NCBI GenBank assembly: GCA_022340545.1
Contig: JAJDNV010000159.1
Span: 21,872-85,871 of the forward strand
Source of the DNA: Acidobacteriota bacterium
GTDB taxonomy: Bacteria > Acidobacteriota > Vicinamibacteria > Fen-336
Length of the DNA stretch: 64,000 nucleotides
Reading direction: 5' to 3'
In this document: positions 1 through 64,000 of the stretch, piece after piece
Numbering within the stretch: the first letter of the stretch is position 1
Layout: every line of letters begins with the position of its first letter
Position numbers and translations under genes: made by a program
The notes under the pieces: generated by a model
Databases searched by the model: none
Told to the model about the DNA's origin: nothing
Seen by the model: the letters and a program-made list of their open reading frames with translations, nothing else

Positions 1-2
1 CG

Positions 3-716
3 GAGTCTCACGTCGAGCGCACGGCCGGGGACGACGAGGTCCTGCGTGAGGCCGCGGAGCTGGTGGCTCGAGCCGCCCCGTTTCGCGCCGACGCGGAGGC
101 CTCGGCCGAGCACCGGCGTCAGCTCGCGCGGGTGCTGGCCCTGCGGGCCCTCCGAGGCGCAGTGGACCGAGGGCGGCGACGCCAGCCGCCCGACATCCCC
201 CGTCTTCGCCCGCCGGCATCGCACCGGGGAGCCGCCCCCCTCGCCAACTTCACCTCTGGACGCCTCGACGTGACGGCGAACGGGCGCAAGCTCCGCGTGG
301 ACGCGGAGGCCCGCACGTCCCTGCTCGACCTGCTCCGGGGGGCGGGGATCTTCGGCGCCAAGGCGGGGTGCGGGGCGGGGCGCTGCGGGGCCTGCACCGT
401 TCTCCTCGACGGCCGTGCGGTGGCCTCCTGTCTGACCCTGGCGGTGCGCGCCCAGGGACGCACCGTCCTCACCGTCGAGGGCCTGGGCACGAGCGCGCGG
501 CCGCACGTTCTGCAGACCGTGTTCGCGGAGGAGGGGGCCATCGGGTGCGGGTTCTGCACGCCCGCTCTCCTTCTCGGAGCGAAGTCCCTCCTCGACGCCG
601 TGCCCAACCCGACCGAGGACGAGGTGCGCGAGGCGCTCACCGGGCTCTGCCGCTGCACCGGGTACGTGAAGCCCGTCCGGGCCGTCCTCGCCGCCGCCTC
701 ACGGAGGGAGCGGTGA
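3..716 (+). CDS. XDH/CODH-family protein, 5' partial: C-terminal segment of a FAD-binding (CoxM-like) subunit continuing in-frame into a (2Fe-2S)-binding CoxS-like small subunit
   Basis: In frame 3 the CoxM-like C-terminal motif ASAEHRRQLARVLALRAL is followed, with no stop codon, by the 2Fe-2S motifs CGAGRCGACTV, GCGFCTPA and CRCTGY. A GTG at 270 could be an independent small-subunit start. Stop at 714-716. Confidence 0.6.
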   Translation, partial: ESHVERTAGDDEVLREAAELVARAAPFRADAEASAEHRRQLARVLALRALRGAVDRGRRRQPPDIPRLRPPASHRGAAPLANFTSGRLDVTANGRKLRVDAEARTSLLDLLRGAGIFGAKAGCGAGRCGACTVLLDGRAVASCLTLAVRAQGRTVLTVEGLGTSARPHVLQTVFAEEGAIGCGFCTPALLLGAKSLLDAVPNPTEDEVREALTGLCRCTGYVKPVRAVLAAASRRER

Positions 717-2833
717 CGCTCCGGAGAGCCACCGGGGAGGTGGCCTTCGCCGGGGACTTCATGCGTCCGGGCGCCCTCCACCTGGCGATCCGGCGCTCGC
801 CGGTGGCCCACGGACGCGTCGTCGCGTCCGACACCACGGATGCGCGGGCCCTCCCCGGGGTGGTGGCAGCCCTGGCCGCGGAGGACACGGCGGGAGTCCT
901 CGATCCCGTGCTTCGCTTCGTCGGGGACCGCGCGGGGGTCGTGGCCGCAGAGGACGCCGACATCGCCCGGCACGCCGCGGACATGGTTCACCTCGTCGTG
1001 AAGCCGCTCCCGATCGTCCTCGATGCCGAGGCCGCACGGAAAGATCCGGAACAGGTCGCCGCCCGTTTCGATGTCGAGGTCGGCAACGTTGATGAGGCAC
1101 TCGCGATTGCGGATCACGTCGTCGAAGGGACGTGGACGGTCCCGGCCGCCCCGACGGTGACCCTGGATCCGCCCGTCACCCTGACCTGGCTCGACGACGA
1201 CCGTCGTCTGGTCGTCCGGACCTCGGCGGAGTCACCGTTCCGCGTGCGCCGGCTCCTGGCCGATCGCCTCGGCCTCCCCGCCGCCCGCATTCGCGTGATG
1301 CGGCCACTCGTGGCCGGAGGCGTGGGGGGCCGGCCCGACGTGCCGATCGAGGACCTCTGCGCCCTCGTCACGTTGCGGACGGGGCGTCCGGCACGCCTGG
1401 CGCTGACCGCCGAGGAGCTGCCGCTCTTCCCCGGCCGCCCCCCGCAGAGAATCGAGGTCCGACTGGCCGTGCAGGCCGGCCGCCTGAGCGCCCTCGCGCT
1501 GCGGCTGCTCGTGGACGTGGGCGCAGACTCGGAGGGGGCCGAGGCCCTGCTGAGATCCGCGGCCCGCCAGGCCCTCGCGCTCTACAGTGCCCCGAGCCTG
1601 CGCGTGGAGGCCGTCGCGGTGCGCACTCACCGGCCACCGACCAGCCGACGGCACGGGGCCGACGATGACGCCGCGTTCGCGGTCGAGTGCGCGATCGAGG
1701 AGGCCGCGCGGCAACTCGGAGAGGATCCAGTGAAGTTTCGTCGCCGGCAGCTGCGTCGACCCGGTCGGGGGTACGAGCTGCCCGGCGGGCTGGGCGAAGC
1801 CCCCGGAGCAGACGATGCGATGCCTCTCGACGCGTTGCTGGAGGCCGGAGTGCAGAAGGCCCGCTGGGGCCGACGGGATCGGGGGCGGGGAGCGCTCAGC
1901 CCGGTCCGGTGGGGGCTCGGGGTGGGGCTGGCCCGCCGCGCCGCCGGCGCAGCCGAGGGCACGGGAGCCGCGGCCACCCTCCGCCTCCTGGAAGACGGCT
2001 CGTTCACGCTCGCCGCGGCCCCGTCGTCCACGGGGGCAGCGGACGAAACGGTGTTCGCGTCGGCGGCGGCCAGCATGCTCGGCGTCCCGGCGCGGCGGGT
2101 GGTCCTCGCCGCCGCCGACACCGACTCTGCCCCGTTCGAAGCGGGTGACCACGCGCCCACCTTCCTCTCGACGGGCCGCGCGGTGGAGCAGGCGGCCGAG
2201 GTGGCACGGGAGCTGATCCGCAAGGCAGGCGCCGCCATGCTCGGCACGGACCCGGCCCGGGCCGAGGTGGTCGGCGGTGAGGTGCGTGCGGAGGATGGCC
2301 GTACCGCGAGCTTCGCGGCGATCGGAGCGGCAGCACTCGAGGCCGGCCAGCCCGTCGCCGCCACCGCGGTCCCCTCCATTGAGAACGCACCCCCGTCCGA
2401 TGCCGCCGTCTTCGCCGAGGTGGAGGTGGACACCGAGACCGGTGTGGTGCGCCCGCTTCGTCTCACCGCGGTCGCGGCCGGCGGTCCCTTCGCCGACCCG
2501 CGTCCCGCCGAGGCGCAGGTCGAGGGCGCGCTCGCCACCGCCCTCGAGCGTGCGCTCGCCGCAGCCCTTCCGGTGGATACCGAGGGCCGGCCGCTCGCCG
2601 GGTCCCTGCGCCGCTGGCCCCTCGTGGCCGCCGGTGACGTCCCGCCGATCGCGGTGACCTTCCTCCCGACGGACGACCCCTCGACACGCTTCGGGGCCAT
2701 GGCCGTGGGTGAGACGGCGGGTCGGGCAGCGGTGGCCGCGATCGCGGCGGCGGTTGCCCACGCATCGGGTGGAACGGTGAGGTCGCTGCCGCTCGACCCG
2801 GGGACGGTGCTGGACCTCCAGGCCGGCCGCTGA
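712..2833 (+). CDS. XDH/CODH/aldehyde-oxidase-family molybdopterin-binding large subunit (CoxL-like)
   Basis: GTG start overlaps the upstream stop (GTGA) and follows GGAGGGA. N-terminal Ald_Xan_dh-like region (GEVAFAGDF...AHGRVV..DTTDARALPGVVA) and AGGVGGRPD, a variant of the GGGFGGK motif. About 707 aa. Confidence 0.75.
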
Positions 2834-2865
2834 GACCCGGCCGCCAAGCTAGAATAGCGCCTCTC

Positions 2866-4149
2866 ATGGGTGAGTCGATGGCGTCCCGCCGTCCGGCGGA
2901 CCGGGTCCGTCGTCTCCTCTCCGCGATCGGGCCCGGGATCTTCATCCTGGGGTACATCATCGGCACCGGCAGCGTCACGTCGATGGCGAAGGCCGGCGCC
3001 GAGTACGGGATGACGCTGGCCTGGGCGATGGCGCTGTCGTGCTTCTGCACGTACGTGCTGATCGTCGCGGTCAGCCGCGTGACGATCGCCTCGGGACACA
3101 CTCTCATCCACTGTATCCGCCAGCAGTTCGGGTCGGCCGTGGCCATCGGCATCATCTTTGGACTGATGGCCACGGTCATCTCGTCGGTCATCGGCGTCAT
3201 GGGCATCGCAGCCGATGTCGCGCGGGAGTGGAGCGCCCAGGTCACCGGGAGCGCGGGCATCCCGCCCCTGGCTACCGCCGTGGTCCTGAACGGCATCCTC
3301 GGCTTCCTGATCTGGAAGGGCTCCCACGGTCTCTTCATGAGAGCCATGGCCGTGATCGTGGCCCTGATGGCACTCTGCTTCCTGGTGACGATGTTCATCG
3401 TCATTCCGGGACCGATGGAGCTGATCCGAAGCCTCAGACCGGCCATGCCCGCCCGATCGGAGATGCATCTGGTGCTGGCGGCGATGGTGGGGACCACGAT
3501 GGCCTCGGTCTGCGTCGTCACGAGGAGCTACCTGGTGGCGGAGAGGGGCTGGGGACGGAACGACTTGAGGGCGGAGAACCGGGATGCGATCGTCTCACTC
3601 AGCCTGACCTTCCTCGTGGGCGCCGCGATCATGGCGAGCGCGGCCGGCACGATGCTCCCGGCGGGAATCCCCGTCGTGGAGGCAATCGACATGGTCAAGA
3701 CGCTGGAGCCGCTGGCCGGACGGTTCGCCACCGCGCTGTTCGTGACGGGCATCATCGCCGCCGCGGTGTCCTCCCTGTTTCCCAACTACGTGCTGGGACC
3801 GTGGCTGGTCTGCGACTACATGAACGTTCCACGGAGGATGGACCGGGCGACGGTCCGCGTCGCCGTCGCGGCCGTGGCCTCGCTGGCCTTCGTGGTCCCC
3901 GTCTTCGGCGGCCGACCGGTCTTGATCATGATCGCCTCGCAGGCCGTCAGCACGGTGATCATGCCGGTGCTCATCCTCCTGTTGATGATCCTGCTGAACC
4001 GGTCGGCCGTCGTGGGTGACTACCGGAATCCGATGGCCCTGAATATCGGCCTGATCATCACGCTGGTCTTCGCCCTGGTGGTTTCGTACTCCGGTGCGCT
4101 CGGCCTGGTGGAGGGCGTGAATGAGATCCTCTTTCCATTGAAGGCGTGA
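2866..4149 (+). CDS. Nramp-superfamily membrane transporter with a non-canonical metal-binding site
   Basis: About 11 TM helices. The TM1 region GPGIFILGYIIGTGSVTSMAKAGAEYG aligns with the Nramp GPGFLVAIAYIDPGNFATD motif, but DPGN is replaced by GTGS and no MPH motif is seen. Confidence 0.7.
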   Translation: MGESMASRRPADRVRRLLSAIGPGIFILGYIIGTGSVTSMAKAGAEYGMTLAWAMALSCFCTYVLIVAVSRVTIASGHTLIHCIRQQFGSAVAIGIIFGLMATVISSVIGVMGIAADVAREWSAQVTGSAGIPPLATAVVLNGILGFLIWKGSHGLFMRAMAVIVALMALCFLVTMFIVIPGPMELIRSLRPAMPARSEMHLVLAAMVGTTMASVCVVTRSYLVAERGWGRNDLRAENRDAIVSLSLTFLVGAAIMASAAGTMLPAGIPVVEAIDMVKTLEPLAGRFATALFVTGIIAAAVSSLFPNYVLGPWLVCDYMNVPRRMDRATVRVAVAAVASLAFVVPVFGGRPVLIMIASQAVSTVIMPVLILLLMILLNRSAVVGDYRNPMALNIGLIITLVFALVVSYSGALGLVEGVNEILFPLKA

Positions 4150-4159
4150 GGACAGAACC

Positions 4160-6259
4160 GTGACGAAGACTTCAACCGGCCTGCTGCTCGCCGTGCTCCT
4201 GCCGACGACCAGCCTCGCCCAGACGTCCCCCTTCCTTCCGGAAGAGCACCGACGCGCCCTGGTGAACGAGATCTCGGGAGATCGCGCGTTCGAGCAGGTG
4301 CGTTGGCTGACCCACTATCACCGCACCGGGCCCGGCCGTGACTTCTGGGCCGCGGCCGAGCACATCCGGGCCACCGCCGCGGCGTCCGGGCTCGAGGACG
4401 TGCACCTCATCCGGCAGGAGTGGCAGGGGCATCCCTGGACGTGCCACTCCGGGGAAGCCTGGCTGCTCGGCCCCGAGCCCACGAAGCTGGCCGACTTCGG
4501 CGAGGTAGCGGTCTCGATCGCCGATCACAGCCGCACCACCCACGTGACGGCCGGTCTCGTCGACGTCGGGGAGGGGACCTCCGCCGCCGACTACGAGGAC
4601 GTCACGGTCGAGGGCCGGGTGGTCCTGGCCGCGGGCAGCCCCGACGCGGTGATGCGCGAGGCGGTCTGGAGGCGGGGGGCCCTGGGTGTCGTGTCCTACG
4701 CGTCGTCCCGCCTCCAGTCCTTCGATGCCCCCGACCAGGTGGCCTGGGGCCGTGTCTCCTACGAGGCGAAGGACGTGGCCGGGGTCGACGACGGGACGCC
4801 GGGGACGTTCGCGATCATGGTGTCGCCCCGGCGGGGACGGTGGCTCCAGGAGCGGCTCGCCGGCGCCAGCTCTCCGCTCGAGATCAAGGTGGACATCGAG
4901 GCCGAGCACCCCGAGAAGCGCGAGCAGGGGATGGTCGAGGCCTGGATCCGCGGGAGCGAGATCCACGACCAGCAGATCGTCCTCGTCTCCCACATCCAGG
5001 AGGAGATGACCTCGGCCAACGACAACGGCAGCGGGTGCGCGAGCATGCTCGAGATCGGACGGGCGCTCGGCCGGCTCATCCGGGAGGGAACGCTCCCCCG
5101 TCCCCGCCGCGACATCCGTTTCTGGTGGGTGAACGAGCTCTCGAGCGAACCCCAGTACTTCCGCGATCACCCCGAGACGCCCGACCAGATGCTCCTGGCC
5201 CTGAGCCAGGACATGGTGGGAGCCCGGCAGAGCTGGGGGGGACGCGTCCAGTACGCCTCACGCCTCCCGTGGAGCCTTCCCCACGCCCTCGACGACGTGA
5301 TGGAGAGCATCCTGACCGCGATCCGAGACGGCAACACCTCCTATCTCGTCAATCGGAGCACCGGACAGCCGCAGCCCTTCCTCCAGGAGATCACCGCGGT
5401 CAAGGGCTCGCGTGAGCCGTACCATGCCCGGATGGTGCCGTACTACGACTCGACGGACCACCACTCGTTCACCCCGCGGCACATCAGGGTGCCCGGGACG
5501 AGCCTCACCAACTGGCCCGACCAGTGGATCCACTCCTCGAGGGACGATCTCGAGAACATCGACGCCACCCAGCTCGAGCGGAACGCGGTGGTCGTGGCCG
5601 CGGTGGCCCTCTACTTCGCCTCGCTCCAGGACGAGGACGTGCCCGCCCTCGCCGCCTACATGGCGGCGCGGGGCCGCGCCCGGGTGGCCGCCGACACCGC
5701 GGTCGCGGTGGCCCACCTCGCCCGATCCGAACCCGAGGGACGCCGCCAGGCGTGGGCGGAGGCGGCCCGGCTCGTCCGCCACACCCACGAGCGGGAGGAG
5801 CGGGCCCTCGCGTCCCTGAGCCGGCTCGATCCGAAGGGGCGAAGCCGCGACATCGTCTCGGGCGCCCGGCGCCAGCTCGAAACGTCCCGCGAGTCCGAGC
5901 TCCGCGCCCTCGAGGAGGCCTACGCAGGGCTGACGGGACTCAAGCCGGTTCCCCCCCCACTCGACGACGAGGCTCGGACGATGGCGCAGACCGTCTACGT
6001 CCCGCACGGTGACGTCGCGACGCTCAGCCGGGACCTCCAGGAGGTGGAGTCCCCCAGTGGGCTACACGCCCTGATGGAGTTTGAGGTGCTGAACTTCGCG
6101 GACGGGACCCGCACCGCCTGGGAGGTCTACGAGGCGGTGGCGGCGGAGGCCCTCTCGGCCGGCGAGTGGTACTACGGGACCGTCAGTCCCAGGGACGTCC
6201 TTTCCGTCCTCGACTCCGCGAGGGAGGCCGGCGTGTTCACGGTCGAGATCATTCAATGA
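4160..6259 (+). CDS. secreted M28-family zinc aminopeptidase (PA-domain-like region present)
   Basis: Signal peptide MTKTSTGLLLAVLLPTTSLAQ. DNGSGCASMLEIGRAL is the M28 zinc-ligand motif. GTG start. Confidence 0.75.
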   Translation: MTKTSTGLLLAVLLPTTSLAQTSPFLPEEHRRALVNEISGDRAFEQVRWLTHYHRTGPGRDFWAAAEHIRATAAASGLEDVHLIRQEWQGHPWTCHSGEAWLLGPEPTKLADFGEVAVSIADHSRTTHVTAGLVDVGEGTSAADYEDVTVEGRVVLAAGSPDAVMREAVWRRGALGVVSYASSRLQSFDAPDQVAWGRVSYEAKDVAGVDDGTPGTFAIMVSPRRGRWLQERLAGASSPLEIKVDIEAEHPEKREQGMVEAWIRGSEIHDQQIVLVSHIQEEMTSANDNGSGCASMLEIGRALGRLIREGTLPRPRRDIRFWWVNELSSEPQYFRDHPETPDQMLLALSQDMVGARQSWGGRVQYASRLPWSLPHALDDVMESILTAIRDGNTSYLVNRSTGQPQPFLQEITAVKGSREPYHARMVPYYDSTDHHSFTPRHIRVPGTSLTNWPDQWIHSSRDDLENIDATQLERNAVVVAAVALYFASLQDEDVPALAAYMAARGRARVAADTAVAVAHLARSEPEGRRQAWAEAARLVRHTHEREERALASLSRLDPKGRSRDIVSGARRQLETSRESELRALEEAYAGLTGLKPVPPPLDDEARTMAQTVYVPHGDVATLSRDLQEVESPSGLHALMEFEVLNFADGTRTAWEVYEAVAAEALSAGEWYYGTVSPRDVLSVLDSAREAGVFTVEIIQ

Positions 6260-6260
6260 C

Positions 6261-6372
6261 CCCCCTCCCTCCCCACGTAGGGGGAGGGGAATGCTTGAGA
6301 TAGGCCTTGAACACCCGCGCGTCCCCAGGGAAAGGACACGCAGGCGAGCCTAGGCCTGGTGGCCAGCCGCAC
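6261..6372 (+). repeat. ~110-bp intergenic hairpin repeat element, copy A
   Basis: CCCTCCCCACGTAGGGGGAGGG palindrome plus GCGTGTCCCCAGGGAAAGGACACGC hairpin. Near-identical copies at 11786-11914 (inverted) and 36292-36408, partial copy at 50199-50233. Lies between convergent genes. Confidence 0.6.
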
Positions 6373-6407
6373 CTGTTTGCCGAACCCCCACTCTCCGGCG
6401 TGTTCCG

Positions 6408-7373
6408 CTACTCGGCGGGGACTCTCCCGAAGAGCTCCAGGGCGTAGGCGAGGTCGACGTTCCCACCGGAGAGGACGAGGCCGACGCGGCGGCCCGCGAC
6501 CTCCACCTTGCCTTCCATGGCGGCGGCGAGGGCGAGGACCCCCGTCGGCTCGACGACCAGCTTCATCCGCTCCCACACGAACCGCATCGCTCGAATGAGG
6601 GCGTCGTCCGAGACGGTCACCATGTCGTCCACGTTCTCGCGGACGAGAGGAAAGGTGAGCTTCCCGAGCGACGGCGTCCGGGCTCCGTCGGCGATCGTCG
6701 GTGGGTTGTGGACGGTGTGGAGCTTGCCGGTCTTGAACGACCGCGTGGCGTCGTCGGCGGTTTCGGGCTCGGACCCGACGATCCGGCAGGAGGGGCTCAG
6801 CCGACGGGCCGAGAGCGCGCATCCCGAGAGCAGCCCCCCGCCGCCGCAGGGGACGACGAGGAGGTCGAGTTCGCCCACGTCCTCCAGCAGCTCCTTGCCC
6901 GCTGTCCCCTGACCCGCGATGACGTCGGCGTGGTCGTAGGGAGGGATGAGGACCGGGTGGCCCTTCTGCCGCAACTTCTCGGCGACATCCTCGCGCTTCT
7001 CCTTCTCGGGATCGTACGGGACGATGGTCGCCCCGTAGCCCTCGGTGGCCCGCCGCTTGGCGGCGGGGGCGTTCTCCGGCATGACGATGGTGATCGACAC
7101 CCCGAGCAGCCGGCTGGCCAGCGCGGTGGCCTGGGCGTGGTTTCCGGACGAGTAGGTGAGCACACCGCGCGCCCGCTCCTCGGGCAAGAGCCGGGCGATG
7201 GCGTTGTAGGCCCCACGGAACTTGAAGGCCCCGACCCGCTGGAGGTTCTCGCACTTCAGGAAGAGGTGGGCCCCCAGTCGCTCGTCGAGCGTCCGCGAGG
7301 TCGCGACCGGGGTCCGGTGAGCGATCCCCTTCAACCGCTCGGCGGCCCGGGCCACGTCGTCGAAGGTCACCAT
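6408..7373 (-). CDS. PLP-dependent serine/threonine dehydratase (fold type II; serine-racemase-like)
   Basis: MVTFDDVARAAERLKG...CENLQRVGAFKFRGAYNA (PLP lysine motif) and GGGGLLSG. Start chosen at the internal ATG at 7373. The ORF extends to 7445. Confidence 0.75.
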   Translation of the reverse strand: MVTFDDVARAAERLKGIAHRTPVATSRTLDERLGAHLFLKCENLQRVGAFKFRGAYNAIARLLPEERARGVLTYSSGNHAQATALASRLLGVSITIVMPENAPAAKRRATEGYGATIVPYDPEKEKREDVAEKLRQKGHPVLIPPYDHADVIAGQGTAGKELLEDVGELDLLVVPCGGGGLLSGCALSARRLSPSCRIVGSEPETADDATRSFKTGKLHTVHNPPTIADGARTPSLGKLTFPLVRENVDDMVTVSDDALIRAMRFVWERMKLVVEPTGVLALAAAMEGKVEVAGRRVGLVLSGGNVDLAYALELFGRVPAE

Positions 7374-7475
7374 GAAACCCGTACATATCACAGCGGGTCG
7401 GTCGGCTCGTGGGGTGAGGTGCTTATTCGCCCTCACGGCCACCACTGAGCCGCCGTTCGAGCGAGCCCACCGCCC

Positions 7476-8579
7476 CTACTCGGACGGTTCGTTGTGGGCG
7501 AGGCCGCGACCGGTCACCAGATAGACCGCGAACGTGCCCAGCCAGTGGCCACCCACGTAGTGCTCGCCGGTCACCGCCCCGAGCCCGGCCTCGCGGTGAA
7601 TCCGAGCCGCGGCCCGCAGAGAGGCGATGCGGGCGTCGCCGTCGGGCAGACCGGCGGCCATCCCCTCCAGCATCCAGGCCCGGCTCAGGTTCAGCCCGTC
7701 GAGGTGGGCCAGCTTGGGGTCCGTCGGGTCGAGCACCACGCCGGGCTCGAGCCAGTCGCCCGACCCGTCGGTGGGCAGCGAGGGCAGGAAGACCTCGAGC
7801 CAGCCCGCGTACTCCCTCGGCGCGAGCACCCGCCGCATCAGGTCGGCCTCGGCGAGGCAGGGCGAGAGAAAGTCCTGGCCCGAAGGCTCGTAGTCGAGGG
7901 GGCAGTCGCGGTCGGCCAGGTAGTAGTCGCGACTGCGAGACACCAGGAGTCGCTCCCGCTCCGCATCCCCTGCCGTCCGCGCCCAGTCGAGGATCAGACC
8001 GAAGGCGAAGGCGGTCTGCGAGTGCTCGCCGACCCGGATGGGCTCCGTGAGCTTCGGAAGCCAGTCCGAGATCCGCTCGGCGGCCAGGTCCTCGAGCGGC
8101 TCGAGGGCGGCCGACCAGACGCGGGCCCCGGCGCCCGACTCGCGCAGCTCCGCCGCGAGCTGGAGCAGCCAGGCGAGACCGTAGGGTCGCTCGAAGCTGA
8201 CCCGACCCTCGCCCTCCAGGTAGCGGACCTCTTCCGTCACGTTCTCCACGGACAGGCTGCGGTCGAGGGCCCGGCGGGCCTCAACCGCAAACGCCGCCTC
8301 CGGGTGGAGGCGCAGGAGCCGCGCCAGCAGCCAGTGACCGTGGACCGACGAGTGCCAGTCGTAGCAGCCGAAGAAGGCCGGGGTCAGCCGCCGCGGGGGC
8401 CGGGCATCGTCGTCCGCGTTCATGACGTGGGCGATCTTGTTGGGGTACTCACGATGGACGCAGGCGAGGGCGAGCCCGGCGAAGCGCTCGGCGAGGGCGG
8501 CGTCTACGGGCGCCGCGGCCGTCGAGCTCCCCAGAGCCGTCAACACGAGGACGAGAGCAGGAGCAGAGTGCACACGCAT
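7476..8579 (-). CDS. DUF2891-like secreted protein
   Basis: Signal peptide MRVHSAPALVLVLTALGSSTAAA. FGCYDWHSSVHGHW motif. The ORF-track N-terminal extension to 9470 is Arg/Gly-rich junk. Confidence 0.65.
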   Translation of the reverse strand: MRVHSAPALVLVLTALGSSTAAAPVDAALAERFAGLALACVHREYPNKIAHVMNADDDARPPRRLTPAFFGCYDWHSSVHGHWLLARLLRLHPEAAFAVEARRALDRSLSVENVTEEVRYLEGEGRVSFERPYGLAWLLQLAAELRESGAGARVWSAALEPLEDLAAERISDWLPKLTEPIRVGEHSQTAFAFGLILDWARTAGDAERERLLVSRSRDYYLADRDCPLDYEPSGQDFLSPCLAEADLMRRVLAPREYAGWLEVFLPSLPTDGSGDWLEPGVVLDPTDPKLAHLDGLNLSRAWMLEGMAAGLPDGDARIASLRAAARIHREAGLGAVTGEHYVGGHWLGTFAVYLVTGRGLAHNEPSE

Positions 8580-8702
8580 GGCCCGATCGTAACTCTTCGA
8601 CCAAGGTCCGGCACACCACGCCCCGGTCAAATCAACGCCCGGCGGGACCTCGCCCGGGGTTAGAATCCCACGTCGCCCGTCTTTCCTTCTCTGGAGGCTC
8701 GC

Positions 8703-10022
8703 ATGTCTGATCCTGCGACTCCGACGGCGCAGGGGCGCCTCTCGTCCCCGCTGGCCCGGGCGACGATCCTCGGCGCCGCGCTCGTCCTCATCGGGACCGC
8801 TCCGAGCCACGCCCAGTGGACCCAGTGGCGGGGACCGGAGCGGGACGGCTCCGTGCGGGCCGGGCCGCGAGAGTGGCCGCCGCGGCTCGAGCTTCTCTGG
8901 CAGCGCGACGTCGGCGGGGGCTACGCGGGACCGGTCACGGACGGGCGGCGGGTCTGGGTGCACTCCCGCCGCGGCGGGAACGAGGTCGTCAGCAGCCTGC
9001 GCCTCGACGACGGAGAGCTGGTCTGGAGAGGGGAGTACCCGGCCCCGTTCCAGCAGGACCCGTCGGCAATAAACCACGGCAAGGGCCCCTACCCGACTCC
9101 CGCTCTCGCCGACGGGCGACTCTTCACGTTCGGCGCCCGGTCCGTGCTCACCGCCTGGGACGCCGGCTCCGGCGACCTGTTGTGGAGGGCCGACTACGCG
9201 AGCGAGTTCGACCCGGCCTACCCGTACTTCGGCGCCGTCGCCTCGCCGCTGGTGTGGGGCGGGCTGTGCTTCGTCCCCTTCGGGGGCGCGACGGAACAGG
9301 ATCCCGGCCGGGGCGCCATGATGGCCTTGCGAGTCGCCGACGGCCAGGAGGCCTGGCGTTGGACGGGTGAGGCCCCGGCCACCGGCGCGTCCCCGATCGT
9401 CCGCGAGATCGCGGGCCAGCCGCACCTCGTCTTCAAGAGCAAGGCCCTGATCGTCGGCGTCGACCCACAAACGGGCCGGGAGCTGTGGCGCATCCCCTTC
9501 AGGGTCTCGCAGGACAACACGATCGTGACGCCCGTCTTCGTGGGTGATCGCCTCATCACCTCGGACTACCAGATGGGAGCATGGGCGTGGCGCATCCTGC
9601 CGGACGGCGGCGGCTGGAGCGTGCGCGAGCTGTGGGAGAACCCGTCGGTCTCGATCTTCACCAGCTCACCGGTCCTCGCCGCCGGACTGCTGGTCGGCCT
9701 CTCCGAGACGCGGAAGGGAGAGCTGTTCGGCCTTGATCCGGCCAACGGGGAGATCCGCTGGCGGGGAGAGCCCCGCTGGGGGGAGCACGCCTCCCTGATC
9801 GCACGGGGAAACGAGGTGCTCGTCTTCCGCGAGGACGGCTCGCTGCTCGTCGGGAAGGTCTCTCTAGACGGCTTCGAGACGATCCGGCGCTATGGGGTGG
9901 GCGGCTCCCTGATGTGGGCCCACCCGGCGATCCTGGGCGACCGGATCATCGTCAGGGACGGAGACCGGATCGCCGTCTACGGCGTGTCTCAAGTTGATCG
10001 TCCCGACGCTGGGGCTCGCTGA
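8703..10022 (+). CDS. secreted PQQ-like beta-propeller repeat protein (BamB-like fold)
   Basis: Signal peptide. Repeated ...G.L.W.... units (GELVWRG, GDLLWRAD, GRELWRIPF, GEIRWRGE). Confidence 0.7.
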   Translation: MSDPATPTAQGRLSSPLARATILGAALVLIGTAPSHAQWTQWRGPERDGSVRAGPREWPPRLELLWQRDVGGGYAGPVTDGRRVWVHSRRGGNEVVSSLRLDDGELVWRGEYPAPFQQDPSAINHGKGPYPTPALADGRLFTFGARSVLTAWDAGSGDLLWRADYASEFDPAYPYFGAVASPLVWGGLCFVPFGGATEQDPGRGAMMALRVADGQEAWRWTGEAPATGASPIVREIAGQPHLVFKSKALIVGVDPQTGRELWRIPFRVSQDNTIVTPVFVGDRLITSDYQMGAWAWRILPDGGGWSVRELWENPSVSIFTSSPVLAAGLLVGLSETRKGELFGLDPANGEIRWRGEPRWGEHASLIARGNEVLVFREDGSLLVGKVSLDGFETIRRYGVGGSLMWAHPAILGDRIIVRDGDRIAVYGVSQVDRPDAGAR

Positions 10023-10137
10023 TATCCAACCTATAGCCGCACCGGCCCGCGGGACTCCGGAGGGCGCCCGGCATTGTGGGCGAGGTCCCGATCCCCGTAG
10101 AATCGCCGCGACCGGACACGTTCCCACGCGAGGAGTG

Positions 10138-11694
10138 ATGGACTACGCAGAGGGCCTCAAGAAGGAGGTCGCCGAGACCAAGTTCCTGATCCACGACCTG
10201 CGGGTGCAGTGGTTCTTCAACGAGGTCATCCACTACCACGTCAGCCTCAACACCGACCTCGAGGTCCACGGTGTCGAGCAGGCGCAGATCCTCCACGGGG
10301 CCGACCTCGACGAGCTCAAGGCCAAGGCCCGGGAGGTGCGGAAGCACCTCCGGGAGTACTCGAACGCGGTCACCAACTTCTCGCCGGACCGGACCGTCCT
10401 GGCCAGCGGCAAGAGCTACATCCAGGCGATCTTCGACATGTGCACGCTGATCCTGAACCCCATGTGGGGGAGGATCGATCGGGTCCTGTCCTTTCTGCCG
10501 TCGGAGTCGCGCTCGGTGCGGTCCCGCTCCCACTACCGGAACTGCATCCGCTGGATCTGCGGTGTCTACCGCCGCCTCGATCACTTCCTGGCCGAGCAGG
10601 GGGGCCAGGACACCCACGAGCAGTTCGACCTCGCCGACGACCTGCTGGACTACGCCCACCACACCCTCATCGGCTACGTCGTCGAAAGGAGCGCGGCCCG
10701 GGTGGAGCTCCGGCTCGACCGCCTGGACCACGCGGTTCTCGGCGGCCGGCGGCACCGCTTCCGGCGCATGTTCTTCAACCTGATCATGAACGCGGTGGAC
10801 GCCATGCGCTCCCGGAAGGTGGGGGTGGTCCACGCCAGCGCCGTGGTGGAGGGCGACGAGGTCAGTCTCCGGGTGAGCGACAACGGCGCGGGGATGTCCC
10901 CGGAGAAGATCGAGCAGCTCCTGGCGGACAAGGAGACCCTCGACGGAGAGCTCCACTCCCTGGGCTTTGTCTTCGTGCGGCAGACCGTCGCCGAGTTCGG
11001 CGGCACCCTGGAGATCACCAGCGAGGAGGGCCACGGCACCACGGTCACGATCCGCCTCCCGCACCTGCGCGACGCGGTGCCCACCCCGCGCATGCGCTAC
11101 GACTGCGAGAAGCTCGACCTGCTCAAGGAGGACGACCGCGGAGAGCCCGAGATCGGGAGGGTGACGACCACGGGGGCTCGTGCACTCCTCCCCGTCACGG
11201 AAGGCGCCGCCTGGGGCGAGACGATCCTCGAGGACTACCGGATCTCAGGTGCGGAACACCCGGGCTGCATCTTTGCCATCGGGGTGACCGAGGGGGACGA
11301 GGTCGACTACTTCACTCACAAGCCCTACGAGCGGCTCTGGAACCTCACCCACGAGGATCTCGCCCCCATGTTCTTCCGGGCCACCGTGCGGGGGCGGCTG
11401 GAGGAGGACGAGGAGAGACACCCGGTCCTGATCGTCAAGGCCCCGCACAGCGTGCGCGACTACTTCGAGTTCAAGGAGGTGCCGGAGGAGGAGCGGAGCG
11501 CCGAGACCTACGTCCGGATGGTGCACGACGAGTACGTCCGCATCGCGCGCAAGCTCATCGCCTCGGGCATGGACGGCCGTACGGGCGTCTACGTCACCGA
11601 GATCGAGAAGTTCTTCGCCGACCGCCCCGAGCTGATCGAGACGGAGCCGTTCCGGCTGGAACGCCTGGCGGACCAGAAGCTCAGCACCGAGTAG
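10138..11694 (+). CDS. GHKL/HATPase_c-domain protein (histidine-kinase-like ATPase) with uncharacterised N- and C-terminal regions
   Basis: ATG at 10138 preceded by GAGGAG. HATPase N/G1/G2 boxes: FFNLIMNAVDAM, VSDNGAGMSPEKIEQL, GFVFVRQTVAEFGGTLEITSEEGHGTTVTIRLP. No TM segment and no canonical HisKA H-box. Confidence 0.6.
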   Translation: MDYAEGLKKEVAETKFLIHDLRVQWFFNEVIHYHVSLNTDLEVHGVEQAQILHGADLDELKAKAREVRKHLREYSNAVTNFSPDRTVLASGKSYIQAIFDMCTLILNPMWGRIDRVLSFLPSESRSVRSRSHYRNCIRWICGVYRRLDHFLAEQGGQDTHEQFDLADDLLDYAHHTLIGYVVERSAARVELRLDRLDHAVLGGRRHRFRRMFFNLIMNAVDAMRSRKVGVVHASAVVEGDEVSLRVSDNGAGMSPEKIEQLLADKETLDGELHSLGFVFVRQTVAEFGGTLEITSEEGHGTTVTIRLPHLRDAVPTPRMRYDCEKLDLLKEDDRGEPEIGRVTTTGARALLPVTEGAAWGETILEDYRISGAEHPGCIFAIGVTEGDEVDYFTHKPYERLWNLTHEDLAPMFFRATVRGRLEEDEERHPVLIVKAPHSVRDYFEFKEVPEEERSAETYVRMVHDEYVRIARKLIASGMDGRTGVYVTEIEKFFADRPELIETEPFRLERLADQKLSTE

Positions 11695-11785
11695 GGCGAG
11701 TTTCGGCCGCCTGTCCCCCTCTTGGGGCGAGGCGGGCGTCCGGGCCCATCCCCGCGACTTTGACTCCCCCAGGTGGATGGGTAGG

Positions 11786-11914
11786 TGGGTACCGGTGCGA
11801 CTGGACTCCAGGCCAGGCCCATCCGCGTGTCCCTTCCCTGGGGACACGCGGATGTGCGTGGCCTATCTCAAGCCTTTCCCTCCCCCTACGTGGGGAGGGA
11901 TAGGGTGGGGGGTC
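11786..11914 (-). repeat. ~110-bp intergenic hairpin repeat element, copy B (inverted orientation)
   Basis: Reverse complement matches copy C over GACCCCCCACCCTATCCCTCCCCACGTAGGGGGAGGGAAAGGCTTGAGATAGGCCACG, then CGCGTGTCCCCAGGGAAGGGACACGCGG. Between convergent genes. Confidence 0.6.
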
Positions 11915-11934
11915 AATGAATGATCTGTGCCGAG

Positions 11935-13239
11935 CTACTTCTTGGCGGCCACTTCCTCCAGCATCGCGGTCGTCACCGACTTCGGCCGCTCGATCGGGTA
12001 GCCGAGAGCGCGGTCCCAGATGATGTTGCACATGACGCCCAGGGCCCGCCCGATTCCGAACAGCACGGTGTAGAAGTCGTACTCCTGCAGGCCGTAGTAC
12101 CACTGGATGACGCCGGACTGGGCGTCGACGTTCGGCCAGGGGTTCTTGGCCTTCCCCTGCTCCTCCAGGATCGGCGGCGTCACCTTGTACAGGATGTCGA
12201 CGTACTTGAAGATCGGGTCGTCGGGGAGGTGCTTCAGGCAGAAGTTGCGCTGCTCCATGTAGCGGGGGTCGGTCTTGCGCAGGACGGCGTGACCGAAGCC
12301 CGGGATGACCTGTCCCGAGTTCAGGGTGTCCCAGACGAACTTCTTCATCTCCTCTTCGCTCGGGACCTTCCCGCCCATCTGATCCATCACGCCCTGGATC
12401 CAGCGGAGAACCTCCTGGTTGGCGAGCCCGTGCAGAGGCCCGGCCAGGCCGTTGATCATCGCGGAGGCCGCGTAGTAGGGGTCGGAGAGCGCGCTGGCCA
12501 CGAGGTGGCCGGTGTGGGCGCTGACGTTGCCGCTCTCGTGGTCGCTGTGGAGGAGGAAGTACAGGCGGGCGACGTCGTCGTAGGGCTTGTCGATGCCCAT
12601 CATGTGGGCGAAGTTGCCACCCATGTCCAGGGTGAAGTCCGGGGCGATCGGCGTGTCGGCCCGGTATTTCATCCGGAAGATGTAGGCCCCGAGAGTGGGC
12701 AGCCGGGCCAGCAGATTCATCGCGTCTTCGTAGGTGGGGTCCCAGAGGTCCATCTTGGAGAGACCCTCGTTGTAGCGCTTCACGAAGACGGAGTCCCGCT
12801 GCATGCACAGGATCCCCGCCGAGAACATGGTCATCGGGTGGGTGTCGCGGGGCATGGCCCGGAGAACGTCGAAGACGTACTGGGGCACCCGCGAGCGGGT
12901 CTTGAACTCCTCGGCGACCGCCTCCGTGTCTTTCTTGGTCGGGATGTCGCCGGTCAGCAGCAGGTAGAGGAAACCCTCCACGTAGGGCATCTCACCGCCC
13001 GGCACCTTCGGCAGCTTCTCGAGCGTCTCGGGGATGGTGTACCCCCGGAAGCGAATGCCCTCGTTGGGATCCAGGTAGGAGATATCCGTGACGAGGCACT
13101 TCACCCCTCTCGCCCCACCGATGGCCTGGGCGATCGTCACGTCTCCGACCTTGACGTCACCGTGCTTCTTCAGCAGGGCGGTGGTGCGCGGGCGCCAGGC
13201 CTCGATCTTCTCCCGCAGCGTCTCCTTCAGCTTCGACAT
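11935..13239 (-). CDS. gltA: citrate synthase
   Basis: Full-length. GFGHAVLRKTDPRY and HSDHESGNVSAHTGHLVASALSDPY are citrate synthase signatures. Confidence 0.9.
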   Translation of the reverse strand: MSKLKETLREKIEAWRPRTTALLKKHGDVKVGDVTIAQAIGGARGVKCLVTDISYLDPNEGIRFRGYTIPETLEKLPKVPGGEMPYVEGFLYLLLTGDIPTKKDTEAVAEEFKTRSRVPQYVFDVLRAMPRDTHPMTMFSAGILCMQRDSVFVKRYNEGLSKMDLWDPTYEDAMNLLARLPTLGAYIFRMKYRADTPIAPDFTLDMGGNFAHMMGIDKPYDDVARLYFLLHSDHESGNVSAHTGHLVASALSDPYYAASAMINGLAGPLHGLANQEVLRWIQGVMDQMGGKVPSEEEMKKFVWDTLNSGQVIPGFGHAVLRKTDPRYMEQRNFCLKHLPDDPIFKYVDILYKVTPPILEEQGKAKNPWPNVDAQSGVIQWYYGLQEYDFYTVLFGIGRALGVMCNIIWDRALGYPIERPKSVTTAMLEEVAAKK

Positions 13240-13489
13240 GGATTCCTCCTAGACGGAATGATGCAATCGCCCCAGAAGGACTGGGGTTCCCCCGTGCCGC
13301 AGGTTCTCAAACAACGAGGCTGAGCCTCCAGCTGAGGACACACCGGCGGAAACTATCACACTCGGAACCTAGCACCCCGAGGAACCGCTCGTCCATGATC
13401 CCGAGGTTTCACCGGGCCTTCCCGGCGCCCCGGGGCCACGACGGGTGGGCACCGCGGGAGGTCCGGGCGGAGCCGATCACCCCGAGGGC

Positions 13490-15937
13490 TCAGACGATGA
13501 CCGCCGTGGCGGTGCTCCCCCCGGAGCGCCGCACCTCCAGGCGGGCGGGGAGACGCTCGGCCAGCTCCCGAACGTGGGTGACGACGCCGACCACCCGCTG
13601 GCCGCCATGGAGGGCGTCCAGCGCGGAAACGACGGTGTCGAGCGTCTCGCCGTCGAGCGTTCCGAACCCCTCGTCCAGGAACAAGCTCTCGAGGGCCTCC
13701 GCCGCCCGGCCGCCGGCCGAGAGCCGGGCCAGGCTCTCGGCGAGGGCCAGGGCGAGGGCGAGGGAGGCCAGAAAGGTCTCCCCCCCGGACAGTGTCCGGA
13801 CCGAGCGGATACCGTCGGCGTTCCAGTGATCGACGACGAAGAAGTCCTGCTCGGCCCGCGCCCCCGCACCCGCGGTCTCGCCCGAGCCCAGGCGCAGCGC
13901 ATAGCGTCCCTGGGAGAGCAGTGCCAGGTGGTGGGAGCCGTCTGCGGCGAGCCGCCGCAACGCCTCCTCCTGGATCCAGGCCACGAGCTCGTTGGCCCGC
14001 AGGTGATCGGACAGCGTCTTGAGAAGCGCGGCCTCGGCGTCGAGCCGGGTCTTCTTCTCCCGCAGCTCGGTGGCCCGGACGATCTTCCTTCCGAGACGCT
14101 CGACCTCGCCGCGGAGAGCTCCCACGCGCGTGGCGAGCGCGTTCGACTCTTGTTGACGCGCGGAGCGGCGCGCCTCGAGCGTGTCGACCTCGTCTCCACC
14201 TGCGTCGCGCCGCTCGAGAGGGTCCCAGCCCTCACGTGTGGCGAGATCGCCGAGCGCGGGCTCGATCTGCTCCACGATCGCGGACGCCGCCTCGCGCCGG
14301 GCGGAGATCTCCTCGAGCCGGGCGATCGCACCGTCCCTCCGTGCGGCGGCCGCGGCAAGCTCGGCCTGCAGCCCGGAGAGCTTCTCCTCGATTGTCCTCC
14401 GCTTTGCCTCGAGATCGATCTTTGCCCGTTGCGCGGCGTCGAGCGTCTTCAGCTCGGACTGGATCTCCTCCAGGAGGCGGGGCGCGTCGGCCACGTCGTC
14501 GCCTCCGAACCCTGCCGCGCGAAGATCGTTTGCCAGCTCGGCGCCCGAGGACGTCAGCTGCCCCGCCTGCTCCTCGACCTGAGCGAGCTCACGTCTCAGG
14601 CCCGCCGCCCCGGCCTGGGCCTTCTGGAGGTCCAGCCGGGCCGTCTCGGCGGCGGCGGTGGCGGCTCGCGCGGCCTTCTGCGCGCGGGTGACGCGCGCCT
14701 CAGCCTGGTCGAGCGCGAGGGCGTCGGCCTTCGGCACCGCCGGCACCGTCTGCTCGCACACCGGGCACGGCTCCCCGACCGTCAGCTCACGGCGCAGGGC
14801 CGCCGCCGCGTGCCGCCGGTGGGTCTCCTCCCGCTCCTCCCGTGCCGCCTGGAGCTCAGCCTCGGCCTCGCGCTGAGCGCCTTCGGCGGCCGGGACCGCG
14901 GATTCGGCCGCGACGAGGGCCGTCTGCCCCGCTTCGAGAAACGACTGCTTCTCGGCCCGCGCTTCGGCGAGCCTCTCGAGCTGTGCTCGGAGGGAGGCCA
15001 GCTGCTCTGCCTGCGGCTTCGCGGTCAGGAGGGTCCGCTGCCACTCGAGGTCGAGGCCCAGCCGGTCGATCTGCCCGGCCCGGGCCTCCAGCTCGCCCTC
15101 GAGCGCGGCGCGCGTCTCGTCGCCGCGAGCCAGCATGTCCTCGGCCGCCTTGCGCTTCTCCTCTTCCTGCGCGGCGTCTCGTGCCTGCCCGTCGATCTCC
15201 TGGCGGGCGGTGCGGAGCTTCCGGGCCAGCGTGAGGCCCTCGCCCAGGGCGGCCTGGGTCTTCTCGAGGGCGGCGACCTCCTCCTCGGCCTTCGCGAGCT
15301 CACCGCCTCGCTCCTCGAGCGTCTCGCGGGTGGCGTCCGCGAAGTCCCGCTCGAGCTGCTCCGCGATGAAGGCCGTCTCCTTCCGGGCGTCGGCGTTCTT
15401 CTGGTTGGCCAGCCTCTGGACGGCGTCGTAGATGCCCAGGTTGAGGAGCGACACCAGGATCTTCCGCCGCTCCTTCGGCTCGCCCTTGAGGAACTCGTCG
15501 AACTGCCCCTGCGGGAGGACCACCGCACGCGTGAACCCGTCGTAGTCGAGGCCGAGGATCTGCTCGATGTGAGACCGGATCTCCCGGGCCTTGTCCGCGA
15601 GCGGCTGCGCCTCGGCACCCTCCACGCGCTCGAGACGCTGCTTCGACGCCCCGGCCGGGCGCGCGGTGCGGGCCACCCGGTAGCGCAGCCTCGAGCGCCC
15701 CACCTCGAACTCCAGGAGGACGTTGAGACGCTCGGCACCGTGGCTGATGAGCTGCTTGTAGTCGTCACCGACCCGCGGCACCTGGCCGTAGAGCGCGAAC
15801 ACCAGCGCGTCGATGAGGGAGGACTTCCCGGACCCCGTCGGCCCGGTGATGGCGAACAGGTCGAGGCCGGAGAAGTCGATCGATTGCTTCTCCCGAAACG
15901 AGGTGAAGCCCTCGACCTCGAGCCGGATCGGTCTCAC
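13490..15937 (-). CDS. sbcC: SbcC/Rad50-like exonuclease ATPase subunit
   Basis: N-terminal Walker A (AITGPTGSGKSSLIDALVFALYG), long coiled-coil, C-terminal signature/Walker B (LSGGETFLASLALALA...LFLDEGFGTLD). Confidence 0.85.
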   Translation of the reverse strand: MRPIRLEVEGFTSFREKQSIDFSGLDLFAITGPTGSGKSSLIDALVFALYGQVPRVGDDYKQLISHGAERLNVLLEFEVGRSRLRYRVARTARPAGASKQRLERVEGAEAQPLADKAREIRSHIEQILGLDYDGFTRAVVLPQGQFDEFLKGEPKERRKILVSLLNLGIYDAVQRLANQKNADARKETAFIAEQLERDFADATRETLEERGGELAKAEEEVAALEKTQAALGEGLTLARKLRTARQEIDGQARDAAQEEEKRKAAEDMLARGDETRAALEGELEARAGQIDRLGLDLEWQRTLLTAKPQAEQLASLRAQLERLAEARAEKQSFLEAGQTALVAAESAVPAAEGAQREAEAELQAAREEREETHRRHAAAALRRELTVGEPCPVCEQTVPAVPKADALALDQAEARVTRAQKAARAATAAAETARLDLQKAQAGAAGLRRELAQVEEQAGQLTSSGAELANDLRAAGFGGDDVADAPRLLEEIQSELKTLDAAQRAKIDLEAKRRTIEEKLSGLQAELAAAAARRDGAIARLEEISARREAASAIVEQIEPALGDLATREGWDPLERRDAGGDEVDTLEARRSARQQESNALATRVGALRGEVERLGRKIVRATELREKKTRLDAEAALLKTLSDHLRANELVAWIQEEALRRLAADGSHHLALLSQGRYALRLGSGETAGAGARAEQDFFVVDHWNADGIRSVRTLSGGETFLASLALALALAESLARLSAGGRAAEALESLFLDEGFGTLDGETLDTVVSALDALHGGQRVVGVVTHVRELAERLPARLEVRRSGGSTATAVIV

Positions 15938-17094
15938 CGCTGCGCCTCGTCGTAGAGAGTCTGGAAGAGCTTCTTCAGCTCATCCGAAGGCGGCGCGCCG
16001 TTCTTCCGCGAGTAGTACCGCGTGAACAGCTCCGCCGGCTCGAGCTGCGTGCGGGGAGACTCCTCCTCGCTGGGCTCGGCACCCTCGTCTCGAGGATGAT
16101 CGACGGTCACGTCGAGGGCGTTCGGAAGAAGCTCCTTCACCTGCTCCGCGAGCCCCGGCACCGGTGCCTCCGTCTTCACCGTGACCCGAAGGAAGGCGTC
16201 GTCCACCTCCCCGGCCATGTGCCGCAGCTCTTCGAGCGTCCCTTCCACGTCCCGAAGCCGCCGGCCCGACGTGACCGGCACCTCTTCGACCGAGGCAACC
16301 TGGGCCGGCTTCGCCTCGACGATGACCACGCGCTTCTCCTGCTCCTTTTCCCCAAAGTCGAGCTCGATGAGGGAGCCCGAGTACAGCGTCCTCGATGGCG
16401 CCATCACCTCTTGTGGGCGGTGCAGATGGCCGAGGCCGATGTACTGCAGGGAGGACGGGAGCTGCTGCGGGTTCAGTCCGTATATGTCGCCCAGGTGGAG
16501 CTTGCGCTCCCCGGTGCCGAACAGCGAGCCCGCCACGAGCAGGTGGCCGATGAGGAGATTGACGGTCGACGGTGGAAGGTCCTTCACGAGCTCGGCGAGG
16601 ATCTGTTCGAGGCGCTCCGAGTAGGTCTCGTACCACGTGTGCTCGGGATCCATCACCGCGCAGGCGTCCCCGACCTTGCGCTCGGGTACGAACGGCAGCA
16701 CGGCCACCCGTGCCTCTTCGGCGCCGTCCCGCGACGCCAGCGAGACGATCCCACCCTGCGCCGGCGGCCGGACCTCGGCCCGGACATGGATCCGAAGGCC
16801 TTCGAGGAGCGACGCCAGCGCGCCCAGCTTCTTGGGGTGGTCGTGGTTTCCGGCGATCAGGACGGCGGCGATCCCCTCGGGCAGCAGTCGCGCCAGGAAG
16901 TCGTAGACGAGCTTCTCGGCCTCGGGCGGAGGCGCCGGCGAGTCGAAGATGTCGCCAGCGACGAGGACTGCGTCCACCCGGCGGTCGACGGCGATGTCGG
17001 CCACCTCCCGGAGCGCGGCCGCGTACTCGTCCATCCGGGAGCGACCCCGCAGGGGCTTGCCCACGTGCCAGTCGGCGGTGTGAAGGAGGCGCAC
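15934..17094 (-). CDS. sbcD: SbcD/Mre11-like nuclease subunit
   Basis: MRLLHTADWHVGK...DAVLVAGDIFD...IAGNHDH calcineurin-like phosphoesterase motifs. 4-bp overlap with sbcC. Confidence 0.85.
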   Translation of the reverse strand: MRLLHTADWHVGKPLRGRSRMDEYAAALREVADIAVDRRVDAVLVAGDIFDSPAPPPEAEKLVYDFLARLLPEGIAAVLIAGNHDHPKKLGALASLLEGLRIHVRAEVRPPAQGGIVSLASRDGAEEARVAVLPFVPERKVGDACAVMDPEHTWYETYSERLEQILAELVKDLPPSTVNLLIGHLLVAGSLFGTGERKLHLGDIYGLNPQQLPSSLQYIGLGHLHRPQEVMAPSRTLYSGSLIELDFGEKEQEKRVVIVEAKPAQVASVEEVPVTSGRRLRDVEGTLEELRHMAGEVDDAFLRVTVKTEAPVPGLAEQVKELLPNALDVTVDHPRDEGAEPSEEESPRTQLEPAELFTRYYSRKNGAPPSDELKKLFQTLYDEAQR

Positions 17095-17097
17095 CGC

Positions 17098-18792
17098 TCA
17101 GTCGTCCCTGAAGCCCTTGAAGACGTCGGCCTCGGCGACCGTCGCCGCGACCTCGGTCTTGCGCGTGGCCCACGCCGGGAACGGGAAGCGCACGAGGAGA
17201 GGCGTCGGGATCTCGGGCTGCTGAACGATCATCGTCCCCGGCTTGAGGATGCCCGCCCGTCCCCGGGCGGCGGCGGGGAGGAAGCCATACTCCGAGCGTT
17301 CCGCCTCCGCGGTGTCGAGCCGTCCCACCACCCGGAGCGCGGCGTTGGCGACGATGCGCCCCTCGACCTCGCTTGCGGTCTGCTGCGCTCCGACGAGGAC
17401 GACGCCCAGGCTGCGGCCGCGCTCGGAGATGTCGAGGAGCACCTCCTTGATGGGCCCCGAGCCCTCGCGCGGGGCGTACTTGTTGAGCTCGTCGAGGACG
17501 ACGAAGACGAGCGGCCGCGCCGTTCCCAGCGACTCCTTCTGCTCGAACATCCGCTTGAGGACGGCACCCACCACGAACCTCTTGGCCCGGTCGTGGAGCG
17601 CGTGGATGTCGACGACGCTCACCTGGGTTCGCCTCCACTCCAGGGCGTGCTCCTCGCGCCGGCCGACGTCCGCTCCCCGGATGAGGTGACCCACGTGCCG
17701 AGCCGCCGCGCGCAGCCGCCGCTCGAAGGCCGCCACCGTGCCCGGGGCGGCCGACCGGGCCCACAGCTCGGCCAGCGATCGTTCTTCCGCATCCCGATCA
17801 CGGTCGGTCAGCGTCTCGACGAGGGTGTCGAACGTCTCGATCCTCCGTCCCTCGACCTCGATCCACGGGTCCTTCGGACCCCCGCTCGCCTTCGCCTCCG
17901 CCACCAGCCTGGCCTCGATCAGGTCGACGACGAAGCTGAGCTGGCTGGAGGCATCCTCCGCCTCGGCGAAGAGGAACCTGAGGAGCCGCTCCGTGACGAC
18001 CTCTCGAATCGTCCAGAAGAACGAGGCGACGCCCTTCTGGCGGCTTCCGGTCGCGGGCAAGCGCTCCCGTGAGCCCGGACGCACCGGGGCCAGGACCTGC
18101 ACCGAGTCGAAGGCCTCGGCCGGGAGCCCGAGCCTCCCGTAGTCCTCGCGCGCCGGCGCCGTGAGACGCGCGTTGGGCTGGTCGAGGAAGAGCAGGTCCT
18201 CTCCCTTCACGTTGAAGACGATCGCATGGGTGTTCGGGGCCTCGCCCCCGAGGGCCCCCGAGCGGAAGAGGCTGTGGAGGAGAAACGTGGCGTAGCTGGT
18301 CTTCGTCGCCACCCCCGAGATGCCCGAGATGTTGACGTGGGCCCCGCGTGAGCCGTCGAGGAAGTCGAGGTTGGCGAAGACGGGCTCGCCGTCGCGGGAG
18401 AGGCCGATCGGCAGCCGTCTCTCCATACCATCAAAGAAGAGCGCCTGGTCCCGCCGCTCCCCCACCGCGCGCCGGACCGGCTGCCCCGGCCGCGGCGGGA
18501 CGAAGATCTCGGGCTCGACCCGCGTGACCCGCACATGGGCGGCGTGGGCCACGGTCGCGGGGAGAATGCCCTTCTCCACGAGGAAGACGTCGGAGTCGAA
18601 CGTGGCCCCCTCGTGCCGGGCCCGCACCAGGTCCACGACACCGTAGAGCCGCACCTCGGTCCCGTCCGGGAGAGGCGTGGTCACCTCGACGACGTCGTCG
18701 AGCTGGAGGTACTGGAGGTCCTCGACCCCGACCCAGAACTCGAGCGGCAGCGCGTCGAGGGTACCGAGAACACGACCGACGGGCGGGCTCAC
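17098..18792 (-). CDS. herA: HerA-like DNA helicase/translocase ATPase
   Basis: N-terminal HAS-barrel-like region (GRVLGTLDALPLEFWV...). The C-terminal block VFVVLDELNKYAP...ISERGRSLGVVLVGAQQTASEV...ALRVVGRL resembles HerA DEAH/arginine-finger motifs. Deviant Walker A (GISGVATKTS). Confidence 0.7.
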   Translation of the reverse strand: MSPPVGRVLGTLDALPLEFWVGVEDLQYLQLDDVVEVTTPLPDGTEVRLYGVVDLVRARHEGATFDSDVFLVEKGILPATVAHAAHVRVTRVEPEIFVPPRPGQPVRRAVGERRDQALFFDGMERRLPIGLSRDGEPVFANLDFLDGSRGAHVNISGISGVATKTSYATFLLHSLFRSGALGGEAPNTHAIVFNVKGEDLLFLDQPNARLTAPAREDYGRLGLPAEAFDSVQVLAPVRPGSRERLPATGSRQKGVASFFWTIREVVTERLLRFLFAEAEDASSQLSFVVDLIEARLVAEAKASGGPKDPWIEVEGRRIETFDTLVETLTDRDRDAEERSLAELWARSAAPGTVAAFERRLRAAARHVGHLIRGADVGRREEHALEWRRTQVSVVDIHALHDRAKRFVVGAVLKRMFEQKESLGTARPLVFVVLDELNKYAPREGSGPIKEVLLDISERGRSLGVVLVGAQQTASEVEGRIVANAALRVVGRLDTAEAERSEYGFLPAAARGRAGILKPGTMIVQQPEIPTPLLVRFPFPAWATRKTEVAATVAEADVFKGFRDD

Positions 18793-19763
18793 GCCGCCGC
18801 CTCCTCGTGGAGCCGCGTCTCGATGGCCCGACGGATCACCGCGTGGTCGCCGAGGAGGTGCTTGAGGCGTGCCTCGAGCGCCCCGATGGGGACGAGGTTT
18901 TGAGGGGCCCGCGGGTCACGGGCGGAATCGGAGGCGAAGCGGGGGAGCTCGCGCGCCGAGAGGTCGGCCAGATCCCGCGCCGCGTCCAGGCCGGGTCCCG
19001 ACGGCGCCTCGAGGCGCACGATCCCGGTGAGGGCGGAGTCGATGGGCCGGCCCTCGCCGATCCTCAGGTACCAGGAGTAGCGGGGCTCGCGCGCGGCCTC
19101 GACGAGGAAGAGGGGTGTGCGCTCGCCGACCTCGAGTCGCGGCAACAGAACGGAGGCGGCCGGGTCGAGGTAGGTGCGGAGCAGGCGCTTGACGAAGCCG
19201 ACGACCGGACCCCGAGCGGCCGCGGTCACGTAGGTCAAGGGGCCGTCGAGGAACACCACGGTCACCTCCGCGGCCAGGCGCTCGGCCAGGCCGGCCTCGC
19301 TGGCCCGCATGGCCTTCTGCAGGCCCTCGATCGGGGCCGCCGGTGTGTTCTCGGGCTCGGCCACCGGGTCGAAGACGACACCGATCTCACCGTCGCCGAT
19401 CGGGGCCTCGAAGGGAGCGAGGCGCAGGCCGGCACCGGTGACGGCGACCCGCCCGATCGCCTCGTGGGCGACGCGGGCCGTCTCCTCGATCACGGTCGCG
19501 CCCACCCCGTAGGATCCGAGCAGACCAAAGACCGTCCGGCTTCCGTCCTCGATCAGCAGACGGTGCTCGATGCGCCGCACCCCGTCGACGAAGGCGATGG
19601 CCCGCGAAGAGGGGACCCCGGTCGGGTGCACCGCGGCCCAGACAGACGACTCGACCCGGATGTCCACCCGGGCCGGCTCCTGCCCCTCGTCTCCGATCTG
19701 GATCGCGCCCTCGTACTCCGCCGCCCAGGGGTCGAGCCGGATCCGGGGCTCCTTCTCTCGCAT
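18789..19763 (-). CDS. nurA: NurA-like nuclease (candidate partner of HerA)
   Basis: 324 aa from the ATG at 19763 (MREKEPRI...). Its stop overlaps the herA start by 4 bp. Size and the N-terminal AIAFVDGV (IDGS-like) fit the NurA domain. The upstream ORF-track extension is junk. Confidence 0.55.
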   Translation of the reverse strand: MREKEPRIRLDPWAAEYEGAIQIGDEGQEPARVDIRVESSVWAAVHPTGVPSSRAIAFVDGVRRIEHRLLIEDGSRTVFGLLGSYGVGATVIEETARVAHEAIGRVAVTGAGLRLAPFEAPIGDGEIGVVFDPVAEPENTPAAPIEGLQKAMRASEAGLAERLAAEVTVVFLDGPLTYVTAAARGPVVGFVKRLLRTYLDPAASVLLPRLEVGERTPLFLVEAAREPRYSWYLRIGEGRPIDSALTGIVRLEAPSGPGLDAARDLADLSARELPRFASDSARDPRAPQNLVPIGALEARLKHLLGDHAVIRRAIETRLHEEAAA

Positions 19764-19847
19764 GAACGCCAGGAGTCTATCGCCTGGGCCCGCCGCGTCA
19801 GGTCCGCAAACCGGCGAACCCGCCCGGGCTGCTAACATCATCAGCTC

Positions 19848-21050
19848 ATGCCTCGGATGCGGAAACCGCGGTCGCTGGCCGGCGCAGCCCTGGTGGCGGC
19901 GCTCCTGGCGGGGAGCCCCGCCCACGGCGCGTCCCCGCTCGCCGTCGACCCGGCCGACCCGCGTCTCGTGGGACGCCCCGACCTCATGCAGAGGCTGCAG
20001 GGCAGTGCCCACGGGTACTTCAGGTTCATCAACGCCCCCTTCGCGGCCGAGGCCTGCGCCGCGTTCGCCGACATCGTCGACGAGTTCCCGGACGTGAACC
20101 TCCACGGCGACGCCCATTTCGAGCAGTACGCGGTGACGAGCCTCGGCCACGGGCTGACCGACTTCGACGACTGCACCCAGGGCAAGCCGATCATCGACCT
20201 CGTCCGCTTCGGGACGTCGCTCGTCCTCGCCGCCCGTGAGCGCGGCTGGGGCGACGAGGACGCCAGGTTCCTGGACGCGTTTTTCCGTGGCTACCGCGAC
20301 GCCCTCAAGAAGCCGGATCGGACGAAGCCGATGCCGGGGCTCGCCGCCGAGATCCGGGCCGGCTTCAAGTGGGATCGGGCGGCCGCCCTGCGCCAGGCCC
20401 ATGCCCTCATCGACGCCGCTCCTCTGCCCCCGGAGAGCTTCGCGGAGGGCGCGGCGGAGTTCGCCGGCCTCATCCGGTTCGGCCGCGACGACCTCCCCCT
20501 GCACTTCTTCGAGATCAAGCGGGCGGGCGCACTCAAGCTGGGCGTGGGCAGTGCCCTCGACGAGAAGTACCTGATCATCTTCGAGGGGTGGACCCGGGCC
20601 GACGACGACGACCTCATCGTCGAGGCAAAGCAGATCCGCGACCTCTCCGGCAACCCGTGCGTGCGGACGGACGTGGGCGCGTCGCGGATCCTGGACGGCC
20701 AGCGGCTCATCGCCTACGAGCCTTTCCGCTTCAGCGCCGTCGTCCCCCGGGGCGAGAAGTACTTCTGGGTCCACGACTGGACGGACGACTATCAGGAGAT
20801 CTCGATCGCCACGGTGGTCCGCTCGAGGCAGGATATGGAGGAGATCGCCTACGACGCCGGGGTGCAGCTGGGCCGGGCCCACCCGAAACGGGTCGACGGC
20901 GAGCCCGACAAGGAGCGCCAGAAGGCGACGCTGGAGGCGGTGGGCGGAAACGAGGGGCGCATCCGGGGAGTCATCCGGCGGCTGGCCGACAAAACGGAGG
21001 CGGCCTGGCGCGGCTTCACCGAAGCCGCCGGCCGCCTCCCCAACGACTGA
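19848..21050 (+). CDS. DUF2252-family secreted protein
   Basis: Signal peptide. HGDAHFEQY ... DFDD motifs typical of DUF2252. Confidence 0.65.
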   Translation: MPRMRKPRSLAGAALVAALLAGSPAHGASPLAVDPADPRLVGRPDLMQRLQGSAHGYFRFINAPFAAEACAAFADIVDEFPDVNLHGDAHFEQYAVTSLGHGLTDFDDCTQGKPIIDLVRFGTSLVLAARERGWGDEDARFLDAFFRGYRDALKKPDRTKPMPGLAAEIRAGFKWDRAAALRQAHALIDAAPLPPESFAEGAAEFAGLIRFGRDDLPLHFFEIKRAGALKLGVGSALDEKYLIIFEGWTRADDDDLIVEAKQIRDLSGNPCVRTDVGASRILDGQRLIAYEPFRFSAVVPRGEKYFWVHDWTDDYQEISIATVVRSRQDMEEIAYDAGVQLGRAHPKRVDGEPDKERQKATLEAVGGNEGRIRGVIRRLADKTEAAWRGFTEAAGRLPND

Positions 21051-21072
21051 AGAGAGCGCGGGCCTCCGCGTC

Positions 21073-21591
21073 CTACCAGACCCAGATCCTCACGTGGTCG
21101 TTCCCGTCGTGCACCTCGACGAGGTCGGTGAACCGCACGCCGCCGAGCGAGCCGGCCATGGCGACCGTGGAGATCCGCCCGTCGGAGTCCGGGAGTGCGC
21201 TCCGGGCGAGGCTCAGGGGCACGTTGACCGAGACCTCTTCCTCGTTGCCGTGCACCCGGACGACGAGCTTGTCGCCCACCTTGCGGATGATCACTTCCTC
21301 GTCGGGCTCCTGGACGTGAACCAGCACTCCGTCTGGCGCGGCGGCCAGGGCGTCGAGGATCTCGCGGGCGATCCCGATGTGCTCGAGCGCCTCGTCGGGA
21401 ATCCGAAGCTCCTCCTCGGCCACGATGGGACCGGCGGCCAGGGCGGCCTGGGCGAACACCAGCGGGACCGGGACCATGATCCGATGGCCGTCAGGCCCGC
21501 CCTCCTGCACGTCCACGACCACCACCCCGAGGCTGGCCACGGTGGCCAGGAGGGCGAGGGGCACGGCGAGGACTGCCGCCAGCTTGACCAT
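21073..21591 (-). CDS. secreted protein of unknown function, tandem paralog 2 (internal two-module repeat)
   Basis: Signal peptide MVKLAAVLAVPLALLATVAS. Shares the module pattern (VHVxV...VNVPLSLA..AL...D......V.....VRIWV) with the adjacent gene. Confidence 0.55.
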   Translation of the reverse strand: MVKLAAVLAVPLALLATVASLGVVVVDVQEGGPDGHRIMVPVPLVFAQAALAAGPIVAEEELRIPDEALEHIGIAREILDALAAAPDGVLVHVQEPDEEVIIRKVGDKLVVRVHGNEEEVSVNVPLSLARSALPDSDGRISTVAMAGSLGGVRFTDLVEVHDGNDHVRIWVW

Positions 21592-21600
21592 GACGTCCTC

Positions 21601-22152
21601 CTACTCCTGGGCGTTCTGCTCGTCGATCCAGACCCGGACGGTGGTGTCGGGCTCGCTCACGGTCACGATGTCGCCGCGCTTCTTCTGCAGCTCGGCCACC
21701 GCGGCCTTGATGTTGACGGTGTCACCCTCGCTCGAGAGCAGCGCGTCCACGAGGCTCACCGGCACCTCGACCCGCACCTCTTCCTGGCCCTTTTCCTCGA
21801 CGCGCACGTGGACCTGGTCGCCCTGGCGCCACACCTTGATCGTCTCGTCCTTCTCCTCGACGCTCACCAGCTCGGCGTCGCCGACCGCGGCCAGCTCGGC
21901 CCAGATCTTGCGCACGTCCTCGAGCTTCATCCCGTGCTTCTCGCCGAACTTGAGCTTGCCCTTGGACTCGATGATCTCGGGGGCGGCCTCGAGGGCCACC
22001 TCGACGACGCTCAGCGGCAGGTTGACGGCGACCTTGGACTGCTTCTCCGGCTCCTCGACCCGAACGTGGATCCAGGGCGTCTCGGCGTAGGCGGCGGCGG
22101 GAGCGAGGAACAGTGCCGCCAGACCAACGCCGGCTAGAAAGCTCTTCTTCAT
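21601..22152 (-). CDS. secreted protein of unknown function, tandem paralog 1 (internal two-module repeat)
   Basis: Signal peptide MKKSFLAGVGLAALFLAPAAAYA. Two ~75-aa modules (IHVRVEE...VNLPLSVVEVAL / VHVRVEE...VEVPVSLVDALL) ending in VRVWIDE. Confidence 0.6.
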   Translation of the reverse strand: MKKSFLAGVGLAALFLAPAAAYAETPWIHVRVEEPEKQSKVAVNLPLSVVEVALEAAPEIIESKGKLKFGEKHGMKLEDVRKIWAELAAVGDAELVSVEEKDETIKVWRQGDQVHVRVEEKGQEEVRVEVPVSLVDALLSSEGDTVNIKAAVAELQKKRGDIVTVSEPDTTVRVWIDEQNAQE

Positions 22153-22393
22153 GGCTTCTCCTCCGTACGGCCCGGCTGGTACCCGGCCTCTTCACACCCT
22201 TTTACGCACGGGGTGCCGGGCAGGTTCTCTTAATTGGAGGTTCAATCCGTTGGATACCCCGCTTTCCGCCGGCGAGGCCCGGGGAGCCGTCGCCGGCCCC
22301 CCGTCCACACCCCAGTCCGGATCCTTGACTGAGGTTTTCCGCAGGGTCATGCTTGGCCCCGCTGTTGAAGCTGCTGAAGAAAGGTTGAGCAAC

Positions 22394-22990
22394 ATGTCTA
22401 CGTCGGTGATGGACTCCCTCCTGCCGCTCCTGGAGGGCGGCAACGTTCAGCAGGTCTCGCGCCAGCTCGGCATCGGCGAGGCCCAGGCCGGCACCGCCAT
22501 CAAGGCTGCCGTGCCCCTCCTGGTCGGCGCGCTCCAGCGCCAGGCCTCGAGCCCCACCGGCCTCGATTCGCTGGCCGGGGCCCTCGACCGCGACCACGAC
22601 GGGAGCGTCCTGGACGACATCGGCGGCTTCCTGGGCGGGGGCGGGTCGGCGGCGGCCGGAGCCGGCATCCTCGGCCACGTGCTCGGCGCCCGCCAGTCGA
22701 ACGTGGCGGCCTCGCTCGGCAAGTCCACCGGCCTCGACGCCGGTCAGATCCTGCAGCTCCTGACGATGCTCGCCCCGCTCGTCATGGGGGCCCTCGGGCG
22801 CGCCAAGCGCCAGGCTCCATCCGGACCGGGAGAGCTCGCCGACATCCTCGGCGGTGCCACACGGCAGGTGGACCAGCAGGCTCCCGACTTGATGTCGTCG
22901 CTGGGCCGAATGCTCGACGCCGACGGCGACGGATCCCCGATCGACGACATCGCGGGCATCGCCGGAAGCCTCTTCGGGGGGAAGCGGTAG
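22394..22990 (+). CDS. DUF937-family protein
   Basis: ATG at 22394 after GAAAGG. Repeated DGS.LDDIGG / DGSPIDDIAG motifs. The ORF-track N-terminal extension from 22151 was rejected. Confidence 0.65.
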   Translation: MSTSVMDSLLPLLEGGNVQQVSRQLGIGEAQAGTAIKAAVPLLVGALQRQASSPTGLDSLAGALDRDHDGSVLDDIGGFLGGGGSAAAGAGILGHVLGARQSNVAASLGKSTGLDAGQILQLLTMLAPLVMGALGRAKRQAPSGPGELADILGGATRQVDQQAPDLMSSLGRMLDADGDGSPIDDIAGIAGSLFGGKR

Positions 22991-22995
22991 CCTTC

Positions 22996-23150
22996 TGTCA
23001 CCGAAGTCGTGTGATCCTCTGGAGCGTTGGGCGCTCGGCGGCCACCCCGTCTGCGGGCGCATCAGCTTCGAAGCACAGCCGCGTCCTCGCCGGGGGCCCC
23101 GGCCGCCTGCGCGCCAGCACGCCTATCCAGTTGACACGACTTCGGTGACG
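22996..23150. repeat. 155-bp element bounded by 19-bp inverted repeats (16 bp perfect), MITE-like or structured RNA
   Basis: TGTCACCGAAGTCGTGTGA at 22996-23014 and TGACACGACTTCGGTGACG at 23132-23150. Inner imperfect IR GGGCGCTCGGCGGCC / GGCCGCCTGCGCGCC. Confidence 0.5.
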
Positions 23151-23236
23151 TACCTCTCGCCCGTCATTCCGGGGCGTCACGCGACCGGCGCCTGAGGCCA
23201 CGACGACCCTACGCGATCCTGTAGACTGTCCTCTCC

Positions 23237-23833
23237 ATGCCCACGAATCACCATCGAGAGCTCTGGCTCGTGCGCCACGGAGAAACCCCGGCCAGCCGTG
23301 GACGCACCCTCGCCGGCTGGACCGACGTCCCCCTCACGGAGCGGGGCGAGTCCCAGGCCGCCGCCCTGCGGCCCGTCTTCGCCGGCGAGCCGTTCGAGGG
23401 CGTCTGGTCGTCCGACCTCGTCCGCGCCGTGACCACCGCCCGGCTGGCCCGGGGCGAGCCCCGGCAGGACCGGCGCCTTCGCGAGCTGAGTTTCGGCGAG
23501 CTCGAGGGAGCCGCCTTCACCGCCCTCGAGCCGCAGGTTCGGGAGGCGCTGACGAGGTTCGAGGGCTTTGCCGCCCCCGGCGGCGAGAGCTTCACCGAGC
23601 TCCGCACCCGGGTGATGTCGTTCGTCGACGAGCTGCCGCCGGGCCGGCACGCCCTCTTCACCCACGGGGGCGTGGTGCGGCTCCTCGCCCGGGACCTGGG
23701 TGAAGACCGGTTCGTGCCGACGGGGACCCTCCTGGTCGTGGACTGGGAAGCCCGCCAGCTCCTCTGGCGGCACGAGGGAGAAGGCACCCCCCGCGACGAG
23801 AAGGACGCAGTGGCCGAGGGCTCGTCGGCCTAG
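23237..23833 (+). CDS. histidine phosphatase family protein (phosphoglycerate-mutase-like; CobC-like)
   Basis: LWLVRHGET motif. About 198 aa. Confidence 0.75.
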   Translation: MPTNHHRELWLVRHGETPASRGRTLAGWTDVPLTERGESQAAALRPVFAGEPFEGVWSSDLVRAVTTARLARGEPRQDRRLRELSFGELEGAAFTALEPQVREALTRFEGFAAPGGESFTELRTRVMSFVDELPPGRHALFTHGGVVRLLARDLGEDRFVPTGTLLVVDWEARQLLWRHEGEGTPRDEKDAVAEGSSA

Positions 23834-23947
23834 CCGTCACGCCGCGCATCCTCTGGCCGGGAGAGGGTGAAGCCCGGCCGACACCATGCAGATGAGGGAA
23901 CCGGCGGTGTCGCCGGCCCGTTCTCCGTCTCAGAGCGGAAGACAGGC

Positions 23948-25390
23948 ATGGCCACCGCGGTGTTACCATCCGACGCGATGATCGGGCAGACCTTCAAGCA
24001 CTACGAGGTCGAAGCGGAGCTGGGAAAGGGCGGCATGGGCGTCGTGTACCGCGCCCGCGACACCCAGCTCGGCCGCCCGGTCGCCCTCAAGGTCCTGACC
24101 CCGGAGTTCACCCGGGACGAGGACCGCAAGAAGCGGTTCCTGCAGGAGGCCAGGGCCGCGAGCGCCGTCAACCACCCGGCGATTGCCCCGGTCTACGAGG
24201 TGGGCGAAGGCCCGGAGGGCCTCTTCATCGCGATGGAGCTGGTCGAGGGCCGCACCGTCAAGGCCCTCATCCAGGCCCGCGAGCTGGATCTCCTCGGGGG
24301 CATCGAGGTGGCGCTACAGGTGGCGGGCGGGCTCCAGAAAGCCCACGAGGCGGGCATCGTCCACCGCGACATCAAGCCCGAGAACGTGGTCGTCACCCCC
24401 GACGGGCACGCGAAGATCCTCGACTTCGGCCTGGCCAAGCTCCTCGAGCCCACCGCGCCCGCGACTGCCCGCTCCGCCGACGAGATCTCGCACATGGAGA
24501 CGCTGGCCAAGACGCAGGCCGGCTTCGTGCTGGGCACCCTCCGATACATGAGCCCCGAGCAGGCCCGCGGCCAGGCCATCGACTACCGGAGCGACATCTT
24601 CTCGCTTGGCGTCGTGCTCTACGAGATGGTGACGGGCCAGCTGCCCTTCTCGGGCTCGACTCCGCTGGACACCCTGCACGCCATCGCCTACGAGGAGACT
24701 CGCCCGGTCACCGCGCTGCGACCGAACATCCCTGCGTCCCTCCAGCGCGTCGTCACCCGCTGCCTCCGAAAGCGGGCGGCCGATCGCTATCCCGACGCCC
24801 GCGAGCTGATCACGGACCTGAAGGCGGTGCAGCGCGAGGTGGAGAGCGGGATCTCGAGCAAGGTGCCGCTGGGGGTGAGGCTGCAGGAGCAGTGGACGTC
24901 GCTCCGGCACCGTACGCTGGGCGAGTGGCTCCTGCCGGCGGGTGTGGGCGTAGTCCTTCTCGCGGTCGTGCTCGCGATGCTCTTCGGCCCGGAAACGGAG
25001 GGGCTCCCGGGCAGCCTGATCTTCTTCGGGATCGTCGGGCTCTTCGTGTGGCGCCGCTTCCGCAACCGCCGTATCCGCCTGGCCCGCCGGGCGGTGAAGA
25101 AGATGAGCCGGATGGAGGAGGTCCGCCTGATCGCCCTGGACGGGATGCGCCTCACGGTGCTGGCCGACCGGGCCCAGGCGCGAACCTACGTGCGCGCGAA
25201 CGCGATCGTGGACGCGGTGAATTCGAGCATGTTCTTCGGGGATCCGTTTACGGTGGTGGTCCGCGACGACGTCTCCGACGAAGAGGCCAAGGCGTTGCTG
25301 ACCGGACCGGGCATCCTCTACGTGCGCGAGAACGAGCCCCTCCCTCCCGCGCCCCCCGCCCCGAACACCACCTCGGTCGAGCAGGGCTGA
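23948..25390 (+). CDS. Ser/Thr protein kinase with TM segments and a C-terminal extracytoplasmic domain
   Basis: GKGGMGVVYRA...ALK, HRDIKPEN, DFG, SPEQ Hanks motifs. ATG at 23948. Confidence 0.8.
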   Translation: MATAVLPSDAMIGQTFKHYEVEAELGKGGMGVVYRARDTQLGRPVALKVLTPEFTRDEDRKKRFLQEARAASAVNHPAIAPVYEVGEGPEGLFIAMELVEGRTVKALIQARELDLLGGIEVALQVAGGLQKAHEAGIVHRDIKPENVVVTPDGHAKILDFGLAKLLEPTAPATARSADEISHMETLAKTQAGFVLGTLRYMSPEQARGQAIDYRSDIFSLGVVLYEMVTGQLPFSGSTPLDTLHAIAYEETRPVTALRPNIPASLQRVVTRCLRKRAADRYPDARELITDLKAVQREVESGISSKVPLGVRLQEQWTSLRHRTLGEWLLPAGVGVVLLAVVLAMLFGPETEGLPGSLIFFGIVGLFVWRRFRNRRIRLARRAVKKMSRMEEVRLIALDGMRLTVLADRAQARTYVRANAIVDAVNSSMFFGDPFTVVVRDDVSDEEAKALLTGPGILYVRENEPLPPAPPAPNTTSVEQG

Positions 25391-25415
25391 CAGAGCGGGA
25401 AGACCGCACGGCCAA

Positions 25416-26525
25416 CTAAGGGGGCGGCTCGGAATGACACAGGCGTCGGTAGAGGGTGAGGAGGCGGCCGATCGTCTCGTCGCGGGGGAAGCTGGGCGGG
25501 AGGACGATCCGGCGGTTGACCGCCTCGGCGATCGCCCGAGCCAGGGCCTCCACATCGCCCCAGGGGACGAGCCCGATGCCCGGGTGCCACTCGCGGACTC
25601 CCCCGGACTCCCACGCGGCCACCGGCACCCCGAAGCTGAACGCTTCGATGCCGATGATCCCGAAGGGCTCCTGCCAGCGCGACGGCAGCACCAGTGCGCG
25701 GGCCCGACGATAGAGGGACGACAGGCGCTGGCGACTCACCCAGCCCAGGACCTCGATGGGCGGACCCGAGGACGCCCTCGCCTGTGAGAGGAGCTCCTCG
25801 CGGAGGGGGCCGGTGCCGGCGACCACCAGGGGCAGCTCCACCCCCGATCGCCGCCAGGCCTCGACCGCCTCGAGGACTCCCTTCGCCGCGACCAGGCGCC
25901 CGACGAAGAGGACGCACGGCGGCCCGTCCGGCGCCGCGGCACGGTCGAGGTCGTGGACGAACGGCGGAATCACCCGGATCCGCTTGGTGGGCACACCCAC
26001 CCTCACCAACTCCTCGCGCATGTATCGCGAGAGGACGGTGACCGCCTCCATCGCCCGCACCGCGGCCAGCCGTCGCTCCGTGAGAGCAAGGACCTCGCGG
26101 AAGTAGGCCTCGTCCTCGAAGCAGGGGGCGCAGGTCTCTCGCCCCATCGCCAGCCGGCACTCTTCGCCCCCGAGGGTCCATTTTCCGCGGGCCGGACAGA
26201 AGGACCGGTGATCCTGGATCGTGAGAAGGGCGTTCGGGCGCCCCGCCGCCCACTCGAGCACGGCCGGGTTGACCACGTTGTGCACGTGGATGACCTCGGG
26301 ACCGAAGGAGCGGACGAGCGAGTCCAGGTTGATCCACGCCCCGGTCCGCGCTTCGAGCCCGGGCCGCACGTCGACCGGACACGGGGCGGACACGTTGCCG
26401 TCGACGGCGCCCACCACGAGCCGGGCGTTGTGTCCGGCCTCGACGAGGCCCGCGATGACGCCGAGCATCCAGGTGCAGGCCCCGCCGCGGTCGGTCAACC
26501 GGTCGGCCACGTGAAGGATCCGCAT
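25416..26525 (-). CDS. glycosyltransferase family 4 (GT-B, RfaB-like)
   Basis: MRILHVADRL... N-terminus and a C-terminal E-x7-E-like region (EPFGIIGIEAFSFGVPVAA). Confidence 0.75.
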   Translation of the reverse strand: MRILHVADRLTDRGGACTWMLGVIAGLVEAGHNARLVVGAVDGNVSAPCPVDVRPGLEARTGAWINLDSLVRSFGPEVIHVHNVVNPAVLEWAAGRPNALLTIQDHRSFCPARGKWTLGGEECRLAMGRETCAPCFEDEAYFREVLALTERRLAAVRAMEAVTVLSRYMREELVRVGVPTKRIRVIPPFVHDLDRAAAPDGPPCVLFVGRLVAAKGVLEAVEAWRRSGVELPLVVAGTGPLREELLSQARASSGPPIEVLGWVSRQRLSSLYRRARALVLPSRWQEPFGIIGIEAFSFGVPVAAWESGGVREWHPGIGLVPWGDVEALARAIAEAVNRRIVLPPSFPRDETIGRLLTLYRRLCHSEPPP

Positions 26526-26650
26526 GAGGGCACTCAGGGTAGCCGTCTCCTGCGGCTCGCCAATGTGATGTGGGGCACCGTTAGAATGGGCGTTCATGGT
26601 GCGCCGGGTGGGCTTCGACCGTCTCGGCCTCGTGCAAGGAGGCGAACCCG

Positions 26651-27130
26651 ATGAACGGACGCGCGATGGTGTGGAGCGTGGGGATGGTGCTGCTGGCGAG
26701 CCTGGGCCAGACGAGCGACGGCGCCGAGGCCCCGGAGACGCTGGCCGCGCAGGTGCGGGCGCGGGAGGTCGCCTTCGCTCGGACGATGGCGGACCGGGAC
26801 CACGCCGCGTTCTCGAGCTACGTGTCGGAGGAGGCGCTCTTCATGGGCCCGACGGTGCTCCGGGGTCGGGCCGCGGTGGCCGAAGGCTGGAAGGCCTACT
26901 TCGAAGGTCCTCGGGCGCCCTTTTCCTGGGATCCGGAGCGGGTGGAGGTGATCGATTCGGGAACCCTGGCGGTCAGCTCGGGACCGGTGCGCGACCCGGA
27001 GGGCCTCCGGGTGGGGACCTTCAACTCCACCTGGCGCCTCGAGCCCGACGGTCAATGGAGGGTCGTGATCGACATCGGCTGTCCGCCCTGCCCCTGCCCC
27101 GACCCCTCCTCCGAGACACCGGCGGAGTGA
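26651..27130 (+). CDS. secreted SnoaL/NTF2-like (DUF4440-like) protein
   Basis: Signal peptide. VREVAFARTMADRDHAAFSSYVSEEALFMGP pattern. Confidence 0.55.
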   Translation: MNGRAMVWSVGMVLLASLGQTSDGAEAPETLAAQVRAREVAFARTMADRDHAAFSSYVSEEALFMGPTVLRGRAAVAEGWKAYFEGPRAPFSWDPERVEVIDSGTLAVSSGPVRDPEGLRVGTFNSTWRLEPDGQWRVVIDIGCPPCPCPDPSSETPAE

Positions 27131-27167
27131 GCTCGGGGCCACCAGTCAGCGCGCAAGGAGAGCGAAG

Positions 27168-27833
27168 GTGGACGGAGAGGACATCGTCAACGGCCTCCTG
27201 AGGGGCGCCTTCGGCGGCCGCCGGAAGAGATCGCGCGGCGCGAGGCGCGCCTTCGGGAGGCGCGGGTCGCTCGTCAACGCGACGACGCTGCTGGCGGCGG
27301 CGGGCGTCGCCTGGGGCCTCTACGAGACCTGGCAGGGCCAGCGATCCTCCGGGACCCCGACCGGACCGACGCCTCGACCCGGCACGCCGCCCCCTCCCCT
27401 GCCCGGCGCCACCGCCCCGCCTCCCCTGCCCCCCACAGCCGAAGCAGGACGGCTGCCCGAGCCCGTCCTTCGCGTGGTGCGCCTCCTGATCTCCGCCGCG
27501 GGCGCGGACGGGCGAATAGGACCCGCGGAGCGTGAGGCCATCCTGGCCGAGGCCCGCGCCACCGGGGCGGAGGACGCGGTGGCGGCCGAGCTGGAGTCGC
27601 CGCGGCCGCTCCCGGAGATCGTGGGCGGCGTCACCGACCCGAAGCTCAAGCGGGACCTGTACACGCTGGCGTTCGGGATCGTCCGCGCGGACGAGACGGT
27701 CACCGGGGGCGAGCGGATCTACCTGGCCCAGCTCGCGCATCACCTGAAGCTCGAGCCCGACGACGTCGCGCGCCTCGAGTCCGAGGCCGCCGCTCGCATC
27801 GACGCCGAGGCGGCGAAGGCGGACGACGCGTGA
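27168..27833 (+). CDS. TerB-like / DUF533-family protein
   Basis: GTG start after [40 protein letters not shown] is the TerB-like C-terminal domain. Pro-rich linker. Confidence 0.6.
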
Positions 27834-27861
27834 GCTGAGCCTCAAAACGGAGGGAGGGAGC

Positions 27862-28881
27862 ATGTCGTCGACGCCACAGTGGTACATGGCCGTGGGTGGC
27901 CAGCAGGTCGGGCCCGTGTCCGAGGAAGACATCACCAACAACATCAAGAACGGCAGCGTCGACGCCGAGACCCTGGTCTTCATCGCGGGGATGGACGGCT
28001 GGACGCCGCTCAAGGCCGTGCCCAAGTTCGCGTCCCTGCTCGGCCCGATCGCTCCGCCGCCGATGCCTGCCTCGGCCCGGCGCTCGGACATCATCGACTA
28101 CAAGATCAAGGGCGAGGATGTTCAGTTCGTCGAGATCGAGCTCGACCCTGGCGAGGCCTGCGTGGCGGAGGCCGGGGCCATGATGTACATGACCGCCGGC
28201 ATCCAGATGGACACGATCTTCGGCGACGGGAGCGGCCGGCAGAAGCCCGGGATCATGGGTGCGCTGCTCGGCGCGGGCAAGCGCGTCCTGACCGGGGAGA
28301 GCCTCTTCATGACCGTCTTCTCTTCGCACGGTCGCGCGAAGGAGAGGGTGGCCTTCGCCGCGCCCTACCCGGGCCGGATCCTCGCCATGGAGCTTCCCGA
28401 GCTGGGGGGCGAGCTCATCTGCCAGAAGGACTCCTTCCTCTGCGCGGCCAAGGGCGTGGCCATCAGCATCGCCTTCCAGAAAAAGATCGGCGTGGGCCTC
28501 TTCGGCGGAGAGGGCTTCATCATGCAGCGTCTCCTGGGCGATGGGCTCTGCTTCGTCCACGCCGGGGGCATGCTCCACGAGCTGCAGCTCGGGGCGGGCG
28601 AGACGCTCCGGGTGGACACCGGCTGCCTCGTCGCGCTCCAGCCCAGTGTCGGCTATGACGTCCAGTTCGTGGGCGGCATCAAGACGGCCTTCTTCGGCGG
28701 GGAGGGGCTGTTCTTCGCCACCCTCACCGGGCCCGGCCGGGTGTGGCTGCAGTCGCTGCCGCTGAGCCGCATGGCGGACCGGATCTACAAGGCCGCGCCC
28801 CAGACCGGAGGCAGCCGCAAGGGCGAGGGCTCCATCCTCGACGTCGTCGGGGGCCTGGGCAACATGATCGACGGCGACTAA
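27862..28881 (+). CDS. AIM24-family (TIGR00266-like) protein with N-terminal DUF4339/GYF-like domain
   Basis: N-terminus [18 protein letters not shown]. The remainder matches the AIM24 pattern (GESLFMTVF...[22 protein letters not shown]). Confidence 0.7.
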
Positions 28882-28964
28882 TCGTTCCGGGAACGCCAGC
28901 TGAGCCGACGTTCCCGGAACAGTCCGCTAGGGGAGTGCACGCTGGTTCTCTTCTGAGCTTCGAC

Positions 28965-29423
28965 ATGCGACCCGCGCCCACACTCGCCAGCCGATTGATG
29001 TCGGGAGTCCTCCTCGCGCTCGGGATCCTCGCAGGCGGCCCGGTGGCTCGCGCCGACGACGGGCCACCAGCCGGAACAGCTGGGTCTGGTGAGGACACGG
29101 CGGGACCGCCGGCGCCCGCCCCGAAGCGCCCCGTGCTGGACGAGGAGCAGCCCCCCGTCGGCCCCTTCGGGACTACGGGGCTCGACTTCAAGAGCGACGA
29201 CGGAGGCTATCGCCTGCACCTCTGGTTCCGCGCCCAGGTCCGCTACTCATACCCATTCAACAGTGACCCCCGAGGCCCCGACGACTTCGTCGCCGGCGCG
29301 GTCCACTCCCTCGACCTGCAGCGGATCCGGGTCAAGCTCAAGGGGAACGCCTACCGGCCAGGCCATCGCCATGCGGAAACCGCAGGGTCTCGCCTCGGCG
29401 CCGTTGCCGCCAAGGAGCCTTGA
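28965..29423 (+). pseudogene. truncated porin-like gene fragment (signal peptide plus ~130 aa), possible remnant
   Basis: MRPAPTLASRLMSGVLLALGILAGGPVARA signal. HLWFRAQVRYSY...RIRVKLKGNAYRP resembles the N-terminus of phosphate-selective porins. Stops after 152 aa. A +1-frame continuation reads LDDDATWP...ITLTVYLSIA, then a low-GC tract. Confidence 0.35.
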
Positions 29424-29638
29424 CGATGATGCGACCTGGCCGGCTATGACCATGGCGGCGGGTCTGGCGGCGGGAGCTGGTGGGCTCGGTCGTCAGGCGC
29501 CCATCACCCTAACTGTATATTTATCAATTGCTAAGGTTGTTTCTCGCGAGACCGCCCGGGCGTAACAAAGCCCTTGCATCGCCCGAAACGTACGCCTAAA
29601 CTCGACGAAACAGTTCAGACGTTCCGCTTCTCTACGGT

Positions 29639-30178
29639 TTGAGCCGTCGGTGGGTGACGGCGGATAGAGGGAGTGACTTCTTGCCGCGGGTGTTTGCCTA
29701 CGGGAGCCTCATGGGGGACGCGGTTCTGGCGCGGTACCACGCGCGGCCGGCTCGGCTGGCCGGATACCACCGCGCCTTCCTCCACGAGTCGCTGCGACGC
29801 TGGGGTCAACCCGGGTCCCCCTGCCCCATCCTCGGCCTCTCGCCCGGAGGCGAGTGCTGGGGTCTCGTCTTCGACGTGCCCGCGTCCGATCGAGTCCGCG
29901 TCATGCGGGCCCTCGAGAAGCGGGAAGCCGCGAGCGAGCGCCGCCGTGAGACACATACCGTTGAAACGCCGGATGGACCGCTCCCGGCCGTGGTCTGGGT
30001 ATCTCGGAGCGCCAACGGCAACGGCTCTGACGGTTCGAGCCTCGAGGCACGCCTCCGGACGGCCCACGGCGTCGTGGGCACCGGTCCGGAGTACGTTCGG
30101 GGACTCGTGCACGCGATGGAGCTGCACGGCATCCGGGATTCACTGATCGACACCCTGTGGGAGCGGCTGCAAGGCTGA
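29639..30178 (+). CDS. gamma-glutamylcyclotransferase-like (ChaC/AIG2 fold) protein
   Basis: VFAYGSLM motif. The start may instead be the TTG at 29681, after AGAGGGA. Confidence 0.65.
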   Translation: MSRRWVTADRGSDFLPRVFAYGSLMGDAVLARYHARPARLAGYHRAFLHESLRRWGQPGSPCPILGLSPGGECWGLVFDVPASDRVRVMRALEKREAASERRRETHTVETPDGPLPAVVWVSRSANGNGSDGSSLEARLRTAHGVVGTGPEYVRGLVHAMELHGIRDSLIDTLWERLQG

Positions 30179-30185
30179 TTCACCC

Positions 30186-31295
30186 ATGCTCCTCTACATC
30201 ACCGCAGAAGACATCTTCGGCAGCGACAGACCCGAACGCGCCGGCCCCCGCCCCCTGCACCGCATCCCGGAGACGGTGGCCGGCCTCTTCGACCTGGGCC
30301 TGCGTCATCACATCCGCCCGGCGGTGATGGCCTGGCCGGGGGGCGAGGGGTTCGAGCCCGTTCCCGATTGGAAGCTGGACCGCCTGGCCATTCGAGTCGC
30401 GCTCCAGGGCCGGGAGCGGATGGGCGTGGAGCCGGGGGTCCGCGTGGCTCTCTTCGGCCGGCTGGGCTGGCTCTGGCCGGTCGTGGACTTCGCGGCGATG
30501 GGGTTCGGGGCGGTGCCGGTCGGTCTGGAGCACGACCTCTCGGACGACACCCTCGTCGAGGTCGTTGAGCGGGCCGGCCCGCGGGTGCTCTTTGCCACGG
30601 ATCCCGGGAGCGTGGCGCGCGCACTGCGCCTGCGCCAGGAGGGACACCTGGGAAGCGCCACCCTCGTTGGCGAAGGACTGCCCGAGGAGGAGGGCCTGCT
30701 GCCCCTTTCGCGGCTCCTGGAGCTGGGGTCGATCCTCGACACCGCCGAGCGAGCCCAGGCCTTCCGTGCGTTCTCGCGTCAGATCGCACCCGAGAGCGAG
30801 GCGATGTGGCATGCCGGATCGGAGGGCCTGTCCCGCCTGACCCACCGGGAAGCGATGGGCCGGCTCGAAGGGCGGCTGAGAGCCCACCCGGCACAGAAGG
30901 GCGACGTCGCCTTTGTCGATGGACCCCGGGTGACTCTTGGGGTGCGCCTCACCCTGGCCGCCTTCGTTGGGGACGGTCTCACCACGACCGCCCTGGGCCG
31001 GGAGGGGAGAGCAGACGAGGACGTCGCCGTGCTCCGGCCCCACAAGATGGTCCTGTGCGGAGACTGGCTCGAGGCGACCTGCGAGGGCCAGGCCCCCCGG
31101 TGGCCGGCAGGGCTCGACCGCCCACGGGTCCGACGCCGGCTGATGAAGCGCCTCGGCGGCCGTCTGCGCCGGGTCGAGACCGCGTCGGGCATCAGCGAGG
31201 GCACGGTGCGCGCCCTGGACACGGCGGGAGTGACGCACGAGGTGACGGAGACGGGGGCCAGCGAAGCCGTGCACGGAACGGAGACCGTGCACTGA
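30186..31295 (+). CDS. ANL-superfamily (AMP-binding) N-terminal-domain-like protein with a degenerate P-loop and no C-terminal subdomain
   Basis: GVRVALFGRLGWLWPVVDFAAMGFGAVPV...VLFATD resembles the ANL N-terminus. WHAGSEGLSRLTHREAM lies where TSGTTGxPKGVxLTHRN is expected. 7 bp after the GGCT-like gene. Confidence 0.5.
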   Translation: MLLYITAEDIFGSDRPERAGPRPLHRIPETVAGLFDLGLRHHIRPAVMAWPGGEGFEPVPDWKLDRLAIRVALQGRERMGVEPGVRVALFGRLGWLWPVVDFAAMGFGAVPVGLEHDLSDDTLVEVVERAGPRVLFATDPGSVARALRLRQEGHLGSATLVGEGLPEEEGLLPLSRLLELGSILDTAERAQAFRAFSRQIAPESEAMWHAGSEGLSRLTHREAMGRLEGRLRAHPAQKGDVAFVDGPRVTLGVRLTLAAFVGDGLTTTALGREGRADEDVAVLRPHKMVLCGDWLEATCEGQAPRWPAGLDRPRVRRRLMKRLGGRLRRVETASGISEGTVRALDTAGVTHEVTETGASEAVHGTETVH

Positions 31296-31347
31296 TCGTT
31301 CCCGCGGCCGGCCACGCGCCGCTGCGGGCGAGAGGAGGCAGAAGACG

Positions 31348-33306
31348 ATGGAGACGACGCTTCAGCAGATCGGCGATCTCGCCTGGCGGGCCTTCCAGTC
31401 GGTGAACACCCGCGTCCCCGAGGGACGCTCGGTCGAGCCGGACTGGGCGCCGGGACCCCTGCCGAAATCGCACGAGAGGACGCGTCCGCCCCTCGGCTAT
31501 CCTCGCGAGACGGACTCGCTGTGCCCCCAGTGCGTCATCGAGACGCGGAGGAAGCTCCTGAACGGGGAGCGCGATCTCAAGGACCTCGTCGACGGCCACA
31601 TCGGCGAGGTCAAGGCCACGTTCTACGAGAAGGGCAAGGAGCTCTGGGTCACCAAGACCTGCCCCGAGCACGGGACCTTCGACGACATCCGCTCCATCGA
31701 CGTCGAGTTCGACAAGGTCGTGGAGAGCCGCTTCCCCGGGCGCGACTACCGCACCTTCGGGGACGAGAACGTGCACCGCCACGGCACCTCGACCGTGCGG
31801 TACGGCCGCGGCGCGGTCCTGACCGTCGACCTCACCAACCGCTGCAACATGATGTGCAACCCCTGCTTCATGGACGCCAACCAGGTGGGGTACGTGCACG
31901 AGCTGACGCTCGAGGAGATCAAGAAGATCCTCGACGACTCGATCTCCTTCAAGCCGCGGCGGCAGATGGTGGTGCAGTACTCCGGCGGAGAGCCGACGAT
32001 GTCGCCCCACTTCCTCGAGGCCTGCGCCTACGCGAAGAAGGTGGGCTACAAGCTCATCCAGGCCGCGACCAACGGCATCCGCTTCGCCCTCGAGCCCGAG
32101 TTCGCCTTCCAGGCGAAGGAGGCGGGGCTCGACATGGTGTACTTCCAGTTCGACGGGACCACCAACGAGGCCAACTCCCACCGTCACATCACCAACCTCT
32201 TCGACGTCAAGAAGATCGCCATCGACAACATCGCCGCCGCCGGGATCCGCATCACCCCGGTGGTGACCGTCGTCAACGGCGTGAACAACCACATGGTCGG
32301 TCCGATCTTCGACTTCTGCCTCGAGAACCACGACAAGATGGGCGGGCCCGCGTTCCAGCCGGTGTCCTTCACCGGACGTGACGAGGAGATCAGCGACGAG
32401 GAGCGATTGAAGCAGCGGTACACCACCTCGCACCTCGCCCACGACCTGGCGAAGTACTACGACGGCAAGATCGACCCCTACCGGGACTGGTACCCGCTGG
32501 GTTCCTCGACCGCCTTCGCCTCCCTCGCCGACCACCTGAGGGGACCGCAGTCGGACTTCGGACAGCTCAACTGCGGCTGCCACCCGAACTGCGGGGCGGC
32601 GACGATGATGGTGGCCAACGCCGGCACCGGCGAGTGGGCGACGCTGATGTCGTTCTTCAACCTCGACCAGTTCTTCAGGGACCTCGACGTGGTCGTCGAC
32701 TCCGCTCGCGGCAAGACCGCCACCATCGCCCAGATCGGCCTCTCCTTCCTCCGCAACTTCGACCAGAAGAAGGCCCCGAAGGGGATGACCCCGCTCCGGA
32801 TGCTGGAGCTGTTCAACGGGAAGATGGGCGGGACGGTGACCGGCGACGGCGAGGAGAAGAAGGGCGAGTGGCGCCTGACCACGATCCTGAGCATGTGGTT
32901 CCAGGACCTGTGGAACTACGACTTCCGCCGCACGGAGATGTGCGTGATCCCGTACGGCACCCAGGAGGGCGAGATCTCCTTCTGCGCCTACAACACCGGC
33001 GTGGGGTGGCGGAACATCATCGAGGAGATGCGCCAGGTGGCCACGACGAAGGACTGGTTCGCCGAGAAGGGCCGGCACCAGATCTACGCCGGCGACCGGC
33101 CCGTGGAGATGCCCCACGCCCTCAAGCGCAAGCTGCCGGTCGTTTCTGTCGAGGGAGGAAACGGGAACGGAGACGGCCACGAGCAGGCCCGGCCGGTGGG
33201 CGGCAACGGGAACGGCCAGGGTCACGCGAGGGCGGCCGACGGCGCCCCCCAGCCCGCCGGGCCGCACGCCCAGGGCGGCTGCGGCACCGGCTGCGGGGGC
33301 CACTAG
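31348..33306 (+). CDS. radical SAM enzyme with N-terminal rubredoxin-like Cys pairs and additional Cys clusters; possible MJ0619/Tes (GDGT-MAS)-family member; Gly/Asn-rich C-terminal tail
   Basis: CNMMCNPCF (CX3CX2C) followed by GGEPT. N-terminal CPQC...(45 aa)...CPEHG. Extra clusters CGCHPNCG and C..C. Tail GNGNGDGH...GNGNGQGH...GGCGTGCGGH. RBS GAGAGGAGG. Confidence 0.8.
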   Translation: METTLQQIGDLAWRAFQSVNTRVPEGRSVEPDWAPGPLPKSHERTRPPLGYPRETDSLCPQCVIETRRKLLNGERDLKDLVDGHIGEVKATFYEKGKELWVTKTCPEHGTFDDIRSIDVEFDKVVESRFPGRDYRTFGDENVHRHGTSTVRYGRGAVLTVDLTNRCNMMCNPCFMDANQVGYVHELTLEEIKKILDDSISFKPRRQMVVQYSGGEPTMSPHFLEACAYAKKVGYKLIQAATNGIRFALEPEFAFQAKEAGLDMVYFQFDGTTNEANSHRHITNLFDVKKIAIDNIAAAGIRITPVVTVVNGVNNHMVGPIFDFCLENHDKMGGPAFQPVSFTGRDEEISDEERLKQRYTTSHLAHDLAKYYDGKIDPYRDWYPLGSSTAFASLADHLRGPQSDFGQLNCGCHPNCGAATMMVANAGTGEWATLMSFFNLDQFFRDLDVVVDSARGKTATIAQIGLSFLRNFDQKKAPKGMTPLRMLELFNGKMGGTVTGDGEEKKGEWRLTTILSMWFQDLWNYDFRRTEMCVIPYGTQEGEISFCAYNTGVGWRNIIEEMRQVATTKDWFAEKGRHQIYAGDRPVEMPHALKRKLPVVSVEGGNGNGDGHEQARPVGGNGNGQGHARAADGAPQPAGPHAQGGCGTGCGGH

Positions 33307-33362
33307 ACGAAGGACGCCGCGGCTCTTACGGAGTCGCTGACGCCGGCTCAGGACCTCTGAGG

Positions 33363-34304
33363 TCAGATTCTCTCGGCGCGGGCCTTGAGATTCAGCAGCT
33401 GCTTGCGCTGCATGATGAGGTGGGCGGGGCCGAAGAACGCCTTCATCAGGAGGTCCAGCCAGATCGGCCGGACCAGGCCGCGGGTGCGCACGAGGAGCCG
33501 GGTCCGGGCCGGGCCGAGCTCTTCGAGGACGAACACCCAGGTGGCCCGCAGGAAGCGCGACGGCCTCGCCTCGGACCACTCGAGCTGGGCCAGCTTCGTG
33601 TAGTTGAAGTAGGTCCCGAGGACAAAGGTTTCCGGGGCCTCGAGCTCGAGTACCTCGAACCCTTCCGGGTGGCCGGGTCGCGCGGGCAGAACGTCGCCCA
33701 CCTTCGTCGCCTGGAGCTCGGGAACGAGTCGCTCAGCGCTGGGCCGCCCTCCGTTGTCCAGCCGGTCCCAGCTGTACCAGCCCGCCCGCTCGCAGCCCAT
33801 CTGGACGAGCCACGGCCAGACGGCTTCGCGTGAGGCCTCGATCGTGATGCCGTGCGTGGCCGGGTTCCGGGCCTCGGGGATCTGTCCGTCACCCGGCAGG
33901 TCCCGCTTGCTTTCCTGCCGCGTGGCGTGCCAACGCCACGCCGGACCCGCCCCCATCACCCAGACCGCGGCGCCCCAGGCCGAGAGGAAGATCAGGGTGA
34001 ACGGGATCCACGTGCCGATCGGGCTCTGGAACATGGCCCAGCTGCGCTCGATGAACGGCGCGACGAGCGCGGCGTCCATCACGACCACGACGCCGATGAA
34101 GACGGCAGCCACCCGCAGCGGCGTCGTCACCGCGAGGTACCGAGCATAGACGTACGCGAGGACCCCCGCGATGACCGGGGCCGCGGCCGCGTGCACGATG
34201 AGCGCGGTCTCCATGGGCACCAGGCTCCGGGCCACGGCGATGGTCGCACCGCACAGGCCCCAGCCAAGGAGTGCGAATCCGAAGAGAGCCAGCGTCCGGG
34301 CCAC
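33363..34304 (-). CDS. membrane-anchored SRPBCC (START/polyketide-cyclase-like) domain protein
   Basis: 4 N-terminal TM helices, then an SRPBCC-like C-terminal region. Confidence 0.65.
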   Translation of the reverse strand: MARTLALFGFALLGWGLCGATIAVARSLVPMETALIVHAAAAPVIAGVLAYVYARYLAVTTPLRVAAVFIGVVVVMDAALVAPFIERSWAMFQSPIGTWIPFTLIFLSAWGAAVWVMGAGPAWRWHATRQESKRDLPGDGQIPEARNPATHGITIEASREAVWPWLVQMGCERAGWYSWDRLDNGGRPSAERLVPELQATKVGDVLPARPGHPEGFEVLELEAPETFVLGTYFNYTKLAQLEWSEARPSRFLRATWVFVLEELGPARTRLLVRTRGLVRPIWLDLLMKAFFGPAHLIMQRKQLLNLKARAERI

Positions 34305-34342
34305 AGTACCCTCCTTCCCGGGGACGGCGAGTCTACGACGAA

Positions 34343-35314
34343 TCAGGGCCGAGCAACGGGCCGGTAGTCCGGATACCGAGCGTCGGCCTTCGAGAAGGTC
34401 ACCTGGCGCGCCTCGCCGTCGGCGAGGTGGTACCGGTAGATCTCCCAGCTGCCGGTCATTGTGGAGGCGAAGGCGATCTCCGAGCCGTCGGGCGAGTAGA
34501 CCGGGTCGTAGTTCAGGGCCGGCCAGTCCACGAGAACCGCCTCCTCTCCCGTCGCGAGATCGTGCTCGACGATCGCGCTCACGCTCTTGTCCTCCCGGGG
34601 GCGGCGGTGCACGTAGACGACCTTCGTCCCGTCCGGGCTGAACCGCGGCTCACAGCCACCGACCTCCGAGATCTGACGGGTCTCGCCGCTGGCCACGTCG
34701 ACGACGTAGATCTGGTGTCCCCTCTTCCAGTTGGAGGAAAAGACGATGCGCGTCCCGTCCGGGCTCCAGTGCGGGTTGCCCATGACAGTCCGTTCACCGT
34801 GGCGCACGAGGGGCCGCAGCTCGCTCGTCTTCTGGTCGAGGAGCCAGAGGGACTCGGCGCCCTCCCGGTTCGAGAGGAAGGCGAGGAAGCGGCCGTCCGG
34901 GGATTCGTCGACCTGCCACTCCCGATGGTCGTTGACGAGCACGCGCTCGGGCTCCCCGCCGTCGGCCGGGACCTTCCAGACCTGCCAGCTTCCCGAGCGC
35001 CGGGACGTGAACAGGACCGAACGGCCGTCCCGGGTCCACCGCGGCAACCCATCGTCGGCAGGATGGCTCGTCAGCTGGATCGACGGTCCGCCCTCGACCG
35101 GGACGATGTAGAGGTCCCGAGCGTCCTCCGGTCCCTGTCCGTAGACCAAGGCGCCCTCCGGAATGGCCCGACCGTCAGCACCCGGAGCCCCCGAGCTGGA
35201 GCCGTGGCATGCCACCAGGATCAGCGTGGCCAGGGCGCAGGCGGCGCGTCCTTCGACTCCCGTCCGCCCGGGCGGCCGGCGTCTTCTTCTCGCAGGTCGT
35301 CGCACGACGATCAC
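34343..35314 (-). CDS. TolB-like PD40 beta-propeller lipoprotein
   Basis: Lipobox LILVAC. Repeated SPDG..IAF/SPDGT.IVF PD40 motifs. Confidence 0.7.
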   Translation of the reverse strand: MIVVRRPARRRRRPPGRTGVEGRAACALATLILVACHGSSSGAPGADGRAIPEGALVYGQGPEDARDLYIVPVEGGPSIQLTSHPADDGLPRWTRDGRSVLFTSRRSGSWQVWKVPADGGEPERVLVNDHREWQVDESPDGRFLAFLSNREGAESLWLLDQKTSELRPLVRHGERTVMGNPHWSPDGTRIVFSSNWKRGHQIYVVDVASGETRQISEVGGCEPRFSPDGTKVVYVHRRPREDKSVSAIVEHDLATGEEAVLVDWPALNYDPVYSPDGSEIAFASTMTGSWEIYRYHLADGEARQVTFSKADARYPDYRPVARP

Positions 35315-35407
35315 CGTCGGCTATGATCGCACCACTCGGCGCCGGAAACGGGCGCATCGGCCCTCGGGTCTCGCCCCGGAGCGAACACGGCGAGGCGGGA
35401 GTGACAC

Positions 35408-36229
35408 ATGACTGACCTCATCACCGCACTGGACACCTTGCCACCGGCGCAACAGGCCCTGGCCGCCGGCTGCTTCACGTGGGTCATGACCGCCCTCGGG
35501 GCCGCCACCGTCTTCCTCAAGCGCGAGCCGAGCCGCCGCTCCCTCGACACCTCCCTCGGGGCCGCGGCCGGGATCATGATCGCGGCGAGCTTCTGGTCGC
35601 TCCTCGCCCCCGCGCTGGAGCTGGCGGAAGAGGGACCGCTGCCGGCCTTTGTCCCGGTGTCCTTCGGCTTTCTCGTCGGCGGGCTGGGTCTCTTCGCCGT
35701 GGACAGGATCCTGCCCCACGTTCACCCTCGCCTGGCGACCGCCCAGGCGGAGGGCATTCACACGACGTGGCGGCGCCAGACCCTGCTCGTGCTCGCCATC
35801 ACGCTTCACAACGTCCCCGAAGGGCTGGCGGTCGGCGTCGCCTTCGCGGCCGCGGCCAGCGGCTTCCCCGAAGCAACGATCGGAGCGGCCGTGGCCCTCG
35901 CTCTCGGCATGGGCCTTCAGAACGTGCCCGAGGGAGCGGCGGTGTCGTTTCCGCTCCGGCGGGAGGGGGTCTCGGCCGTCCGAAGCTTCTGGTACGGCCA
36001 GGTGTCTGGAATCGTCGAGCCGATCGCCGCCGTTCTCGGGGCGGTGGTTGTCCTTCAGGTCCGCGGGATCCTGCCCTACGCCCTCGCCTTCGCCGCCGGG
36101 GCCATGATCTTCGTGGTCGTGGAGGAGCTGATCCCGGAGGCCCAGCGCGCGGGAGACACGGACGCCCCTACTATCGGCGCGCTACTGGGCTTCGTGCTGA
36201 TGATGGTCCTCGACACCGCGATCGGCTAG
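35408..36229 (+). CDS. zupT: ZIP-family zinc transporter
   Basis: HNVPEGLAVG and LQNVPEGAAV motifs, 8 TM. Confidence 0.85.
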   Translation: MTDLITALDTLPPAQQALAAGCFTWVMTALGAATVFLKREPSRRSLDTSLGAAAGIMIAASFWSLLAPALELAEEGPLPAFVPVSFGFLVGGLGLFAVDRILPHVHPRLATAQAEGIHTTWRRQTLLVLAITLHNVPEGLAVGVAFAAAASGFPEATIGAAVALALGMGLQNVPEGAAVSFPLRREGVSAVRSFWYGQVSGIVEPIAAVLGAVVVLQVRGILPYALAFAAGAMIFVVVEELIPEAQRAGDTDAPTIGALLGFVLMMVLDTAIG

Positions 36230-36291
36230 TTGTGGCCTGAACGCTGGATTGGAGTCATTCAGACCACGCTCGACGCCCCTAATCGTTCATC

Positions 36292-36408
36292 GACCCCCCA
36301 CCCTATCCCTCCCCACGTAGGGGGAGGGAAAGGCTTGAGATAGGCCACGGACACCCGCGTGTCCCCAGGGAGAGGACACGCGGGCGAATCCCGGCCTGGT
36401 GGCCAGCG
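36292..36408 (+). repeat. ~110-bp intergenic hairpin repeat element, copy C
   Basis: Same element as copies A and B. Between convergent zupT and msrB. Confidence 0.6.
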
Positions 36409-36411
36409 TCC

Positions 36412-37014
36412 CTAGTCGTCTTGCTTCTCGAAGTCGAGGCTCGCGGAGTTGATGCAGTAGCGCAGGCCGGTCGGTCTGGGCCCGTCGTCGAAGACGTGTC
36501 CGAGGTGCCCGCCGCAGCGCCGGCAGAGAACCTCGATCCGACGCATGCCGAGGGTGCTGTCGTCCTTCGTTTCGACGTTCTCCCTGGCCACAGGGGCATA
36601 GAAGCTGGGCCAGCCGGTGCCGGACTCGAACTTCGTCTCCGAGGTGAAGAGGTCGGCGCCACAGGCGGCGCACTTGTAGACGCCCTTCTCGTGGTTGTCC
36701 CAGTAGCGCCCGGTGAAGGCCCTCTCAGTCCCCTTCTCCCGCAGCACCCTGTACTGCTGGGGTGAAAGGGTCTCCTTCCAATCCTGCTGGCTCTTGACCA
36801 CCTTGTCGGACACGACGAACCCCCCCTCCTCGACCGAGAACAGGCGCACGGTCCCCTGGCCTTCGCCCGCCGACACTTCCTCACCGGGAGCCGCGGCCTG
36901 GACAATTCCTGCGGACAGCAGTCGCTCGGGATCTCCCGGGCCCGGACGGAACGCCAAGAGCCACACCAGGGCGGTGATCGCGACGGCGGTGGCGTAGATC
37001 AAGGTCTTTCTCAT
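36412..37014 (-). CDS. msrB: peptide methionine (R)-S-oxide reductase MsrB with N-terminal membrane anchor/signal
   Basis: SelR motifs CAACGADLF...[16 protein letters not shown]...RYCINS. Start at the ATG at 37014 (MRKTLIY). Confidence 0.85.
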
Positions 37015-37210
37015 GGACTCTCCCGGGGCGGAGACCCGCACATCCCCCTACCATGGTGCAACGCCGGGAGGCCACTCGCCATTCCCGGCGGGACGACGAC
37101 CCGTGGGGGCGTAGGTGGTGTATGCTGCGGCATCGTTCCAGGTCAGACGTCCGGCGGCCCCCGCGGAGCAGGGGTTTTTCCTCGCCTGCGGGGCCGGGGA
37201 GGCGACGAAG

Positions 37211-39928
37211 ATGAGCCTGAAGTCCGGCCAGCGCCTCGGGCCCTATGAGATCGAGTCCCCACTCGGCGCGGGAGGCATGGGCGAGGTGTACCGCGCCCAG
37301 GACACACGCCTGGGTCGCTCCGTCGCGATCAAGGTGCTCCCGGCCCACCTGGCCGAGCACCCGCAGCGCCGCGAGCGCTTCGAGCGGGAGGCCAAGGCGG
37401 TCGCCGCCCTCAGCCATCCCCACATCTGTGCGCTCTACGACGTGGGCGAGGAGGACGGCGTCTCCTTCCTCGTCATGGAGCACCTCGAGGGCGAGAGCCT
37501 CGCCGAGCGGCTGTCCCGGGGAGCGCTGCGCCTCGACCAGCTCCTGAAGATCGGAGCCGAGGTGGCGGGCGCCCTCGACCGGGCCCATCGGGCCGGCATC
37601 GCTCACCGCGACCTCAAGCCCGGCAACGTCATGCTCACGAAATCCGGGGCCAAGCTGCTGGATTTTGGCCTCGCCAAGAGCGGGCTGGCCGAGCCGGAGC
37701 GGACGGAGTCGAGCGCGCCGACCGAGGCCGCTCCGGGGGTGGCTCCCCAGGATACGAGCGCCCCGACCGAGGCCAAGCCGCCCCTCACCGAGGCGGGAGC
37801 CGTGCTCGGCACCTTCCAGTACATGGCCCCCGAGCAGCTCGAGGGAGAGGAGGCGGACGCACGAGCCGACATCTGGGCCCTCGGCTGCCTGCTCTACGAG
37901 ATGGCCACAGGGAGCCCTCCCTTTGCCGGGAAGAGCCAGGCCAGCCTCATCAGCAGCATCATGCGGGACGTGCCGGTGCCGGTCGGGGAGCGGCAACCCC
38001 TCACCCCGTCCTCGCTCGAGCACGTGATCGCCCGGTGCCTGGAGAAGGACCGCGAGGACCGCTGGCAGTCGGCCCACGACGTCGCGGAGGAGCTGACCTG
38101 GATCCAGCGCGCGGGCGGGCGGGACGCGACACCGTCGGTGGAAGCCGGGAAGACGCCGCGCCGACCGGGGACGAGCCGGATGGCCCTCGCGGCCGCGGCG
38201 GCGGCCGTCGCCGGGGCGGTGCTTGGCTACGCGCTGGGGTGGGGCCGCACGGAGACGACCGGCGCGGCGAGCTGGAGCGCGCAGCAGCTGACTTTCCAGA
38301 AGGGCGTCGAGAATCACCCCGCGCTGTCGCCGGACGGCCGTCAGGTCGCTTACGTGAGCGAGGCCTCCGGCAACGCCGACATCTACCTCCAGCGCGTCGA
38401 CGGGCGCAACGCCATCAACCTGACGAAGGACTCCCCGGCCGCAGACACCGAGCCCGCTTTCTCGCCGGACGGGAGCCAGATCGTGTTCCGCTCCGAGAGG
38501 GGCGGCGGCGGGATCTTCGTGATGGGAGCCACCGGGGAGTCGGTTCGGCGCATCGGCGACCTGGGCTACAACCCCAGCTGGTCCCCCGACGGCCGCCGGG
38601 TGGTGGTCTCTACGGAGAGAGTCGCCGACCCCCTGAGCCGCCAGGCCACCGCCGCCGAGCTATGGACGGTCGACCTCACCTCCGGGGAGACCCGCCGGAT
38701 CTACGCCGGCGACTCCGTCCAGCCGGCGTGGTCACCCGACGGTCGCTGGATCGCCTTCTGGCGGGTGGACGGCAACTCCGGCCAGCGCGACCTCGCCACC
38801 ATCGACGCGGAGGGCACGGGCGAGTCGGCCGCGGTCACGACCGATGTGCCCGTCGACTGGAATCCAGTCTGGTCGCCCGACGGGCGTCACATCTACTTCG
38901 TGAGCGACCGGGCCGGCACCATGAACGTGTGGCGGGTGGCGATCGATCCGGAGACAGGCGGCGCGGACAGCGAGCCGGTGATGGTGGGAACGCCGGCGGA
39001 GGACGTGGCCTGGCTCTCGGTGGCGAGAGAAGGGGGGAACCTCGCGTACGTCTCACGCTCGGCCCTGCACTACCTCCACTCGTTCCCGCTCGACCCGGAG
39101 CGGCTCCGGCCCGCCGGCGAGGCACGGACAGTCCTCGCCGGGGCCCTGCCGATCCGGTACACCCACCCGTCGCCCGACGGGGCCTCGATCGCGCTGACGA
39201 CCGCGGGAAGCCGCGAAGACCTCTACGTTCTGCAGAGCGACGGGGGCGAGTTCCGGCAGCTCACCGACGACCCCTTCCGGGATCGCGGCCCCCAGTGGTC
39301 GCCCGACGGCTCCGAGATCGCCTTCTATTCCAACCGCTCGGGGACGTATCAGGTCTGGAGCATCCGGCCGGACGGCAGCGGTCTGCGGCAGCTGACGGAC
39401 GTCGCCGATGGGGCGTGGTTCCCGTACTGGTCGCCGGATGGGAAGCGGATTGCCTTCCCCACCGGGAGGGGCACCTGTCTCGTCACCGTCGGTGACGCTC
39501 CGGTGTCGACGGCGGAGTGCCTGCCCGACCTGTCGGCGGACCAGTGGTACGAGGTGCGCGACTGGTCGCACGACGGCCGCTGGCTGGTCGGAAACGCGTC
39601 GCTGCGTGCGGGCGCCGTCCGCCCGGACCTCCTGCTCTGGTCCTTCGACGCCGAGGAGTACCAGCCGATCGAGCATCCCGGGTTCGTGGCACGATGGCTC
39701 CCGGACTCGCGGAATCTCGTCGTGATCGGAGACGACGGGCGCCTCACCCTGGTGGACCACACGACGGGCACCGCCCGCGACGTCGGACGCATCGAGAGCA
39801 GCGGCACGGTCGACCGGGAGCAGATGGGCCTGTCCCGCGACGGCCGCACCGTGCTCGCCCAGGCCAAGTCTCTCGAAGCCAACATCTGGGTTCTCTCGCC
39901 GCCAGAAGATTCCGAGTCCGACGACTAG
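37211..39928 (+). CDS. Ser/Thr protein kinase fused to a C-terminal TolB-like PD40 beta-propeller
   Basis: Hanks motifs (GAGGMGEVYRA, HRDLKPGN, DFGLAK, APEQ), a TM segment, multiple SPDG...PD40 repeats. ATG at 37211 after GGGGAGG. The C-terminal ...SESDD overlaps a hairpin repeat motif. Confidence 0.8.
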   Translation: MSLKSGQRLGPYEIESPLGAGGMGEVYRAQDTRLGRSVAIKVLPAHLAEHPQRRERFEREAKAVAALSHPHICALYDVGEEDGVSFLVMEHLEGESLAERLSRGALRLDQLLKIGAEVAGALDRAHRAGIAHRDLKPGNVMLTKSGAKLLDFGLAKSGLAEPERTESSAPTEAAPGVAPQDTSAPTEAKPPLTEAGAVLGTFQYMAPEQLEGEEADARADIWALGCLLYEMATGSPPFAGKSQASLISSIMRDVPVPVGERQPLTPSSLEHVIARCLEKDREDRWQSAHDVAEELTWIQRAGGRDATPSVEAGKTPRRPGTSRMALAAAAAAVAGAVLGYALGWGRTETTGAASWSAQQLTFQKGVENHPALSPDGRQVAYVSEASGNADIYLQRVDGRNAINLTKDSPAADTEPAFSPDGSQIVFRSERGGGGIFVMGATGESVRRIGDLGYNPSWSPDGRRVVVSTERVADPLSRQATAAELWTVDLTSGETRRIYAGDSVQPAWSPDGRWIAFWRVDGNSGQRDLATIDAEGTGESAAVTTDVPVDWNPVWSPDGRHIYFVSDRAGTMNVWRVAIDPETGGADSEPVMVGTPAEDVAWLSVAREGGNLAYVSRSALHYLHSFPLDPERLRPAGEARTVLAGALPIRYTHPSPDGASIALTTAGSREDLYVLQSDGGEFRQLTDDPFRDRGPQWSPDGSEIAFYSNRSGTYQVWSIRPDGSGLRQLTDVADGAWFPYWSPDGKRIAFPTGRGTCLVTVGDAPVSTAECLPDLSADQWYEVRDWSHDGRWLVGNASLRAGAVRPDLLLWSFDAEEYQPIEHPGFVARWLPDSRNLVVIGDDGRLTLVDHTTGTARDVGRIESSGTVDREQMGLSRDGRTVLAQAKSLEANIWVLSPPEDSESDD

Positions 39929-39930
39929 AC

Positions 39931-39969
39931 CATTCCGAGTTCGACGGCCAGCTCAGCGAACTCGGAATT
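39931..39969. terminator. bidirectional terminator-like hairpin (single copy of the TTCCGAGTYCG hairpin repeat)
   Basis: 11-bp perfect stem TTCCGAGTTCG/CGAACTCGGAA with a 13-nt loop, exactly between the convergent stops at 39928 and 39968. Confidence 0.5.
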
Positions 39970-40903
39970 AGAAGAGACTGAGCTTGATGTACTTCTTCGG
40001 CTTCGTGCGGACGTCCTCGAGAAGCGCGCGGATCTCGACCGCGGCCTTGTCGAAGTTGGCGGCGGCGCTCGAGACGTTGTCGTAGAGCGCCTCGTCGGTG
40101 CTCAGCTTGCCGAGGGTCCCCTCCCCGCGGTCGACGCGGCCGAGGATGGACTCGAGCGACTGCGACGAGCGATCGAGGCCGGAGAGAACCTCGTCCATCC
40201 GGGAGGCGACCTCCTCCACCCGCTTCACCGTGTTCTCGATCTCGGGGCCGGTCGTGACCTTCTCGAGCCCCTCCGCCGAGCGGCGAAGGCTCTTCGTCAG
40301 CGCCTTGAGCTCGCCCCGCTGCTCCCTCACCGTACCCGAGAGCTGCTCGAGCAGCTGGCGGGCCTCGCCCGCCGTACCGTGCAGGTTGCTCACCATCTCG
40401 TCGGAGAGCAGTGCCTTCAGGCGGGCGGCCACGTCGTCCGCCTCTCCGGCGAGCGAGTCCATCTTGTCGAAGAGGCCCACGCCGCTCCGCCCCTCGAGGA
40501 CGTCGCCCCAGACCGCGGTCTCCGAGGAAGAGCCCGGGATCACGTCGGCCACGAGCCCGCCGAGGAGGCCGCTGGCCTTGAGCTCCACCACCGAATCCCG
40601 GGGGACCGAGTACTCGCCTTCGATCTCGAGACGGACCTCGACCTCGTCGGTGCTGATCTTGAACCCCAGGATGCGGCCGATGTTGACCCCCCGCATCTGT
40701 ACGGGGTCGCCCTTTCGGATTCCCGCCGCGTCGGGAACGATCGTGCTCACGATGTAGCGGCCCCGGAAGAGGGCGGCGTCGGTCATCGTCGAGAGAACGA
40801 TCAGGACCCCGGCCAGGCCCGCTACCACGAAGAGACCGACCCAGATCTCCCGTCGGCGACGGCGAAGCTGCGGCGGGGTGGGCAGGGGCTTGTCGGTGCT
40901 CAC
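39968..40903 (-). CDS. mlaD: MlaD (MCE-domain) lipid-asymmetry ABC system substrate-binding protein
   Basis: N-terminal TM then MCE domain (VQMRGVNIGRILGFKISTDEVEVRLEI). Downstream of mlaE and mlaF. Confidence 0.8.
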   Translation of the reverse strand: MSTDKPLPTPPQLRRRRREIWVGLFVVAGLAGVLIVLSTMTDAALFRGRYIVSTIVPDAAGIRKGDPVQMRGVNIGRILGFKISTDEVEVRLEIEGEYSVPRDSVVELKASGLLGGLVADVIPGSSSETAVWGDVLEGRSGVGLFDKMDSLAGEADDVAARLKALLSDEMVSNLHGTAGEARQLLEQLSGTVREQRGELKALTKSLRRSAEGLEKVTTGPEIENTVKRVEEVASRMDEVLSGLDRSSQSLESILGRVDRGEGTLGKLSTDEALYDNVSSAAANFDKAAVEIRALLEDVRTKPKKYIKLSLF

Positions 40904-41703
40904 GGGGTTTCCTCCTCCATGTCCTTCTTCAGGTCCGCCGCATCCTCTTCCATGATGCGGACGGCGGCCTCGGCGGCCAAGCGGCGGTCAGCGAAGGCAC
41001 GGACCACCGGGTCGGGGCTCGCCTGGAACTCCCCAGGAGTCCCCACGAACCGCAGGACCCCGTGCTCGAGGAGGGCGACCCGGTCCGAGATCTCGAGGGC
41101 CTGCTCGATGTCGTGAGTGACGATGATCGACGTCACCCCCGTCTTCTCGCGAATATCGCGGATGAGGCGCGACACCGCAGCGGTGTTCACGGGGTCGAGC
41201 CCGGTCACCGGCTCGTCGTAGAGGAGGATCTCGGGCCGGCCCACGATGGTGCGGGCCAGGCCGACCCTCTTCTTCATCCCGCCGCTGAGCTCCGCCGGCA
41301 GCTTGTTCATGACCTGCCGGGGATCGAGGTTCACGTCCTCGAGGGCCTGCGCCACCTTCTCCAGGACCCAGCCCTCCCGGATGTTCACGCCCAGGGGAAG
41401 CCCGGCGCAGATGTTCTCGCACACCGTCATCGAGTCGAACAACGCCGCGTATTGGAAGACATACCCCACCTTGCCCCGGATCCGGCGCAGCGTCTCGTCG
41501 CCGTCGAAGTAGGCCGACTCCCCGTCCACCCGCACATCGCCCTGGTCGGGAACCAGGAGGCCGTTCGTGGTCTTCAGCAGCACGCTCTTCCCGGTTCCGG
41601 AAGGACCGACGATCGACAGGGTCTCTCCGGTCTGCACGGTGAGATTCACCCCGGTGAGGACCGGAACGTCGAAGGCCTTGTGGACGTCGATGTACTCGAT
41701 CAT
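40900..41703 (-). CDS. mlaF: MlaF ABC transporter ATP-binding protein
   Basis: Walker A GPSGTGKS, signature LSGGMKKRVGLAR, Walker B ILLYDEP. Start at the ATG at 41703 (MIEYIDV). The ORF-track extension to 42408 was rejected. Confidence 0.85.
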   Translation of the reverse strand: MIEYIDVHKAFDVPVLTGVNLTVQTGETLSIVGPSGTGKSVLLKTTNGLLVPDQGDVRVDGESAYFDGDETLRRIRGKVGYVFQYAALFDSMTVCENICAGLPLGVNIREGWVLEKVAQALEDVNLDPRQVMNKLPAELSGGMKKRVGLARTIVGRPEILLYDEPVTGLDPVNTAAVSRLIRDIREKTGVTSIIVTHDIEQALEISDRVALLEHGVLRFVGTPGEFQASPDPVVRAFADRRLAAEAAVRIMEEDAADLKKDMEEETP

Positions 41704-41711
41704 GGGAGGGG

Positions 41712-42509
41712 CTAGTTCAGGAACAGGGACGGGAAGGTGGCGTCGAGGACCAGGAGCGAGATGATCATGAAGACGACAGCGGCGGTGGTCGACCGTCCGA
41801 CCCCTTCGGCACCGCCGCGAGTGCGGAAGCCCATGTGTACCGAGATCAGGGGGATGATGAAGCCGAAGACGATGCCCTTGTTGATCGAGTAGAGCAGATC
41901 CCAGCTGTGCCAGTACATGCGGGCACCATACAGAAACGACTGGTAGCCGAGCCCCAGGGAGAGTCGGGCCGCGACCATCCCGGCGAAGATCCCCACAACG
42001 TTGGCAATGGACACGAGGAGGGGCGTCGTGATCGTGCCCGCGATGACCCGGGGAGCAGCGAGGACGGCAATCGGGTCGCGTCCCAGCGAGTGCAGCGCGT
42101 CGATCTGCTCCGATACCTGCATGGTGCCGATCTCGGCGGTGATCCGCGCGCCCACACGGCCGATCAGGACGAAGGAGGTCATCACCGGGCCGAGCTCCAG
42201 GACGACGCTCGAGGCGACCACGCTGCCCAGAACGTAGAGGGGGATCGTGGAGGTGAGCTGGTAGCCGCCCTGCTGGGTGGTGACCACCCCGGAGATGACC
42301 GCGGTAACCAGCACCAGGGGGAGGCTCTGCACGCCCATCTCCCAGAACTGATCGATGATGCTGCGCATCGACACGCGCCCGCGCAGCGTGGCGGCAGCCA
42401 CGCCCCATGAGAGAGACGCCATCTGGCCGGCGTGCTCGGCGACCGCCTCCGCGGTGCGACCGACGCGTGCGAGGGGCCTCAGAAGACCCCGGCGGATGAG
42501 CTTATTCAT
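41712..42509 (-). CDS. mlaE: MlaE ABC transporter permease
   Basis: 265 aa from the ATG at 42509 (MNKLIRRG...). MlaE-like TM pattern. The ORF-track extension to 43538 was rejected. Confidence 0.85.
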   Translation of the reverse strand: MNKLIRRGLLRPLARVGRTAEAVAEHAGQMASLSWGVAAATLRGRVSMRSIIDQFWEMGVQSLPLVLVTAVISGVVTTQQGGYQLTSTIPLYVLGSVVASSVVLELGPVMTSFVLIGRVGARITAEIGTMQVSEQIDALHSLGRDPIAVLAAPRVIAGTITTPLLVSIANVVGIFAGMVAARLSLGLGYQSFLYGARMYWHSWDLLYSINKGIVFGFIIPLISVHMGFRTRGGAEGVGRSTTAAVVFMIISLLVLDATFPSLFLN

Positions 42510-42590
42510 GGAACCAAGGGCAGGCGTAGGACCTGCGGCACAAACGCTACATTCTACGCCAGGCGGTGCGGTGCGGTAGAATCGCTCGTC

Positions 42591-43586
42591 TTGAGCGGGG
42601 AGCGGCGAAAGAACGCACGTCTCGGCCTGGCCATCCCGGCCCGGGTGCAGGGCTACACCGCGGAAGGGTCCACCTGGGAGGAGTTCGCCACCACCGACGA
42701 TGTGTCGTTGGGGGGGGCCTGCTTCCCGCTTGCCCACGATGTGGAGCTCGGCCAGATCCTCTTCCTCACCCTGGCCCTGCCCAAGCGCCTGCGGCAGTAC
42801 GACCTCCACGACGCCAGCTATCGCGTCTACACCCTGGTGCGCAGTGTCCGCCGTCGGCCCGACCAGCACCGTGTCGGGGTGATGTATTTCGGCAAGTACC
42901 CTCCCCGCGGGTTCCACGACCGACCCGGGGCACGCTACCTGCTCCCGTCGGACTCGCCGGGGGCCAGCCCCGATGCGTCCGACACCACTCCCGAGACGGC
43001 GGCCGAGCCCCCAACCCCGACGCCCGCCGAAGGCCAGGCCCCGGTGTCGAGCCCTTCGCCACCCGCCGAGCCGCCTCCCCCGTTCGAGCCACCCGACTTT
43101 CTCGATGCACTGCCCGACGAGGAGGGGGCGCGGGGGATACGTCCGCCTTCCCCGGGCCCGGCCACCCCGACGCCCCCGGTGTCCTGGGGAACGGACCCCG
43201 AGCCCGAGCCCCGTCCCGGTGTCCCCCCGGCACCGACGCCCACTGCCCCGACCATCGAGTTCCACCCATCCCGGGAGGTCCCGGAGGACCGTCGGGCGTC
43301 TCCCCGGATGCAGATGTGGGTCAACTTCACGATTGAGCAGGTGGACGAGTGGGGACAGGTTCTCCAGGAAGAGCTGACTGTGGCCGACAACGTCAGCCGC
43401 GGCGGCGCCCGGGTGATGACGACCCTGACCTTCCAGGTGAACGACGTGATCCTGGTCCAGGAGGCCGGGGGCGGCTTCGCCACGCGGGCCGAGGTGCGCG
43501 CCATCACGCGGGTCCAGCCCACCACCGAGCGGCTGCACCTCAAGTTCCTCGACCGACAGGCCCCGGACCGTCTCCTCCGTCAGTAG
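42591..43586 (+). CDS. tandem PilZ-domain protein with Pro-rich linker (putative c-di-GMP effector)
   Basis: N-terminal ERRKNARLGL..DDVSLGGACF (PilZ RxxxR / DxSxGG) and C-terminal DRRASPRMQ...ADNVSRGGARV. Start uncertain (TTG at 42591 chosen). Divergent from mlaE. Confidence 0.55.
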   Translation: MSGERRKNARLGLAIPARVQGYTAEGSTWEEFATTDDVSLGGACFPLAHDVELGQILFLTLALPKRLRQYDLHDASYRVYTLVRSVRRRPDQHRVGVMYFGKYPPRGFHDRPGARYLLPSDSPGASPDASDTTPETAAEPPTPTPAEGQAPVSSPSPPAEPPPPFEPPDFLDALPDEEGARGIRPPSPGPATPTPPVSWGTDPEPEPRPGVPPAPTPTAPTIEFHPSREVPEDRRASPRMQMWVNFTIEQVDEWGQVLQEELTVADNVSRGGARVMTTLTFQVNDVILVQEAGGGFATRAEVRAITRVQPTTERLHLKFLDRQAPDRLLRQ

Positions 43587-43590
43587 CCGG

Positions 43591-44709
43591 TCAGACCATC
43601 GCCTCCCGCCGGACCTTCCCGCGGTGGGCCTGGTAGAACTCCACCAGGCGCGGGAGGTAATCGGCGAGGCGCGGACACTCGATCCCGAGCGCTCCCAGGT
43701 CCTCGCTCGCCTGCGCGGTGTCGTGACGCACAGGGTCGTCGAAGTAGTCGAGCGCCTCGCCGGGCATGCCGAAGAATCGCTGCACCGGCTTCGGCGAGAA
43801 GAAGGCGCGGGCCACCTTCAGGGGTACCGGGACCTGGACGAACTTCTTGTCGATGGCCTTCGCGAACATCTCGGCCAGCTCACCGGGAGCGTGGGGCTCC
43901 GGATCGCACAGGTGGTAGGTCTTGCCCGCGCTGATCGGGCTCGCGGAGAGGGACGCGAGTGCCTCGACCACGAAATCGATGGGCACGATATTGACGGTGC
44001 CGAAGCCCAGGCCGATCCGGAGGAACACTCCCGGTGACGGGAGCTTCTCCATCACCCGCAGCACGAAATAGGGCCCGTCGAACTTGCCGGTCTCGCCCGT
44101 CCTCGAGTCACCGACCACGATCCCCGGCCGGTAGATGGTGGAGGGGACGCCCGAGCGGGCGACCTCGACCTCGGCCTGGAACTTCGTCTCTTCGTAGTGG
44201 TTCTTGAAACCCTGCCCCACGTCCAGGTCCGTCTCGCGAAACTTCCCGCGTGTGTTGCCCGAGACGTATGCGGTGGAGACGTAGTGCAGTCGCTCGAACC
44301 GCGCGGCCTTGTCGAGGAACTCGAGGACGTTCTTCGTCCCCTCGACGTTGATCCGCCGTCCGACGTCGCGCCTGACCGCGAGGTCGTAGACGGCGGCGAG
44401 GTGATACGCCTCGGCGAGCGAGCGGCGCAGCTCGCGGGCCGCCTTCGCCGGGATCCCGAGACCCTGGGCCGTGATGTCGCCGGTGATCAGCTCGATCCGG
44501 CCGCGGGTGTGGGGGTGAGAAGATCCGATTGCCTCCACCGCTTCCCGGGCGGCGTCCATGAACTTCTCCTGAACGAGGCAGACGGCGCGCGTGTCGGCCT
44601 TGAGCTCGAGGATCCGGGGAAGGAGGCGTGCGCCGATGAACCCGGGGAAGCCGGTGAAGAGGAAGGAGCGCGAGGCCTCTCCTCCTCCAGCAAGGTCGTT
44701 CTTCGTCAT
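43591..44709 (-). CDS. SDR-family NAD(P)-binding protein of the thioester/fatty-acyl reductase (NAD_binding_4) type
   Basis: FLFTGFPGFIGARL Rossmann motif and YxxxK-type region. Start at the ATG at 44709 (MTKNDLAGG). Confidence 0.7.
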   Translation of the reverse strand: MTKNDLAGGGEASRSFLFTGFPGFIGARLLPRILELKADTRAVCLVQEKFMDAAREAVEAIGSSHPHTRGRIELITGDITAQGLGIPAKAARELRRSLAEAYHLAAVYDLAVRRDVGRRINVEGTKNVLEFLDKAARFERLHYVSTAYVSGNTRGKFRETDLDVGQGFKNHYEETKFQAEVEVARSGVPSTIYRPGIVVGDSRTGETGKFDGPYFVLRVMEKLPSPGVFLRIGLGFGTVNIVPIDFVVEALASLSASPISAGKTYHLCDPEPHAPGELAEMFAKAIDKKFVQVPVPLKVARAFFSPKPVQRFFGMPGEALDYFDDPVRHDTAQASEDLGALGIECPRLADYLPRLVEFYQAHRGKVRREAMV

Positions 44710-44747
44710 GGGCCTGCCTCTCTTTCGCCTGTCCGGCACGCGCGTGG

Positions 44748-45788
44748 TCAATCGGGGCGAGGGGGCGCGGGGCGTGCCCCCGGCGGACAGCAGTCGGCCG
44801 GGCAGACGTCCGGGGACGGTCCGCGCGAGCCGAGGTACAGGCGTACCGGGTCGTCCGTGAGACGCTCGAGGATCAGCTCCCGGATCATGCGGACGAAGCG
44901 GGGGTGGGTCCCCACGGTTTCTGCCCTGACCATGTTCAAACCCAACTCAACCGCGCGGCTCTTCGCCTCGAGGTCGAGGTCGTAGACGACCTCCATGTGG
45001 TCGGAGACGAAGCCAATCGGGGCCACGACGACGTCGCCCACGCCCCCGGCGGCGAGCGCCCTCAGGTGATCGACGATGTCGGGCTCGAGCCAGGGCTGGC
45101 TGGCCGGGCCGGAACGGCTCTGGTAGACCAGGCTCCAGCCTTCTCGTCCGAGCGCCCCGGCCACGAGGCCGGCCGTCTCCTCGAGCTGGACCTGGTACTC
45201 GCTGGTGGCCGCCAGGGCACGAGGAAGGCTGTGCGCGGTGAAGACGAGCCGGGCCTCGGGGCGACGGGGCTCGGGAACCCGCTCGAAGGCCCCGCCGACA
45301 CGCTCGACCAGCGCCTCCACGAAGCCGGGATGGTTGTAGTAGAGGCGGATCTTGTCGACCTCCGGAGCGCCGCTTCCCACCTCCGCGCGGGCCCGCTCGA
45401 TGTCCTGGAGATACTGGCGGCAGCCGGAGTACGAGCTGTAGGCCGACGTCACGAACGCGAGGGCACGTCGCACGCCCTTCCCCGCCATCTCACCCAGGGT
45501 GTCGGCCAGCATCGGGTGCCAGTTCCGATTGCCCCAGAAGACCGGAAGCCGGGGCCCGCGCGAGCCGAGCTCATCGCGCAGGGCGGCGATCAGATCGCGG
45601 CACTGCCCGTTGATCGGGCTCACCCCGCCGAAGTGGTCGTAGTGAGCCGCCACCTGCCGCACCCGCTCCGGCGGGACGTCGCGACCCCGGAGGACGTTTC
45701 CGAGGAACGGCATGACGTCGTCTGGACCTTCCGGACCGCCGAAGGAGACCAGAAGCACGGCGTCGTATTGCGGCGCCATGTCGTTCAT
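44748..45788 (-). CDS. hemH: ferrochelatase
   Basis: AVLLVSFGGPEGPDDVMPFL N-terminus and ferrochelatase-length core. Confidence 0.85.
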   Translation of the reverse strand: MNDMAPQYDAVLLVSFGGPEGPDDVMPFLGNVLRGRDVPPERVRQVAAHYDHFGGVSPINGQCRDLIAALRDELGSRGPRLPVFWGNRNWHPMLADTLGEMAGKGVRRALAFVTSAYSSYSGCRQYLQDIERARAEVGSGAPEVDKIRLYYNHPGFVEALVERVGGAFERVPEPRRPEARLVFTAHSLPRALAATSEYQVQLEETAGLVAGALGREGWSLVYQSRSGPASQPWLEPDIVDHLRALAAGGVGDVVVAPIGFVSDHMEVVYDLDLEAKSRAVELGLNMVRAETVGTHPRFVRMIRELILERLTDDPVRLYLGSRGPSPDVCPADCCPPGARPAPPRPD

Positions 45789-45828
45789 CCTACCTCCACC
45801 GCCGCCGGAAGGGTGGGGGCTGGGCGGC

Positions 45829-46899
45829 CTACCCGCGGGGAGGGTGTCTCTTCAGCGAACTCATGATGCTGCGCCAGCGCGCCTTCTCCTCCCGCTGGAG
45901 CAGGGGGTCGTCGCGGATCTCGAGTGACCGAAGCTCGGCCTGGAGCTTCTGGAAGCTGGCGAGGCGCGCCCCCGGCAGCTCGCCCGCCTCCACCGCGGCT
46001 TGGACCGCGCACCCCGGCTCGGACTGGTGCGCGCAATCTCGAAAGCGGCACCCGGGAGCCAATGCCTGGATGTCCTCGAAGGCGGTGGCCAGCCCCTCCT
46101 CCGTGCCCCAGAGCTGGATCTCGCGCAGCCCCGGGGTGTCGAGAAGCAGGCCGCCGCTCGGCAGGGCCACCAGCTCGCGATGCGTCGTTGTGTGTCGGCC
46201 TCGCTGATCGCTCTCCCGGACCTCGCGGGTCTTCTGCCGCTCCTCCCCGAGGAGGCGATTGACGATCGTCGACTTCCCCACGCCCGAGGAGCCCAGGAGA
46301 GCGACGGTCCGGCCACGCCTCAGCCAGGGCGCCAGCGCCTCCAACCCTTCGCCTTCCTTCGCCGCGATCACCCGGACCGGCACCCCGGGCGCCGCGACCT
46401 CGACCTCGGCCCGGCGGGCGTCGATGTCGTCGCACAGGTCGGACTTGTTCAGGAGAACGACCGGGTCGGCGCCGCTCTCCCAGGCGAGGACGAGGGCCCG
46501 CTCGATGCGTCGCGGGTTGAAGTCACGGTCGAGGCCCATCACCAGGAACACGGTGTCTACGTTAGCGGCCAGGACCTGCTGCTCGGTGACATTCCCGGCG
46601 GCCCGGCGCACGAACGCAGTGCGCCGGGGAAGCACCACCTCGACAAGGGCGCGACCCGCCCGGGGATGCAGCACCACCCAGTCGCCGACCGCAGGGCGGT
46701 CGACCGACGCCCTGGCCGCCTGCCGCAGGCGCCCCGACAGCTCGGCCAGGCGTTCTCCCTCGGCGGCCCGCACCCTCAGGACGCGGGCGTGGGCGACGAC
46801 GACCCGTGCCGGCACCCGTCCCTCCGGCGAAGACAGGTCCGACCACGCCTCGGCGAAGAAGGGCGACCAGCCGAGCTCCTCGAGGGCCTGCTTCGCCAC
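45829..46899 (-). CDS. rsgA: ribosome small-subunit-dependent GTPase A
   Basis: Circularly permuted GTPase: NKSDL ... LLGSSGVGKSTIVNRL ... DTPG. C-terminal Zn cysteines (CRFRDCAH..EPGC). Confidence 0.85.
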   Translation of the reverse strand: MAKQALEELGWSPFFAEAWSDLSSPEGRVPARVVVAHARVLRVRAAEGERLAELSGRLRQAARASVDRPAVGDWVVLHPRAGRALVEVVLPRRTAFVRRAAGNVTEQQVLAANVDTVFLVMGLDRDFNPRRIERALVLAWESGADPVVLLNKSDLCDDIDARRAEVEVAAPGVPVRVIAAKEGEGLEALAPWLRRGRTVALLGSSGVGKSTIVNRLLGEERQKTREVRESDQRGRHTTTHRELVALPSGGLLLDTPGLREIQLWGTEEGLATAFEDIQALAPGCRFRDCAHQSEPGCAVQAAVEAGELPGARLASFQKLQAELRSLEIRDDPLLQREEKARWRSIMSSLKRHPPRG

Positions 46900-46903
46900 G
46901 CGG

Positions 46904-48001
46904 TCAGCCGCGGCGCGTCTTGAAGTCCGCCATGAACGCCACGAGCGCCTGCACCGACTCGATGGGGCATGCGTTGTAGATCGAGGCCCGCAGCCCGCCC
47001 ACGGAGCGGTGGCCCTTGAGCCCGGCGAGGTCCGCAGCCTCCGCCTCCTTCACGAACTGCTTCTCGAGATCCTCGCTCGGGAGGCGGAACGTGACGTTCA
47101 TCCGGGAGCGGCTCTCCTTCTGCGCGTGACCGCGGTAGAACCCGCCGCTCGCGTCGATTGCGTCGTAGAGAAGCCCCGCCTTGGTCTCGTTTCGCCTTCC
47201 GATCTCGGCCAGCCCCCCCAGCTCCCGGAGCCACTTCAACACCCGACCCACCACATACACGGCAAACGTGGGGGGGGTGTTGTAGAGAGACTGCTTCTCG
47301 GCCATCAGACGATAGTCCATGAGCGCGGGCAGCCCACCCGGTGGCCGCTCCAGCAGGTCCTTTCGGATCACGACCACCGCGACCCCCGCGGGGCCGAGGT
47401 TCTTCTGGGCCCCCGCGTAGAGGACACCGTAGGGCTGAATGTCGAGCGGGCGGCTCAACACGTCGGAGGAGGCGTCGCAGACCAGCGGCACCCCGGGTGG
47501 GGTCTTCGGTTCGGTGGGCCACTGGGTCCCGTAGATCGTGTTGTTCGACGTGAAGTGGGCGTAGGCGGCCTTCGGGTCGAAGTCGAGCTCGCCTTGCGAG
47601 GGGATGCGATCGAAGCCGGAGGACTCGGTCGAGCCCACCGTGCGGACGCTGCCTCCCTTGCCCGCCTCCTTCATCGCCGCCCTCGACCAGCTACCGGTGA
47701 GCACGTAGTCGGCGGACGCCCCGGTCGGTCGCAGGTTCGCCGGCACCATGGCGAACTGCAGCGAGGCCCCTCCCTGAAGGAAGAGGACCGCGTGCTCCGA
47801 GGACAGATTCAGCAGGGCGCGAAGGTCGGCCTCCGCCTGCTCGATGATCTCCTTGAACGCCGCCGAGCGGTGGCTCAGCTCCATCACGGACATGCCCGTT
47901 CCGGCGTGATCGAGAAGCTCCGCCTGCACCTGCTCCAGCACGGGGAGCGGGAGGATGGCCGGGCCCGCTCCGAAGTTGTGGACGCGCCTCGTGGTTGTCA
48001 T
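46904..48001 (-). CDS. serC: phosphoserine aminotransferase
   Basis: NFGAGPAILP N-terminus, YAGAQKNLGPAGV PLP-lysine region. About 365 aa. Confidence 0.9.
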   Translation of the reverse strand: MTTTRRVHNFGAGPAILPLPVLEQVQAELLDHAGTGMSVMELSHRSAAFKEIIEQAEADLRALLNLSSEHAVLFLQGGASLQFAMVPANLRPTGASADYVLTGSWSRAAMKEAGKGGSVRTVGSTESSGFDRIPSQGELDFDPKAAYAHFTSNNTIYGTQWPTEPKTPPGVPLVCDASSDVLSRPLDIQPYGVLYAGAQKNLGPAGVAVVVIRKDLLERPPGGLPALMDYRLMAEKQSLYNTPPTFAVYVVGRVLKWLRELGGLAEIGRRNETKAGLLYDAIDASGGFYRGHAQKESRSRMNVTFRLPSEDLEKQFVKEAEAADLAGLKGHRSVGGLRASIYNACPIESVQALVAFMADFKTRRG

Positions 48002-48072
48002 GGGCGCCTATGCTACCCCCGTTCCCGGCCCCTTTTCATGAAACCTTTTCACCGTCTTGAACGTCACAGATC

Positions 48073-48360
48073 ATGAAAGGCGACACCTCGTCTGCCGCAG
48101 GCAGGGCGGGCGTAGCTTCGGAGGATTCCCGAATGGAGCAGGCGCAATCGGGGGTGTCTCACCCGACCCTCAAGATGATGCTGGAGGCCTACGAGAGGCG
48201 GATCATCGAAGAGGCGCTGCACGCCACGAAGGGCAACCAGCGGCGAGCGGCCCGGGCGCTGGGGGTGCTCCCCACCACGCTGCACGAGAAGATGAAACGG
48301 CTGGGCCTGCGGCCTCGTGCCGCCGACACCGAGGAGGTGGCGCCCGTTCTCGTCGCCTAG
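48073..48360 (+). CDS. small Fis-family HTH DNA-binding protein
   Basis: C-terminal HTH_8: ERRIIEEALHATKGNQRRAARALGVLPTTLHEKMKRLGL. 95 aa, no AAA+ domain. The start could be the internal ATG at 48133. Confidence 0.55.
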   Translation: MKGDTSSAAGRAGVASEDSRMEQAQSGVSHPTLKMMLEAYERRIIEEALHATKGNQRRAARALGVLPTTLHEKMKRLGLRPRAADTEEVAPVLVA

Positions 48361-48395
48361 GACCCCCCACCCCTCCGGCCCACGCCGACCCGGCC

Positions 48396-48998
48396 TCAGG
48401 GCCTGAGAGTACCCTCGAAGCCGTGATCACCCACGACCAGGGCAACCCGTGCCGTCGGGATGACGGACACCGAGCCGGAGGGCACGCGCATCTCGATCGC
48501 GTCACCCCGGATCGAGACCTGGCCCGGGCTCGCGGAGTGGTCGGTGCGCCAGAGGCTCCGCTGGCGCCCCTGCGACGTCAGGGCAAACGCTGCCACGGTC
48601 ACGAGGGCCTGGGCCGAGATCCCCTCGGCAGGATCGGCCCCGAGGGCGAGCACCCCGAGGTCGACCCGGTAGTCCGCCCCCGCCCGGGGGTCGTCTGACG
48701 CGGCCGACCAGCCGGTGTTTCGATCAGCATCGCCGTCCACGTAGATCGCGGCCCGGAGGCGGCCGGACACCGGGGCCCCCGACGAGAGGTAGAGGACGTC
48801 ATTCACGGGCCGGTCGAAGCTCACCCGCAGGACGAGCTCGCCGCCGTCGACGACGCCGTGGACCTCGGTGACCTGCGCCGCGATGCCCTCTCCGGGTGCG
48901 ACGTCGGTGACGATCGTGGCGGGGCGCGCGCCCCAGTAGAAGAGCGGTCGACCCAGGGGCTGGGCCAGCAGCATCACGAGCAGAAGGACCATCACCAC
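48396..48998 (-). CDS. hypothetical secreted/membrane-anchored protein
   Basis: N-terminal hydrophobic segment MVMVLLLVMLLAQP. No recognised motif. Confidence 0.45.
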   Translation of the reverse strand: MVMVLLLVMLLAQPLGRPLFYWGARPATIVTDVAPGEGIAAQVTEVHGVVDGGELVLRVSFDRPVNDVLYLSSGAPVSGRLRAAIYVDGDADRNTGWSAASDDPRAGADYRVDLGVLALGADPAEGISAQALVTVAAFALTSQGRQRSLWRTDHSASPGQVSIRGDAIEMRVPSGSVSVIPTARVALVVGDHGFEGTLRP

Positions 48999-49129
48999 GC
49001 AGAGCCTAGTCCCGATCCGACGGGGGGTGCAAGCCGGCCCCCAAGAGCGGGGGTTCAGTCGGTCAGCTCGAAGAGCAGCAGAAGCGTTCGGGTAGTGTCG
49101 GGACCGGACCGGCCCCGGACCTACACGCC

Positions 49130-49351
49130 TCAGGTGCCCCCGTACCCGAGCTTGACGCGGCCCTCGTCAACGATGACCGGCACGCTGCGTCGGCCTCCCG
49201 AGTGCCCGAGCATCTCGTCGAGCGCCGCCGGCGACGCAGTGACGTCCCGATAGTCAACCGTGTAGCCCTTACCCGCGTAGGCCTCCCGGGCCTCGGTGGT
49301 GTGGGGTCACGTGTTCTTGCCAAAGATGAGGACGGTGCGCGAGTCTGCCAT
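49130..49351 (-). CDS. glutaredoxin/NrdH-like small redoxin with an in-frame TGA at the active-site Cys position (candidate selenoprotein, alternatively a pseudogene)
   Basis: Absent from the ORF track. Translation MADSRTVLIFGKNT[TGA]PHTTEAREAYAGKGYTVDYRDVTASPAALDEMLGHSGGRRSVPVIVDEGRVKLGYGGT has the glutaredoxin-fold layout, with TGA (49307-49309) exactly where the CxxC cysteine sits. TATAAT immediately upstream of the ATG. Short GC hairpin downstream of the TGA. Confidence 0.45.
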
Positions 49352-49379
49352 GGCTTCATTATAGGGGCCCCGGTGTACC

Positions 49380-49601
49380 ATGGGCCCCATGCGGAACTTC
49401 GGGGCGATCATGCTGCTTGCAGGCATCCTGGGCTTCTTCTACGCCTCGCAGCAGCTCGAGAAGTACGAGCCGGTGCCCGCGGGCGTGAGCATCAGCGAGG
49501 GACTGAACCGCCCGGCCGGTCGGTGGGACCTGGCGCGCTACGCCTGCGCGGGGGTCGCGGGGATCGGGTTCCTCATGGCGCTCTTCCCCAAGGGACGCTG
49601 A
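49380..49601 (+). CDS. small two-TM membrane protein, hypothetical
   Basis: 73 aa with two hydrophobic helices. 15 nt upstream of the LOG gene. Confidence 0.35.
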   Translation: MGPMRNFGAIMLLAGILGFFYASQQLEKYEPVPAGVSISEGLNRPAGRWDLARYACAGVAGIGFLMALFPKGR

Positions 49602-49615
49602 CGCCCGGTCCACGC

Positions 49616-50197
49616 GTGCGACGCATCTGCGTCTTCTGCGGGTCGAGCGTGGGCTCCGATCCACGCTACCGTGATGCCGCCGCCGAGGTGGGACGCCGGC
49701 TCGCCTCGGAGGGGCTCGGCGTGGTCTTCGGGGGCGGCTCGATCGGGCTGATGGGCGTCCTGGCTGATGCCACCCTGGCCGCGGGGGGCGAGCTGGTCGG
49801 CGTCATCCCCCACGCCCTCGCCGCCCGCGAGCTGGCCCACCGGGGAGTGCCCGACATGCGCGTTGTCCCGAGCATGCACGCCCGCAAGGCCCTCATGGCC
49901 GAGCTCTCCGACGCCTTCATCGCCCTCCCCGGCGGGCTCGGCACCTTCGAGGAGCTCCTCGAGATCGCGACGTGGGGCCAGCTCGGGATCCATCACAAGC
50001 CCGTGGGCATGCTGAATGTCGCCGGCTACTACGCCCCGCTGATCACGCTGCTGGATCACGCCGTGAAGGAGGGCTTCGTCTCGGAGGAGAACCGGCGGCT
50101 CATCGTCGTGGCGGACTCCCCTCCGGCGCTGCTGGAGGAGCTTCGCCGCAACCGGCGGCCGGAGCGGCGTGAGTGGATCACCCCCGACGAGGCCTAG
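49616..50197 (+). CDS. LOG-family cytokinin riboside 5'-monophosphate phosphoribohydrolase (TIGR00730)
   Basis: GTG start. RICVFCGSS...GGGSIGLMG...PGGLGTFEEL motifs. Confidence 0.8.
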   Translation: MRRICVFCGSSVGSDPRYRDAAAEVGRRLASEGLGVVFGGGSIGLMGVLADATLAAGGELVGVIPHALAARELAHRGVPDMRVVPSMHARKALMAELSDAFIALPGGLGTFEELLEIATWGQLGIHHKPVGMLNVAGYYAPLITLLDHAVKEGFVSEENRRLIVVADSPPALLEELRRNRRPERREWITPDEA

Positions 50198-50198
50198 C

Positions 50199-50233
50199 GC
50201 GTCCCCCGAGCCCCCTACGTGGGGAGGGACTCA
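50199..50233 (-). repeat. partial copy (first palindrome only) of the ~110-bp hairpin repeat
   Basis: CCCCCTACGTGGGGAGGGA between convergent LOG and SPFH genes. Confidence 0.4.
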
Positions 50234-51313
50234 GAACTTCACCTCGGTGACCTTCCCGTCCTCGAAGATGACGGTGAGGTCGGCGAAGCTCCAGCGGGTC
50301 TTGTTCCCGAAGACCACCTCTCCGGTCGGGTCCCCGAACATCCCCTTGACCTCGTCGAAGGTCATGCCCGGCGTGATCTCGCGCCGGCCGGTGGGCGCCG
50401 GTGGCGTGGCCGCTGCTCCGGGACCCGCGGGCGGAGTTCCCGCGGCTGCGGGGGGCGTTCCCTGCGTCGCCTTGGCGATGGCCCCCGCCATCATCTGCGG
50501 CATCATCATGCCGATCCCGGCACCCAGACCTAGCCCGGCCGCGCCGCCCGTCTCCCCGGGGTTCTCGGCGGCAGCCTCGACCGCCCGGGCCGTCTTGTAC
50601 GCCATGTAACGCTGCATGTCGCCCACCGCGCCCATCCCCGCGCGCTCGTCGATCATCTTCTGCACTTCCTCGGGCGGGGTGATGGCCCCGATGAGGAAGT
50701 CCACGAGCTCGACCCCGTACTTGGCGAAGTCGTCGGCGACGCGGCCCTTGAGGGCCCCGGACAGCTCGTCGTAGTAGCGAGGGAGGTCGAGGACGGTCTT
50801 GAGCGTCTCGCCCAGCAGGTCGGTCAGCCGGGCCACGCAGATGGCGCGCAGGAAGTCCTCGATGGCATCGGTCGTGTAGACCCCGCGCGTTCCCACGAGC
50901 TGCTGGATGAAGATGGCGGGATCGACGACGCGCATGGAGAACCGCCCGAACGAGCGCAGGCGCACCATCGAGAGCTCGGAATCGCGGAAGACGATGGGCT
51001 CCTTCGTCCCCCACTTCAGCTCGGTGAACGTCTGCCGGCTGACGAAATAGACCTGCGCCTGGAATGGCGAGGTCCCGTCGAAGGGAAGGCCGAGCAGCTT
51101 CACGAGCAGCGGCAGGTTCACCGTCGTGAGGGTGTGGCGTCCGGAGGTCAGGGCGTCGAGCGCCTTGCCGTCCCGGAAGAAGACCCCCCACTGGTTGTCC
51201 TGAACGATGAGCTGCGCGCCGAACTTGATGTCGGCGGAGCCCGAGGGGGGCTCACGGTGGACGATCTCCGAGCCGGTGGGGTCGAAGTACTGGATCAGCT
51301 CGAGAAGGGCCAT
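50231..51313 (-). CDS. SPFH/band-7 domain protein
   Basis: SPFH core (…[29 protein letters not shown]…), Ala/Pro/Gly-rich linker and a small C-terminal domain. Confidence 0.75.
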
Positions 51314-51322
51314 GGGTTCCTC

Positions 51323-51832
51323 CTACTTCACCCCGGAGAGGATGTGCTCGCGCTCGGTCAGGGCCTCGTCGAGCGCGTCGAGCCGGGCGATGAAGCCCTG
51401 AAGCGCTGGCCCCACGCCCCCCGCCGCAGCCCCGGCGGCCTGGGCGGCCTCGCGCGCCTCCTCGACGCCACCGAGGAGAGCGAGGTCGAACCGATAGACC
51501 CGGTCGAGGACGGCATCGTCGATCTTGACTGCGTCGAAGAAGCCGGCGTAGCCGCGGTCCGCGTAGCGGATGCGGGCGGCGACCTTGTCGAGGCGCTTGC
51601 GCGCGGTCTCGATGTCATTGATCGCATCGAGCTCACCCACGCGGCTGGCGTTCGCGGAGAGCGTGTCCAGCTCCTTCTTGGACCCCTCGAGCCGCACCGC
51701 CATGTGTTCGCGGCTGATGCGGTCTGCCTCGCGGCGCCGCTCCTTCTCACGATACCCCTTGAAGCCGGGTATCTTGCTCGCGATCTTCTCCAGGAAGTTC
51801 TGGCCTTCCCGGATCTTGTCGACGAGGTCCAT
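51323..51832 (-). CDS. hypothetical coiled-coil protein co-transcribed upstream of the SPFH gene
   Basis: 169 aa, charged/helical. 9-bp gap to the SPFH gene. Confidence 0.5.
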   Translation of the reverse strand: MDLVDKIREGQNFLEKIASKIPGFKGYREKERRREADRISREHMAVRLEGSKKELDTLSANASRVGELDAINDIETARKRLDKVAARIRYADRGYAGFFDAVKIDDAVLDRVYRFDLALLGGVEEAREAAQAAGAAAGGVGPALQGFIARLDALDEALTEREHILSGVK

Positions 51833-51951
51833 GCTCCTCCCCCCCGCCGCTCGCTACGCGGATGGCCCCAAAAGGTCGGGGCCGGAACGGCTGAAACGAA
51901 GGTACCCGCCGAGCGAGCAGGGGTCAACCGGAGCCGGCTCAGTGCAGCCGA

Positions 51952-53061
51952 TCAGGGACGGCCGATCGTCACCGATGTTCCGGCCGCCTCCGGAGCGGCG
52001 CGCTCCACCGCCGTCGTGCTGGGCTCGGGCGGCAGCAGCCGGGGGGGAACGACGAAGGGCTCCGCCTCGGGCGGGATCTTGCGGATGGGGATGACGTAGC
52101 GGCGTCCGGCGCGGATCATCGTGCTGCGGAGGCCGTTCGCGCGACGGATGGCCCGGGTGCTCGTGCCGTAGCGGCGCGACAGGTGCGAGAGCGTCTCTCC
52201 GCTCCGCACGCGGTGCGTCACGGTGGGCCCGGGGGCCAGGCCCGCCTTCACGAGCAGCGGGTACGCGATCCGACCCCACTCCTGCGCCCGCGCGTTGTAG
52301 AAGCGCACGTGCATGTGATCGCGGTGCCCACGGACGTGCTGGATGAGGGCGTCCTTGCCCCCCGTGTACCGGCCGAACAGGACGTCCAGCCACAGCCGGT
52401 TCTCGCCAACCTCCAGGGCGTGGCTGTAGAGGTACCGCTGAACACTCCGGTCCAGGAAGATCCGGTGAACGTCGGTCTCGGTCACCAGCGCCCGCACGAG
52501 CGCCCAGGTCCGCGGGAGGTCGAGGTTGCTCTTGCGGCCGCGCAGGAAGTCTTCGACCTCCGAGCGGTGGTAGAAGCCGAGGTCAACGTCCCGCCCGACC
52601 TGGTGTGAGGCGTGCCAGTTGAGACGTCCTCCGTCGGGTCGGCTGATGTCGCCAACGACGAGCCGGGGCGAGCCCGGGAACTGCGCTTCGACCGTCTCGA
52701 TCGCCTTGATGATGAAGCCGAGTGTCTCGGTCGTCCCGTAGGTCTCGCGCGGGTTGCGGATCTGCCAGAGATCGCCCTCCGGCATCGGCTGCGGATTGAA
52801 GAGGAGGCCCGCGTTCGGAGAGCCGATCGACAGGGGCCCGAGAGCCTTCGGGTCGAGCTGGATGAGGAGCCTCAGCCCCTCGCGGCTGGGACTGGGAGCG
52901 GTGGGCTCGGGTGCCGCCGGGAAGAGGGCACTGATCGGGGAGAGGTCGATGGCCCCGCCGAGTTCGGGCTGGTCGGCCTCGACGAGCGAGCCGACGGCCA
53001 CGACGAGGAGCGTGGCACAGACAAGGATCGGGCGGTGTCGCCGATTGTCGCTGGTCTTCAT
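51952..53061 (-). CDS. penicillin-insensitive murein endopeptidase (MepA/M74-like) with C-terminal LysM domain
   Basis: Signal peptide. HASHQVGRDVDLGFY ... HVRGHRDHMHVRF metal-ligand pattern. LysM (HRVRSGETLSHLSRRYGTSTRAIRRANGL). Confidence 0.7.
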   Translation of the reverse strand: MKTSDNRRHRPILVCATLLVVAVGSLVEADQPELGGAIDLSPISALFPAAPEPTAPSPSREGLRLLIQLDPKALGPLSIGSPNAGLLFNPQPMPEGDLWQIRNPRETYGTTETLGFIIKAIETVEAQFPGSPRLVVGDISRPDGGRLNWHASHQVGRDVDLGFYHRSEVEDFLRGRKSNLDLPRTWALVRALVTETDVHRIFLDRSVQRYLYSHALEVGENRLWLDVLFGRYTGGKDALIQHVRGHRDHMHVRFYNARAQEWGRIAYPLLVKAGLAPGPTVTHRVRSGETLSHLSRRYGTSTRAIRRANGLRSTMIRAGRRYVIPIRKIPPEAEPFVVPPRLLPPEPSTTAVERAAPEAAGTSVTIGRP

Positions 53062-53336
53062 GAATGTGTGCGGCGTCCCGCCTCATCGGCCTCGCCCCGT
53101 GGGGGGCGATCCGCAGTCAACCTTCGATCGGCGACTATTCTGCCAGAATCCAGGCAGGTTTGTGTCAACCGAGTTGACGTTCTTCTTCCACCCCTGTCAC
53201 CGCCGCCAAACGCTGCGCCGGCGGCGCCGCTTCTGCCCGGCCATCGGGCGGGGCGCCGACGTCTTCCCGCCGGATCTCGGCGTGGCGGCGCGGGGCGCTC
53301 TTGTCGCGGACCGGACATGACAACCGGGGGAACGCG

Positions 53337-53867
53337 CTAGAGGCGAGGCGCCTCGTCGTCGTCCGTCGAGGCCGCGACGGCGATCGAGGTGGGGCCGATG
53401 TTCCCGACGAGGTGGTGGTCGTGGCCCTGGTCGTCGGTGAACTGGAAGGTCACCCGCATCAGGTCGCAGGGGGCGTTCCACCGGAGGAGCACGACGAAGC
53501 TCCTTGCCGAGCCCGCCTCCAACCGGTTCGACCCGGTCTGCTCGATGAGCTGCGCACCGCTGAAATCGTAGCGGTCGACGAGGGCGTCATCCTTGTAGAA
53601 GTCCCCGCGCACGTAGTTGAGGTGGGCACCGAGGCCCGCCGCCTCGCTCATCGACGCGGTGAACTGGACGTAGCTCGTGAAGTTGGGATCGAGGCTCGGC
53701 CCGGTGACCGCGTCGGAACCGATGACCACCGTGATGTCCGCCTTGGGAGCCGTCGCCTGGACGACGGGGCTGCTGGGAGCGGTGAGGTTGGAGTCGCTAT
53801 CGCTGCCGCACCCGGCGGCAAGCATCAGCGCCACCAGCACCGACATCGTCTCGATCGCCCTCTGCAT
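53337..53867 (-). CDS. lipoprotein of unknown function
   Basis: Lipobox MLAAGC. Start uncertain (ATG at 53867, 53885 or 53846). Confidence 0.5.
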   Translation of the reverse strand: MQRAIETMSVLVALMLAAGCGSDSDSNLTAPSSPVVQATAPKADITVVIGSDAVTGPSLDPNFTSYVQFTASMSEAAGLGAHLNYVRGDFYKDDALVDRYDFSGAQLIEQTGSNRLEAGSARSFVVLLRWNAPCDLMRVTFQFTDDQGHDHHLVGNIGPTSIAVAASTDDDEAPRL

Positions 53868-53941
53868 CGCGCCCTCCACGACCAACCTCGGCCGCGGGGA
53901 GGGTGTTCAAGGGGCGTGCCAGCCAGTCCCCGACCTATACG

Positions 53942-53981
53942 CACAACCTAAACGACTCACAATGAGTCGGTTAGGTTGTGG
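53942..53981 (-). terminator. strong hairpin downstream of the GME gene (17-bp stem, 4-nt loop)
   Basis: ACAACCTAAACGACTCA caat TGAGTCGGTTAGGTTGT with one mismatch. About 80 bp past the stop at 54063. Confidence 0.5.
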
Positions 53982-54062
53982 TCGCGAATGGACTCGACGA
54001 GCGGTCTTCTTGTCAGGTTCTCGGACACGCAGGGTCGGCAACCGCGTCCGGCCAGCCCGCGA

Positions 54063-55037
54063 CTAGACCTTCTCCCCGCGGGCCATGGCCTTCTCGGTCT
54101 GCTCCTTCACCCAGGGGTAGGTCCGGGAGAGGCCGTCGCGAAGGCTGTGCCGGTCGACCCAGCCCATCGAGCGGATCCGCTCGGAGCTGTGGTTGCGGGC
54201 GTGAACGCCCACGGGGCCGTCGACGTGGCGGATCTTGACCGTCTTGCCGGCCACCTCGGCCACGAGCTTCACGAGGCCGTCGACCGATATGCGCTCGTCG
54301 GCGCCGATGTTCGTGGGCTCCTCGACGTCGGACTGCATGAGCAGGCGGATGCCACCGACGAGGTCGTCGACGTAGGTGAAGACGCGCATGGCCGTCCCGT
54401 CGCCCCACACCTCGATGGTGCCGCCGTCCTCGACCGCCGCGACCTTGCGGCACATCGCCGCGGGGGCTTTCTCGCGTCCGCCGTTCCAGGTGCCGTAGGG
54501 GCCGTAGCAGTTCTGGAAGCGGGCCACCCGCACCGTCATGCCCATGTTGCGCTGGAAGGCGAGGGCCACCCGCTCGGAGTAGAGCTTCTCCCAGCCGTAC
54601 TCGTTGTCGGGCTGGGCGGGATAGGCCTCTTTCTCGGTGAGATCCGGCTCGTCCGGCTGCTGGTCGCGGTAGACGCATGCCGAGGAGGAGAAGAGGTAGC
54701 GCGGCACACCGTGGTGGGCCGCGGCGTGGCTCATGTGGGTGTTGATCAGCAGGCTGTTGTGCATGATCTCGCACTCGGCGGAGTGGATGAATCCCATCCC
54801 ACCCATGTCGGCGGCCAGCTGATAGACCTCGTCGGCGGGTTTGCCGTCGACGAGGACCGCCCGTACGCAGCTCTCCGGGTCACGAAGGTCGAGCTGCAGG
54901 AACTCGTCGGCCGCGGTCTGCCGAAACTCATGCTGCTTGATGTCGACCCCGCGGACCCAGAGGCCCTCCTGCTTCAGCCGCTCGACCAGGTGGCCCCCGA
55001 TGAACCCTCCCGCACCACAGACCACCGCTCTCTTCAT
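54063..55037 (-). CDS. GDP-mannose 3,5-epimerase (GME-type extended SDR)
   Basis: Long collinear matches to plant GME: LAADMGGMGFI, RFQNCYGPYGTWNGGREKAPAAMCRK, GVHARNHSSERIRSMGW, TYPWVKEQTEKAMARG. N-terminal GAGGFIGGHL. Confidence 0.85.
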   Translation of the reverse strand: MKRAVVCGAGGFIGGHLVERLKQEGLWVRGVDIKQHEFRQTAADEFLQLDLRDPESCVRAVLVDGKPADEVYQLAADMGGMGFIHSAECEIMHNSLLINTHMSHAAAHHGVPRYLFSSSACVYRDQQPDEPDLTEKEAYPAQPDNEYGWEKLYSERVALAFQRNMGMTVRVARFQNCYGPYGTWNGGREKAPAAMCRKVAAVEDGGTIEVWGDGTAMRVFTYVDDLVGGIRLLMQSDVEEPTNIGADERISVDGLVKLVAEVAGKTVKIRHVDGPVGVHARNHSSERIRSMGWVDRHSLRDGLSRTYPWVKEQTEKAMARGEKV

Positions 55038-55175
55038 GGTCGACTCTCACCCTCCTGCTCCCCGCCGGGATGCGGGCAGACGGAACGTATCACAACTCCC
55101 TGGAGGCTCCGACGGCGGCACTCCCAGCTGTCGCACCTGTGAGACGATACGCGCCTCAGACGCGCCCGGGGATCC

Positions 55176-58103
55176 ATGCAGCTCTTCGACATCGTCCTCA
55201 TCACCGCCGGCTCCGAGCGACAGGCCGGGGCTTTCCGGAGCCTGATCGTCCGTCGACAGGACGCCGGCCTCTACCCTCGCGAGGTCGCCTTCGAGGTGGT
55301 CGCCGATCCCCCCGGCGGCCGCGTGGGCACCGGGGGCGGGACGCTGTGGGCGATCGCGCAGCTCCTCGAGCGTCGACGGCCTGATGATCCCGCTGAGTTC
55401 CTGGGGCGCCAGCGCATCCTGTTGATCCATGCGGGAGGAGAGAGCCGCCGGCTGCCGTGCTACGCCCCCGAGGGGAAGCTCTTCGCCCCCCTCCCCCTGC
55501 CGTCGAGCGCACTGCTGCCTCCGGTTGTTCTGGATGCTCAGCTCGGGCTCTTCTTCAAATACCCCTGGCGACCGGGAGAGACCGTTGTCACCACCGCGGA
55601 CGTGTTCATCGACTTCGACGCGGCGAGCGTGCCCGAGGAGCGAGGGCCGGTGTTCGGCTTCGCCAAGCCGGCCCCCCTGGAGCAGGGCTCGCGTCACGGT
55701 GTCTTCCGCTTCGACCGGCACCGCGAGCGGGTGATCGACTACTTCCAGAAGGCGCCGGTCGGGGTTCTGGCCGAGCACGCCCTCATCGAGGGCACCGGCG
55801 AGTGCGCCCTCGACATCGGGCTCGTGTCCCTGGGTCCGGAGGCCCTGCAGGCCTTCCTCACCCTGGGTGAGGCGCCCTTCGAGGACGGCTCTCTCGTCGG
55901 GGGGCTGGCGTCCGGGCACTTGCGCTTTGACCTGTACCTGGAGGTGCTGACCGCGTGCCTGGACGGCCTCTCCTTCGGGGCCTTCTGGGAACGCGTGAAG
56001 GACGCGAGCGCCCTCACCCCGGCGCTGGCGCGCGTCGTCTACGAGGCGTTCCACCCATTCGGGCTCGGGGGCACGATCACCCGATCGACGACGTTCGTTC
56101 ACCTCGGGAGCCTCGCCGAGTTCCCCGGGGCCTGCCGCGATCTCCTCGCTCACCAGGCACGGCCCTTCTACGAGCCCGACGACGGCGAGATCCGACCGAT
56201 GGTGACGTCGGAGGGGATCGTCCACAACAGCACCGCAGTTCGCACGGGAGGCCATGCGCACGCCCCGGCCCTCGTGGAGTCCTGCTCGTCGTGCTCGTTC
56301 CCCTCTCTCGGCGGAGACAACCTCCTCGTGGGTCTCGACGGCGCCGAGATGCCCTTCGAGATTCCGGCGGGGATCGCCGTCGAGGGGCGCGGCCTCGGGG
56401 AGGATCGGGTCGTCGTGGTCGTTTCCGCCCGAGACAGCTTCAGGGTCGTGGATGATCCGGCCGACCTCGTCTTCTGCGGTCAGCCTCTCGACCGGTGGCT
56501 CGACGAGCGCGGCCTCACCCGGGCCGACGTCTTCGAGGAAGACGACGCGACCGACCTCTTCGCGGCGCGGCTGTTCTGCTGCGGTCCGTCGACCGACCTC
56601 CTCGCCGGCTACCTGGCCTGCCCGGACTCGGGCTGGACCGCCAGCTTCCGCGCTGCGCGCCGCCGGTCGCTCTACGAGATCCAGGAACGTGACGACGCCC
56701 TCCGCCGGGAGGATCGCCGGGTGGCACGGCGGCGGGAGCAACTGCGCGCCCTCTTTGAGCGTGGTCATGGCTGGCAGGGGGTGAGCGCGCAGGATTTCGA
56801 GTCCACGTTCGAAGGCGGGGAGTGGCGCCGCCCGCTCGGCGAATGGCTCGAGCGCACCGACGACGCCGTCTTGCGCGCCTACCGCCAGCGCCTCTATCGC
56901 GCGATCGCCGGGCCGCGCGCGGCGGCGGCGCCCCGGCTGCCCGAGATCGAGTACGTGCCACGGACGACGGACGGCCCCCCGCTCCGCCTGGCCCTCAAGG
57001 AGGATCAGATCGTGTGGGCGCGGGCCCCGGTGCGGCTCGACCTCGCGGGCGGCTGGACCGACACCCCGCCCTACACGCTGCGCCACGGCGGCCGGGTGGT
57101 GAACCTCGCGGTGGACCTCAACGGGCAGCCACCCATCCAGGTGTTCTGCCGCCGCACCGCGGAGCGCCACGTGCGCATCCACTCGATCGACCTGGGCCAC
57201 ACGGAGACGTTCACCCGCTTCGAGCAGCTGCGGGACTACGACGATCCCGCATCACCCTTCGCGCTGCCGAAGGCCGCCCTCTCCCTGATGGGGATCGGCG
57301 TCTCGCCGGGCGAGAGGCCGACGCTCCAAGATCTTCTCGATCACCTCGGCGCCGGTCTGGAGATCACGCTGCTCTGCGCGGTGCCCAAGGGCTCGGGACT
57401 CGGGACCTCCTCAATCCTGGGAGCCGTCATCCTGGCCGCCTTCGCGCGCTTCTTTGGGCGCCCGGTCGTCATGGACGAGCTGATCCGGCAGGTCCTCCAG
57501 GTGGAGCAGATGCTGACCACGGGTGGGGGCTGGCAGGACCAGATCGGGGGCGCGATCGGCGGCATCAAGTGCGTGGAGAGCCGCCCCGGCTTCCGGCCCC
57601 ATCCCGTCACCCACCAGCTCGATCCCTATCTGTTTCAGGACCGGGACAGCCTCGGCTGCTTCACCCTCTTCTACACCGGCATCACCCGCCTGGCGAAGAA
57701 CATCCTGTCCGAGGTGGTCGACCAGGTGAACAGCGGATCAAAGGCCTACATCTTCACCCTCCAGCACATGGCCCAGCTCGCCCTGGACGCGAAGGACGCC
57801 ATCGAGCGACGCGATCAGCGCGCCCTCGCCGTCGTCCTGGGCCTCTCCTGGCAGGCCAACAAGCGCGTGCACCCGAGCACGACCAACCCGGAGGTCGAGG
57901 AGATCTTCGCTGCCACCGGTGGCCACCATGATGGGGTCAAGCTCCTGGGGGCGGGCGGCGGCGGCTACGCCCTCTTCGCCTCGCCCGACCTGCCCCACGC
58001 GGACGCCCTGCGCGATCTGCTGCGCCGACGCTTCGAGAACGCCCGCGCCCGCCTCGTCGATTTCTCGCTCAGCACGTGCGGCCTGGAGGTGTCCGCCTCC
58101 TAG
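55176..58103 (+). CDS. bifunctional L-fucokinase/GDP-L-fucose pyrophosphorylase-like protein (N-terminal sugar-1-P guanylyltransferase-like domain + C-terminal GHMP kinase)
   Basis: 975 aa. C-terminal GHMP motif PKGSGLGTSSILGAVILAA and LLGAGGGGYALF. N-terminal ~450 aa with fucose-pyrophosphorylase-like layout. Divergent from GME, 138 bp apart. Confidence 0.75.
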   Translation: MQLFDIVLITAGSERQAGAFRSLIVRRQDAGLYPREVAFEVVADPPGGRVGTGGGTLWAIAQLLERRRPDDPAEFLGRQRILLIHAGGESRRLPCYAPEGKLFAPLPLPSSALLPPVVLDAQLGLFFKYPWRPGETVVTTADVFIDFDAASVPEERGPVFGFAKPAPLEQGSRHGVFRFDRHRERVIDYFQKAPVGVLAEHALIEGTGECALDIGLVSLGPEALQAFLTLGEAPFEDGSLVGGLASGHLRFDLYLEVLTACLDGLSFGAFWERVKDASALTPALARVVYEAFHPFGLGGTITRSTTFVHLGSLAEFPGACRDLLAHQARPFYEPDDGEIRPMVTSEGIVHNSTAVRTGGHAHAPALVESCSSCSFPSLGGDNLLVGLDGAEMPFEIPAGIAVEGRGLGEDRVVVVVSARDSFRVVDDPADLVFCGQPLDRWLDERGLTRADVFEEDDATDLFAARLFCCGPSTDLLAGYLACPDSGWTASFRAARRRSLYEIQERDDALRREDRRVARRREQLRALFERGHGWQGVSAQDFESTFEGGEWRRPLGEWLERTDDAVLRAYRQRLYRAIAGPRAAAAPRLPEIEYVPRTTDGPPLRLALKEDQIVWARAPVRLDLAGGWTDTPPYTLRHGGRVVNLAVDLNGQPPIQVFCRRTAERHVRIHSIDLGHTETFTRFEQLRDYDDPASPFALPKAALSLMGIGVSPGERPTLQDLLDHLGAGLEITLLCAVPKGSGLGTSSILGAVILAAFARFFGRPVVMDELIRQVLQVEQMLTTGGGWQDQIGGAIGGIKCVESRPGFRPHPVTHQLDPYLFQDRDSLGCFTLFYTGITRLAKNILSEVVDQVNSGSKAYIFTLQHMAQLALDAKDAIERRDQRALAVVLGLSWQANKRVHPSTTNPEVEEIFAATGGHHDGVKLLGAGGGGYALFASPDLPHADALRDLLRRRFENARARLVDFSLSTCGLEVSAS

Positions 58104-58199
58104 GGATTTGCAGGCCTCTCACGAGGCGGCTTAAGCTTGTTCCAGCGACCCGAACCGTCACACCCGCCGGTCGCCACGTTACGCAGGAAGGAGTCGACG

Positions 58200-59666
58200 A
58201 TGAGCAGCCCCCTGGAGAGCCTGGAGCCGAAGCACGTCTGGTCCCACTTCGACGGCATCCGCCGGATCCCCCGCCCCTCCAAGCACGAGGAGAGAATGGC
58301 GGCGCACGTGGCGGACTGGGCGAAAGGCAAGGGCTACGAGGTCATCAAGGACGCCACCGGGAGCGTGTTGGTGAAGGTCCCCGCCACCGCGGGGCACGAA
58401 TCGGCCCCGACCGTCATCATCCAGGGCCACCTCGACATGGTCTGCGAGAAGAACTCGGACGTGGCATTCGACTTCCTGAAGGACTCCATCGACGTCCGGG
58501 TGGACGACGACTGGGTGAAGGCCAACGGCACCACCCTCGGCGCCGACAACGGCATCGGCGTGGCCACCGCCATGGCGCTGGCCGACGACCCCGACGTGGT
58601 GCACGGCCCGCTCGAGATCCTCTTCACCGTGGACGAGGAGACGGGCCTGACCGGGGCGATGGCCCTCGACCCCTCCATCCTCACCGGTCGGGTGATGCTG
58701 AACCTGGACAGCGAGGAGGACGGGGCCGTCTACTTCGGGTGTGCCGGGGGCGCCGACGCCGTCACGACTCTGCCGGTGGCCCGGCGACGCGCCTCGCTCG
58801 GCTCGGTGCCCGTGAAGCTGGTGATCAAGGGCCTCAAGGGCGGGCACTCCGGCCTCAACATCATCGAGAACCGGGGCAACGCGCTGAAGATGATGAGCCG
58901 GGTCCTGCTGGCCGCGGTCGAGAAGGGCCTCGAGCTCGACCTCGTCTCGCTCGACGGCGGCTCGAAGCACAATGCCATCCCCCGGGAGGCCTTCGCCACG
59001 TGCCGGGTGCCCAAGGGGAAGCTCGACGCCCTCCAGGCGGCGATCGACGAGATGAAGGGGGAGTTTGAGGCGGAGTACGGCTCCATCGATCCCGATCTGT
59101 CGGTTGTCGTGGAGCAGCCGGACGACAGCGAGGAGATGCGCGAGGTCTTCAACCAGCACGCGCGGGACCGGCTCCTCCACCTGCTGCGTACGCTTCCCCA
59201 CGGGGTGCTGTCGATGTCGCGGGACGTCGAGGGATTGGTGGAGACGTCGAACAACCTCGCCATCGTCAGAACGGAGAAGGACAAGGTGGAGGTCACCACC
59301 TCGCACCGGTCGTCGGTGATGCCGGCCCTCTTCGCGGTGCGCGAGCAGATCCGCTCGGCGTCCCAGCTCGCCGGGGGTGACGTCCACGAGGAGGAGGCCT
59401 ACCCCGGCTGGAAGCCGAACCCGGACTCGGCCATCGTCAACAAGACCCTCGACGTCTACGAGGAGCTCTTCGGCACGCGGCCGGCTCTCAAGGCCATCCA
59501 CGCCGGTCTGGAGTGCGGGCTCCTGATCGAGAAGCTCCCGGGGCTCGACGCCGTCTCGATCGGCCCGGAGATCCGAAATGCCCACTCACCGGACGAGATG
59601 GTGCAGATCTCGTCGGTCCAGCGCTTCTACCAGCACGTCAAGGCGCTTCTGAAAGCTCTCGCCTAA
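58200..59666 (+). CDS. pepD: Xaa-His dipeptidase (M20C)
   Basis: ATG at 58200 after AGGAAGGAG. HLDMV, ADNGIGVA, DEETGLTGA M20 metal-ligand motifs. Confidence 0.85.
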   Translation: MSSPLESLEPKHVWSHFDGIRRIPRPSKHEERMAAHVADWAKGKGYEVIKDATGSVLVKVPATAGHESAPTVIIQGHLDMVCEKNSDVAFDFLKDSIDVRVDDDWVKANGTTLGADNGIGVATAMALADDPDVVHGPLEILFTVDEETGLTGAMALDPSILTGRVMLNLDSEEDGAVYFGCAGGADAVTTLPVARRRASLGSVPVKLVIKGLKGGHSGLNIIENRGNALKMMSRVLLAAVEKGLELDLVSLDGGSKHNAIPREAFATCRVPKGKLDALQAAIDEMKGEFEAEYGSIDPDLSVVVEQPDDSEEMREVFNQHARDRLLHLLRTLPHGVLSMSRDVEGLVETSNNLAIVRTEKDKVEVTTSHRSSVMPALFAVREQIRSASQLAGGDVHEEEAYPGWKPNPDSAIVNKTLDVYEELFGTRPALKAIHAGLECGLLIEKLPGLDAVSIGPEIRNAHSPDEMVQISSVQRFYQHVKALLKALA

Positions 59667-60895
59667 GCCCGTCCCAGCACCAGCGTCGCGTTCGTCCCGC
59701 CGAAGCCGAAGGAGTTGGAGAGGGCCAGCGACAGCCCTCGGGAGAGCGGCTCCAGCACCGGCGGGTAGTCCTCGAGCTCCGGGTCCACCGCCTCCACGTT
59801 GACGCAGGGGGCGATCCAGCCCCCGCGGAGCATTGCCAGGGTGAAGACCGCCTCGATTGCGCCGGCGGCGGAGACCGGGTGGCCCGTGTACCCCTTGGTG
59901 GAGGAGTAGGCGACCGGTCGTCCCCCGAAGACCTTCCGAATGGCCCGGACCTCGGAGATGTCGCCCACCGGCGTCGAGGTGCCGTGGGTGTTGACGTAGT
60001 CGATCTCGTCCGGGCTCACACCGGCGTGATCGAGCGCGCGGCGCATTGCGAGCTCGGCGCCCTCGACGGCCGGCGCCACCATGTTGCCGGTGCCGTCCGA
60101 GGACATCCCGCAGCCCTTCAGCGTCCCCAGGATGTCCGCCCCGCGGGCCTCGGCCCCGGCCCGGGTCTCCAGCACGAGGACCCCGGCCCCCTCGGAGAAG
60201 ATGAACCCCGCCCGGTCGGCGGCGTAGGGCCGCGACGCGCGATCGGGGCGATCGTTGTCCGTCGACGTGTACGCGCGCATCGCATCGAAGCCGACATGGA
60301 AATGGACGTCCGCGACCTCGACGCCCCCGGCGATCGCCGCGTCGACGTGACCGAGCTCGATGAGCTGGGCCGCCAGCAGCAGGTTGTACGCCCCTCCCGC
60401 GCAGGCGGCGGCGGCAGTGAAGGATGGGCCGGTCGCCTCCAGCACCGTGGCCAGGTTCGCGGGGACGGTGGACGCCATGAGGCGCGGGATCACCGTCGGC
60501 GACACCCTGCGGGCACCCCGCTCCCGCGCCAGCTTGGAGGCTACCTCACGGTGCGTTGCGACGTCGCCGGTGCCGCTGCCCACGATGACCGCCAGGTCCC
60601 GCGTCGGGATCTGCGCCTGCCCGAGGGCGAGCCGCGTGGCCCGCAGGCCCAGGAGGGCGGCACGACCCATGAAGCGGGCCTGATGCTTCTCGATCCCGAG
60701 CAGGTCGAGCGTCAGGTCGTTCGGGTAGATCCCTACCAACTGGCACTGCGTGTCGTGCTCCACCGCCGGCGCCCAGGTGGCGAAGGGCGTCGGCCGTCCT
60801 TCGCGTAGGGCCGACTCGATGCTCGCCCAGTCGTCGCCCATGTGGCAGCAGACACCGGTGCCCGTCACGACGACCTCGCGATCGCGGTTCCTCAC
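59663..60895 (-). CDS. beta-ketoacyl-ACP synthase (FabF/KAS II-like)
   Basis: Active-site AAACAGG, HGTSTPVGD, KGYTGHPVSAAG (Cys-His-His triad regions), C-terminal NSFGFGGTNA. Confidence 0.8.
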   Translation of the reverse strand: MRNRDREVVVTGTGVCCHMGDDWASIESALREGRPTPFATWAPAVEHDTQCQLVGIYPNDLTLDLLGIEKHQARFMGRAALLGLRATRLALGQAQIPTRDLAVIVGSGTGDVATHREVASKLARERGARRVSPTVIPRLMASTVPANLATVLEATGPSFTAAAACAGGAYNLLLAAQLIELGHVDAAIAGGVEVADVHFHVGFDAMRAYTSTDNDRPDRASRPYAADRAGFIFSEGAGVLVLETRAGAEARGADILGTLKGCGMSSDGTGNMVAPAVEGAELAMRRALDHAGVSPDEIDYVNTHGTSTPVGDISEVRAIRKVFGGRPVAYSSTKGYTGHPVSAAGAIEAVFTLAMLRGGWIAPCVNVEAVDPELEDYPPVLEPLSRGLSLALSNSFGFGGTNATLVLGRA

Positions 60896-61065
60896 TCCTC
60901 CTCCGATCCTGATCGAGCGGGGTTCGCCCTCCCGGGAAGCCCCTGCATTCTAGGGGATGGCGCTGCCTCGCCCAAGGCAGGAGGCCGGGCCAGGCGCCGA
61001 GCGGGACGAGGCGACGCGACAGGCCGCACCCCTCGAGGGCACCACGCGCGTGGTAGAAACGTCGG

Positions 61066-61848
61066 GTGAGTGCCTTGTCCGGCCGCGACCTGGGCCCTGG
61101 CTTCGCCGCATCCGGCTGGCCTGCGGACGAGGCCCGGCGACTCGCGGGACTGATCGAGCTCTTCCTGAGCCTGCCCGGCCCCGCGATCCCGGGAGGCTCG
61201 TTCCCGGATTTTGCCCGGCTTCAGGACCGCCTCGAGACCTCGGTTCGGGGCAACGACCCCGAGGCGATCGAGGAGAGGCTGCTCGAGCTCTACGCCCACC
61301 TCCACATGAACGAGGCCCCCTACTCCGCCGACGAGCGTCGGCGGATGGACGCCGCCGGGGGCTACTGGAATCACGCCGGCGGCCTGAGCCCGCTCCTCAA
61401 GGCGGCGCCGTGGATCGACGAGCACACGGCGAGCGTCGATTTCGGCGCAGGGAACGGCCTGCAGGGCCTGCTGCTCCAGGTCCTGTGTCCTCACGCCCGC
61501 ACCGTCCAGATCGAGATCTCCGCCCGGATGGCCGAGATCGGGGAGGCGCTGCGGGAGTGGCTCGGCGTGTCACCGGATCGGGTGGACTGGGTCGTCGACG
61601 ATGTCCGGAATGTCCCGGCCACCGGGTACGGCTTCATCTACCTCTACCGCCCGGTCCGCCCGGATGGTCCGGGTCGTGACTTCTACACACGCTTCGCCCG
61701 CGAGGTCGAGTCCGAGGCCCGGCCCCCCGTGATCTTCTCCATCGCGGACTGCCTGCGGGGCTTCCTGTCGGACAGATACGAGGTCTTCTACGGCGACGGC
61801 CACCTGACGTGCTTCCGGCCGGTGGACTATTCCGAGTCCGACTCGTGA
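61066..61848 (+). CDS. class-I SAM-dependent methyltransferase-like protein
   Basis: Motif I VDFGAGNGLQG. GTG start. The C-terminal ...DYSESDS overlaps a hairpin repeat. Confidence 0.55.
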   Translation: MSALSGRDLGPGFAASGWPADEARRLAGLIELFLSLPGPAIPGGSFPDFARLQDRLETSVRGNDPEAIEERLLELYAHLHMNEAPYSADERRRMDAAGGYWNHAGGLSPLLKAAPWIDEHTASVDFGAGNGLQGLLLQVLCPHARTVQIEISARMAEIGEALREWLGVSPDRVDWVVDDVRNVPATGYGFIYLYRPVRPDGPGRDFYTRFAREVESEARPPVIFSIADCLRGFLSDRYEVFYGDGHLTCFRPVDYSESDS

Positions 61849-62023
61849 CCCAGCGGACTCGGAATGAAACGGAAGAAGAAGCTCCGAGTCCGGCTCCCGC
61901 TTCTGCGGACTCGGAATGAGAGGAAACGGAAGGTTCCGAGTTCGAGGCCCGACTCGGCGGACTCGGAACGATGAGAGGAACGGACTATTCCGAGTTCGAC
62001 GTCGGTACACCGAACTCGGAATG
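61828..62023. repeat. tandem array of four ~48-bp units, each a hairpin with conserved 10-12-bp stem (TTCCGAGTYCG / CGRACTCGGAA) and a variable 12-13-nt loop
   Basis: Units start near 61828, 61883, 61931 and 61981. Conserved linker ATGA(N)AGGAAACGGAAG. Single copy at 39931-39969, fragment near 63325-63345. Confidence 0.6.
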
Positions 62024-62028
62024 ATTAG

Positions 62029-63297
62029 CTAGAAGTACCAGGCCAGCTGGAGAAAGAGGCCCGGTCCCCGGGACAGGTACTGGCCAGGCACATCGGTTGC
62101 GATTCCTCCGAACTCGGTGCCGTCCGGACCGACCGGGAGGTTGAAGGCCCCCAGGAGCACCAGGTCCTGCTTGAGGTCGTTCTTCGTCGCCAGCTGGATC
62201 AGGGCGCTGCCGTCGGACAGGTTGGTGAAGACGGTCGGCGTGAGATGGAACAGGGGGTGGAGCTCGATCAGGGCACTGCCGGCGACGTAGTGCTGCCCGA
62301 GGGTGAAGAGCTCGCCCCGAACGACGCGCCGGAGCAGCGCCGGGTTCGCGGCCAGGCTGTCGGGGTCGTACTGGCCATCGGGCTGCCCGAAGCCGTTGAA
62401 GAAATACTCCACGACCCCGCTGAGATTCTTCCCGCCCCACACCCACGAGTAGCTCAGGCTCGTGACCGCGGAGAAGACCGTGCCTTCGTCGGTGAAGGTG
62501 ACGACCGCGTCGCCGCGCCAGACCGCGCCGCCGAGGCTCTGGCTGCCACCCCCGGCCAGGAGGGGATCGGCGAAGTGCCGGGCCACGAGGACGTCAAACT
62601 CGCTGCCCCCGCTCAGCCCGTGGTACTTGAGGGCGAACGAGCACCAGTCGGCGTCGACCTTGCCGGTCTCGAGATTCCGCCGAAGCACCGCCACCCCCTG
62701 GAGGTCGTCGCCGCTCCCACGCAGGTACTGCCCGTAGAGCATGTCGTCGCCGGTCTTGTACTCCTTGTCGACGGCGGCGGGGTCGAAGGGGTTGAAGATG
62801 TCCATGGGCGTGTAGATCATCCCGTTGCCCCAGCTGATGGCCTGGCGACCGAACCGAACCACCGCCTTCTCCCCGGAGTAGCCGATCGACCCCCGGTCGA
62901 GCCGCTGCACGATCGCCGCGCGTCCCTCGTCCCGGAAGACGTAGGTCAGGTTGAACAGCCGGGTGTCGTCCTGCGGAAGCCGAGCGACGAGCCGGAGCAC
63001 TGGCGGGAAGTCTCGGGTGAAGTCGATCGTGTCACCGAAGAGACCCACCAGCTGGTAGCCGACGTCGAGGTTCCAGGGTCCACGATCGACGTCGAGGTTG
63101 AGCCGCAGGTCGAGGTTCTGGTCCAGGGCCTGGCTCCCGGTCAGCTCCCGGAACAGGCTTCCCTCCGGGTAGGCGGTCGCGACGAGCTGGTACTTGACGT
63201 GCCCGCCGAACTCCACGGTCGTCCCCTGGGCGAGGGCGGGGCCAGACGACAAGAGGATGAGGAGAGCGCTCGAGAAAGTCATCCTGACGAGTCTCAT
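62029..63297 (-). CDS. outer-membrane beta-barrel-like protein of unknown function
   Basis: Signal peptide MRLVRMTFSSALLILLSSGPALAQG. Alternating amphipathic strands, C-terminal ...LQLAWYF. The ORF-track N-terminal extension to 63969 is Arg/Pro-rich junk. Confidence 0.55.
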   Translation of the reverse strand: MRLVRMTFSSALLILLSSGPALAQGTTVEFGGHVKYQLVATAYPEGSLFRELTGSQALDQNLDLRLNLDVDRGPWNLDVGYQLVGLFGDTIDFTRDFPPVLRLVARLPQDDTRLFNLTYVFRDEGRAAIVQRLDRGSIGYSGEKAVVRFGRQAISWGNGMIYTPMDIFNPFDPAAVDKEYKTGDDMLYGQYLRGSGDDLQGVAVLRRNLETGKVDADWCSFALKYHGLSGGSEFDVLVARHFADPLLAGGGSQSLGGAVWRGDAVVTFTDEGTVFSAVTSLSYSWVWGGKNLSGVVEYFFNGFGQPDGQYDPDSLAANPALLRRVVRGELFTLGQHYVAGSALIELHPLFHLTPTVFTNLSDGSALIQLATKNDLKQDLVLLGAFNLPVGPDGTEFGGIATDVPGQYLSRGPGLFLQLAWYF

Positions 63298-63383
63298 CTT
63301 GGAGCGTGCGACGAAGAGTCCACCGATGCCGCCAACGGTGGATTCCTCGCCCGACCGTTCACGCAGGCGGGCTCGGAATGACT

Positions 63384-64000
63384 TCAGGCCGCCTCCTGCT
63401 CCGTGTCGTCGACGATCCTGCCGTCCAGCATGCGGACGATGCGACGCGCGTAGCCCATCACGCGCTGGTCGTGGGTGGCGATCACGAAGGTGGTCTCGTG
63501 GCGGGTGTTGAGCTCGACGAACAGCTCCATCAGCTGCTCCGCGGTGTGTGAGTCCAGGTTGGCCGTGGGCTCGTCGGCGAGGACGAGGGTGGGACGCGAG
63601 GCGATGGCGCGGGCGACCGCCACCCGCTGCTGCTGGCCCCCTGACATCTTGGCCGGTCGCCGGTCCTCCAGGCCCTTGAGCCCCACCTCCTCCAGAATCT
63701 CCATGGAGCGCGCGCGGCGCTGGTCGGGGGGGACCCCCTGGACCTCCATGACGAACTCCACGTTCTCGCGCGCGGTCAGCACCGGGATCAGGTTGTAGGC
63801 CTGGAACACGAAGCCGATCTGGTGAAGCCGGAGGCTGGCGAGCTCGCCCTTTCCCAGTCCGTCGATACGCCGGTCGGCGAGCCAGATCTCGCCGCTGTCG
63901 ATCCGGTGGAGGCCACCGATGGCGTTGAGGAGCGTCGTCTTGCCGCCGCCGGAGGGCGCAGAGAGACACACGAAGCCTCCCTCCCCGACCTCGAGGCTGA
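63384..64000 (-). CDS. ABC transporter ATP-binding protein (LolD/MacB-type), 5' end beyond the window
   Basis: Walker A LSAPSGGGKTT, signature MSGGQQQRVAVARA, Walker B LVLADEPT, H-loop ATHD. Confidence 0.8.
   Translation of the reverse strand, partial: SLEVGEGGFVCLSAPSGGGKTTLLNAIGGLHRIDSGEIWLADRRIDGLGKGELASLRLHQIGFVFQAYNLIPVLTARENVEFVMEVQGVPPDQRRARSMEILEEVGLKGLEDRRPAKMSGGQQQRVAVARAIASRPTLVLADEPTANLDSHTAEQLMELFVELNTRHETTFVIATHDQRVMGYARRIVRMLDGRIVDDTEQEAA

Follow-up and report, generated by a model that had tools for sequence, protein, structure and literature searches.

In archaea such as Sulfolobus and Pyrococcus, herA, mre11, rad50 and nurA lie in that order in one co-directional cluster. 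The four archaeal genes are co-transcribed, and Mre11 binds HerA (PMC2288612). A 2026 study of archaeal HerA-NurA found that both strands are cleaved and questioned a role in resection (PMC12977600). Work on NurA-HerA in bacteria has been limited to Deinococcus and Thermus, where the pair is unlinked from sbcCD (PMC5448004, PMC4663267), and recent papers still confine it to the Deinococcus-Thermus phylum (PMC12977600). Archaeal and bacterial NurA-HerA share under 20% identity, and bacterial NurA dimerizes via an N-terminal beta strand, carries a pin motif and makes ionic rather than hydrophobic contacts with HerA (PMC9960219). The D. radiodurans pair (DR_0836/DR_0837; PDB 7F6D, 7WRW/7WRX) is one of the systems closest to our locus. 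drHerA consists of a HAS-barrel, a RecA-like ATPase and an inserted helical bundle; it binds ADP and hydrolyses ATP, with K175 and T176 contacting ADP and Mg2+, and mutation of K175 impairs the ATPase (PMC9960219). In drNurA, D53 is catalytic, K201 and R309 assist and W8 lies near the N-terminal pin, and mutation of any of these four residues abolishes or lowers resection (PMC9960219). When nurA or herA was deleted in D. radiodurans or T. thermophilus, damage resistance was modest or even improved, which is why the function of the bacterial complex in vivo is under dispute (PMC9960219). The connection between SbcCD and NurA-HerA in bacteria "remained to be uncovered" according to Cheng et al. 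2015 (PMC4663267). A linked arrangement was noted in Oceanithermus profundus, a member of the Deinococcota that we compared by its published description only: hepA (herA) adjoins nurA, with sbcD and sbcC downstream, and Blesa et al. 2017 read this locus, presented in a synteny figure only, as an archaeal-like architecture for double-strand break repair (PMC5448004).

Organization of the locus

The window (the whole stretch of DNA analysed, 64,000 nucleotides with 70% GC) carries nurA, herA, sbcD and sbcC as four co-directional genes on the minus strand of a soil Acidobacteriota chromosome. The features are as follows.

18789-19763, minus strand: nurA, 324 aa, bacterial-type NurA nuclease (RNase H-like 5'-3' exo/endonuclease), HerA partner
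17098-18792, minus strand: herA, 564 aa, bacterial-type HerA hexameric dsDNA translocase/ATPase
15934-17094, minus strand: sbcD, 386 aa, bacterial Mre11 nuclease
13490-15937, minus strand: sbcC, 815 aa, bacterial Rad50 ATPase whose coiled coil is relatively short
19764..19847, minus strand: divergent intergenic region of 84 bp with a promoter-like element for the operon (window aligned with four relatives)
13316..13332, minus strand: weak terminator-like hairpin (consensus scan only), some 160 bp past the sbcC stop codon and before the citrate synthase gene

The initial annotation had placed the four genes at these coordinates, and both the open reading frame list and the translations agree with it. 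Its identification of the products as NurA, HerA with a HAS-barrel, SbcD and SbcC also held, as all four have strong homologues in Pfam, NCBIfam or PDB searches, which is far beyond chance. The tight coupling that it described could be read directly from the letters of the junctions: nurA and herA overlap by 4 bp (GTGA), herA and sbcD are separated by 3 bp (TGA-gcg-GTG), and sbcD and sbcC again overlap by 4 bp (GTGA). Translation of the nurA/herA and sbcD/sbcC pairs is probably coupled via these GTGA overlaps. The overlaps also suggest that the genes are co-transcribed, probably from a promoter located in the 84-bp spacer between nurA and the divergent gene. The third-position GC of herA, sbcD and sbcC (0.88-0.89) is typical for real genes in this window; nurA is absent from this filter because its mechanical reading frame, which extends to 20882, runs into the divergent gene.

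We took ATG 19763 as the start of nurA, as the initial annotation had done. This choice is backed by the divergent plus-strand DUF2252 gene (19848-21050) that occupies the stretch upstream, by the position of the ATG 8 codons ahead of the conserved RLDPW motif (most loci of relatives have their nearest start codon 3-9 codons ahead of it) and by the alignment with drNurA, which begins at the position of the proposed start.

When the 84-bp spacer was aligned with those of four relatives, CGGACC (19806-19801) and TAGACT (19779-19774) were invariant and the rest was poorly conserved, with no conserved palindromic operator among the five sequences. The two elements may act as a promoter; the -10-like TAGACT sits 10 nt before the nurA ATG, so that a leaderless mRNA, or one with a very short leader, is probable. 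A sigma-70 scan of the minus strand of the spacer gave no match. The hairpin at 13316..13332 was the sole minus-strand terminator-like site that the consensus scan found in 13000-20200, with none inside the four genes.

HerA and NurA

The window HerA is a clear orthologue of the structurally solved HerA of D. radiodurans (PDB 7F6D). It matched chain 7F6D_B with an E value of 2.3e-158 and 531 bits (query 4-550 versus chain 14-603), and with the HerA family profile A1 the score was 720 bits. The window protein is without several of the drHerA insertions (564 aa versus 618 in the PDB chain). The alternative named in the initial annotation, an FtsK/TraG/VirB4-type ATPase, was not borne out in single-sequence or profile PDB searches: the matches were all HerA bar one spurious low-score match. 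Profile A1 also reached the archaeal HerA 4D2I (E 1e-3) and defence-system HerAs, and no FtsK, VirB4 or TraG protein.

The Walker A motif GISGVATKTS (157-166, with K164/T165), the acidic D199 of GED and the Walker B motif LDELN (433-437, with D434/E435) show no or almost no variation among 27 diverse family members, in all of which G160, A162, K164 and T165 are unchanged. K164/T165, D434/E435 and D199 align with K175/T176, D487/E488 and D220 of drHerA (PMC9960219), and Walker A, Walker B and the acidic residue are all identical in the two proteins. The Walker A had been called deviant, which is incorrect: it is the same letter for letter in drHerA and is an invariant hallmark of this HerA clade. 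By analogy with drHerA, the window protein would form a hexamer with DNA-stimulated ATPase and translocase activity.

The Pfam HerA and DUF87 models that had been proposed as a check on HerA did not match, nor did any other Pfam family at an E value of 0.1 or better. The archaeal HerA equivalogs stayed far below their cut-offs (14 bits against 970 for NF040819 and 11.5 against 800 for NF040937), and a precomputed Pfam domain was found in 0 of the 120 HerA homologues listed. Our reading is that the Pfam and NCBIfam HerA models do not cover the bacterial clade, and we see in these results no evidence against a HerA fold.

In the corresponding Pfam check, NurA marginally missed the NurA model PF09376 (19.5 bits versus a gathering score of 21, E 7.4e-4, model positions 75-245), but homology to NurA structures was clear. 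In phmmer searches of the PDB, it matched drNurA (7F6D_H) over residues 5-319 with an E value of 6.9e-28 and Thermotoga TM1739 (1ZUP) with 2.5e-5; the family profile A2 improved these values to 1.5e-58 and 5.8e-23, respectively. Archaeal NurA structures in the PDB were not reached by sequence, the profile finding bacterial NurA structures only. W13, D60, K192 and R285 align with W8, D53, K201 and R309 of drNurA and do not vary among 29 homologues; the N-terminal pin region is kept as well. As in D. radiodurans, nurA lies directly upstream of herA.

SbcD and SbcC

SbcD scored 179.6 bits with the sbcd model TIGR00619 (cut-off 77.65) and 196 bits with sbcd_Bac, compared with 39-66 bits for archaeal Mre11 models. 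Pfam Metallophos and SbcD_C matched it as well, and it carries five phosphoesterase motifs (HTADWH at 5, GDIFD at 47, GNHD at 82, IGH at 182 and GHLH at 222). SbcC was above the gathering scores of Pfam AAA_23, SMC_N and SbcC_Walker_B. With the sbcc model TIGR00618, it scored 323.5 bits, under the cut-off of 478.5 because the protein is shorter; the match is split in two head stretches, as would be expected of a shorter coiled coil. Archaeal Rad50 models gave 91 bits or less. The motifs of SbcC are a Walker A (GPTGSGKS at 32), a Q-loop (LPQG at 141), a zinc hook (CPVC at 391), a signature (LSGGE at 716), a Walker B (LDEGFG at 754) and an H-loop (VTH at 786), and the zinc hook is kept in 67 of the 70 intact linked homologues. 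Thus, the catalytic motifs are intact in all four proteins of the locus.

The SbcCD of E. coli belongs to the same family, with the same motif set and with sbcD before sbcC and overlapping stop and start codons. E. coli SbcC has about 1048 aa. The window SbcC is shorter, at 815 aa (the median in linked homologues is 824 aa), and is embedded in a four-gene module.

Conservation of the four-gene cluster

We surveyed the 80 genomes that matched best out of at least 596, a sample biased toward relatives of the window HerA. Of the 52 species-level genomes whose flanks were long enough, 50 had all four genes clustered and co-directional; two gene orders occurred, and the taxonomic labels covered several phyla. 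The order herA-sbcD-sbcC-nurA, which is that of the archaeal operon, was found in 40 of these 50 clusters and formed one clade in the HerA, SbcD and NurA trees, whereas the window has nurA-herA-sbcD-sbcC. Pairwise distances of the three proteins correlate with r = 0.92-0.95. Close relatives with 80-89% HerA identity showed the window order in a syntenic context in 4/4 metagenome contigs, and representatives at 42% and 35% identity keep the four-gene cluster, so the arrangement is conserved in relatives, which the initial annotation had proposed to check. A conserved fifth gene was not found in the clusters surveyed.

The exceptions were L028 and the close relative L002 (82% HerA identity), which has kept nurA-herA and is without sbcDC at the locus; three more distant representatives (33-39% identity) had no linked sbcCD. 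The spacer between herA and sbcD varied from 29 to 485 bp in close relatives, with a toxin-antitoxin pair inside one of them, and unrelated genes were inserted at this position in several genomes. The variable spacer and L002 indicate that the two halves are separable.

The HerA family comprises 513 clusters at 50% identity (E below 1e-30) from many bacterial lineages. It was found in only 6 of 72,556 plasmid records and is all but absent from phages. One copy of the whole module lies on a linear plasmid of Streptomyces, next to an ImmA/IrrE gene and to TIGR02680/TIGR02678/DUF2397 genes that we take to be Wadjet-like; another was found on a conjugative cyanobacterial plasmid. The statement that NurA-HerA pairs in bacteria are as a rule not linked to sbcCD is therefore wrong for the drHerA-type clade, as the 50 of 52 clustered genomes and the precedent of O. 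profundus (PMC5448004) demonstrate. The four-gene set is a common, conserved bacterial module of which the window locus is an ordinary example, and the Deinococcus and Thermus pairs are the exception.

Genomic context, origin and alternative functions

The neighbours of the cluster are housekeeping genes (citrate synthase, a cysteine-synthase-like PALP gene, kinases, ferrochelatase and RsgA). Neither mobile nor defence genes were identified among the annotated open reading frames, and the composition is unremarkable, with GC and GC3 matching the flanks. The locus is part of a syntenic housekeeping chromosome and not an island. The label "archaeal-style" in the initial annotation is correct for the gene set but not for its origin. 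The identical gene content, together with the description of bacterial herA-nurA as archaeal transfers (PMC5448004, PMC12977600), might suggest a recent horizontal acquisition of an archaeal herA-mre11-rad50-nurA operon. However, the proteins are of the bacterial type: bacterial sbcd and sbcc models gave 180-323 bits, while archaeal NCBIfam equivalogs gave 11-91 bits on the window proteins against cut-offs of 500-1000, the NurA profile found no archaeal structure, and the HerA profile matched archaeal HerA more weakly than bacterial defence HerAs. With the matching composition and the breadth of the family in bacteria added, we consider such a transfer highly improbable.

A role in nucleic acid defence, in which HerA-NurA with the help of SbcCD would break down linear DNA of phages or plasmids, comparable to the degradation of Chi-less DNA by RecBCD or to the Sir2-HerA and DUF4297-HerA systems, is formally compatible with the data, as the initial annotation had noted, but the context offers no support for it. 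Those anti-phage systems (PDB 8XAU, 8WIV, 9C1M and others) combine a HerA-fold hexameric ATPase with a nuclease or other effector, and an antiviral reading of HerA-NurA itself has been raised (PMC12977600, PMC3326311). The window HerA matched their HerAs weakly and in the C-terminal half only (E 0.09-0.3 for the single sequence and no better than 6e-8 for the profile), and its effector is a NurA outside any island. PADLOC matches were to LmuB of Lamassu (2.3e-31, SbcC), mad3 of MADS (SbcC), mad8 and HerA (2.6e-7, residues 390-495 only); these reflect generic P-loop and SMC-head similarity, the SbcC match being far weaker than that to sbcc (323 bits), and NurA and SbcD had no specific match. 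The full gene complement of a PADLOC system (Lamassu, MADS or HerA-effector) was not found with specific matches, and Sir2, DUF4297 and LmuA/LmuC partners were not identified among the annotated open reading frames. The two plasmid copies, one near Wadjet-like and ImmA/IrrE genes, and the toxin-antitoxin pair in one relative would fit defence; against this stand the rarity on plasmids, the near absence from phages, the syntenic core location in relatives and a congruent, largely lineage-wise phylogeny. We therefore judge defence to be quite unlikely. Somewhat less unlikely, though still doubtful, is that the two halves lie side by side but do not cooperate mechanistically, with SbcCD acting on hairpins or palindromes at replication forks and NurA-HerA serving, for example, RecJ modulation, cell proliferation or FtsK-like DNA pumping. 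The interaction of drHerA with RecJ (PMC4663267), the distance between nurA-herA and sbcCD in Deinococcus and Thermus (PMC5448004), L002 and the tolerated insertions between herA and sbcD all agree with this. On the other hand, the linkage is kept in both orders, under several phylum labels and down to 35% HerA identity, the divergence of the proteins co-varies, the module moves onto plasmids as a four-gene unit, and the archaeal homologues are co-transcribed and in contact through Mre11 and HerA (PMC2288612). Such persistent linkage is hard to explain without joint function.

Proposed function

We consider it probable that this chromosomal four-gene operon of a Vicinamibacteria-like Acidobacteriota, with a full bacterial-type set for DNA end processing, encodes a joint pathway in which HerA6-NurA2 resects DNA ends that SbcCD has cleaned. 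The mechanism is modelled on D. radiodurans and archaeal biochemistry. SbcCD would recognise a double-strand end, hairpin or blocked end, and ATP-driven head closure with a clip by the SbcD nuclease would leave a clean end. The HerA hexamer, its HAS-barrel face capped by the NurA dimer, would then use ATP to thread the duplex through its central pore, where the N-terminal pin region of NurA would split the strands. NurA would digest mainly the 5' strand during translocation, giving a 3' single-stranded tail for RecA-dependent recombination.

It is possible, and we propose this more tentatively, that nurA, herA, sbcD and sbcC form a widespread bacterial "resectosome" that is inherited as a unit and occasionally transferred, and in which SbcCD physically hands ends to HerA6-NurA2. 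If so, the Deinococcus and Thermus nurA-herA pairs would be reduced remnants, the four-gene linkage would be no archaeal hallmark but shared by both domains and possibly very old, and bacteria would have an end resection route in addition to RecBCD/AddAB/AdnAB and RecJ/RecQ, testable in cultivable Micromonosporaceae.

The drHerA-type clade is large and most sampled genomes cluster herA with sbcD, sbcC and nurA, a breadth hardly mentioned in published work; the arrangement itself was noted in 2017 in O. profundus (PMC5448004). The linkage provides genomic evidence for cooperation between Mre11-Rad50 and HerA-NurA in bacteria, a connection that Cheng et al. 2015 regarded as open (PMC4663267), and Micromonospora, Actinoplanes and Pseudosporangium are cultivable carriers in which it could be tested. 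For annotation, it matters that this clade is missed, or nearly so, by the Pfam HerA/DUF87 and NurA models. In the source records, these genes are named "ATP-binding protein", "hypothetical protein" or, in JGI records, "DNA helicase HerA-like ATPase".

Organization of the four genes

The ORF listing and translation recovered four co-directional minus-strand ORFs at exactly the coordinates claimed by the initial annotation:

18789-19763, minus strand, nurA
17098-18792, minus strand, herA
15934-17094, minus strand, sbcD
13490-15937, minus strand, sbcC

Direct reading of the junctions showed operon-like packing, with a GTGA overlap between nurA and herA, a 3-bp gap between herA and sbcD (TGA-gcg-GTG), and a second GTGA overlap between sbcD and sbcC. 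The sole minus-strand terminator-like site found lay downstream of sbcC. Composition was flat over the whole operon, and the third-position GC of herA, sbcD, and sbcC (0.88 to 0.89) resembled that of other genes in the window, which has a GC content of roughly 70%.

The start of nurA was placed at the ATG at 19763, 8 codons ahead of a conserved RLDPW motif. The mechanical ORF containing the gene extends to 20882, and further ATGs occur at 19841 and 19838, but a longer NurA was rejected because the upstream stretch is taken by a divergent plus-strand DUF2252 gene (19848-21050). In most relatives' loci, the nearest start codon was 3 to 9 codons ahead of RLDPW, a distance that suits the shorter form, and the N terminus of Deinococcus radiodurans NurA (drNurA) is functionally critical, which also argues against an extension. 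Upstream of this ATG on the minus strand, CGGACC (19806-19801) and the -10-like hexamer TAGACT (19779-19774, 10 nt ahead of the ATG) were invariant in five aligned relatives, while the rest of the spacer was variable. CGGACC sits 21 nt upstream of TAGACT and is thus too distant for a standard -35 element; the region suggests a putative promoter, which would yield a leaderless or near-leaderless nurA mRNA. These two boxes were the only conserved elements upstream of nurA, where no conserved palindrome that could represent an SOS box or another operator was found. The divergent DUF2252 gene has a plus-strand -10-like TAACAT inside the partly conserved block GTTAGCAG (window 19764-19862). With a -10-like hexamer about 9 to 10 nt ahead of the ATG in both genes, both may be leaderless.

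Identity and motifs of the proteins

HerA matched D. radiodurans HerA (drHerA; complex with drNurA, PDB 7F6D) over nearly its full length (E value of 2.3e-158, 531 bits). The family profile reached archaeal HerA 4D2I (E value of 1e-3) and the HerA subunits of defense complexes, and neither the protein nor the profile matched any FtsK, VirB4, or TraG structure in the PDB, so that an identity of the ATPase with those families was rejected. The initial annotation had described the Walker A motif GISGVATKTS as deviant and the ATPase status as worth testing. However, the motif is letter for letter that of drHerA, an active ATPase, and it is a signature of the HerA family rather than a defect, so that a deviant, possibly inactive Walker A was rejected: the consensus in 27 diverse family members is GISGVATKTSYA, with G160, A162, K164, and T165 invariant, as are D434 and E435 of Walker B. 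In drHerA, K175 pairs with the ADP beta-phosphate and T176 coordinates Mg2+, and both the ATPase activity and resection are weakened when K175, or D487/E488, is mutated (PMC9960219).

NurA matched drNurA (7F6D_H; E value of 6.9e-28) and Thermotoga TM1739 (1ZUP; 2.5e-5), and a profile of 29 homologues strengthened both matches (1.5e-58 and 5.8e-23, respectively). Residues W13, D60, K192, and R285 were invariant in the 29 homologues and aligned with drNurA W8, D53, K201, and R309; mutation of D53, K201, or R309 abolishes the nuclease activity of drNurA, and mutation of W8 reduces resection (PMC9960219). SbcD scored above the TIGR00619 cutoff (179.6 versus 77.65 bits) with complete phosphoesterase motifs. 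SbcC contained AAA_23 and SbcC_Walker_B domains together with Walker A, Q-loop, CPVC hook, LSGGE, Walker B, and H-loop motifs; its TIGR00618 score (323 bits) was under the model cutoff because the match splits into two head stretches flanking a shorter coiled coil. Among 70 linked SbcC homologues that were intact (median length, 824 amino acids), 67 had a midprotein zinc hook, CP[V/L/I]C. With their motifs intact, the products of all four genes are predicted to be functional.

General domain models recognized HerA and NurA poorly. Pfam gave no match at all for HerA, the NCBIfam archaeal HerA equivalogs scored it at 11 to 14 bits, and Pfam NurA scored 19.5 bits, slightly below its cutoff of 21; we read the Pfam and NCBIfam archaeal HerA models as leaving this bacterial clade uncovered. 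A precomputed Pfam domain was likewise absent in all 120 HerA homologues listed, which their sources named "ATP-binding protein," "hypothetical protein," or (JGI) "DNA helicase HerA-like ATPase," and the recorded Pfam hit of the linked NurA genes was none or weak. Current Pfam models seem to miss this bacterial clade. An identical HerA is recorded in an Acidobacteriota metagenome-assembled genome (MAG); of the relatives with names, Vicinamibacteria are the nearest.

Linkage of herA, nurA, sbcD, and sbcC across bacteria

The HerA family comprised 513 clusters at 50% identity (E value of ≤1e-30). A scan with a HerA alignment, using one genome per species, detected at least 596 relatives. The 80 best-scoring loci were searched with the window's four proteins, and the 52 loci with enough flank were counted.

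Gene arrangements in the 52 loci with enough flank, among the best 80 of at least 596 relatives
herA-sbcD-sbcC-nurA, co-directional: 40/52
nurA-herA-sbcD-sbcC, co-directional (the window's order): 10/52
Incomplete cluster (L002 and L028, both MAG loci discussed under atypical loci): 2/52

All four genes were thus present in 50 of the 52 loci, and within the top 80 of at least 596 relatives, linkage of HerA-NurA with SbcCD is the norm for this large clade of bacterial HerA proteins. The more common order was carried by many Acidimicrobiia MAGs, by MAGs labeled Saprospiraceae and Azotimanducaceae, and by cultured Micromonosporaceae such as Micromonospora taraxaci DSM 45885, Actinoplanes italicus DSM 43146, and Pseudosporangium ferrugineum DSM 45348. 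MAG taxon labels may be imperfect; the isolates are secure. The window's order occurred in Dehalococcoidia, Chloroflexia, "Ca. Palauibacter," "Ca. Sysuimicrobium," and some Actinomycetota and, among loci with shorter flanks, in "Ca. Sulfotelmatobacter," Kofleriaceae, and Gammaproteobacteria MAGs. All four close relatives (80 to 89% HerA identity) had nurA-herA-sbcD-sbcC. DUF2252 lay divergently upstream in three of them, citrate synthase followed downstream in one, and the locus is part of the stable core chromosome. The interpretation in the initial annotation was partly supported: it stood with regard to gene identities and conservation, but its view of the linkage as rare was wrong for this clade, in which the window is ordinary.

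Two distant representatives (42% and 35% HerA identity) kept the cluster, and three (33 to 39%) had herA without sbcCD. In neighbor-joining trees of HerA, SbcD, and NurA, the herA-sbcD-sbcC-nurA loci formed one clade each time, and pairwise distances of the three proteins correlated (r = 0.92 to 0.95, to which shared species phylogeny contributes). This fits inheritance of the four-gene module as a unit. The herA-sbcD spacer was a variable joint, being 3 bp in the window and 29 to 485 bp in relatives. Extra DNA at this position encoded unrelated genes (DsbA/thioredoxin, DAO oxidoreductase, GNAT, MerR, transposase, and TMEM175), and thus no conserved fifth component was found in the surveyed loci.

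Genomic context and plasmid-borne copies

Housekeeping genes surround the operon. One flank encodes citrate synthase, a histidine kinase, a BamB-like propeller, and a PALP enzyme; the opposite flank encodes DUF2252 and DUF937 proteins, a histidine phosphatase, and Ser/Thr kinases. The remainder of the window encodes transporters, peptidases, ferrochelatase, RsgA, KAS, and similar proteins; no mobile or defense genes were identified among its annotated ORFs, and an Rfam scan of the whole window gave no matches. Unconnected to the operon, the window has two eukaryotic-type Ser/Thr kinases (23867-25390 and 37115-39928), one of which is a fusion with PD40 beta-propeller repeats; an AIM24/GYF protein is encoded at 27748-28881 and a PilZ protein at 42411-43586.

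The HerA family was found on 6 of 72,556 plasmid records and was rare in phages as well. The linear plasmid NZ_CP134205.1 (452 kb) of Streptomyces sp. BB1-1-1 carried herA, sbcD, an "SMC family ATPase" gene, and a hypothetical gene in the nurA position (413754-429367). Its neighbors were an ImmA/IrrE metallopeptidase gene and TIGR02680/TIGR02678/DUF2397 genes, which we take to be Wadjet-like, and this was the sole defense-like neighborhood among those seen. The conjugative plasmid AP018315.1 of Sphaerospermopsis kisseleviana carried two hypothetical genes, the second being herA, followed by sbcD and sbcC (44976-51976), the same order as in the window. The range of the module therefore includes Cyanobacteriota, and mobile replicons can carry it.

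Proposed function and alternative explanations

By analogy with drNurA-HerA (PMC9960219) and with the archaeal systems (PMC2288612, PMC3326311), SbcCD would clip or clean DNA ends, and a HerA hexamer, its HAS-barrel face occupied by a NurA dimer, would pump duplex DNA toward NurA. The NurA pin region would separate the strands, and the 5' strand would be degraded during translocation to leave a 3' tail. The persistence of the linkage in both gene orders, even at HerA identities as low as 35%, argues against the explanation that SbcCD and NurA-HerA are independent neighbors. A recent transfer from archaea is contradicted by the native composition and by the bacterial type of the components; SbcC and SbcD scored far higher on bacterial models than on archaeal Mre11/Rad50 models. 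The archaeal flavor that the initial annotation saw in the cluster was overstated.

A role of the module as a defense system drew weak and generic support from PADLOC matches to LmuB, mad3, and mad8 with a partial HerA match and from its occasional presence on plasmids, one copy lying beside Wadjet-like and ImmA/IrrE genes and another being on a conjugative plasmid. Against this role stand the core syntenic context, the absence of partner effectors among the annotated ORFs, and the rarity of the family on plasmids and in phages. For the window locus itself, a defense island or mobile element was not supported, given its housekeeping flanks and conserved synteny as well as this rarity. End resection by cooperating SbcCD and HerA-NurA appears to be the better explanation.

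This kind of cluster is already known, with a published bacterial four-gene example: Blesa et al. (2017) reported sbcD and sbcC downstream of a herA homologue in Oceanithermus profundus, read as an archaeal-like architecture, and no such linkage in Thermus and Deinococcus (PMC5448004). Yang et al. (2023) described the structural and biochemical mechanism of drNurA-HerA, the in vivo role of which is controversial (PMC9960219), and a 2026 paper still called the bacterial herA-nurA operon a Deinococcus-Thermus feature and raised an antiviral role (PMC12977600). We found no description of the breadth of the four-gene linkage in the literature searched, several key older papers being outside its reach. 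Given the linkage found in our survey, the question of cooperation between SbcCD and HerA-NurA is now directly testable in cultivable actinomycetes.

Incomplete and atypical loci

In L002 (Acidobacteriota MAG CAVRVE010000012.1, 7700-16000; 82% HerA identity), the upstream synteny was kept (kinase, two small genes, DUF2252, nurA, and herA), a BamB-like gene followed herA, and sbcD, sbcC, citrate synthase, and the histidine kinase were absent. Its nurA and DUF2252 genes align in two frames each, which may reflect long-read sequencing errors. In L028 ("Ca. Marinacidobacterales" MAG), no NurA match was found, and the SbcC head matches (query residues 1 to 161 and 716 to 811; locus positions 12900-13800) lay about 100 bp apart in different frames, so that the module has decayed or the assembly contains errors. 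The best genome match, a 5.6-kb contig of a MAG labeled Hyphomicrobium sp. (CAXMOH010000433.1; 88% HerA, 78% SbcD, and 65% SbcC identity), is probably misbinned, because it is placed with an alphaproteobacterium while all other close relatives are Acidobacteriota. One locus with 42% HerA identity (L084) had a fifth gene, not seen in other loci, right after sbcC (13598-14776), encoding a 392-amino-acid RecF-like SMC_N/AAA_23 ATPase. In one close relative (L096), a PemK-toxin/RHH-antitoxin pair lay between herA and sbcD on the opposite strand (8688-9235).

Follow-up and report, generated by a model that had tools for sequence, protein, structure and literature searches.

Three closely spaced genes of an acidobacterial genome raise the question of whether they form a functional unit and, if they do, what that unit makes. 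They lie in a 64,000-nucleotide stretch of contig JAJDNV010000159.1 (the window, to which all coordinates refer; every feature described below is on the + strand). Gene A encodes a protein of the ChaC-type gamma-glutamylcyclotransferase (GGCT) fold, gene B a stand-alone large N-domain of the ANL superfamily, and gene C a large radical SAM (rSAM) enzyme. These identities, including the VFAYGSLM motif of A and the 369-aa length of B, were proposed in the initial annotation, and Pfam and fold comparisons agree with them. The combination was also described there as lying outside textbook pathways, and it is indeed absent from the literature searched.

Organization of the locus

The open reading frames of A (29639–30178, 179 aa, TTG start), B (30186–31295, 369 aa), and C (31348–33306, 652 aa) are co-directional and separated by 7 nt (A–B) and 52 nt (B–C), as first reported. 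Translation of A probably begins at the TTG at 29681 rather than at 29639, yielding a 165-aa protein (29681–30178): a GGAG sits 8 nt 5′ of this codon, homologues of A are 165–166 aa long with the consensus MxxVFAYGSLMG, and lengths of 166 and 163 aa come from independent gene calls. The ATG of B lies 7 nt past the stop codon of A and has no Shine-Dalgarno sequence of its own, which suggests that A and B are translationally coupled. A ribosome-binding site, AGGAGG, can be read at 31331–31336, about 9–11 nt 5′ of the ATG of C.

Upstream of the cluster, an inverted repeat (cgttccgggaacg...cgttcccggaac, 28882–28922, read from the sequence) directly follows the stop codon of an AIM24/GYF gene and is a probable terminator hairpin that would divide off this upstream transcription unit. 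It gave sub-threshold, hairpin-like Rfam matches only, and a terminator scan made no call there because the repeat is not followed by a T-run. The next open reading frame (28965–29423, 152 aa) has a signal-peptide-like N-terminus, a porin-like beta-strand start, a negative codon score, and a GC3 below its GC1. It had been called a gene remnant, but no known parent gene could be confirmed: a Pfam search at E ≤ 1 returned zero matches, and none of 163 related loci yielded a tblastn hit. This orphan frame is probably decayed or non-functional, and outside the module. The intergenic region that follows (29424–29680) is a local GC minimum (0.51–0.59) and is presumed to hold the promoter and 5′ UTR of the operon; a scan found no sigma-70 consensus in it, and no Rfam family matched.

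The initial annotation took the low-GC tract and the remnant as signs of a locally remodelled or acquired segment. The tract itself is real, with a GC content of 0.51–0.59 at 29450–29650 vs. about 0.70 overall, but the dip is modest and ordinary for intergenic or promoter DNA. Acquisition is contradicted by this normal composition, by the strong, host-type codon bias of C, which resembles that of its neighbours (GC3 0.96), and by the divergence of A, B, and C in step across their clade, with the rate of B at two to three times that of C. None of the signs of recent acquisition that were sought (in codon bias, co-divergence, and composition) was found, and the best explanation is a clade-specific operon that has been vertically inherited.

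Conservation of the gene order

A search with B recovered 80 metagenome loci, 55 of which had enough flanking sequence for C to be located; C is directly 3′ of B in 54 of the 55. Gene A is directly 5′ of B in all 40 loci in which B is at least 45% identical (spacing 7–22 nt, with one 13-nt overlap), and B sits closer to A, and at a steadier distance, than it does to C. Among more divergent loci, A is present in 13 of 22, often transcribed in the opposite direction, with about 400 bp of shared intergenic sequence between the divergent genes, and does not adjoin B in the other 9. Independent gene calls on contigs of 2.6 and 4.7 Mb reproduce the order A-B-C, and in species-representative genomes B occurs solely directly 5′ of C (8 loci, labelled Acidobacteriota, Gemmatimonadales, and Myxococcales). 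The adjacency is thus seen on dozens of independent contigs, which is more than chance would give. In a neighbor-joining tree, every B-linked C falls in one clade, made up of Vicinamibacteria-like Acidobacteriota, Gemmatimonadota, and their relatives; a B12-binding rSAM gene adjoins C in 8 loci of this clade.

Conserved linkage had been proposed as a check on the cluster, and it holds within this clade, but not among more distant C homologues of 50–60% identity, whose neighbours vary freely, the outcome that had been named as refuting. About 66 of these distant homologues (from Pyrinomonadaceae, Latescibacterota, and Bryobacterales) had enough upstream sequence, and neither A nor B lies within 7 kb of any of them. 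The linkage is therefore clade-specific rather than family-wide. Neither partner accompanies the majority of Tes homologues in bacteria, so A and B must be dispensable for the basic chemistry of the family. Within the clade, A, B, and C are a conserved functional unit that is probably co-transcribed, as the initial annotation had suggested.

Gene C, a homologue of tetraether synthase

C (31348–33306) is a full-length bacterial homologue of Tes/GDGT-MAS, the tetraether synthase of archaea, a relationship that the initial annotation missed in an enzyme it had correctly called a large rSAM protein. Against the NCBIfam model rSAM_GDGT_ether (NF045702; IPR034474), C scores 292.4 bits, which is under the equivalog cutoff of 450, and it also matches TrsS. 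Its Pfam matches are Radical_SAM and Zn_ribbon_HMPTM (1.3e-10). The sole relative in the PDB is GDGT-MAS (7TOL/7TOM; E 1.3e-54, residues 87–561), and the alignment spans both the core and the C-terminal cluster domain.

Several metal-binding motifs can be placed on this alignment. The Zn_ribbon_HMPTM match covers a rubredoxin-type zinc ribbon, C59-X2-C62 ... C105-X2-H108 (31501–31689), of the CX2C...CX2H type defined for GDGT-MAS (PMC9433317); its four ligands, like the radical SAM motif C166-X3-C170-X2-C173 (31843–31866), are invariant in 108 homologues. C lacks the Cys triad of the N-terminal auxiliary [Fe4S4] cluster (C73, C77, and C80 of GDGT-MAS, which bind the cluster along with a His), as the archaeal GCPYDCGLCPNH aligns to HRH..GTSTVRY, and a cysteine occurs within residues 115–160 in none of 35 B-clade sequences and in 2 of 73 others. 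A CxCH-region motif (32572–32592) comprises C409, C411, and H412, which are invariant and specific to the bacterial family, and C415. Together with C532 and C546, C415 is invariant and aligns to archaeal cysteines; the three are candidate ligands of the C-terminal auxiliary [Fe4S4] cluster, whose domain in GDGT-MAS adjoins the lipid pockets. The C-terminal tail (33145–33303) is a Gly/Asn-rich, low-complexity linker ending in GGCGTGCGGH. Nearly all B-clade homologues terminate in a motif of the CG(x)GCGC[HS] or ACGCH type, and this Cys-Gly ending is absent from the Pyrinomonadaceae homologues.

Gene B, an ANL N-domain

Pfam AMP-binding (PF00501) matches B (30186–31295) at residues 78–166 only (40.6 bits; cutoff 29.9), covering profile positions 40–132 of 384. 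The AF2 model (pLDDT 86, pTM 0.85) extends this assignment, as Foldseek aligns it over 340–400 columns (E 1e-13 to 1e-15) with the N-domains of the CAR A-domain, FadD5, FadD13, and luciferase, at TM scores of 0.6–0.7 and 11–20% identity. In ANL enzymes the A3 phosphate-binding loop has the form [ST]SG[ST]TGxPKG. In B it is cut down to 'AGSEG' (region 30798–30845), between the strands at residues 205–211 and 214–219, and this segment varies across the B family. B also lacks a C-terminal subdomain: the protein ends at residue 369, the next gene is that of the rSAM enzyme, and homologues are 330–400 aa long. With the phosphate loop and the whole C-terminal catalytic subdomain lost, B cannot adenylate; judged from its sequence and predicted structure, it is a non-adenylating ANL domain. 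The motif LDTxERAxxxR (30735–30767) is invariant in the family, and a set of mostly charged or polar residues (H42, R44, D61/W62, R66, D185, T186, E188, R189, R194, R254, D263, G264, and T266) is invariant down to 26–38% identity.

Gene A, a ChaC-like protein

A matches ChaC (PF04752; 5.6e-17, 62.8 bits, cutoff 21) and, at 5e-7, GGACT. The best Foldseek matches of its AF2 model (pLDDT 80) are ChaC2 (TM 0.81) and yeast Gcg1 (TM 0.84). VFAYGSLM occupies residues 18–25 of the 179-aa frame, with the YGSL motif at 29699–29710; among 52 homologues, Y21 and L24 are at least 95% and G22 and S23 at least 80% conserved. The putative catalytic glutamate, E96 (29924–29926, numbered on the same frame), is at least 95% conserved in these homologues and aligns to Glu83 of ChaC2, a glutamate conserved across GGCT enzymes (PMC7022552). 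A is thus probably catalytically competent as a ChaC-type gamma-glutamylcyclotransferase. In a HMMER pairwise alignment of 20% identity and uncertain register, His39 and Tyr87 of ChaC2 fall on R54 and E100 of A, both of which are invariant across the A family. Given this apparent replacement by Arg and Glu, glutathione may not be the substrate of A.

Proposed function

With moderate confidence, A-B-C can be read as a vertically inherited operon around a Tes-like enzyme for C–C coupling of lipid tails, accompanied by an ANL-fold partner and a ChaC-like enzyme. Lipid tailoring, which the initial annotation had raised, is plausible because C is homologous to a tetraether lipid synthase. Most likely, C would draw two radicals from SAM and, with its C-terminal auxiliary Fe-S cluster, link two lipid alkyl tails through their terminal carbons, so that the product would be an iso-diabolic-acid/brGDGT-type lipid that spans the membrane. 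A physical complex of B with C is most likely, as their fusion in one locus would suggest, and B would probably be a docking subunit, or one that binds lipid or acyl chains, by means of its inherited fatty-acyl-binding fold. A would split a compound with a gamma-glutamyl group, be it glutathione or a related thiol or amide, that is needed or removed during the reaction; to our knowledge, gamma-glutamyl chemistry has no known link to lipid coupling. GDGT-MAS binds two phospholipids, bacterial ones included (PMC9433317), and iso-diabolic acid has been reported from acidobacterial SD1, 3, 4, and 6 (PMC13159169). The C family is present in acidobacterial groups reported to make this lipid. Also consistent with a lipid enzyme are the lipid A genes next to the Pyrinomonadaceae homologues and the B12-binding rSAM gene next to C in 8 loci of the clade. 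Against this, the literature searched reports no lipid product for any Tes homologue of bacteria.

More tentatively, the three proteins could form a multi-component synthase, in which the Tes-like C requires B to present the lipid and A to process a gamma-glutamyl thiol or head group. If this possibility is true, no earlier accessory factors would be known for a tetraether or diabolic-acid synthase of any kind, A and B being the first, and their requirement could explain the absence of a functionally confirmed bacterial Tes homologue. For tests of how some soil bacteria synthesize branched membrane-spanning lipids, a class of lipids that serve as climate proxies, A-B-C also supplies three concrete candidate genes.

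The rival readings differ in where they depart from a lipid-coupling operon. The most radical, that A, B, and C are neighbours through shared descent in close genomes and have no joint function, might draw on flanking genes that are otherwise unrelated to lipid metabolism and on the differing neighbours of most Tes homologues. Yet the triplet outlasts the turnover of every flanking gene, is kept at C identities from 100% down to 60% in MAGs labelled as three phyla, and leaves A adjacent after an inversion, while B is essentially never found apart from C. In one locus (L009), B and C are even joined cleanly in one frame, and the junction shows neither a stop codon nor a start Met nor any trace of intergenic sequence; this is the only such fusion seen, with none in the top 150 family representatives. 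Meaningless adjacency is therefore effectively refuted by the conservation data, and we regard it as extremely improbable.

An unlikely but more substantial reading is that what the operon modifies is not a membrane lipid but a small soluble molecule or peptide (e.g., a gamma-glutamyl thiol or amide). C would then be a substrate-switched Tes-family enzyme, the ligand of B would be a small carboxylic acid or a nucleoside, and A would strip off a gamma-glutamyl group, as happens with the protecting group in aminoglycoside-type chemistry. ChaC/GGCT enzymes do work on soluble gamma-glutamyl compounds, and small acids are the usual ligands of the ANL fold. The sub-cutoff Tes score of C, its match to TrsS, and its missing [Fe4S4]N site point the same way, as do an archaeal Tes paralogue, MA_1114, which is reported to make no GDGT, and the occurrence of bacterial homologues in organisms without known biphytanyl chains (Lloyd et al., PMC9433317). 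On the other hand, members of the C family adjoin lipid A genes (lptD-lpxB-lpxD-lpxA) in Pyrinomonadaceae, the fatty-acyl ligases FadD5 and FadD13 are among the closest structural relatives of B, and the surroundings of the cluster show no conserved gene for a carrier protein, a precursor peptide, or additional tailoring. A further rival reading concerns B. Its invariant polar residues (H42, R44, D185, E188, R189, R194, R254, and D263) are a counterpoint to a passive role and could mean a new catalytic or ligand-binding one. If the ANL scaffold of B had gained a new enzymatic activity, B might, for instance, process a lipid head group or an acyl intermediate, either ahead of the coupling step or following it, and A and B would then tailor the product of C as a pair, in two steps. 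The tight, steady A–B spacing would suit such a pair, but every canonical ANL catalytic element is missing from B, B evolves faster than C, and the natural fusion joins B to C rather than A to B, all of which make this reading quite doubtful.

Comparison with known systems

Each protein resembles a known system in part. B shares with the ANL ligases FadD5, FadD13, and CAR an N-domain fold matched along its whole length and sequence similarity around the A2 motif region. Unlike them, it ends around the A5 region and has neither a P-loop nor the C-terminal subdomain with the catalytic lysine (A10), so adenylation or thioesterification of the known type is beyond it. A has the fold (TM 0.81–0.84), YGSL-type motif, and catalytic Glu of the glutathione-specific ChaC, ChaC2, and yeast Gcg1, but its identity is only about 20%, it apparently has Arg and Glu at the positions of ChaC2 His39 and Tyr87, and it has invariants of its own (P-C-P, E-C-W-G, and a C-terminal AHGxxGxGxEYVR). 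It is also dedicated to an rSAM operon, in contrast to what housekeeping glutathione turnover would look like.

Mss of Thermotoga and Thermoanaerobacter is a confirmed bacterial membrane-spanning lipid synthase that acts alone when expressed in E. coli (Sahonero-Canavesi 2022). Like the proposed C, it is a radical SAM enzyme for tail-to-tail fatty-acyl coupling with the same predicted product type. Mss is set apart from C by description, since it belongs to anaerobes and is called only remotely related to Tes, and the Acidobacteria examined have no mss homologue (PMC13159169). Closer to C are the Tes homologues of bacteria such as Solibacter usitatus, which have been put forward for the synthesis of brGDGTs (Zeng 2022; Halamka 2022). 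They belong to the same family and have the same hypothesized role; those proposals treat the rSAM gene alone, and A- or B-type partners of a Tes-like enzyme are not described in the literature searched. Homologues from Bryobacterales/Solibacteraceae and Pyrinomonadaceae have no A or B within 7 kb, and the C of the window falls in a separate clade, the one that carries the A-B pair.

The archaeal Tes/GDGT-MAS (MJ0619, MA_1486; PDB 7TOL/7TOM) is of the same radical SAM family, with about 475 residues aligned at E 1e-54. C differs from it in having HxHGTS in place of the N-terminal auxiliary [Fe4S4] cysteines, an additional invariant CxCH motif, a rubredoxin spacer of 42 rather than 20 residues, and extensions of about 50 aa at the N-terminus and about 90 aa at the C-terminus, the latter with the Cys-Gly-rich end. 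The substrate of C would be bacterial acyl or alkyl chains instead of phytanyl chains, and whereas Tes is described as working alone, C has two dedicated partner genes.

Structure and borders of the unit

The unit comprises three plus-strand open reading frames (ORFs): A, a ChaC-type gene (29639-30178, 179 aa); B, which encodes a protein related to the ANL N-terminal domain (30186-31295, 369 aa); and C, which encodes a radical SAM enzyme (31348-33306, 652 aa). The ORF coordinates bear out the arrangement described in the initial annotation, with gaps in the window sequence of 7 nt between A and B and 52 nt between B and C. A strong AGGAGG site is read ahead of the ATG of C; B has no such ribosome-binding site and starts 7 nt past the stop codon of A, which is compatible with translational coupling at this junction. 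Translation of A probably begins at the TTG at 29681, which has a GGAG 8 nt upstream. Homologues of A are 165-166 aa almost throughout and start with MxxVFAYGSLMG, and on other contigs, where genes were called independently, the protein has 166 and 163 aa.

The gene 3' of C lies on the minus strand, convergent with C, and the unit therefore ends with C. A plus-strand hairpin (28882-28922) directly 3' of the upstream AIM24/GYF gene suggests that the unit begins inside the 757-bp gap ahead of A. No sigma-70 promoters or intrinsic terminators were found in 28700-33700, a scan that is uninformative for this phylum, and no riboswitch or other RNA element was found 5' of A, every match falling far under its gathering score. 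The low-GC tract reported earlier is real (0.51-0.59 vs. ~0.70) but modest, as is usual for an intergenic region. The putative gene remnant is an orphan ORF (28965-29423, 152 aa, YRLHLWFRAQVRYSY) whose N-terminus resembles a signal peptide and which includes a porin-like segment. Its codon score is negative, a Pfam search at E ≤ 1 matches no family, known porins included, and none of the related loci carries a relative; it could be neither confirmed nor named.

A recent acquisition or local remodelling of the segment had also been proposed. Host-likeness was judged by the GC content at each codon position and by a self-trained codon score. C is strongly host-like; A and B score more weakly but in the correct frame; and A, B, and C co-diverge. 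Recent horizontal acquisition or remodelling was therefore rejected. Codon bias is uneven within the operon, both in GC3 (C 0.96, B 0.86, A 0.81) and in score per codon (C 0.39, B 0.19, A 0.02). This gradient may mean that C, which has its own strong ribosome-binding site, is more highly expressed, or that its partners are under weaker selection. The annotation of the flanks (22151-40903) is unrelated to lipid synthesis, and includes DUF937, histidine phosphatase, Ser/Thr kinase, GT4 glycosyltransferase, DUF4440, and DUF533/TerB genes; AIM24 with a GYF domain, a membrane protein without a Pfam match, and a TolB-like PD40 protein; and a ZIP transporter, MsrB, a second Ser/Thr kinase fused to a PD40 propeller, and MlaD.

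Conservation of the triplet

Homologues of C, which resemble the archaeal tetraether synthase Tes (GDGT-MAS), were sampled at 80 species-representative genome loci (50-81% identity), and B was searched for by tblastn and with a narrow and a widened B HMM against six-frame translations. B occurs in only 8 of these loci, always directly upstream of C (L001-L006, L009, and L010, labeled Acidobacteriota, Gemmatimonadales/Gemmatimonadaceae, and Myxococcales), and A lies ahead of B in L001-L003. Neither A nor B is present within 7 kb in the ~66 other loci with enough upstream sequence. A divergent B hidden near distant Tes homologues was ruled out, since both HMMs returned the same 8 loci.

A second sample was built on B (80 metagenome loci, 34-100% identity, with one locus, L081, matching the window at 100%), and counts were made over loci with enough flanking sequence. 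Where B is at least 45% identical, C is directly downstream in 29/29 loci and A is adjacent in 40/40, with gaps of 7-22 nt and one 13-nt overlap. At 30-45% identity, C still follows directly in 25 of 26, and A is adjacent in 13 of 22, frequently transcribed divergently from a shared ~400-bp intergenic region. The sole B homologue that the radical SAM gene does not follow is in L132 (1-2431; B 41% identity), where an unrelated ORF comes next. Independent gene calls give the same order on two long contigs.

A neighbor-joining tree gathers all B-linked C proteins into a single clade, whose sister is the B-less Latescibacterota group; a basal relative (L161) has neither A nor B. Identity to the window drops in parallel for C (100 to 60%), A (100 to 42%), and B (100 to 30%), and the genes flanking the triplet differ completely from locus to locus. 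The conserved order, single clade, parallel divergence, and changing flanks together indicate that the triplet is a module with a single origin, passed on vertically since. The tight functional module of the initial annotation is upheld as a conserved neighborhood within one clade, and bacterial Tes homologues in general do not share it. Among named sequences, those nearest to A and C belong to Vicinamibacteria MAGs (subdivision 6).

The neighbors of B-less Tes homologues vary by lineage. Pyrinomonadaceae have a conserved block, lptD(-) lpxB(+) lpxD(-) lpxA(-) rSAM(+), and Latescibacterota have amidohydrolases upstream of the radical SAM gene and tig-clpP-clpX downstream. An unannotated gene of ~190-280 aa without a Pfam match follows the radical SAM gene in 14 Pyrinomonadaceae loci (L014-L016, L019, L021, L025, L026, L030-L033, L042, L044, and L049); profile comparison ruled out the ~190-aa gene as a remote analogue of A or B. 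A ~500-aa B12-binding radical SAM gene, whose product may be a lipid methylase or ring synthase and whose orientation varies, adjoins the Tes homologue in 8 loci of the Gemmatimonadota-like branch (L003, 9055-10539; L005, L137, L138, L143, L151, L153, and L156) and in one Latescibacterota locus (L008, 3221-4708); the window has no copy of it. Small extra radical SAM genes (~305 or 422 aa) also adjoin B-less homologues (L078, 5477-6742; downstream of the radical SAM gene in L014, L019, L033, and L036).

C, a radical SAM enzyme resembling Tes

C matches Radical_SAM and Zn_ribbon_HMPTM in Pfam. Its best NCBIfam match is "tetraether lipid synthase Tes" (292 bits, under the 450-bit equivalog cutoff), and this relationship makes plausible the lipid role that the initial annotation raised as a possibility. 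The sole related solved structure is that of GDGT-MAS (7TOL/7TOM; residues 87-561, E 1.3e-54). According to Lloyd et al. (PMC9433317), GDGT-MAS is defined by four metal sites, of which the C-terminal auxiliary cluster adjoins two lipid pockets.

Each of these metal sites was checked across 108 bacterial homologues. The rubredoxin CX2C...CX2H (C59, C62, C105, and H108) and the radical SAM CX3CX2C (C166, C170, and C173) are invariant, as are C415, C532, and C546, which align to archaeal cysteines and are candidate ligands of the C-terminal auxiliary cluster. The N-terminal auxiliary [Fe4S4] cluster, held in GDGT-MAS by a Cys triad and a His, is another matter: the triad is absent in all 108, and an invariant H-x-H-G-x-S (region of C residues 138-150) stands in its place. 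All 108 also have an extra invariant C409-x-C411-H412 beside a putative C-terminal cluster ligand. The bacterial family probably differs from GDGT-MAS in its cofactor complement, and the sub-cutoff score together with the metal-site pattern places C in a bacterial subfamily that resembles Tes, rather than as a Tes equivalog.

The end of C (33145-33303, residues ~600-652) is a Gly/Asn-rich low-complexity linker followed by Cys-Gly-x-Gly-Cys-Gly-(Cys/Gly)-His. Nearly all homologues in the B-linked clade (L001-L006, L101-L159) end in CGxGCGC[HS] or an ACGCH-type sequence; the tail is GCCGSE plus ~20 further residues in Latescibacterota, and acidic and Cys-free in Pyrinomonadaceae. This Cys-Gly tail, which has no counterpart in the archaeal enzyme, may bind a metal or cluster.

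The partner proteins B and A

Pfam detects an AMP-binding domain only over residues 78-166 of B (profile positions 40-132 of 384), and NCBIfam gives only weak, generic FadD-type matches. An AlphaFold model of B from 48 homologues (pLDDT 86, pTM 0.85) resembles over its full length the large N-terminal domain of ANL enzymes, namely CAR adenylation domains, FadD5, FadD13, and luciferases (TM 0.6-0.7, 11-20% identity). The phosphate-binding loop is cut down to "AGSEG" between two strands, in a segment that is not conserved, and the protein stops short of the mobile C-terminal subdomain. These two losses exclude adenylation as known in the ANL superfamily. A set of polar residues particular to B is invariant (H42, R44, PDW, R66, LDTxERAxxxR, R254, and DGxT), and B may thus have a new ligand site. 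The family is compact, with 109 clusters at 50% identity at E ≤ 1e-30 and 200 at E ≤ 1e-10 among 1.84 billion representatives, and every one of the best 150 matches is at most 463 aa long.

In one locus (L009, 5993-8794), B and C form a single ORF of 934 aa, in which a C-terminally shortened B continues straight into the conserved N-terminus of C. The junction has no stop codon, intergenic remnant, or C start Met; since all three are gone, a long-read indel artefact is unlikely. We read the fusion as real, and as a single case of evidence for physical association of B and C; no further fusion is found in the best 150 matches among the 1.84 billion representatives. Elsewhere, the B sequence is broken across two frames or two gene calls (L010, 6145-6863; L163, 8500-9595), which could be pseudogenisation or long-read assembly indel error.

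A matches ChaC (5.6e-17) and GGACT in Pfam, and no NCBIfam model. Its predicted structure (pLDDT 80) superposes best on yeast Gcg1 (TM 0.84) and the glutathione-specific ChaC2 (TM 0.81), with poorer fits to GGCT (~0.62) and GGACT (~0.45). The YGSL-type motif is kept in 52 homologues, as is E96, which aligns to Glu83 of ChaC2, the catalytic residue shared by GGCT enzymes (PMC7022552). With fold, motif, and E96 kept, A is probably active. On the other hand, Arg and Glu seem to stand where ChaC2 has His39 and Tyr87, so that glutathione is not assured as its substrate; the family has invariant cysteines and a C-terminal motif of its own.

Proposed function and alternatives

The best-supported reading, which we hold with moderate confidence, is that C is a Tes-like enzyme that would join the ends of two lipid alkyl chains, with B as an ANL-fold partner that binds C, does not adenylate, and might present or dock acyl chains, and A as a ChaC-type enzyme that would cleave a gamma-glutamyl compound linked to the process. 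The gene order, its conservation and single origin, the folds, and the motifs kept or lost are established; we infer the lipid substrate, the B-C complex, and the role of A. For a lipid role speak the lipid A gene context of the Pyrinomonadaceae homologues, the B12-binding radical SAM genes beside C in 8 loci of the clade, and a taxonomic spread that fits the reported producers of iso-diabolic acid (PMC13159169). Against the reading as a whole stand the missing [Fe4S4]N site in C, the lack of A and B beside most Tes homologues, and the status of bacterial Tes homologues, so far candidates only (PMC8941075, PMC11868695); we also know of no chemistry that ties gamma-glutamyl cleavage to lipid coupling.

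Action of the module on a soluble small molecule would suit the missing [Fe4S4]N site, and would suit less well the lipid A gene context; we hold it to be unlikely. B might be an enzyme with a new activity rather than a scaffold: its invariant polar set would suit one, its loss of the ANL catalytic parts and its fusion to C would suit a bound partner, and we consider the enzyme slightly less probable still than the soluble substrate. That the synteny has no meaning, as the ~66 loci lacking A and B might suggest, is highly improbable in view of a gene order kept while the flanks change.

Comparison with known lipid synthases

Branched GDGTs (brGDGTs) rank among the most widely used proxies for palaeotemperature and pH on land. 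For the acidobacterial step that links their two alkyl chains, only candidate enzymes are on record (PMC8941075, PMC13159169, PMC11868695). Bacterial Tes homologues have been put forward as enzymes that might couple iso-C15 chains into iso-diabolic acid or brGDGTs (PMC8941075, PMC10087280, PMC11868695), a view shared by a review (PMC13459092). Mss, the confirmed bacterial synthase of membrane-spanning lipids, is only remotely related to Tes, and no mss homologue was found in the Acidobacteria examined, although acidobacterial subdivisions 1, 3, 4, and 6 make iso-diabolic acid all the same (PMC13159169).

The Tes-family radical SAM enzyme as a kind, and the existence of bacterial homologues, are already known; a dedicated pair of ChaC-like and ANL-like partners for any Tes homologue was not found described in the literature searched. 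Here, one large soil clade, made up of Vicinamibacteria-like Acidobacteriota, Gemmatimonadota, and relatives, passes on a Tes homologue together with two dedicated partners, which gives that clade a defined three-gene set and a precise hypothesis, and does not settle brGDGT biosynthesis. In this clade, the radical SAM gene may fail when expressed alone, which gives a possible reason why tests of the single gene could come out negative there. B is also a rare example of an ANL adenylation domain that has lost its catalytic parts yet is retained as the partner of a radical SAM enzyme.

What the first reader, a model, noticed from the sequence alone, without database searches (positions are those of the whole stretch)
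31348..33306. Radical SAM enzyme with rubredoxin-like N-terminus and extra Cys clusters: possible bacterial Tes/GDGT-MAS (MJ0619-family) tetraether lipid synthase homologue
The 652-aa protein has a CX3CX2C radical SAM core (CNMMCNPCF...GGEPT) preceded by paired Cys motifs (CPQC ... CPEHG). It also carries further Cys-rich segments (CGCHPNCG, CVIPYG...CAYN) and a Gly/Asn-rich tail ending in GGCGTGCGGH. From the literature, the archaeal tetraether synthase (MJ0619/Tes) combines a radical SAM domain, auxiliary Fe-S clusters and a rubredoxin-like mononuclear iron site. Bacterial homologues are candidate brGDGT (membrane-spanning lipid) synthases in Acidobacteria-like taxa. The genomic context looks consistent: high-GC soil-type bacterium, with Mla lipid transport, a KAS and a fatty-acyl-reductase-type SDR elsewhere in the window. 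I cannot verify the family assignment without a search. The protein could instead be another rSAM maturase.
Basis: inference. Interest (0 to 1): 0.7.

Follow-up and report, generated by a model that had tools for sequence, protein, structure and literature searches.

The report
Bacterial Tes-like lipid enzyme, one cluster short
This soil-bacterium gene is a relative of the archaeal enzyme that makes membrane-spanning lipids, but it belongs to a large uncharacterised bacterial branch that lacks one of that enzyme's four metal centres and usually sits beside a conserved partner gene, making it a plausible, untested candidate for making the bacterial lipids used as climate proxies.

Summary
The ORF (31348-33306, +, 652 aa) and all its Cys motifs are as described. 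It is a homologue of archaeal tetraether synthase Tes/GDGT-MAS: E=1.3e-54 to PDB 7TOL, predicted fold TM 0.82 to 7TOM, and the NCBIfam Tes model is its best hit. It is not a canonical Tes. It scores 292 bits against a 450 cut-off, is ~31% identical to archaeal Tes, and has no Cys or His ligand at the four [4Fe-4S]N positions. It keeps the rubredoxin-like site (with a 22-aa insert), the radical-SAM cluster, the catalytic C-terminal cluster (C415/C532/C546, M516) and Y536. The same architecture ("type II") appears in all 81 genome copies examined. At least 573 species genomes encode a relative (Acidobacteriota, Gemmatimonadota, Myxococcota, Latescibacterota and others). The family has its own conserved N- and C-terminal extensions and a near-invariant HRHG-S motif in place of the lost cluster loop. 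In three phyla (40 of 81 loci) a 369-aa degenerate acyl-CoA-ligase-like protein is encoded directly upstream. The most likely function is radical tail-to-tail C-C coupling of lipid chains (iso-diabolic-acid/brGDGT-type lipids), inferred only. No bacterial Tes homologue has been tested directly. The distant Mla, KAS and reductase genes add little.

The parts
31348..33306 (+). Type-II Tes-like radical SAM gene (652 aa plus stop)
   Evidence: ORF; GC3 0.95; 7TOL E=1.3e-54; NCBIfam Tes best hit at 292 bits, cut-off 450; fold TM 0.82 to 7TOM.
31330..31338 (+). Shine-Dalgarno GAGAGGAGG, 9 nt before the ATG
   Evidence: Read directly from the sequence.
31348..31521 (+). Family-specific N-terminal extension (aa 1-58), absent from archaeal Tes; starts with an amphipathic helix (aa 4-21)
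   Evidence: Absent in archaeal Tes in A1. W13, F16, Q17, N20, W33, A34, K40, S41, P47, L49, G50, P52, R53 are each conserved in 76-80 of 81 sequences. Hydrophobic moment muH 0.55, reached by 0.2% of shuffles.
31522..31671 (+). Rubredoxin-like mononuclear-iron site C59, C62, C105, H108, with a 22-aa insert (43-residue spacer against 21 in MJ0619)
   Evidence: Aligns to MJ0619 C9/C12/C33/H36, invariant in A1. The spacer is 43 residues in the complete type-II genome copies (44 in L029), against 21-28 in canonical Tes. Pfam Zn_ribbon_HMPTM.
31762..31818 (+). Former [4Fe-4S]N loop (aa 139-157). All four ligands are lost and replaced by the near-invariant motif D-x-x-[VIL]-H-R-H-G-[TS]-S-x-[IV]-[KR]-Y-G-R-G-A-V
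   Evidence: MJ0619 C73/C77/C80/H83 align to query N141/H145/S148/R151. No Cys occurs at these positions in any of 81 sequences. H145, G146, S148, G153, R154, G155 are 81/81. AF2 confidence here is below 50.
31831..32316 (+). Radical SAM core (aa 162-323) with CX3CX2C (C166, C170, C173; 31843-31866) and GGEPT
   Evidence: Pfam PF04055, 2.9e-18. The Cys are invariant and align to MJ0619 C98/C102/C105.
32572..32994 (+). C-terminal auxiliary-cluster domain. Ligands C415, C532, C546 and labile M516; Y536 (= Tyr459); family-specific extra Cys C409 and C411 (C-x-C-H-x-x-C)
   Evidence: Align to MJ0619 C338/C455/C470/M439. All are 81/81, as is Y536. C411 is 81/81 and C409 is 78/81.
32995..33144 (+). 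Conserved start of the C-terminal extension (aa 550-599; W570, G575-R-H577, I-Y-A-G), absent from archaeal Tes
   Evidence: W570, G575, R576, H577, A581 in 81/81.
33145..33303 (+). Low-complexity Gly/Asn/His tail with two GNGNGxGH repeats, ending CGTGCGGH
   Evidence: Relatives in Acidobacteriota and Gemmatimonadota end in CGxGCGC[HS] or shorter GxGC[GS]H. AF2 confidence is below 30.
30186..31295 (+). Conserved partner gene: 369-aa degenerate ANL (acyl-CoA-ligase-type) N-terminal domain, 52 nt upstream on the same strand
   Evidence: Directly upstream and co-oriented in 40 of 81 loci across Acidobacteriota, Gemmatimonadota and Myxococcota. Weak Pfam AMP-binding hit. Profile hits to ANL enzymes down to E=1e-9, over positions 62-178 only. 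AF2 fold matches CAR, FadD5, FadD13 and LC-FACS N-domains, TMq about 0.65. No A3 P-loop, A5 or A7 motif and no lid domain.
29639..30178 (+). ChaC/gamma-glutamylcyclotransferase-like gene, 7 nt upstream of the partner; probably the first gene of the operon
   Evidence: Pfam ChaC 5.6e-17. Found upstream of the partner in 25 loci, in Acidobacteriota and Gemmatimonadota only.

Best explanation
The gene encodes a 'type II' Tes-like radical SAM enzyme. It belongs to a large bacterial sister family of archaeal tetraether synthase (Tes/GDGT-MAS).

Shown here:
- It has the GDGT-MAS fold.
- It keeps three of the four metal sites: the rubredoxin-like Fe, the SAM-cleaving [4Fe-4S] cluster, and the C-terminal [4Fe-4S] cluster with its labile Met and conserved Tyr.
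- It lacks the surface N-terminal [4Fe-4S] cluster.
- It carries family-specific N- and C-terminal extensions.
- It is encoded next to a degenerate acyl-CoA-ligase-like partner.

Inferred by homology with MJ0619:
1. The radical-SAM cluster cleaves SAM to the 5'-deoxyadenosyl radical.
2. That radical abstracts a hydrogen from the terminal methyl carbon of a lipid chain held in a hydrophobic tunnel.
3. The carbon radical is parked as an S-C bond on the C-terminal cluster.
4. A second SAM activates a second chain, and the two ends are joined by a Csp3-Csp3 bond.

In these bacteria the likely substrates are iso-branched (iso-C15-type) acyl or alkyl chains of glycerolipids. The product would be iso-diabolic-acid-type membrane-spanning lipids, the skeleton of brGDGTs.

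More speculative: the enzyme is peripheral rather than membrane-embedded (amphipathic N-terminal helix, no transmembrane segment). The partner may bind or present the acyl chain, or stabilise the enzyme, without adenylating anything.
For: Homology:
- PDB 7TOL E=1.3e-54 over aa 87-561.
- NCBIfam Tes is the best model, 5.7e-87, covering 2-481 of 486 profile positions.
- AF2 model (pTM 0.78) matches 7TOM at E=1.6e-33 and TM 0.82, far above any other rSAM.

Catalytic apparatus kept:
- RS Cys C166/C170/C173.
- C-cluster ligands C415/C532/C546 plus M516 (= Met439) and Y536 (= Tyr459), invariant in 81 of 81 family members.
- The missing cluster is the surface [4Fe-4S]N, whose role those authors call unclear.

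Lipid link:
- GDGT-MAS also binds ester-linked bacterial phosphatidic acid.
- The conserved partner's nearest folds are fatty-acyl and carboxylic-acid activating enzymes.
- Start/stop overlaps of -4, -8 or -14 nt in several loci suggest co-translation of partner and enzyme.

Need for such an enzyme:
- Acidobacteria of subdivisions 1, 3, 4 and 6 make iso-diabolic acid but lack Mss (PMC13159169).
- This family occurs in Vicinamibacteria (subdivision 6, by established taxonomy) and Pyrinomonadaceae (subdivision 4, by established taxonomy).
- Zeng et al. proposed bacterial Tes homologues for brGDGT synthesis (PMC8941075).

Strong purifying selection and core-genome location indicate a functional, constitutive enzyme.
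Against: - No bacterial Tes homologue of any type has been tested genetically or biochemically.
- The culture correlations (S. usitatus brGDGTs, K. versatilis tetraesters) concern homologues whose reported identity (40-42%) fits the canonical type I, not this type.
- The protein fails the Tes equivalog cut-off and lacks a defining cofactor.
- It has a new invariant HRHG-S motif and extra Cys next to the catalytic cluster, which could mean altered chemistry.
- Sahonero-Canavesi et al. found Tes homologues in only 3 of 14 iso-diabolic-acid-producing acidobacterial genomes, under stringent criteria.
- The family is common in phyla (Gemmatimonadota, Myxococcota, Latescibacterota) for which I know of no report of membrane-spanning lipids.
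- No ether-lipid or other lipid-biosynthesis gene is consistently adjacent.
- The ChaC-like neighbour does not suggest lipid metabolism.
- The hosts appear to be largely aerobic taxa, yet the enzyme should be oxygen-sensitive.
Confidence: 0.5

Rival explanations
1. A lipid-tail-modifying radical SAM enzyme with the Tes fold whose product is not an intermolecular membrane-spanning lipid. Possibilities include intramolecular macrocyclisation, a cross-link, or another terminal-carbon modification of branched-chain lipids or other hydrophobic molecules.
For: - MJ0619 itself makes both macrocyclic archaeol and GDGT from one active site.
- Type II has extra conserved Cys (C409/C411) beside the catalytic cluster and a new invariant HRHG-S loop, so its chemistry or specificity could differ.
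- The family is abundant in phyla with no reported membrane-spanning lipids (the absence of reports rests on my own knowledge).
Against: All residues tied to the coupling mechanism are conserved. No positive evidence points to any alternative product.
Confidence: 0.2
2. A non-lipid function: the enzyme acts on a small molecule or peptide in a pathway with the ChaC-like and ANL-like neighbours, possibly on its own or a partner's Cys-rich tail.
For: - The operon ChaC-like / ANL-like / rSAM is conserved in Acidobacteriota and Gemmatimonadota.
- ChaC and GGCT enzymes act on gamma-glutamyl compounds (established knowledge).
- The flexible Gly-rich tail ending in Cys/His co-occurs with the partner (33 of 40 loci against 8 of 41).
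- The second-best NCBIfam model is TrsS, a non-lipid rSAM family.
Against: - The ANL-like partner lacks every adenylation motif, so it cannot activate a carboxylate.
- ChaC is absent from the Myxococcota loci, and both neighbours are absent from half of the family.
- The whole-fold match to a lipid enzyme includes its C-terminal lipid-pocket domain.
- The tail is missing in many family members.
Confidence: 0.15
3. A class D radical SAM methylase, the original annotation of MJ0619 as 7,8-dihydro-6-hydroxymethylpterin dimethyltransferase, which some JGI records still use for this family.
For: Some database names for relatives and the name of the Pfam zinc-ribbon domain.
Against: Lloyd et al. could not reproduce the methylase activity, and the structure shows a narrow hydrophobic tunnel unsuited to a pterin. 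These bacteria are not methanogens and do not make methanopterin by that route (established knowledge).
Confidence: 0.03

Closest known systems
Archaeal tetraether synthase Tes / GDGT-MAS (MJ0619, PDB 7TOL/7TOM; MA_1486)
   Same: - Same overall fold (TM 0.82).
- Rubredoxin-like CX2C...CX2H iron site.
- CX3CX2C radical-SAM cluster.
- C-terminal [4Fe-4S] ligands, plus the labile Met and the conserved Tyr.
- No transmembrane segment.
   Different: - About 31% identity, and below the NCBIfam equivalog cut-off (292 against 450 bits).
- All four [4Fe-4S]N ligands are absent and replaced by a different invariant motif.
- 22-aa insert in the rubredoxin domain.
- About 58-aa N-terminal and about 100-aa C-terminal extensions.
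- Extra conserved Cys pair C409/C411.
- A conserved ANL-like partner gene.
- Bacterial hosts whose lipids are fatty-acid based.
Canonical-type (type I) bacterial Tes homologues. By inference from the identities reported by Zeng et al. 2022, these include those of Ca. Koribacter versatilis and Ca. Solibacter usitatus
   Same: Bacterial, in the same superfamily, and proposed for iso-diabolic-acid and brGDGT synthesis.
   Different: Type I representatives keep all four metal sites, have a 21-28-residue rubredoxin spacer and short termini, and are 35-47% identical to Methanosarcinales Tes. Type II is 29-34% identical. I could not retrieve the Koribacter or Solibacter sequences, so their assignment to type I is inferred.
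Type III Tes-like proteins, for example Terriglobus roseus DSM 18391 WP_014786616.1
   Same: 40% identical to the query over its full length. Same long rubredoxin spacer, same N-terminal extension, and no [4Fe-4S]N.
   Different: Type III has also lost the three C-terminal cluster Cys (Ala/Ser/Ser), so it cannot use the Tes coupling mechanism as described. The T. roseus copy lies in a conjugative or integrative element.
Mss, the membrane-spanning lipid synthase of Thermotoga and Thermoanaerobacter (Sahonero-Canavesi et al. 2022)
   Same: A radical SAM enzyme shown to couple fatty-acid tails into diabolic or iso-diabolic acids. It is the functional analogue of what is proposed here.
   Different: Described as only remotely related to Tes, found in anaerobes, and absent from Acidobacteria. 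Not compared here, because no sequence was available.
ANL adenylate-forming enzymes (FadD-type acyl-CoA synthetases, CAR A-domains), for the partner protein
   Same: The partner has the fold of the large N-terminal domain (TMq about 0.65), with weak sequence similarity in the first subdomain.
   Different: It has no P-loop (A3), no A5 or A7 motif and no C-terminal lid domain, so it is a pseudoenzyme-like remnant.

Membership tests
Tes / GDGT-MAS (NCBIfam NF045702; PDB 7TOL) | Radical SAM core with CX3CX2C and a SAM-binding GGE motif | tested here: met
   C166/C170/C173 and GGEPT; Pfam PF04055 2.9e-18.
Tes / GDGT-MAS (NCBIfam NF045702; PDB 7TOL) | Rubredoxin-like mononuclear Fe site CX2C...CX2H (C9, C12, C33, H36) | tested here: met
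   C59/C62/C105/H108 are invariant, but the spacer is 43 residues instead of 21.
Tes / GDGT-MAS (NCBIfam NF045702; PDB 7TOL) | N-terminal auxiliary [4Fe-4S]N with ligands C73, C77, C80 and His (H83) | tested here: not met
   The aligned residues are N141/H145/S148/R151. No Cys occurs at these positions in any of 81 family members, while all 7 archaeal Tes and 19 of 21 other canonical-type representatives in the alignment have CCCH.
Tes / GDGT-MAS (NCBIfam NF045702; PDB 7TOL) | C-terminal [4Fe-4S]C with three Cys plus labile Met439; conserved Tyr459 | tested here: met
   C415/C532/C546, M516 and Y536, each in 81 of 81.
Tes / GDGT-MAS (NCBIfam NF045702; PDB 7TOL) | Overall four-domain fold of GDGT-MAS | tested here: met
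   Foldseek hit to 7TOM, E=1.6e-33, TM 0.82 on the target. The N-cluster loop is modelled with low confidence.
Tes / GDGT-MAS (NCBIfam NF045702; PDB 7TOL) | Score at or above the curated equivalog cut-off (450 bits) | tested here: not met
   292.4 bits.
Tes / GDGT-MAS (NCBIfam NF045702; PDB 7TOL) | Catalyses tail-to-tail Csp3-Csp3 coupling of lipid chains; host makes membrane-spanning lipids | not testable with these tools
   Needs expression or knockout plus lipid analysis. The source organism is an uncultured Acidobacteriota (Vicinamibacteria-like) lineage.
TrsS radical SAM (seleno)protein (NF045646) | Score at or above the cut-off of 490 bits over the full model | tested here: not met
   199 bits, covering only model positions 13-316 of 441.
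SPASM/twitch peptide maturases and heme-type rSAM enzymes (NirJ, AhbC/D, PqqE, MftC and others) | Family-level score; SPASM domain | tested here: not met
   At most 77 bits against cut-offs of 265-650, over the rSAM core only. No SPASM Pfam hit.
B12-binding radical SAM (GrsA/GrsB type) | N-terminal cobalamin-binding domain | tested here: not met
   No B12-binding domain among the Pfam hits at E<=0.1.
Mss (bacterial membrane-spanning lipid synthase) | Sequence similarity to Tmari_0825 / WP_129545148.1 | not tested
   The sequences were not obtainable with the tools. The literature calls Mss only remotely related to Tes.
ANL adenylate-forming enzymes (partner protein, 30186-31295) | P-loop A3 motif, A5 and A7 motifs, and the C-terminal lid domain with its catalytic Lys | tested here: not met
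   None of the motifs is present. The protein is 369 aa with no lid domain. Only the fold of the N-domain is kept.

The most novel reading that the evidence does not exclude
Type II Tes-like enzymes, together with their ANL-like pseudoenzyme partner, are the missing membrane-spanning-lipid (iso-diabolic acid / brGDGT skeleton) synthase of aerobic soil bacteria such as Vicinamibacteria and Gemmatimonadota. On this reading, loss of the surface-exposed [4Fe-4S]N cluster and gain of the new HRHG-S loop, terminal extensions and Cys/His tail re-engineer the archaeal enzyme for electron supply and stability in oxygen-exposed cells. That would make this family, rather than canonical Tes or Mss, a main genetic marker for brGDGT producers in soils.
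Probability: 0.3. Interest if true: 0.85.

Novelty: new variant of a known kind. Interest (0 to 1): 0.55.

Why it matters
brGDGTs are among the most widely used continental palaeotemperature and pH proxies, yet their producers and biosynthetic enzymes are still poorly constrained. Surveys currently count 'Tes homologues' in bacterial genomes as one class.

This analysis shows that such hits fall into at least three cofactor architectures. Type I has four metal sites. Type II, this gene, has three. Type III has lost the catalytic cluster as well. Only types I and II keep the apparatus for the known coupling chemistry.

Type II is very abundant in soil metagenomes and occurs in at least 573 species genomes across many phyla. 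It offers a concrete, testable candidate, with a defined partner protein, for membrane-spanning lipid synthesis in the taxa that dominate neutral and alkaline soils.

For enzymology, it is a natural experiment on what the enigmatic [4Fe-4S]N cluster of Tes is for.

Tried and rejected
- **Context as a lipid cluster:** rejected. The immediate and wider neighbours are housekeeping or unrelated genes. The epimerase-type SDR at 54063-55046 sits beside a fucokinase/pyrophosphorylase, so it is sugar metabolism. The NAD_binding_4 reductase, KAS and MlaD genes are 6.7-26 kb away.
- **Conserved neighbours in subclades without the partner:** in Latescibacterota these are tig, clpP, clpX, engB and serA, which are uninformative.
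- **C-terminal Cys motif as an obligatory replacement for the lost cluster's 3Cys+1His set:** rejected as a general rule. Latescibacterota, Bacteroidota, Pyrinomonadaceae and other members lack any C-terminal Cys, the query itself has only two Cys there, and P0245 has the motif without an adjacent partner.
- **Sigma-70 promoter and intrinsic terminator scan of 28800-33600:** nothing found.
- **Cultured carriers with known lipids:** two cluster look-ups returned only MAG or unnamed sequences for type II.
- **Supplementary table of Sahonero-Canavesi et al.** (which acidobacterial genomes have Tes hits): not held.
- **Literature on Vicinamibacteria or Gemmatimonadota and brGDGTs:** nothing useful.
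- **Structure prediction of the partner from the cross-phylum alignment A2:** It was redone with a shallower admissible alignment.
- **Model coordinates:** not exposed, so I could not check whether the new N- and C-terminal elements pack onto the former N-cluster site, or analyse the lipid tunnel.
- **PDB sequence search with the partner alone:** only chance-level Cas2 hits.
Full report
**1. The observation.** It has an extreme third-position GC of 0.95 in a window of uniform ~70% GC. A strong Shine-Dalgarno (GAGAGGAGG) ends 9 nt before the ATG. All quoted motifs are present: CPQC, CPEHG, CNMMCNPCF, GGEPT, CGCHPNCG, CVIPYG...CAYN and the terminal GGCGTGCGGH. The identical protein is encoded on seven independent metagenome contigs.

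**2. Family.** Pfam finds Radical_SAM (aa 162-323) and the Zn_ribbon_HMPTM domain that marks the MJ0619 family. Among solved structures, MJ0619/GDGT-MAS (7TOL) matches at E=1.3e-54 over aa 87-561. Everything else (MoaA, PqqE, SkfB and so on) scores E>0.004 on the rSAM core only. In NCBIfam the Tes equivalog model is the best hit (292 bits, covering 2-481 of 486 positions) but is well under its 450-bit cut-off. TrsS is second (199 against 490), and SPASM or heme-type rSAM families score at most 77 bits. An AlphaFold2 model (pTM 0.78) hits 7TOM/7TOL at E~1e-33 and TM 0.82 on the target. The next hit, MoaA, reaches TM 0.53. The protein is a true Tes-superfamily member, not a peptide maturase or a B12-rSAM.

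**3. Metal sites.** Lloyd et al. 2022 (PMC9433317) define four sites in MJ0619:
- rubredoxin-like Fe: C9-X2-C12-X20-C33-X2-H36
- [4Fe-4S]N: C73, C77, C80 and His
- the radical-SAM cluster
- [4Fe-4S]C with labile Met439, where the S-C intermediate of the coupling reaction forms

They add that Met439 and Tyr459 are fully conserved, and that the roles of the other cofactors are unclear.

I aligned the query, seven relatives and seven archaeal Tes including full-length MJ0619, with this result:

| MJ0619 site | Query residues | Status |
|---|---|---|
| Rubredoxin-like Fe | C59/C62/C105/H108 | invariant, with a 22-residue insert between the two knuckles |
| Radical-SAM cluster | C166/C170/C173 | invariant |
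| [4Fe-4S]C | C415/C532/C546, M516, Y536 | invariant |
| [4Fe-4S]N (C73/C77/C80/H83) | N141/H145/S148/R151 | ligand set lost |

**4. A defined family.** The protein-cluster search saturated at 8,000 relatives, mostly from soil metagenomes. The exhaustive representative search found 392 clusters (at 50% identity) with E<=1e-30. The best 80 come from Acidobacteriota (Vicinamibacteria, Pyrinomonadaceae), Gemmatimonadota, Myxococcota, Latescibacterota, Calditrichota, KSB1, Bacteroidota, Ignavibacteriaceae and Planctomycetota. The window's nearest relatives (89-91%) are Acidobacteriota MAGs.

Scoring all 81 genome copies plus 34 representatives gives three architectures:

| Type | Metal sites kept | Rubredoxin spacer | Members |
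|---|---|---|---|
| I | CCCH / CCCH / CCC / CMCC (all four) | 21-28 | all archaeal Tes and some bacteria (one cluster is from Phycisphaerae) |
| II | rubredoxin, RS and C cluster; no Cys at any N-cluster position | 43 (44 in one locus) | all 81 genome copies; one, cut by a contig end, lacks the first two rubredoxin Cys |
| III | rubredoxin and RS only | long | for example P0249 = Terriglobus roseus WP_014786616.1 |

The type III protein is 40% identical to the query over its full length, but its C-cluster Cys are replaced by Ala/Ser/Ser.

In type II the former N-cluster loop is not decaying. It is a near-invariant new motif, D139-x-x-[VIL]-H143-R-H145-G-[TS]-S148-x-[IV]-[KR]-Y-G-R-G-A-V, with several positions 81/81. 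C411 (81/81) and C409 (78/81) add a C-x-C-H-x-x-C signature next to ligand C415. The ~58-aa N-terminal extension and the first ~50 residues of the C-terminal extension (W570, G-R-H, I-Y-A-G) are also highly conserved. The N-terminal helix is amphipathic (muH 0.55, reached by 0.2% of shuffles) and there is no transmembrane segment. That fits a peripheral membrane enzyme.

**5. Context.** I clustered all ORFs from the 81 loci. One neighbour stands out. The 369-aa ORF at 30186-31295 lies directly upstream on the same strand in 40 of 81 loci. Counting loci with at least 1.2 kb of upstream sequence and leaving out the window itself:

| Group | Loci with adjacent partner |
|---|---|
| Acidobacteriota (including Vicinamibacteria) | 17/24 |
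| Gemmatimonadota | 15/18 |
| Myxococcota / "Deltaproteobacteria" | 7/8 |
| Latescibacterota, Bacteroidota, Pyrinomonadaceae and the rest | 0 |

In several loci the two genes overlap by 4-14 nt. The partner is a remote ANL-superfamily relative:
- a weak Pfam AMP-binding hit;
- profile hits to acyl-CoA synthetases, CAR and NRPS A-domains down to E=1e-9, over profile positions 62-178 only;
- an AF2 fold (pTM 0.78) that matches CAR A-domains, M. tuberculosis FadD5/FadD13 N-domains and Thermus LC-FACS at TMq ~0.65;
- no P-loop, no A5 or A7 motif and no lid domain.

It is therefore a pseudoenzyme-like remnant of a fatty-acid-activating fold.

A ChaC-like gene (29639-30178) precedes the partner in 25 loci, in Acidobacteriota and Gemmatimonadota only. 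The C-terminal Cys/His tail (CGxGCGC[HS], GxGC[GS]H, GAH[VI]TxC[GS]) co-occurs with partner adjacency: 33 of 40 loci against 8 of 41, Fisher p=1e-8, not corrected for phylogeny. The link is not absolute.

**6. Mechanism.** The SAM-cleaving cluster, the C-terminal cluster with its labile Met, the conserved Tyr and the overall fold are all retained under strong selection. The most economical reading is therefore the Tes reaction: two SAM-dependent hydrogen abstractions from terminal methyl carbons, an S-C intermediate on the C-terminal cluster, and Csp3-Csp3 bond formation.

In bacteria the natural substrates would be iso-branched chains, whose termini are chemically identical to phytanyl termini, as Zeng et al. 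argued. The products would be iso-diabolic-acid-type membrane-spanning lipids. GDGT-MAS binds ester-linked bacterial phospholipid, so ester substrates are plausible. Acidobacteria make iso-diabolic acid yet lack Mss, so some such enzyme is needed.

All of this is inference. Reviews and surveys up to 2025-26 state that bacterial Tes homologues are untested.

The only culture correlations (S. usitatus; K. versatilis; Chen et al. 2025 as cited in PMC13023045) concern homologues reported at 40-42% identity to Methanosarcina Tes. That fits type I (35-47%) rather than type II (29-34%). The E. aggregans homologue (32%, 4e-61) fits type II or III. I could not retrieve those sequences, so these assignments are inferred.

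I put about 0.5 on tail-to-tail lipid coupling, 0.2 on a different lipid-tail modification, 0.15 on a non-lipid role linked to the ChaC-like and ANL-like neighbours, and very little on the obsolete pterin-methylase annotation.

**7. Novelty and verdict.** That bacteria, including Acidobacteria, encode Tes homologues that may make brGDGTs is already in the literature (Zeng 2022; Halamka 2022; Lloyd 2022). I did not find the following in the papers I could search:
- the split of bacterial 'Tes homologues' into distinct cofactor architectures;
- the systematic loss of [4Fe-4S]N and its replacement by a new invariant motif;
- the family-specific extensions;
- the conserved ANL-like partner.

I classify the gene as a new variant of a known kind, of moderate interest (0.55). 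It gives a sharper, directly testable candidate for an old question, namely who makes membrane-spanning lipids in soils. It also offers a natural dissection of the Tes cofactors. Function remains unproven.

Noticed in passing
L088/L089 (Terriglobus roseus-type contigs), gene at 6001-7875: The type III Tes-like gene of Terriglobus roseus DSM 18391 (WP_014786616.1) lacks the catalytic C-cluster Cys. It is flanked by a TrwC relaxase, two phage-type integrases and a TraG/TrwB coupling protein, so it sits in an integrative or conjugative element. It is unlikely to be the core iso-diabolic-acid synthase of subdivision-1 Acidobacteria.
   Followed up: partly
window 30186-31295 (+): A 369-aa protein with the fold of an ANL (acyl-CoA ligase) N-terminal domain, but with no adenylation motifs and no lid domain. 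Its own conserved motifs are R-x-H-x-R, PDW[RK]xDR and LDT[PA]ERA. The family is consistently about 365 aa and is annotated 'hypothetical' in databases.
   Followed up: yes
window 29639-30178 (+): A ChaC/gamma-glutamylcyclotransferase-like gene 7 nt upstream of the partner gene. It is conserved in this position in 25 loci of Acidobacteriota and Gemmatimonadota but not Myxococcota. Any role in connection with the rSAM enzyme is unexplained.
   Followed up: partly
window 33145-33303 (+), aa 600-652: The tail contains two GNGNGxGH repeats before CGTGCGGH (18 Gly, 4 His and 2 Cys in 53 residues), resembling metal-binding tails. The query has Gly where most relatives have the third Cys (CGxGCGCH).
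   Followed up: partly
L011+L023 (contig CAVPGH010000003.1); L058+L059 (OZ244937.1): Some genomes carry two type II copies. In the acidobacterial case one copy has the adjacent partner and the other does not. The two Latescibacterota copies share the same length and C-terminal sequence.
   Followed up: no
L087, gene at 6001-7806 (P0245): A divergent representative (43% identity). It lacks the N-cluster ligands and ends in CGSGCGCH, but has the short archaeal-type rubredoxin spacer and no adjacent partner. Its neighbours are PdxS/PdxT and an 843-aa protein with no Pfam hit. It may be an intermediate form between types I and II.
   Followed up: partly
window 33363-34304 (-): A 313-aa predicted membrane protein, convergent with the Tes-like gene, with no Pfam or NCBIfam match. 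It is present in the identical-gene contigs (L001, L002, L004) but is replaced by other genes in the relative at 89% identity (L005).
   Followed up: partly
window 43591-44946 (-): An NAD_binding_4 ('male sterility', fatty-acyl-CoA or thioester reductase type) protein of about 450 aa next to ferrochelatase. It could bear on fatty alcohol or ether-lipid formation, but it is 10 kb from the Tes-like gene and I did not test for linkage.
   Followed up: no
window 23834-25390 (+) and 37115-39928 (+): Two Ser/Thr protein kinases, the second fused to a PD40/WD40-like beta-propeller. There is also a stand-alone PD40 propeller protein at 34343-35314 (-) and an AIM24+GYF domain protein at 27748-28881 (+).
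   Followed up: no
L042, L046, L052-L066 (Latescibacterota loci): In Latescibacterota the type II gene lies immediately upstream of tig-clpP-clpX-engB and near serA, a core housekeeping neighbourhood conserved in 10-12 loci.
   Followed up: yes
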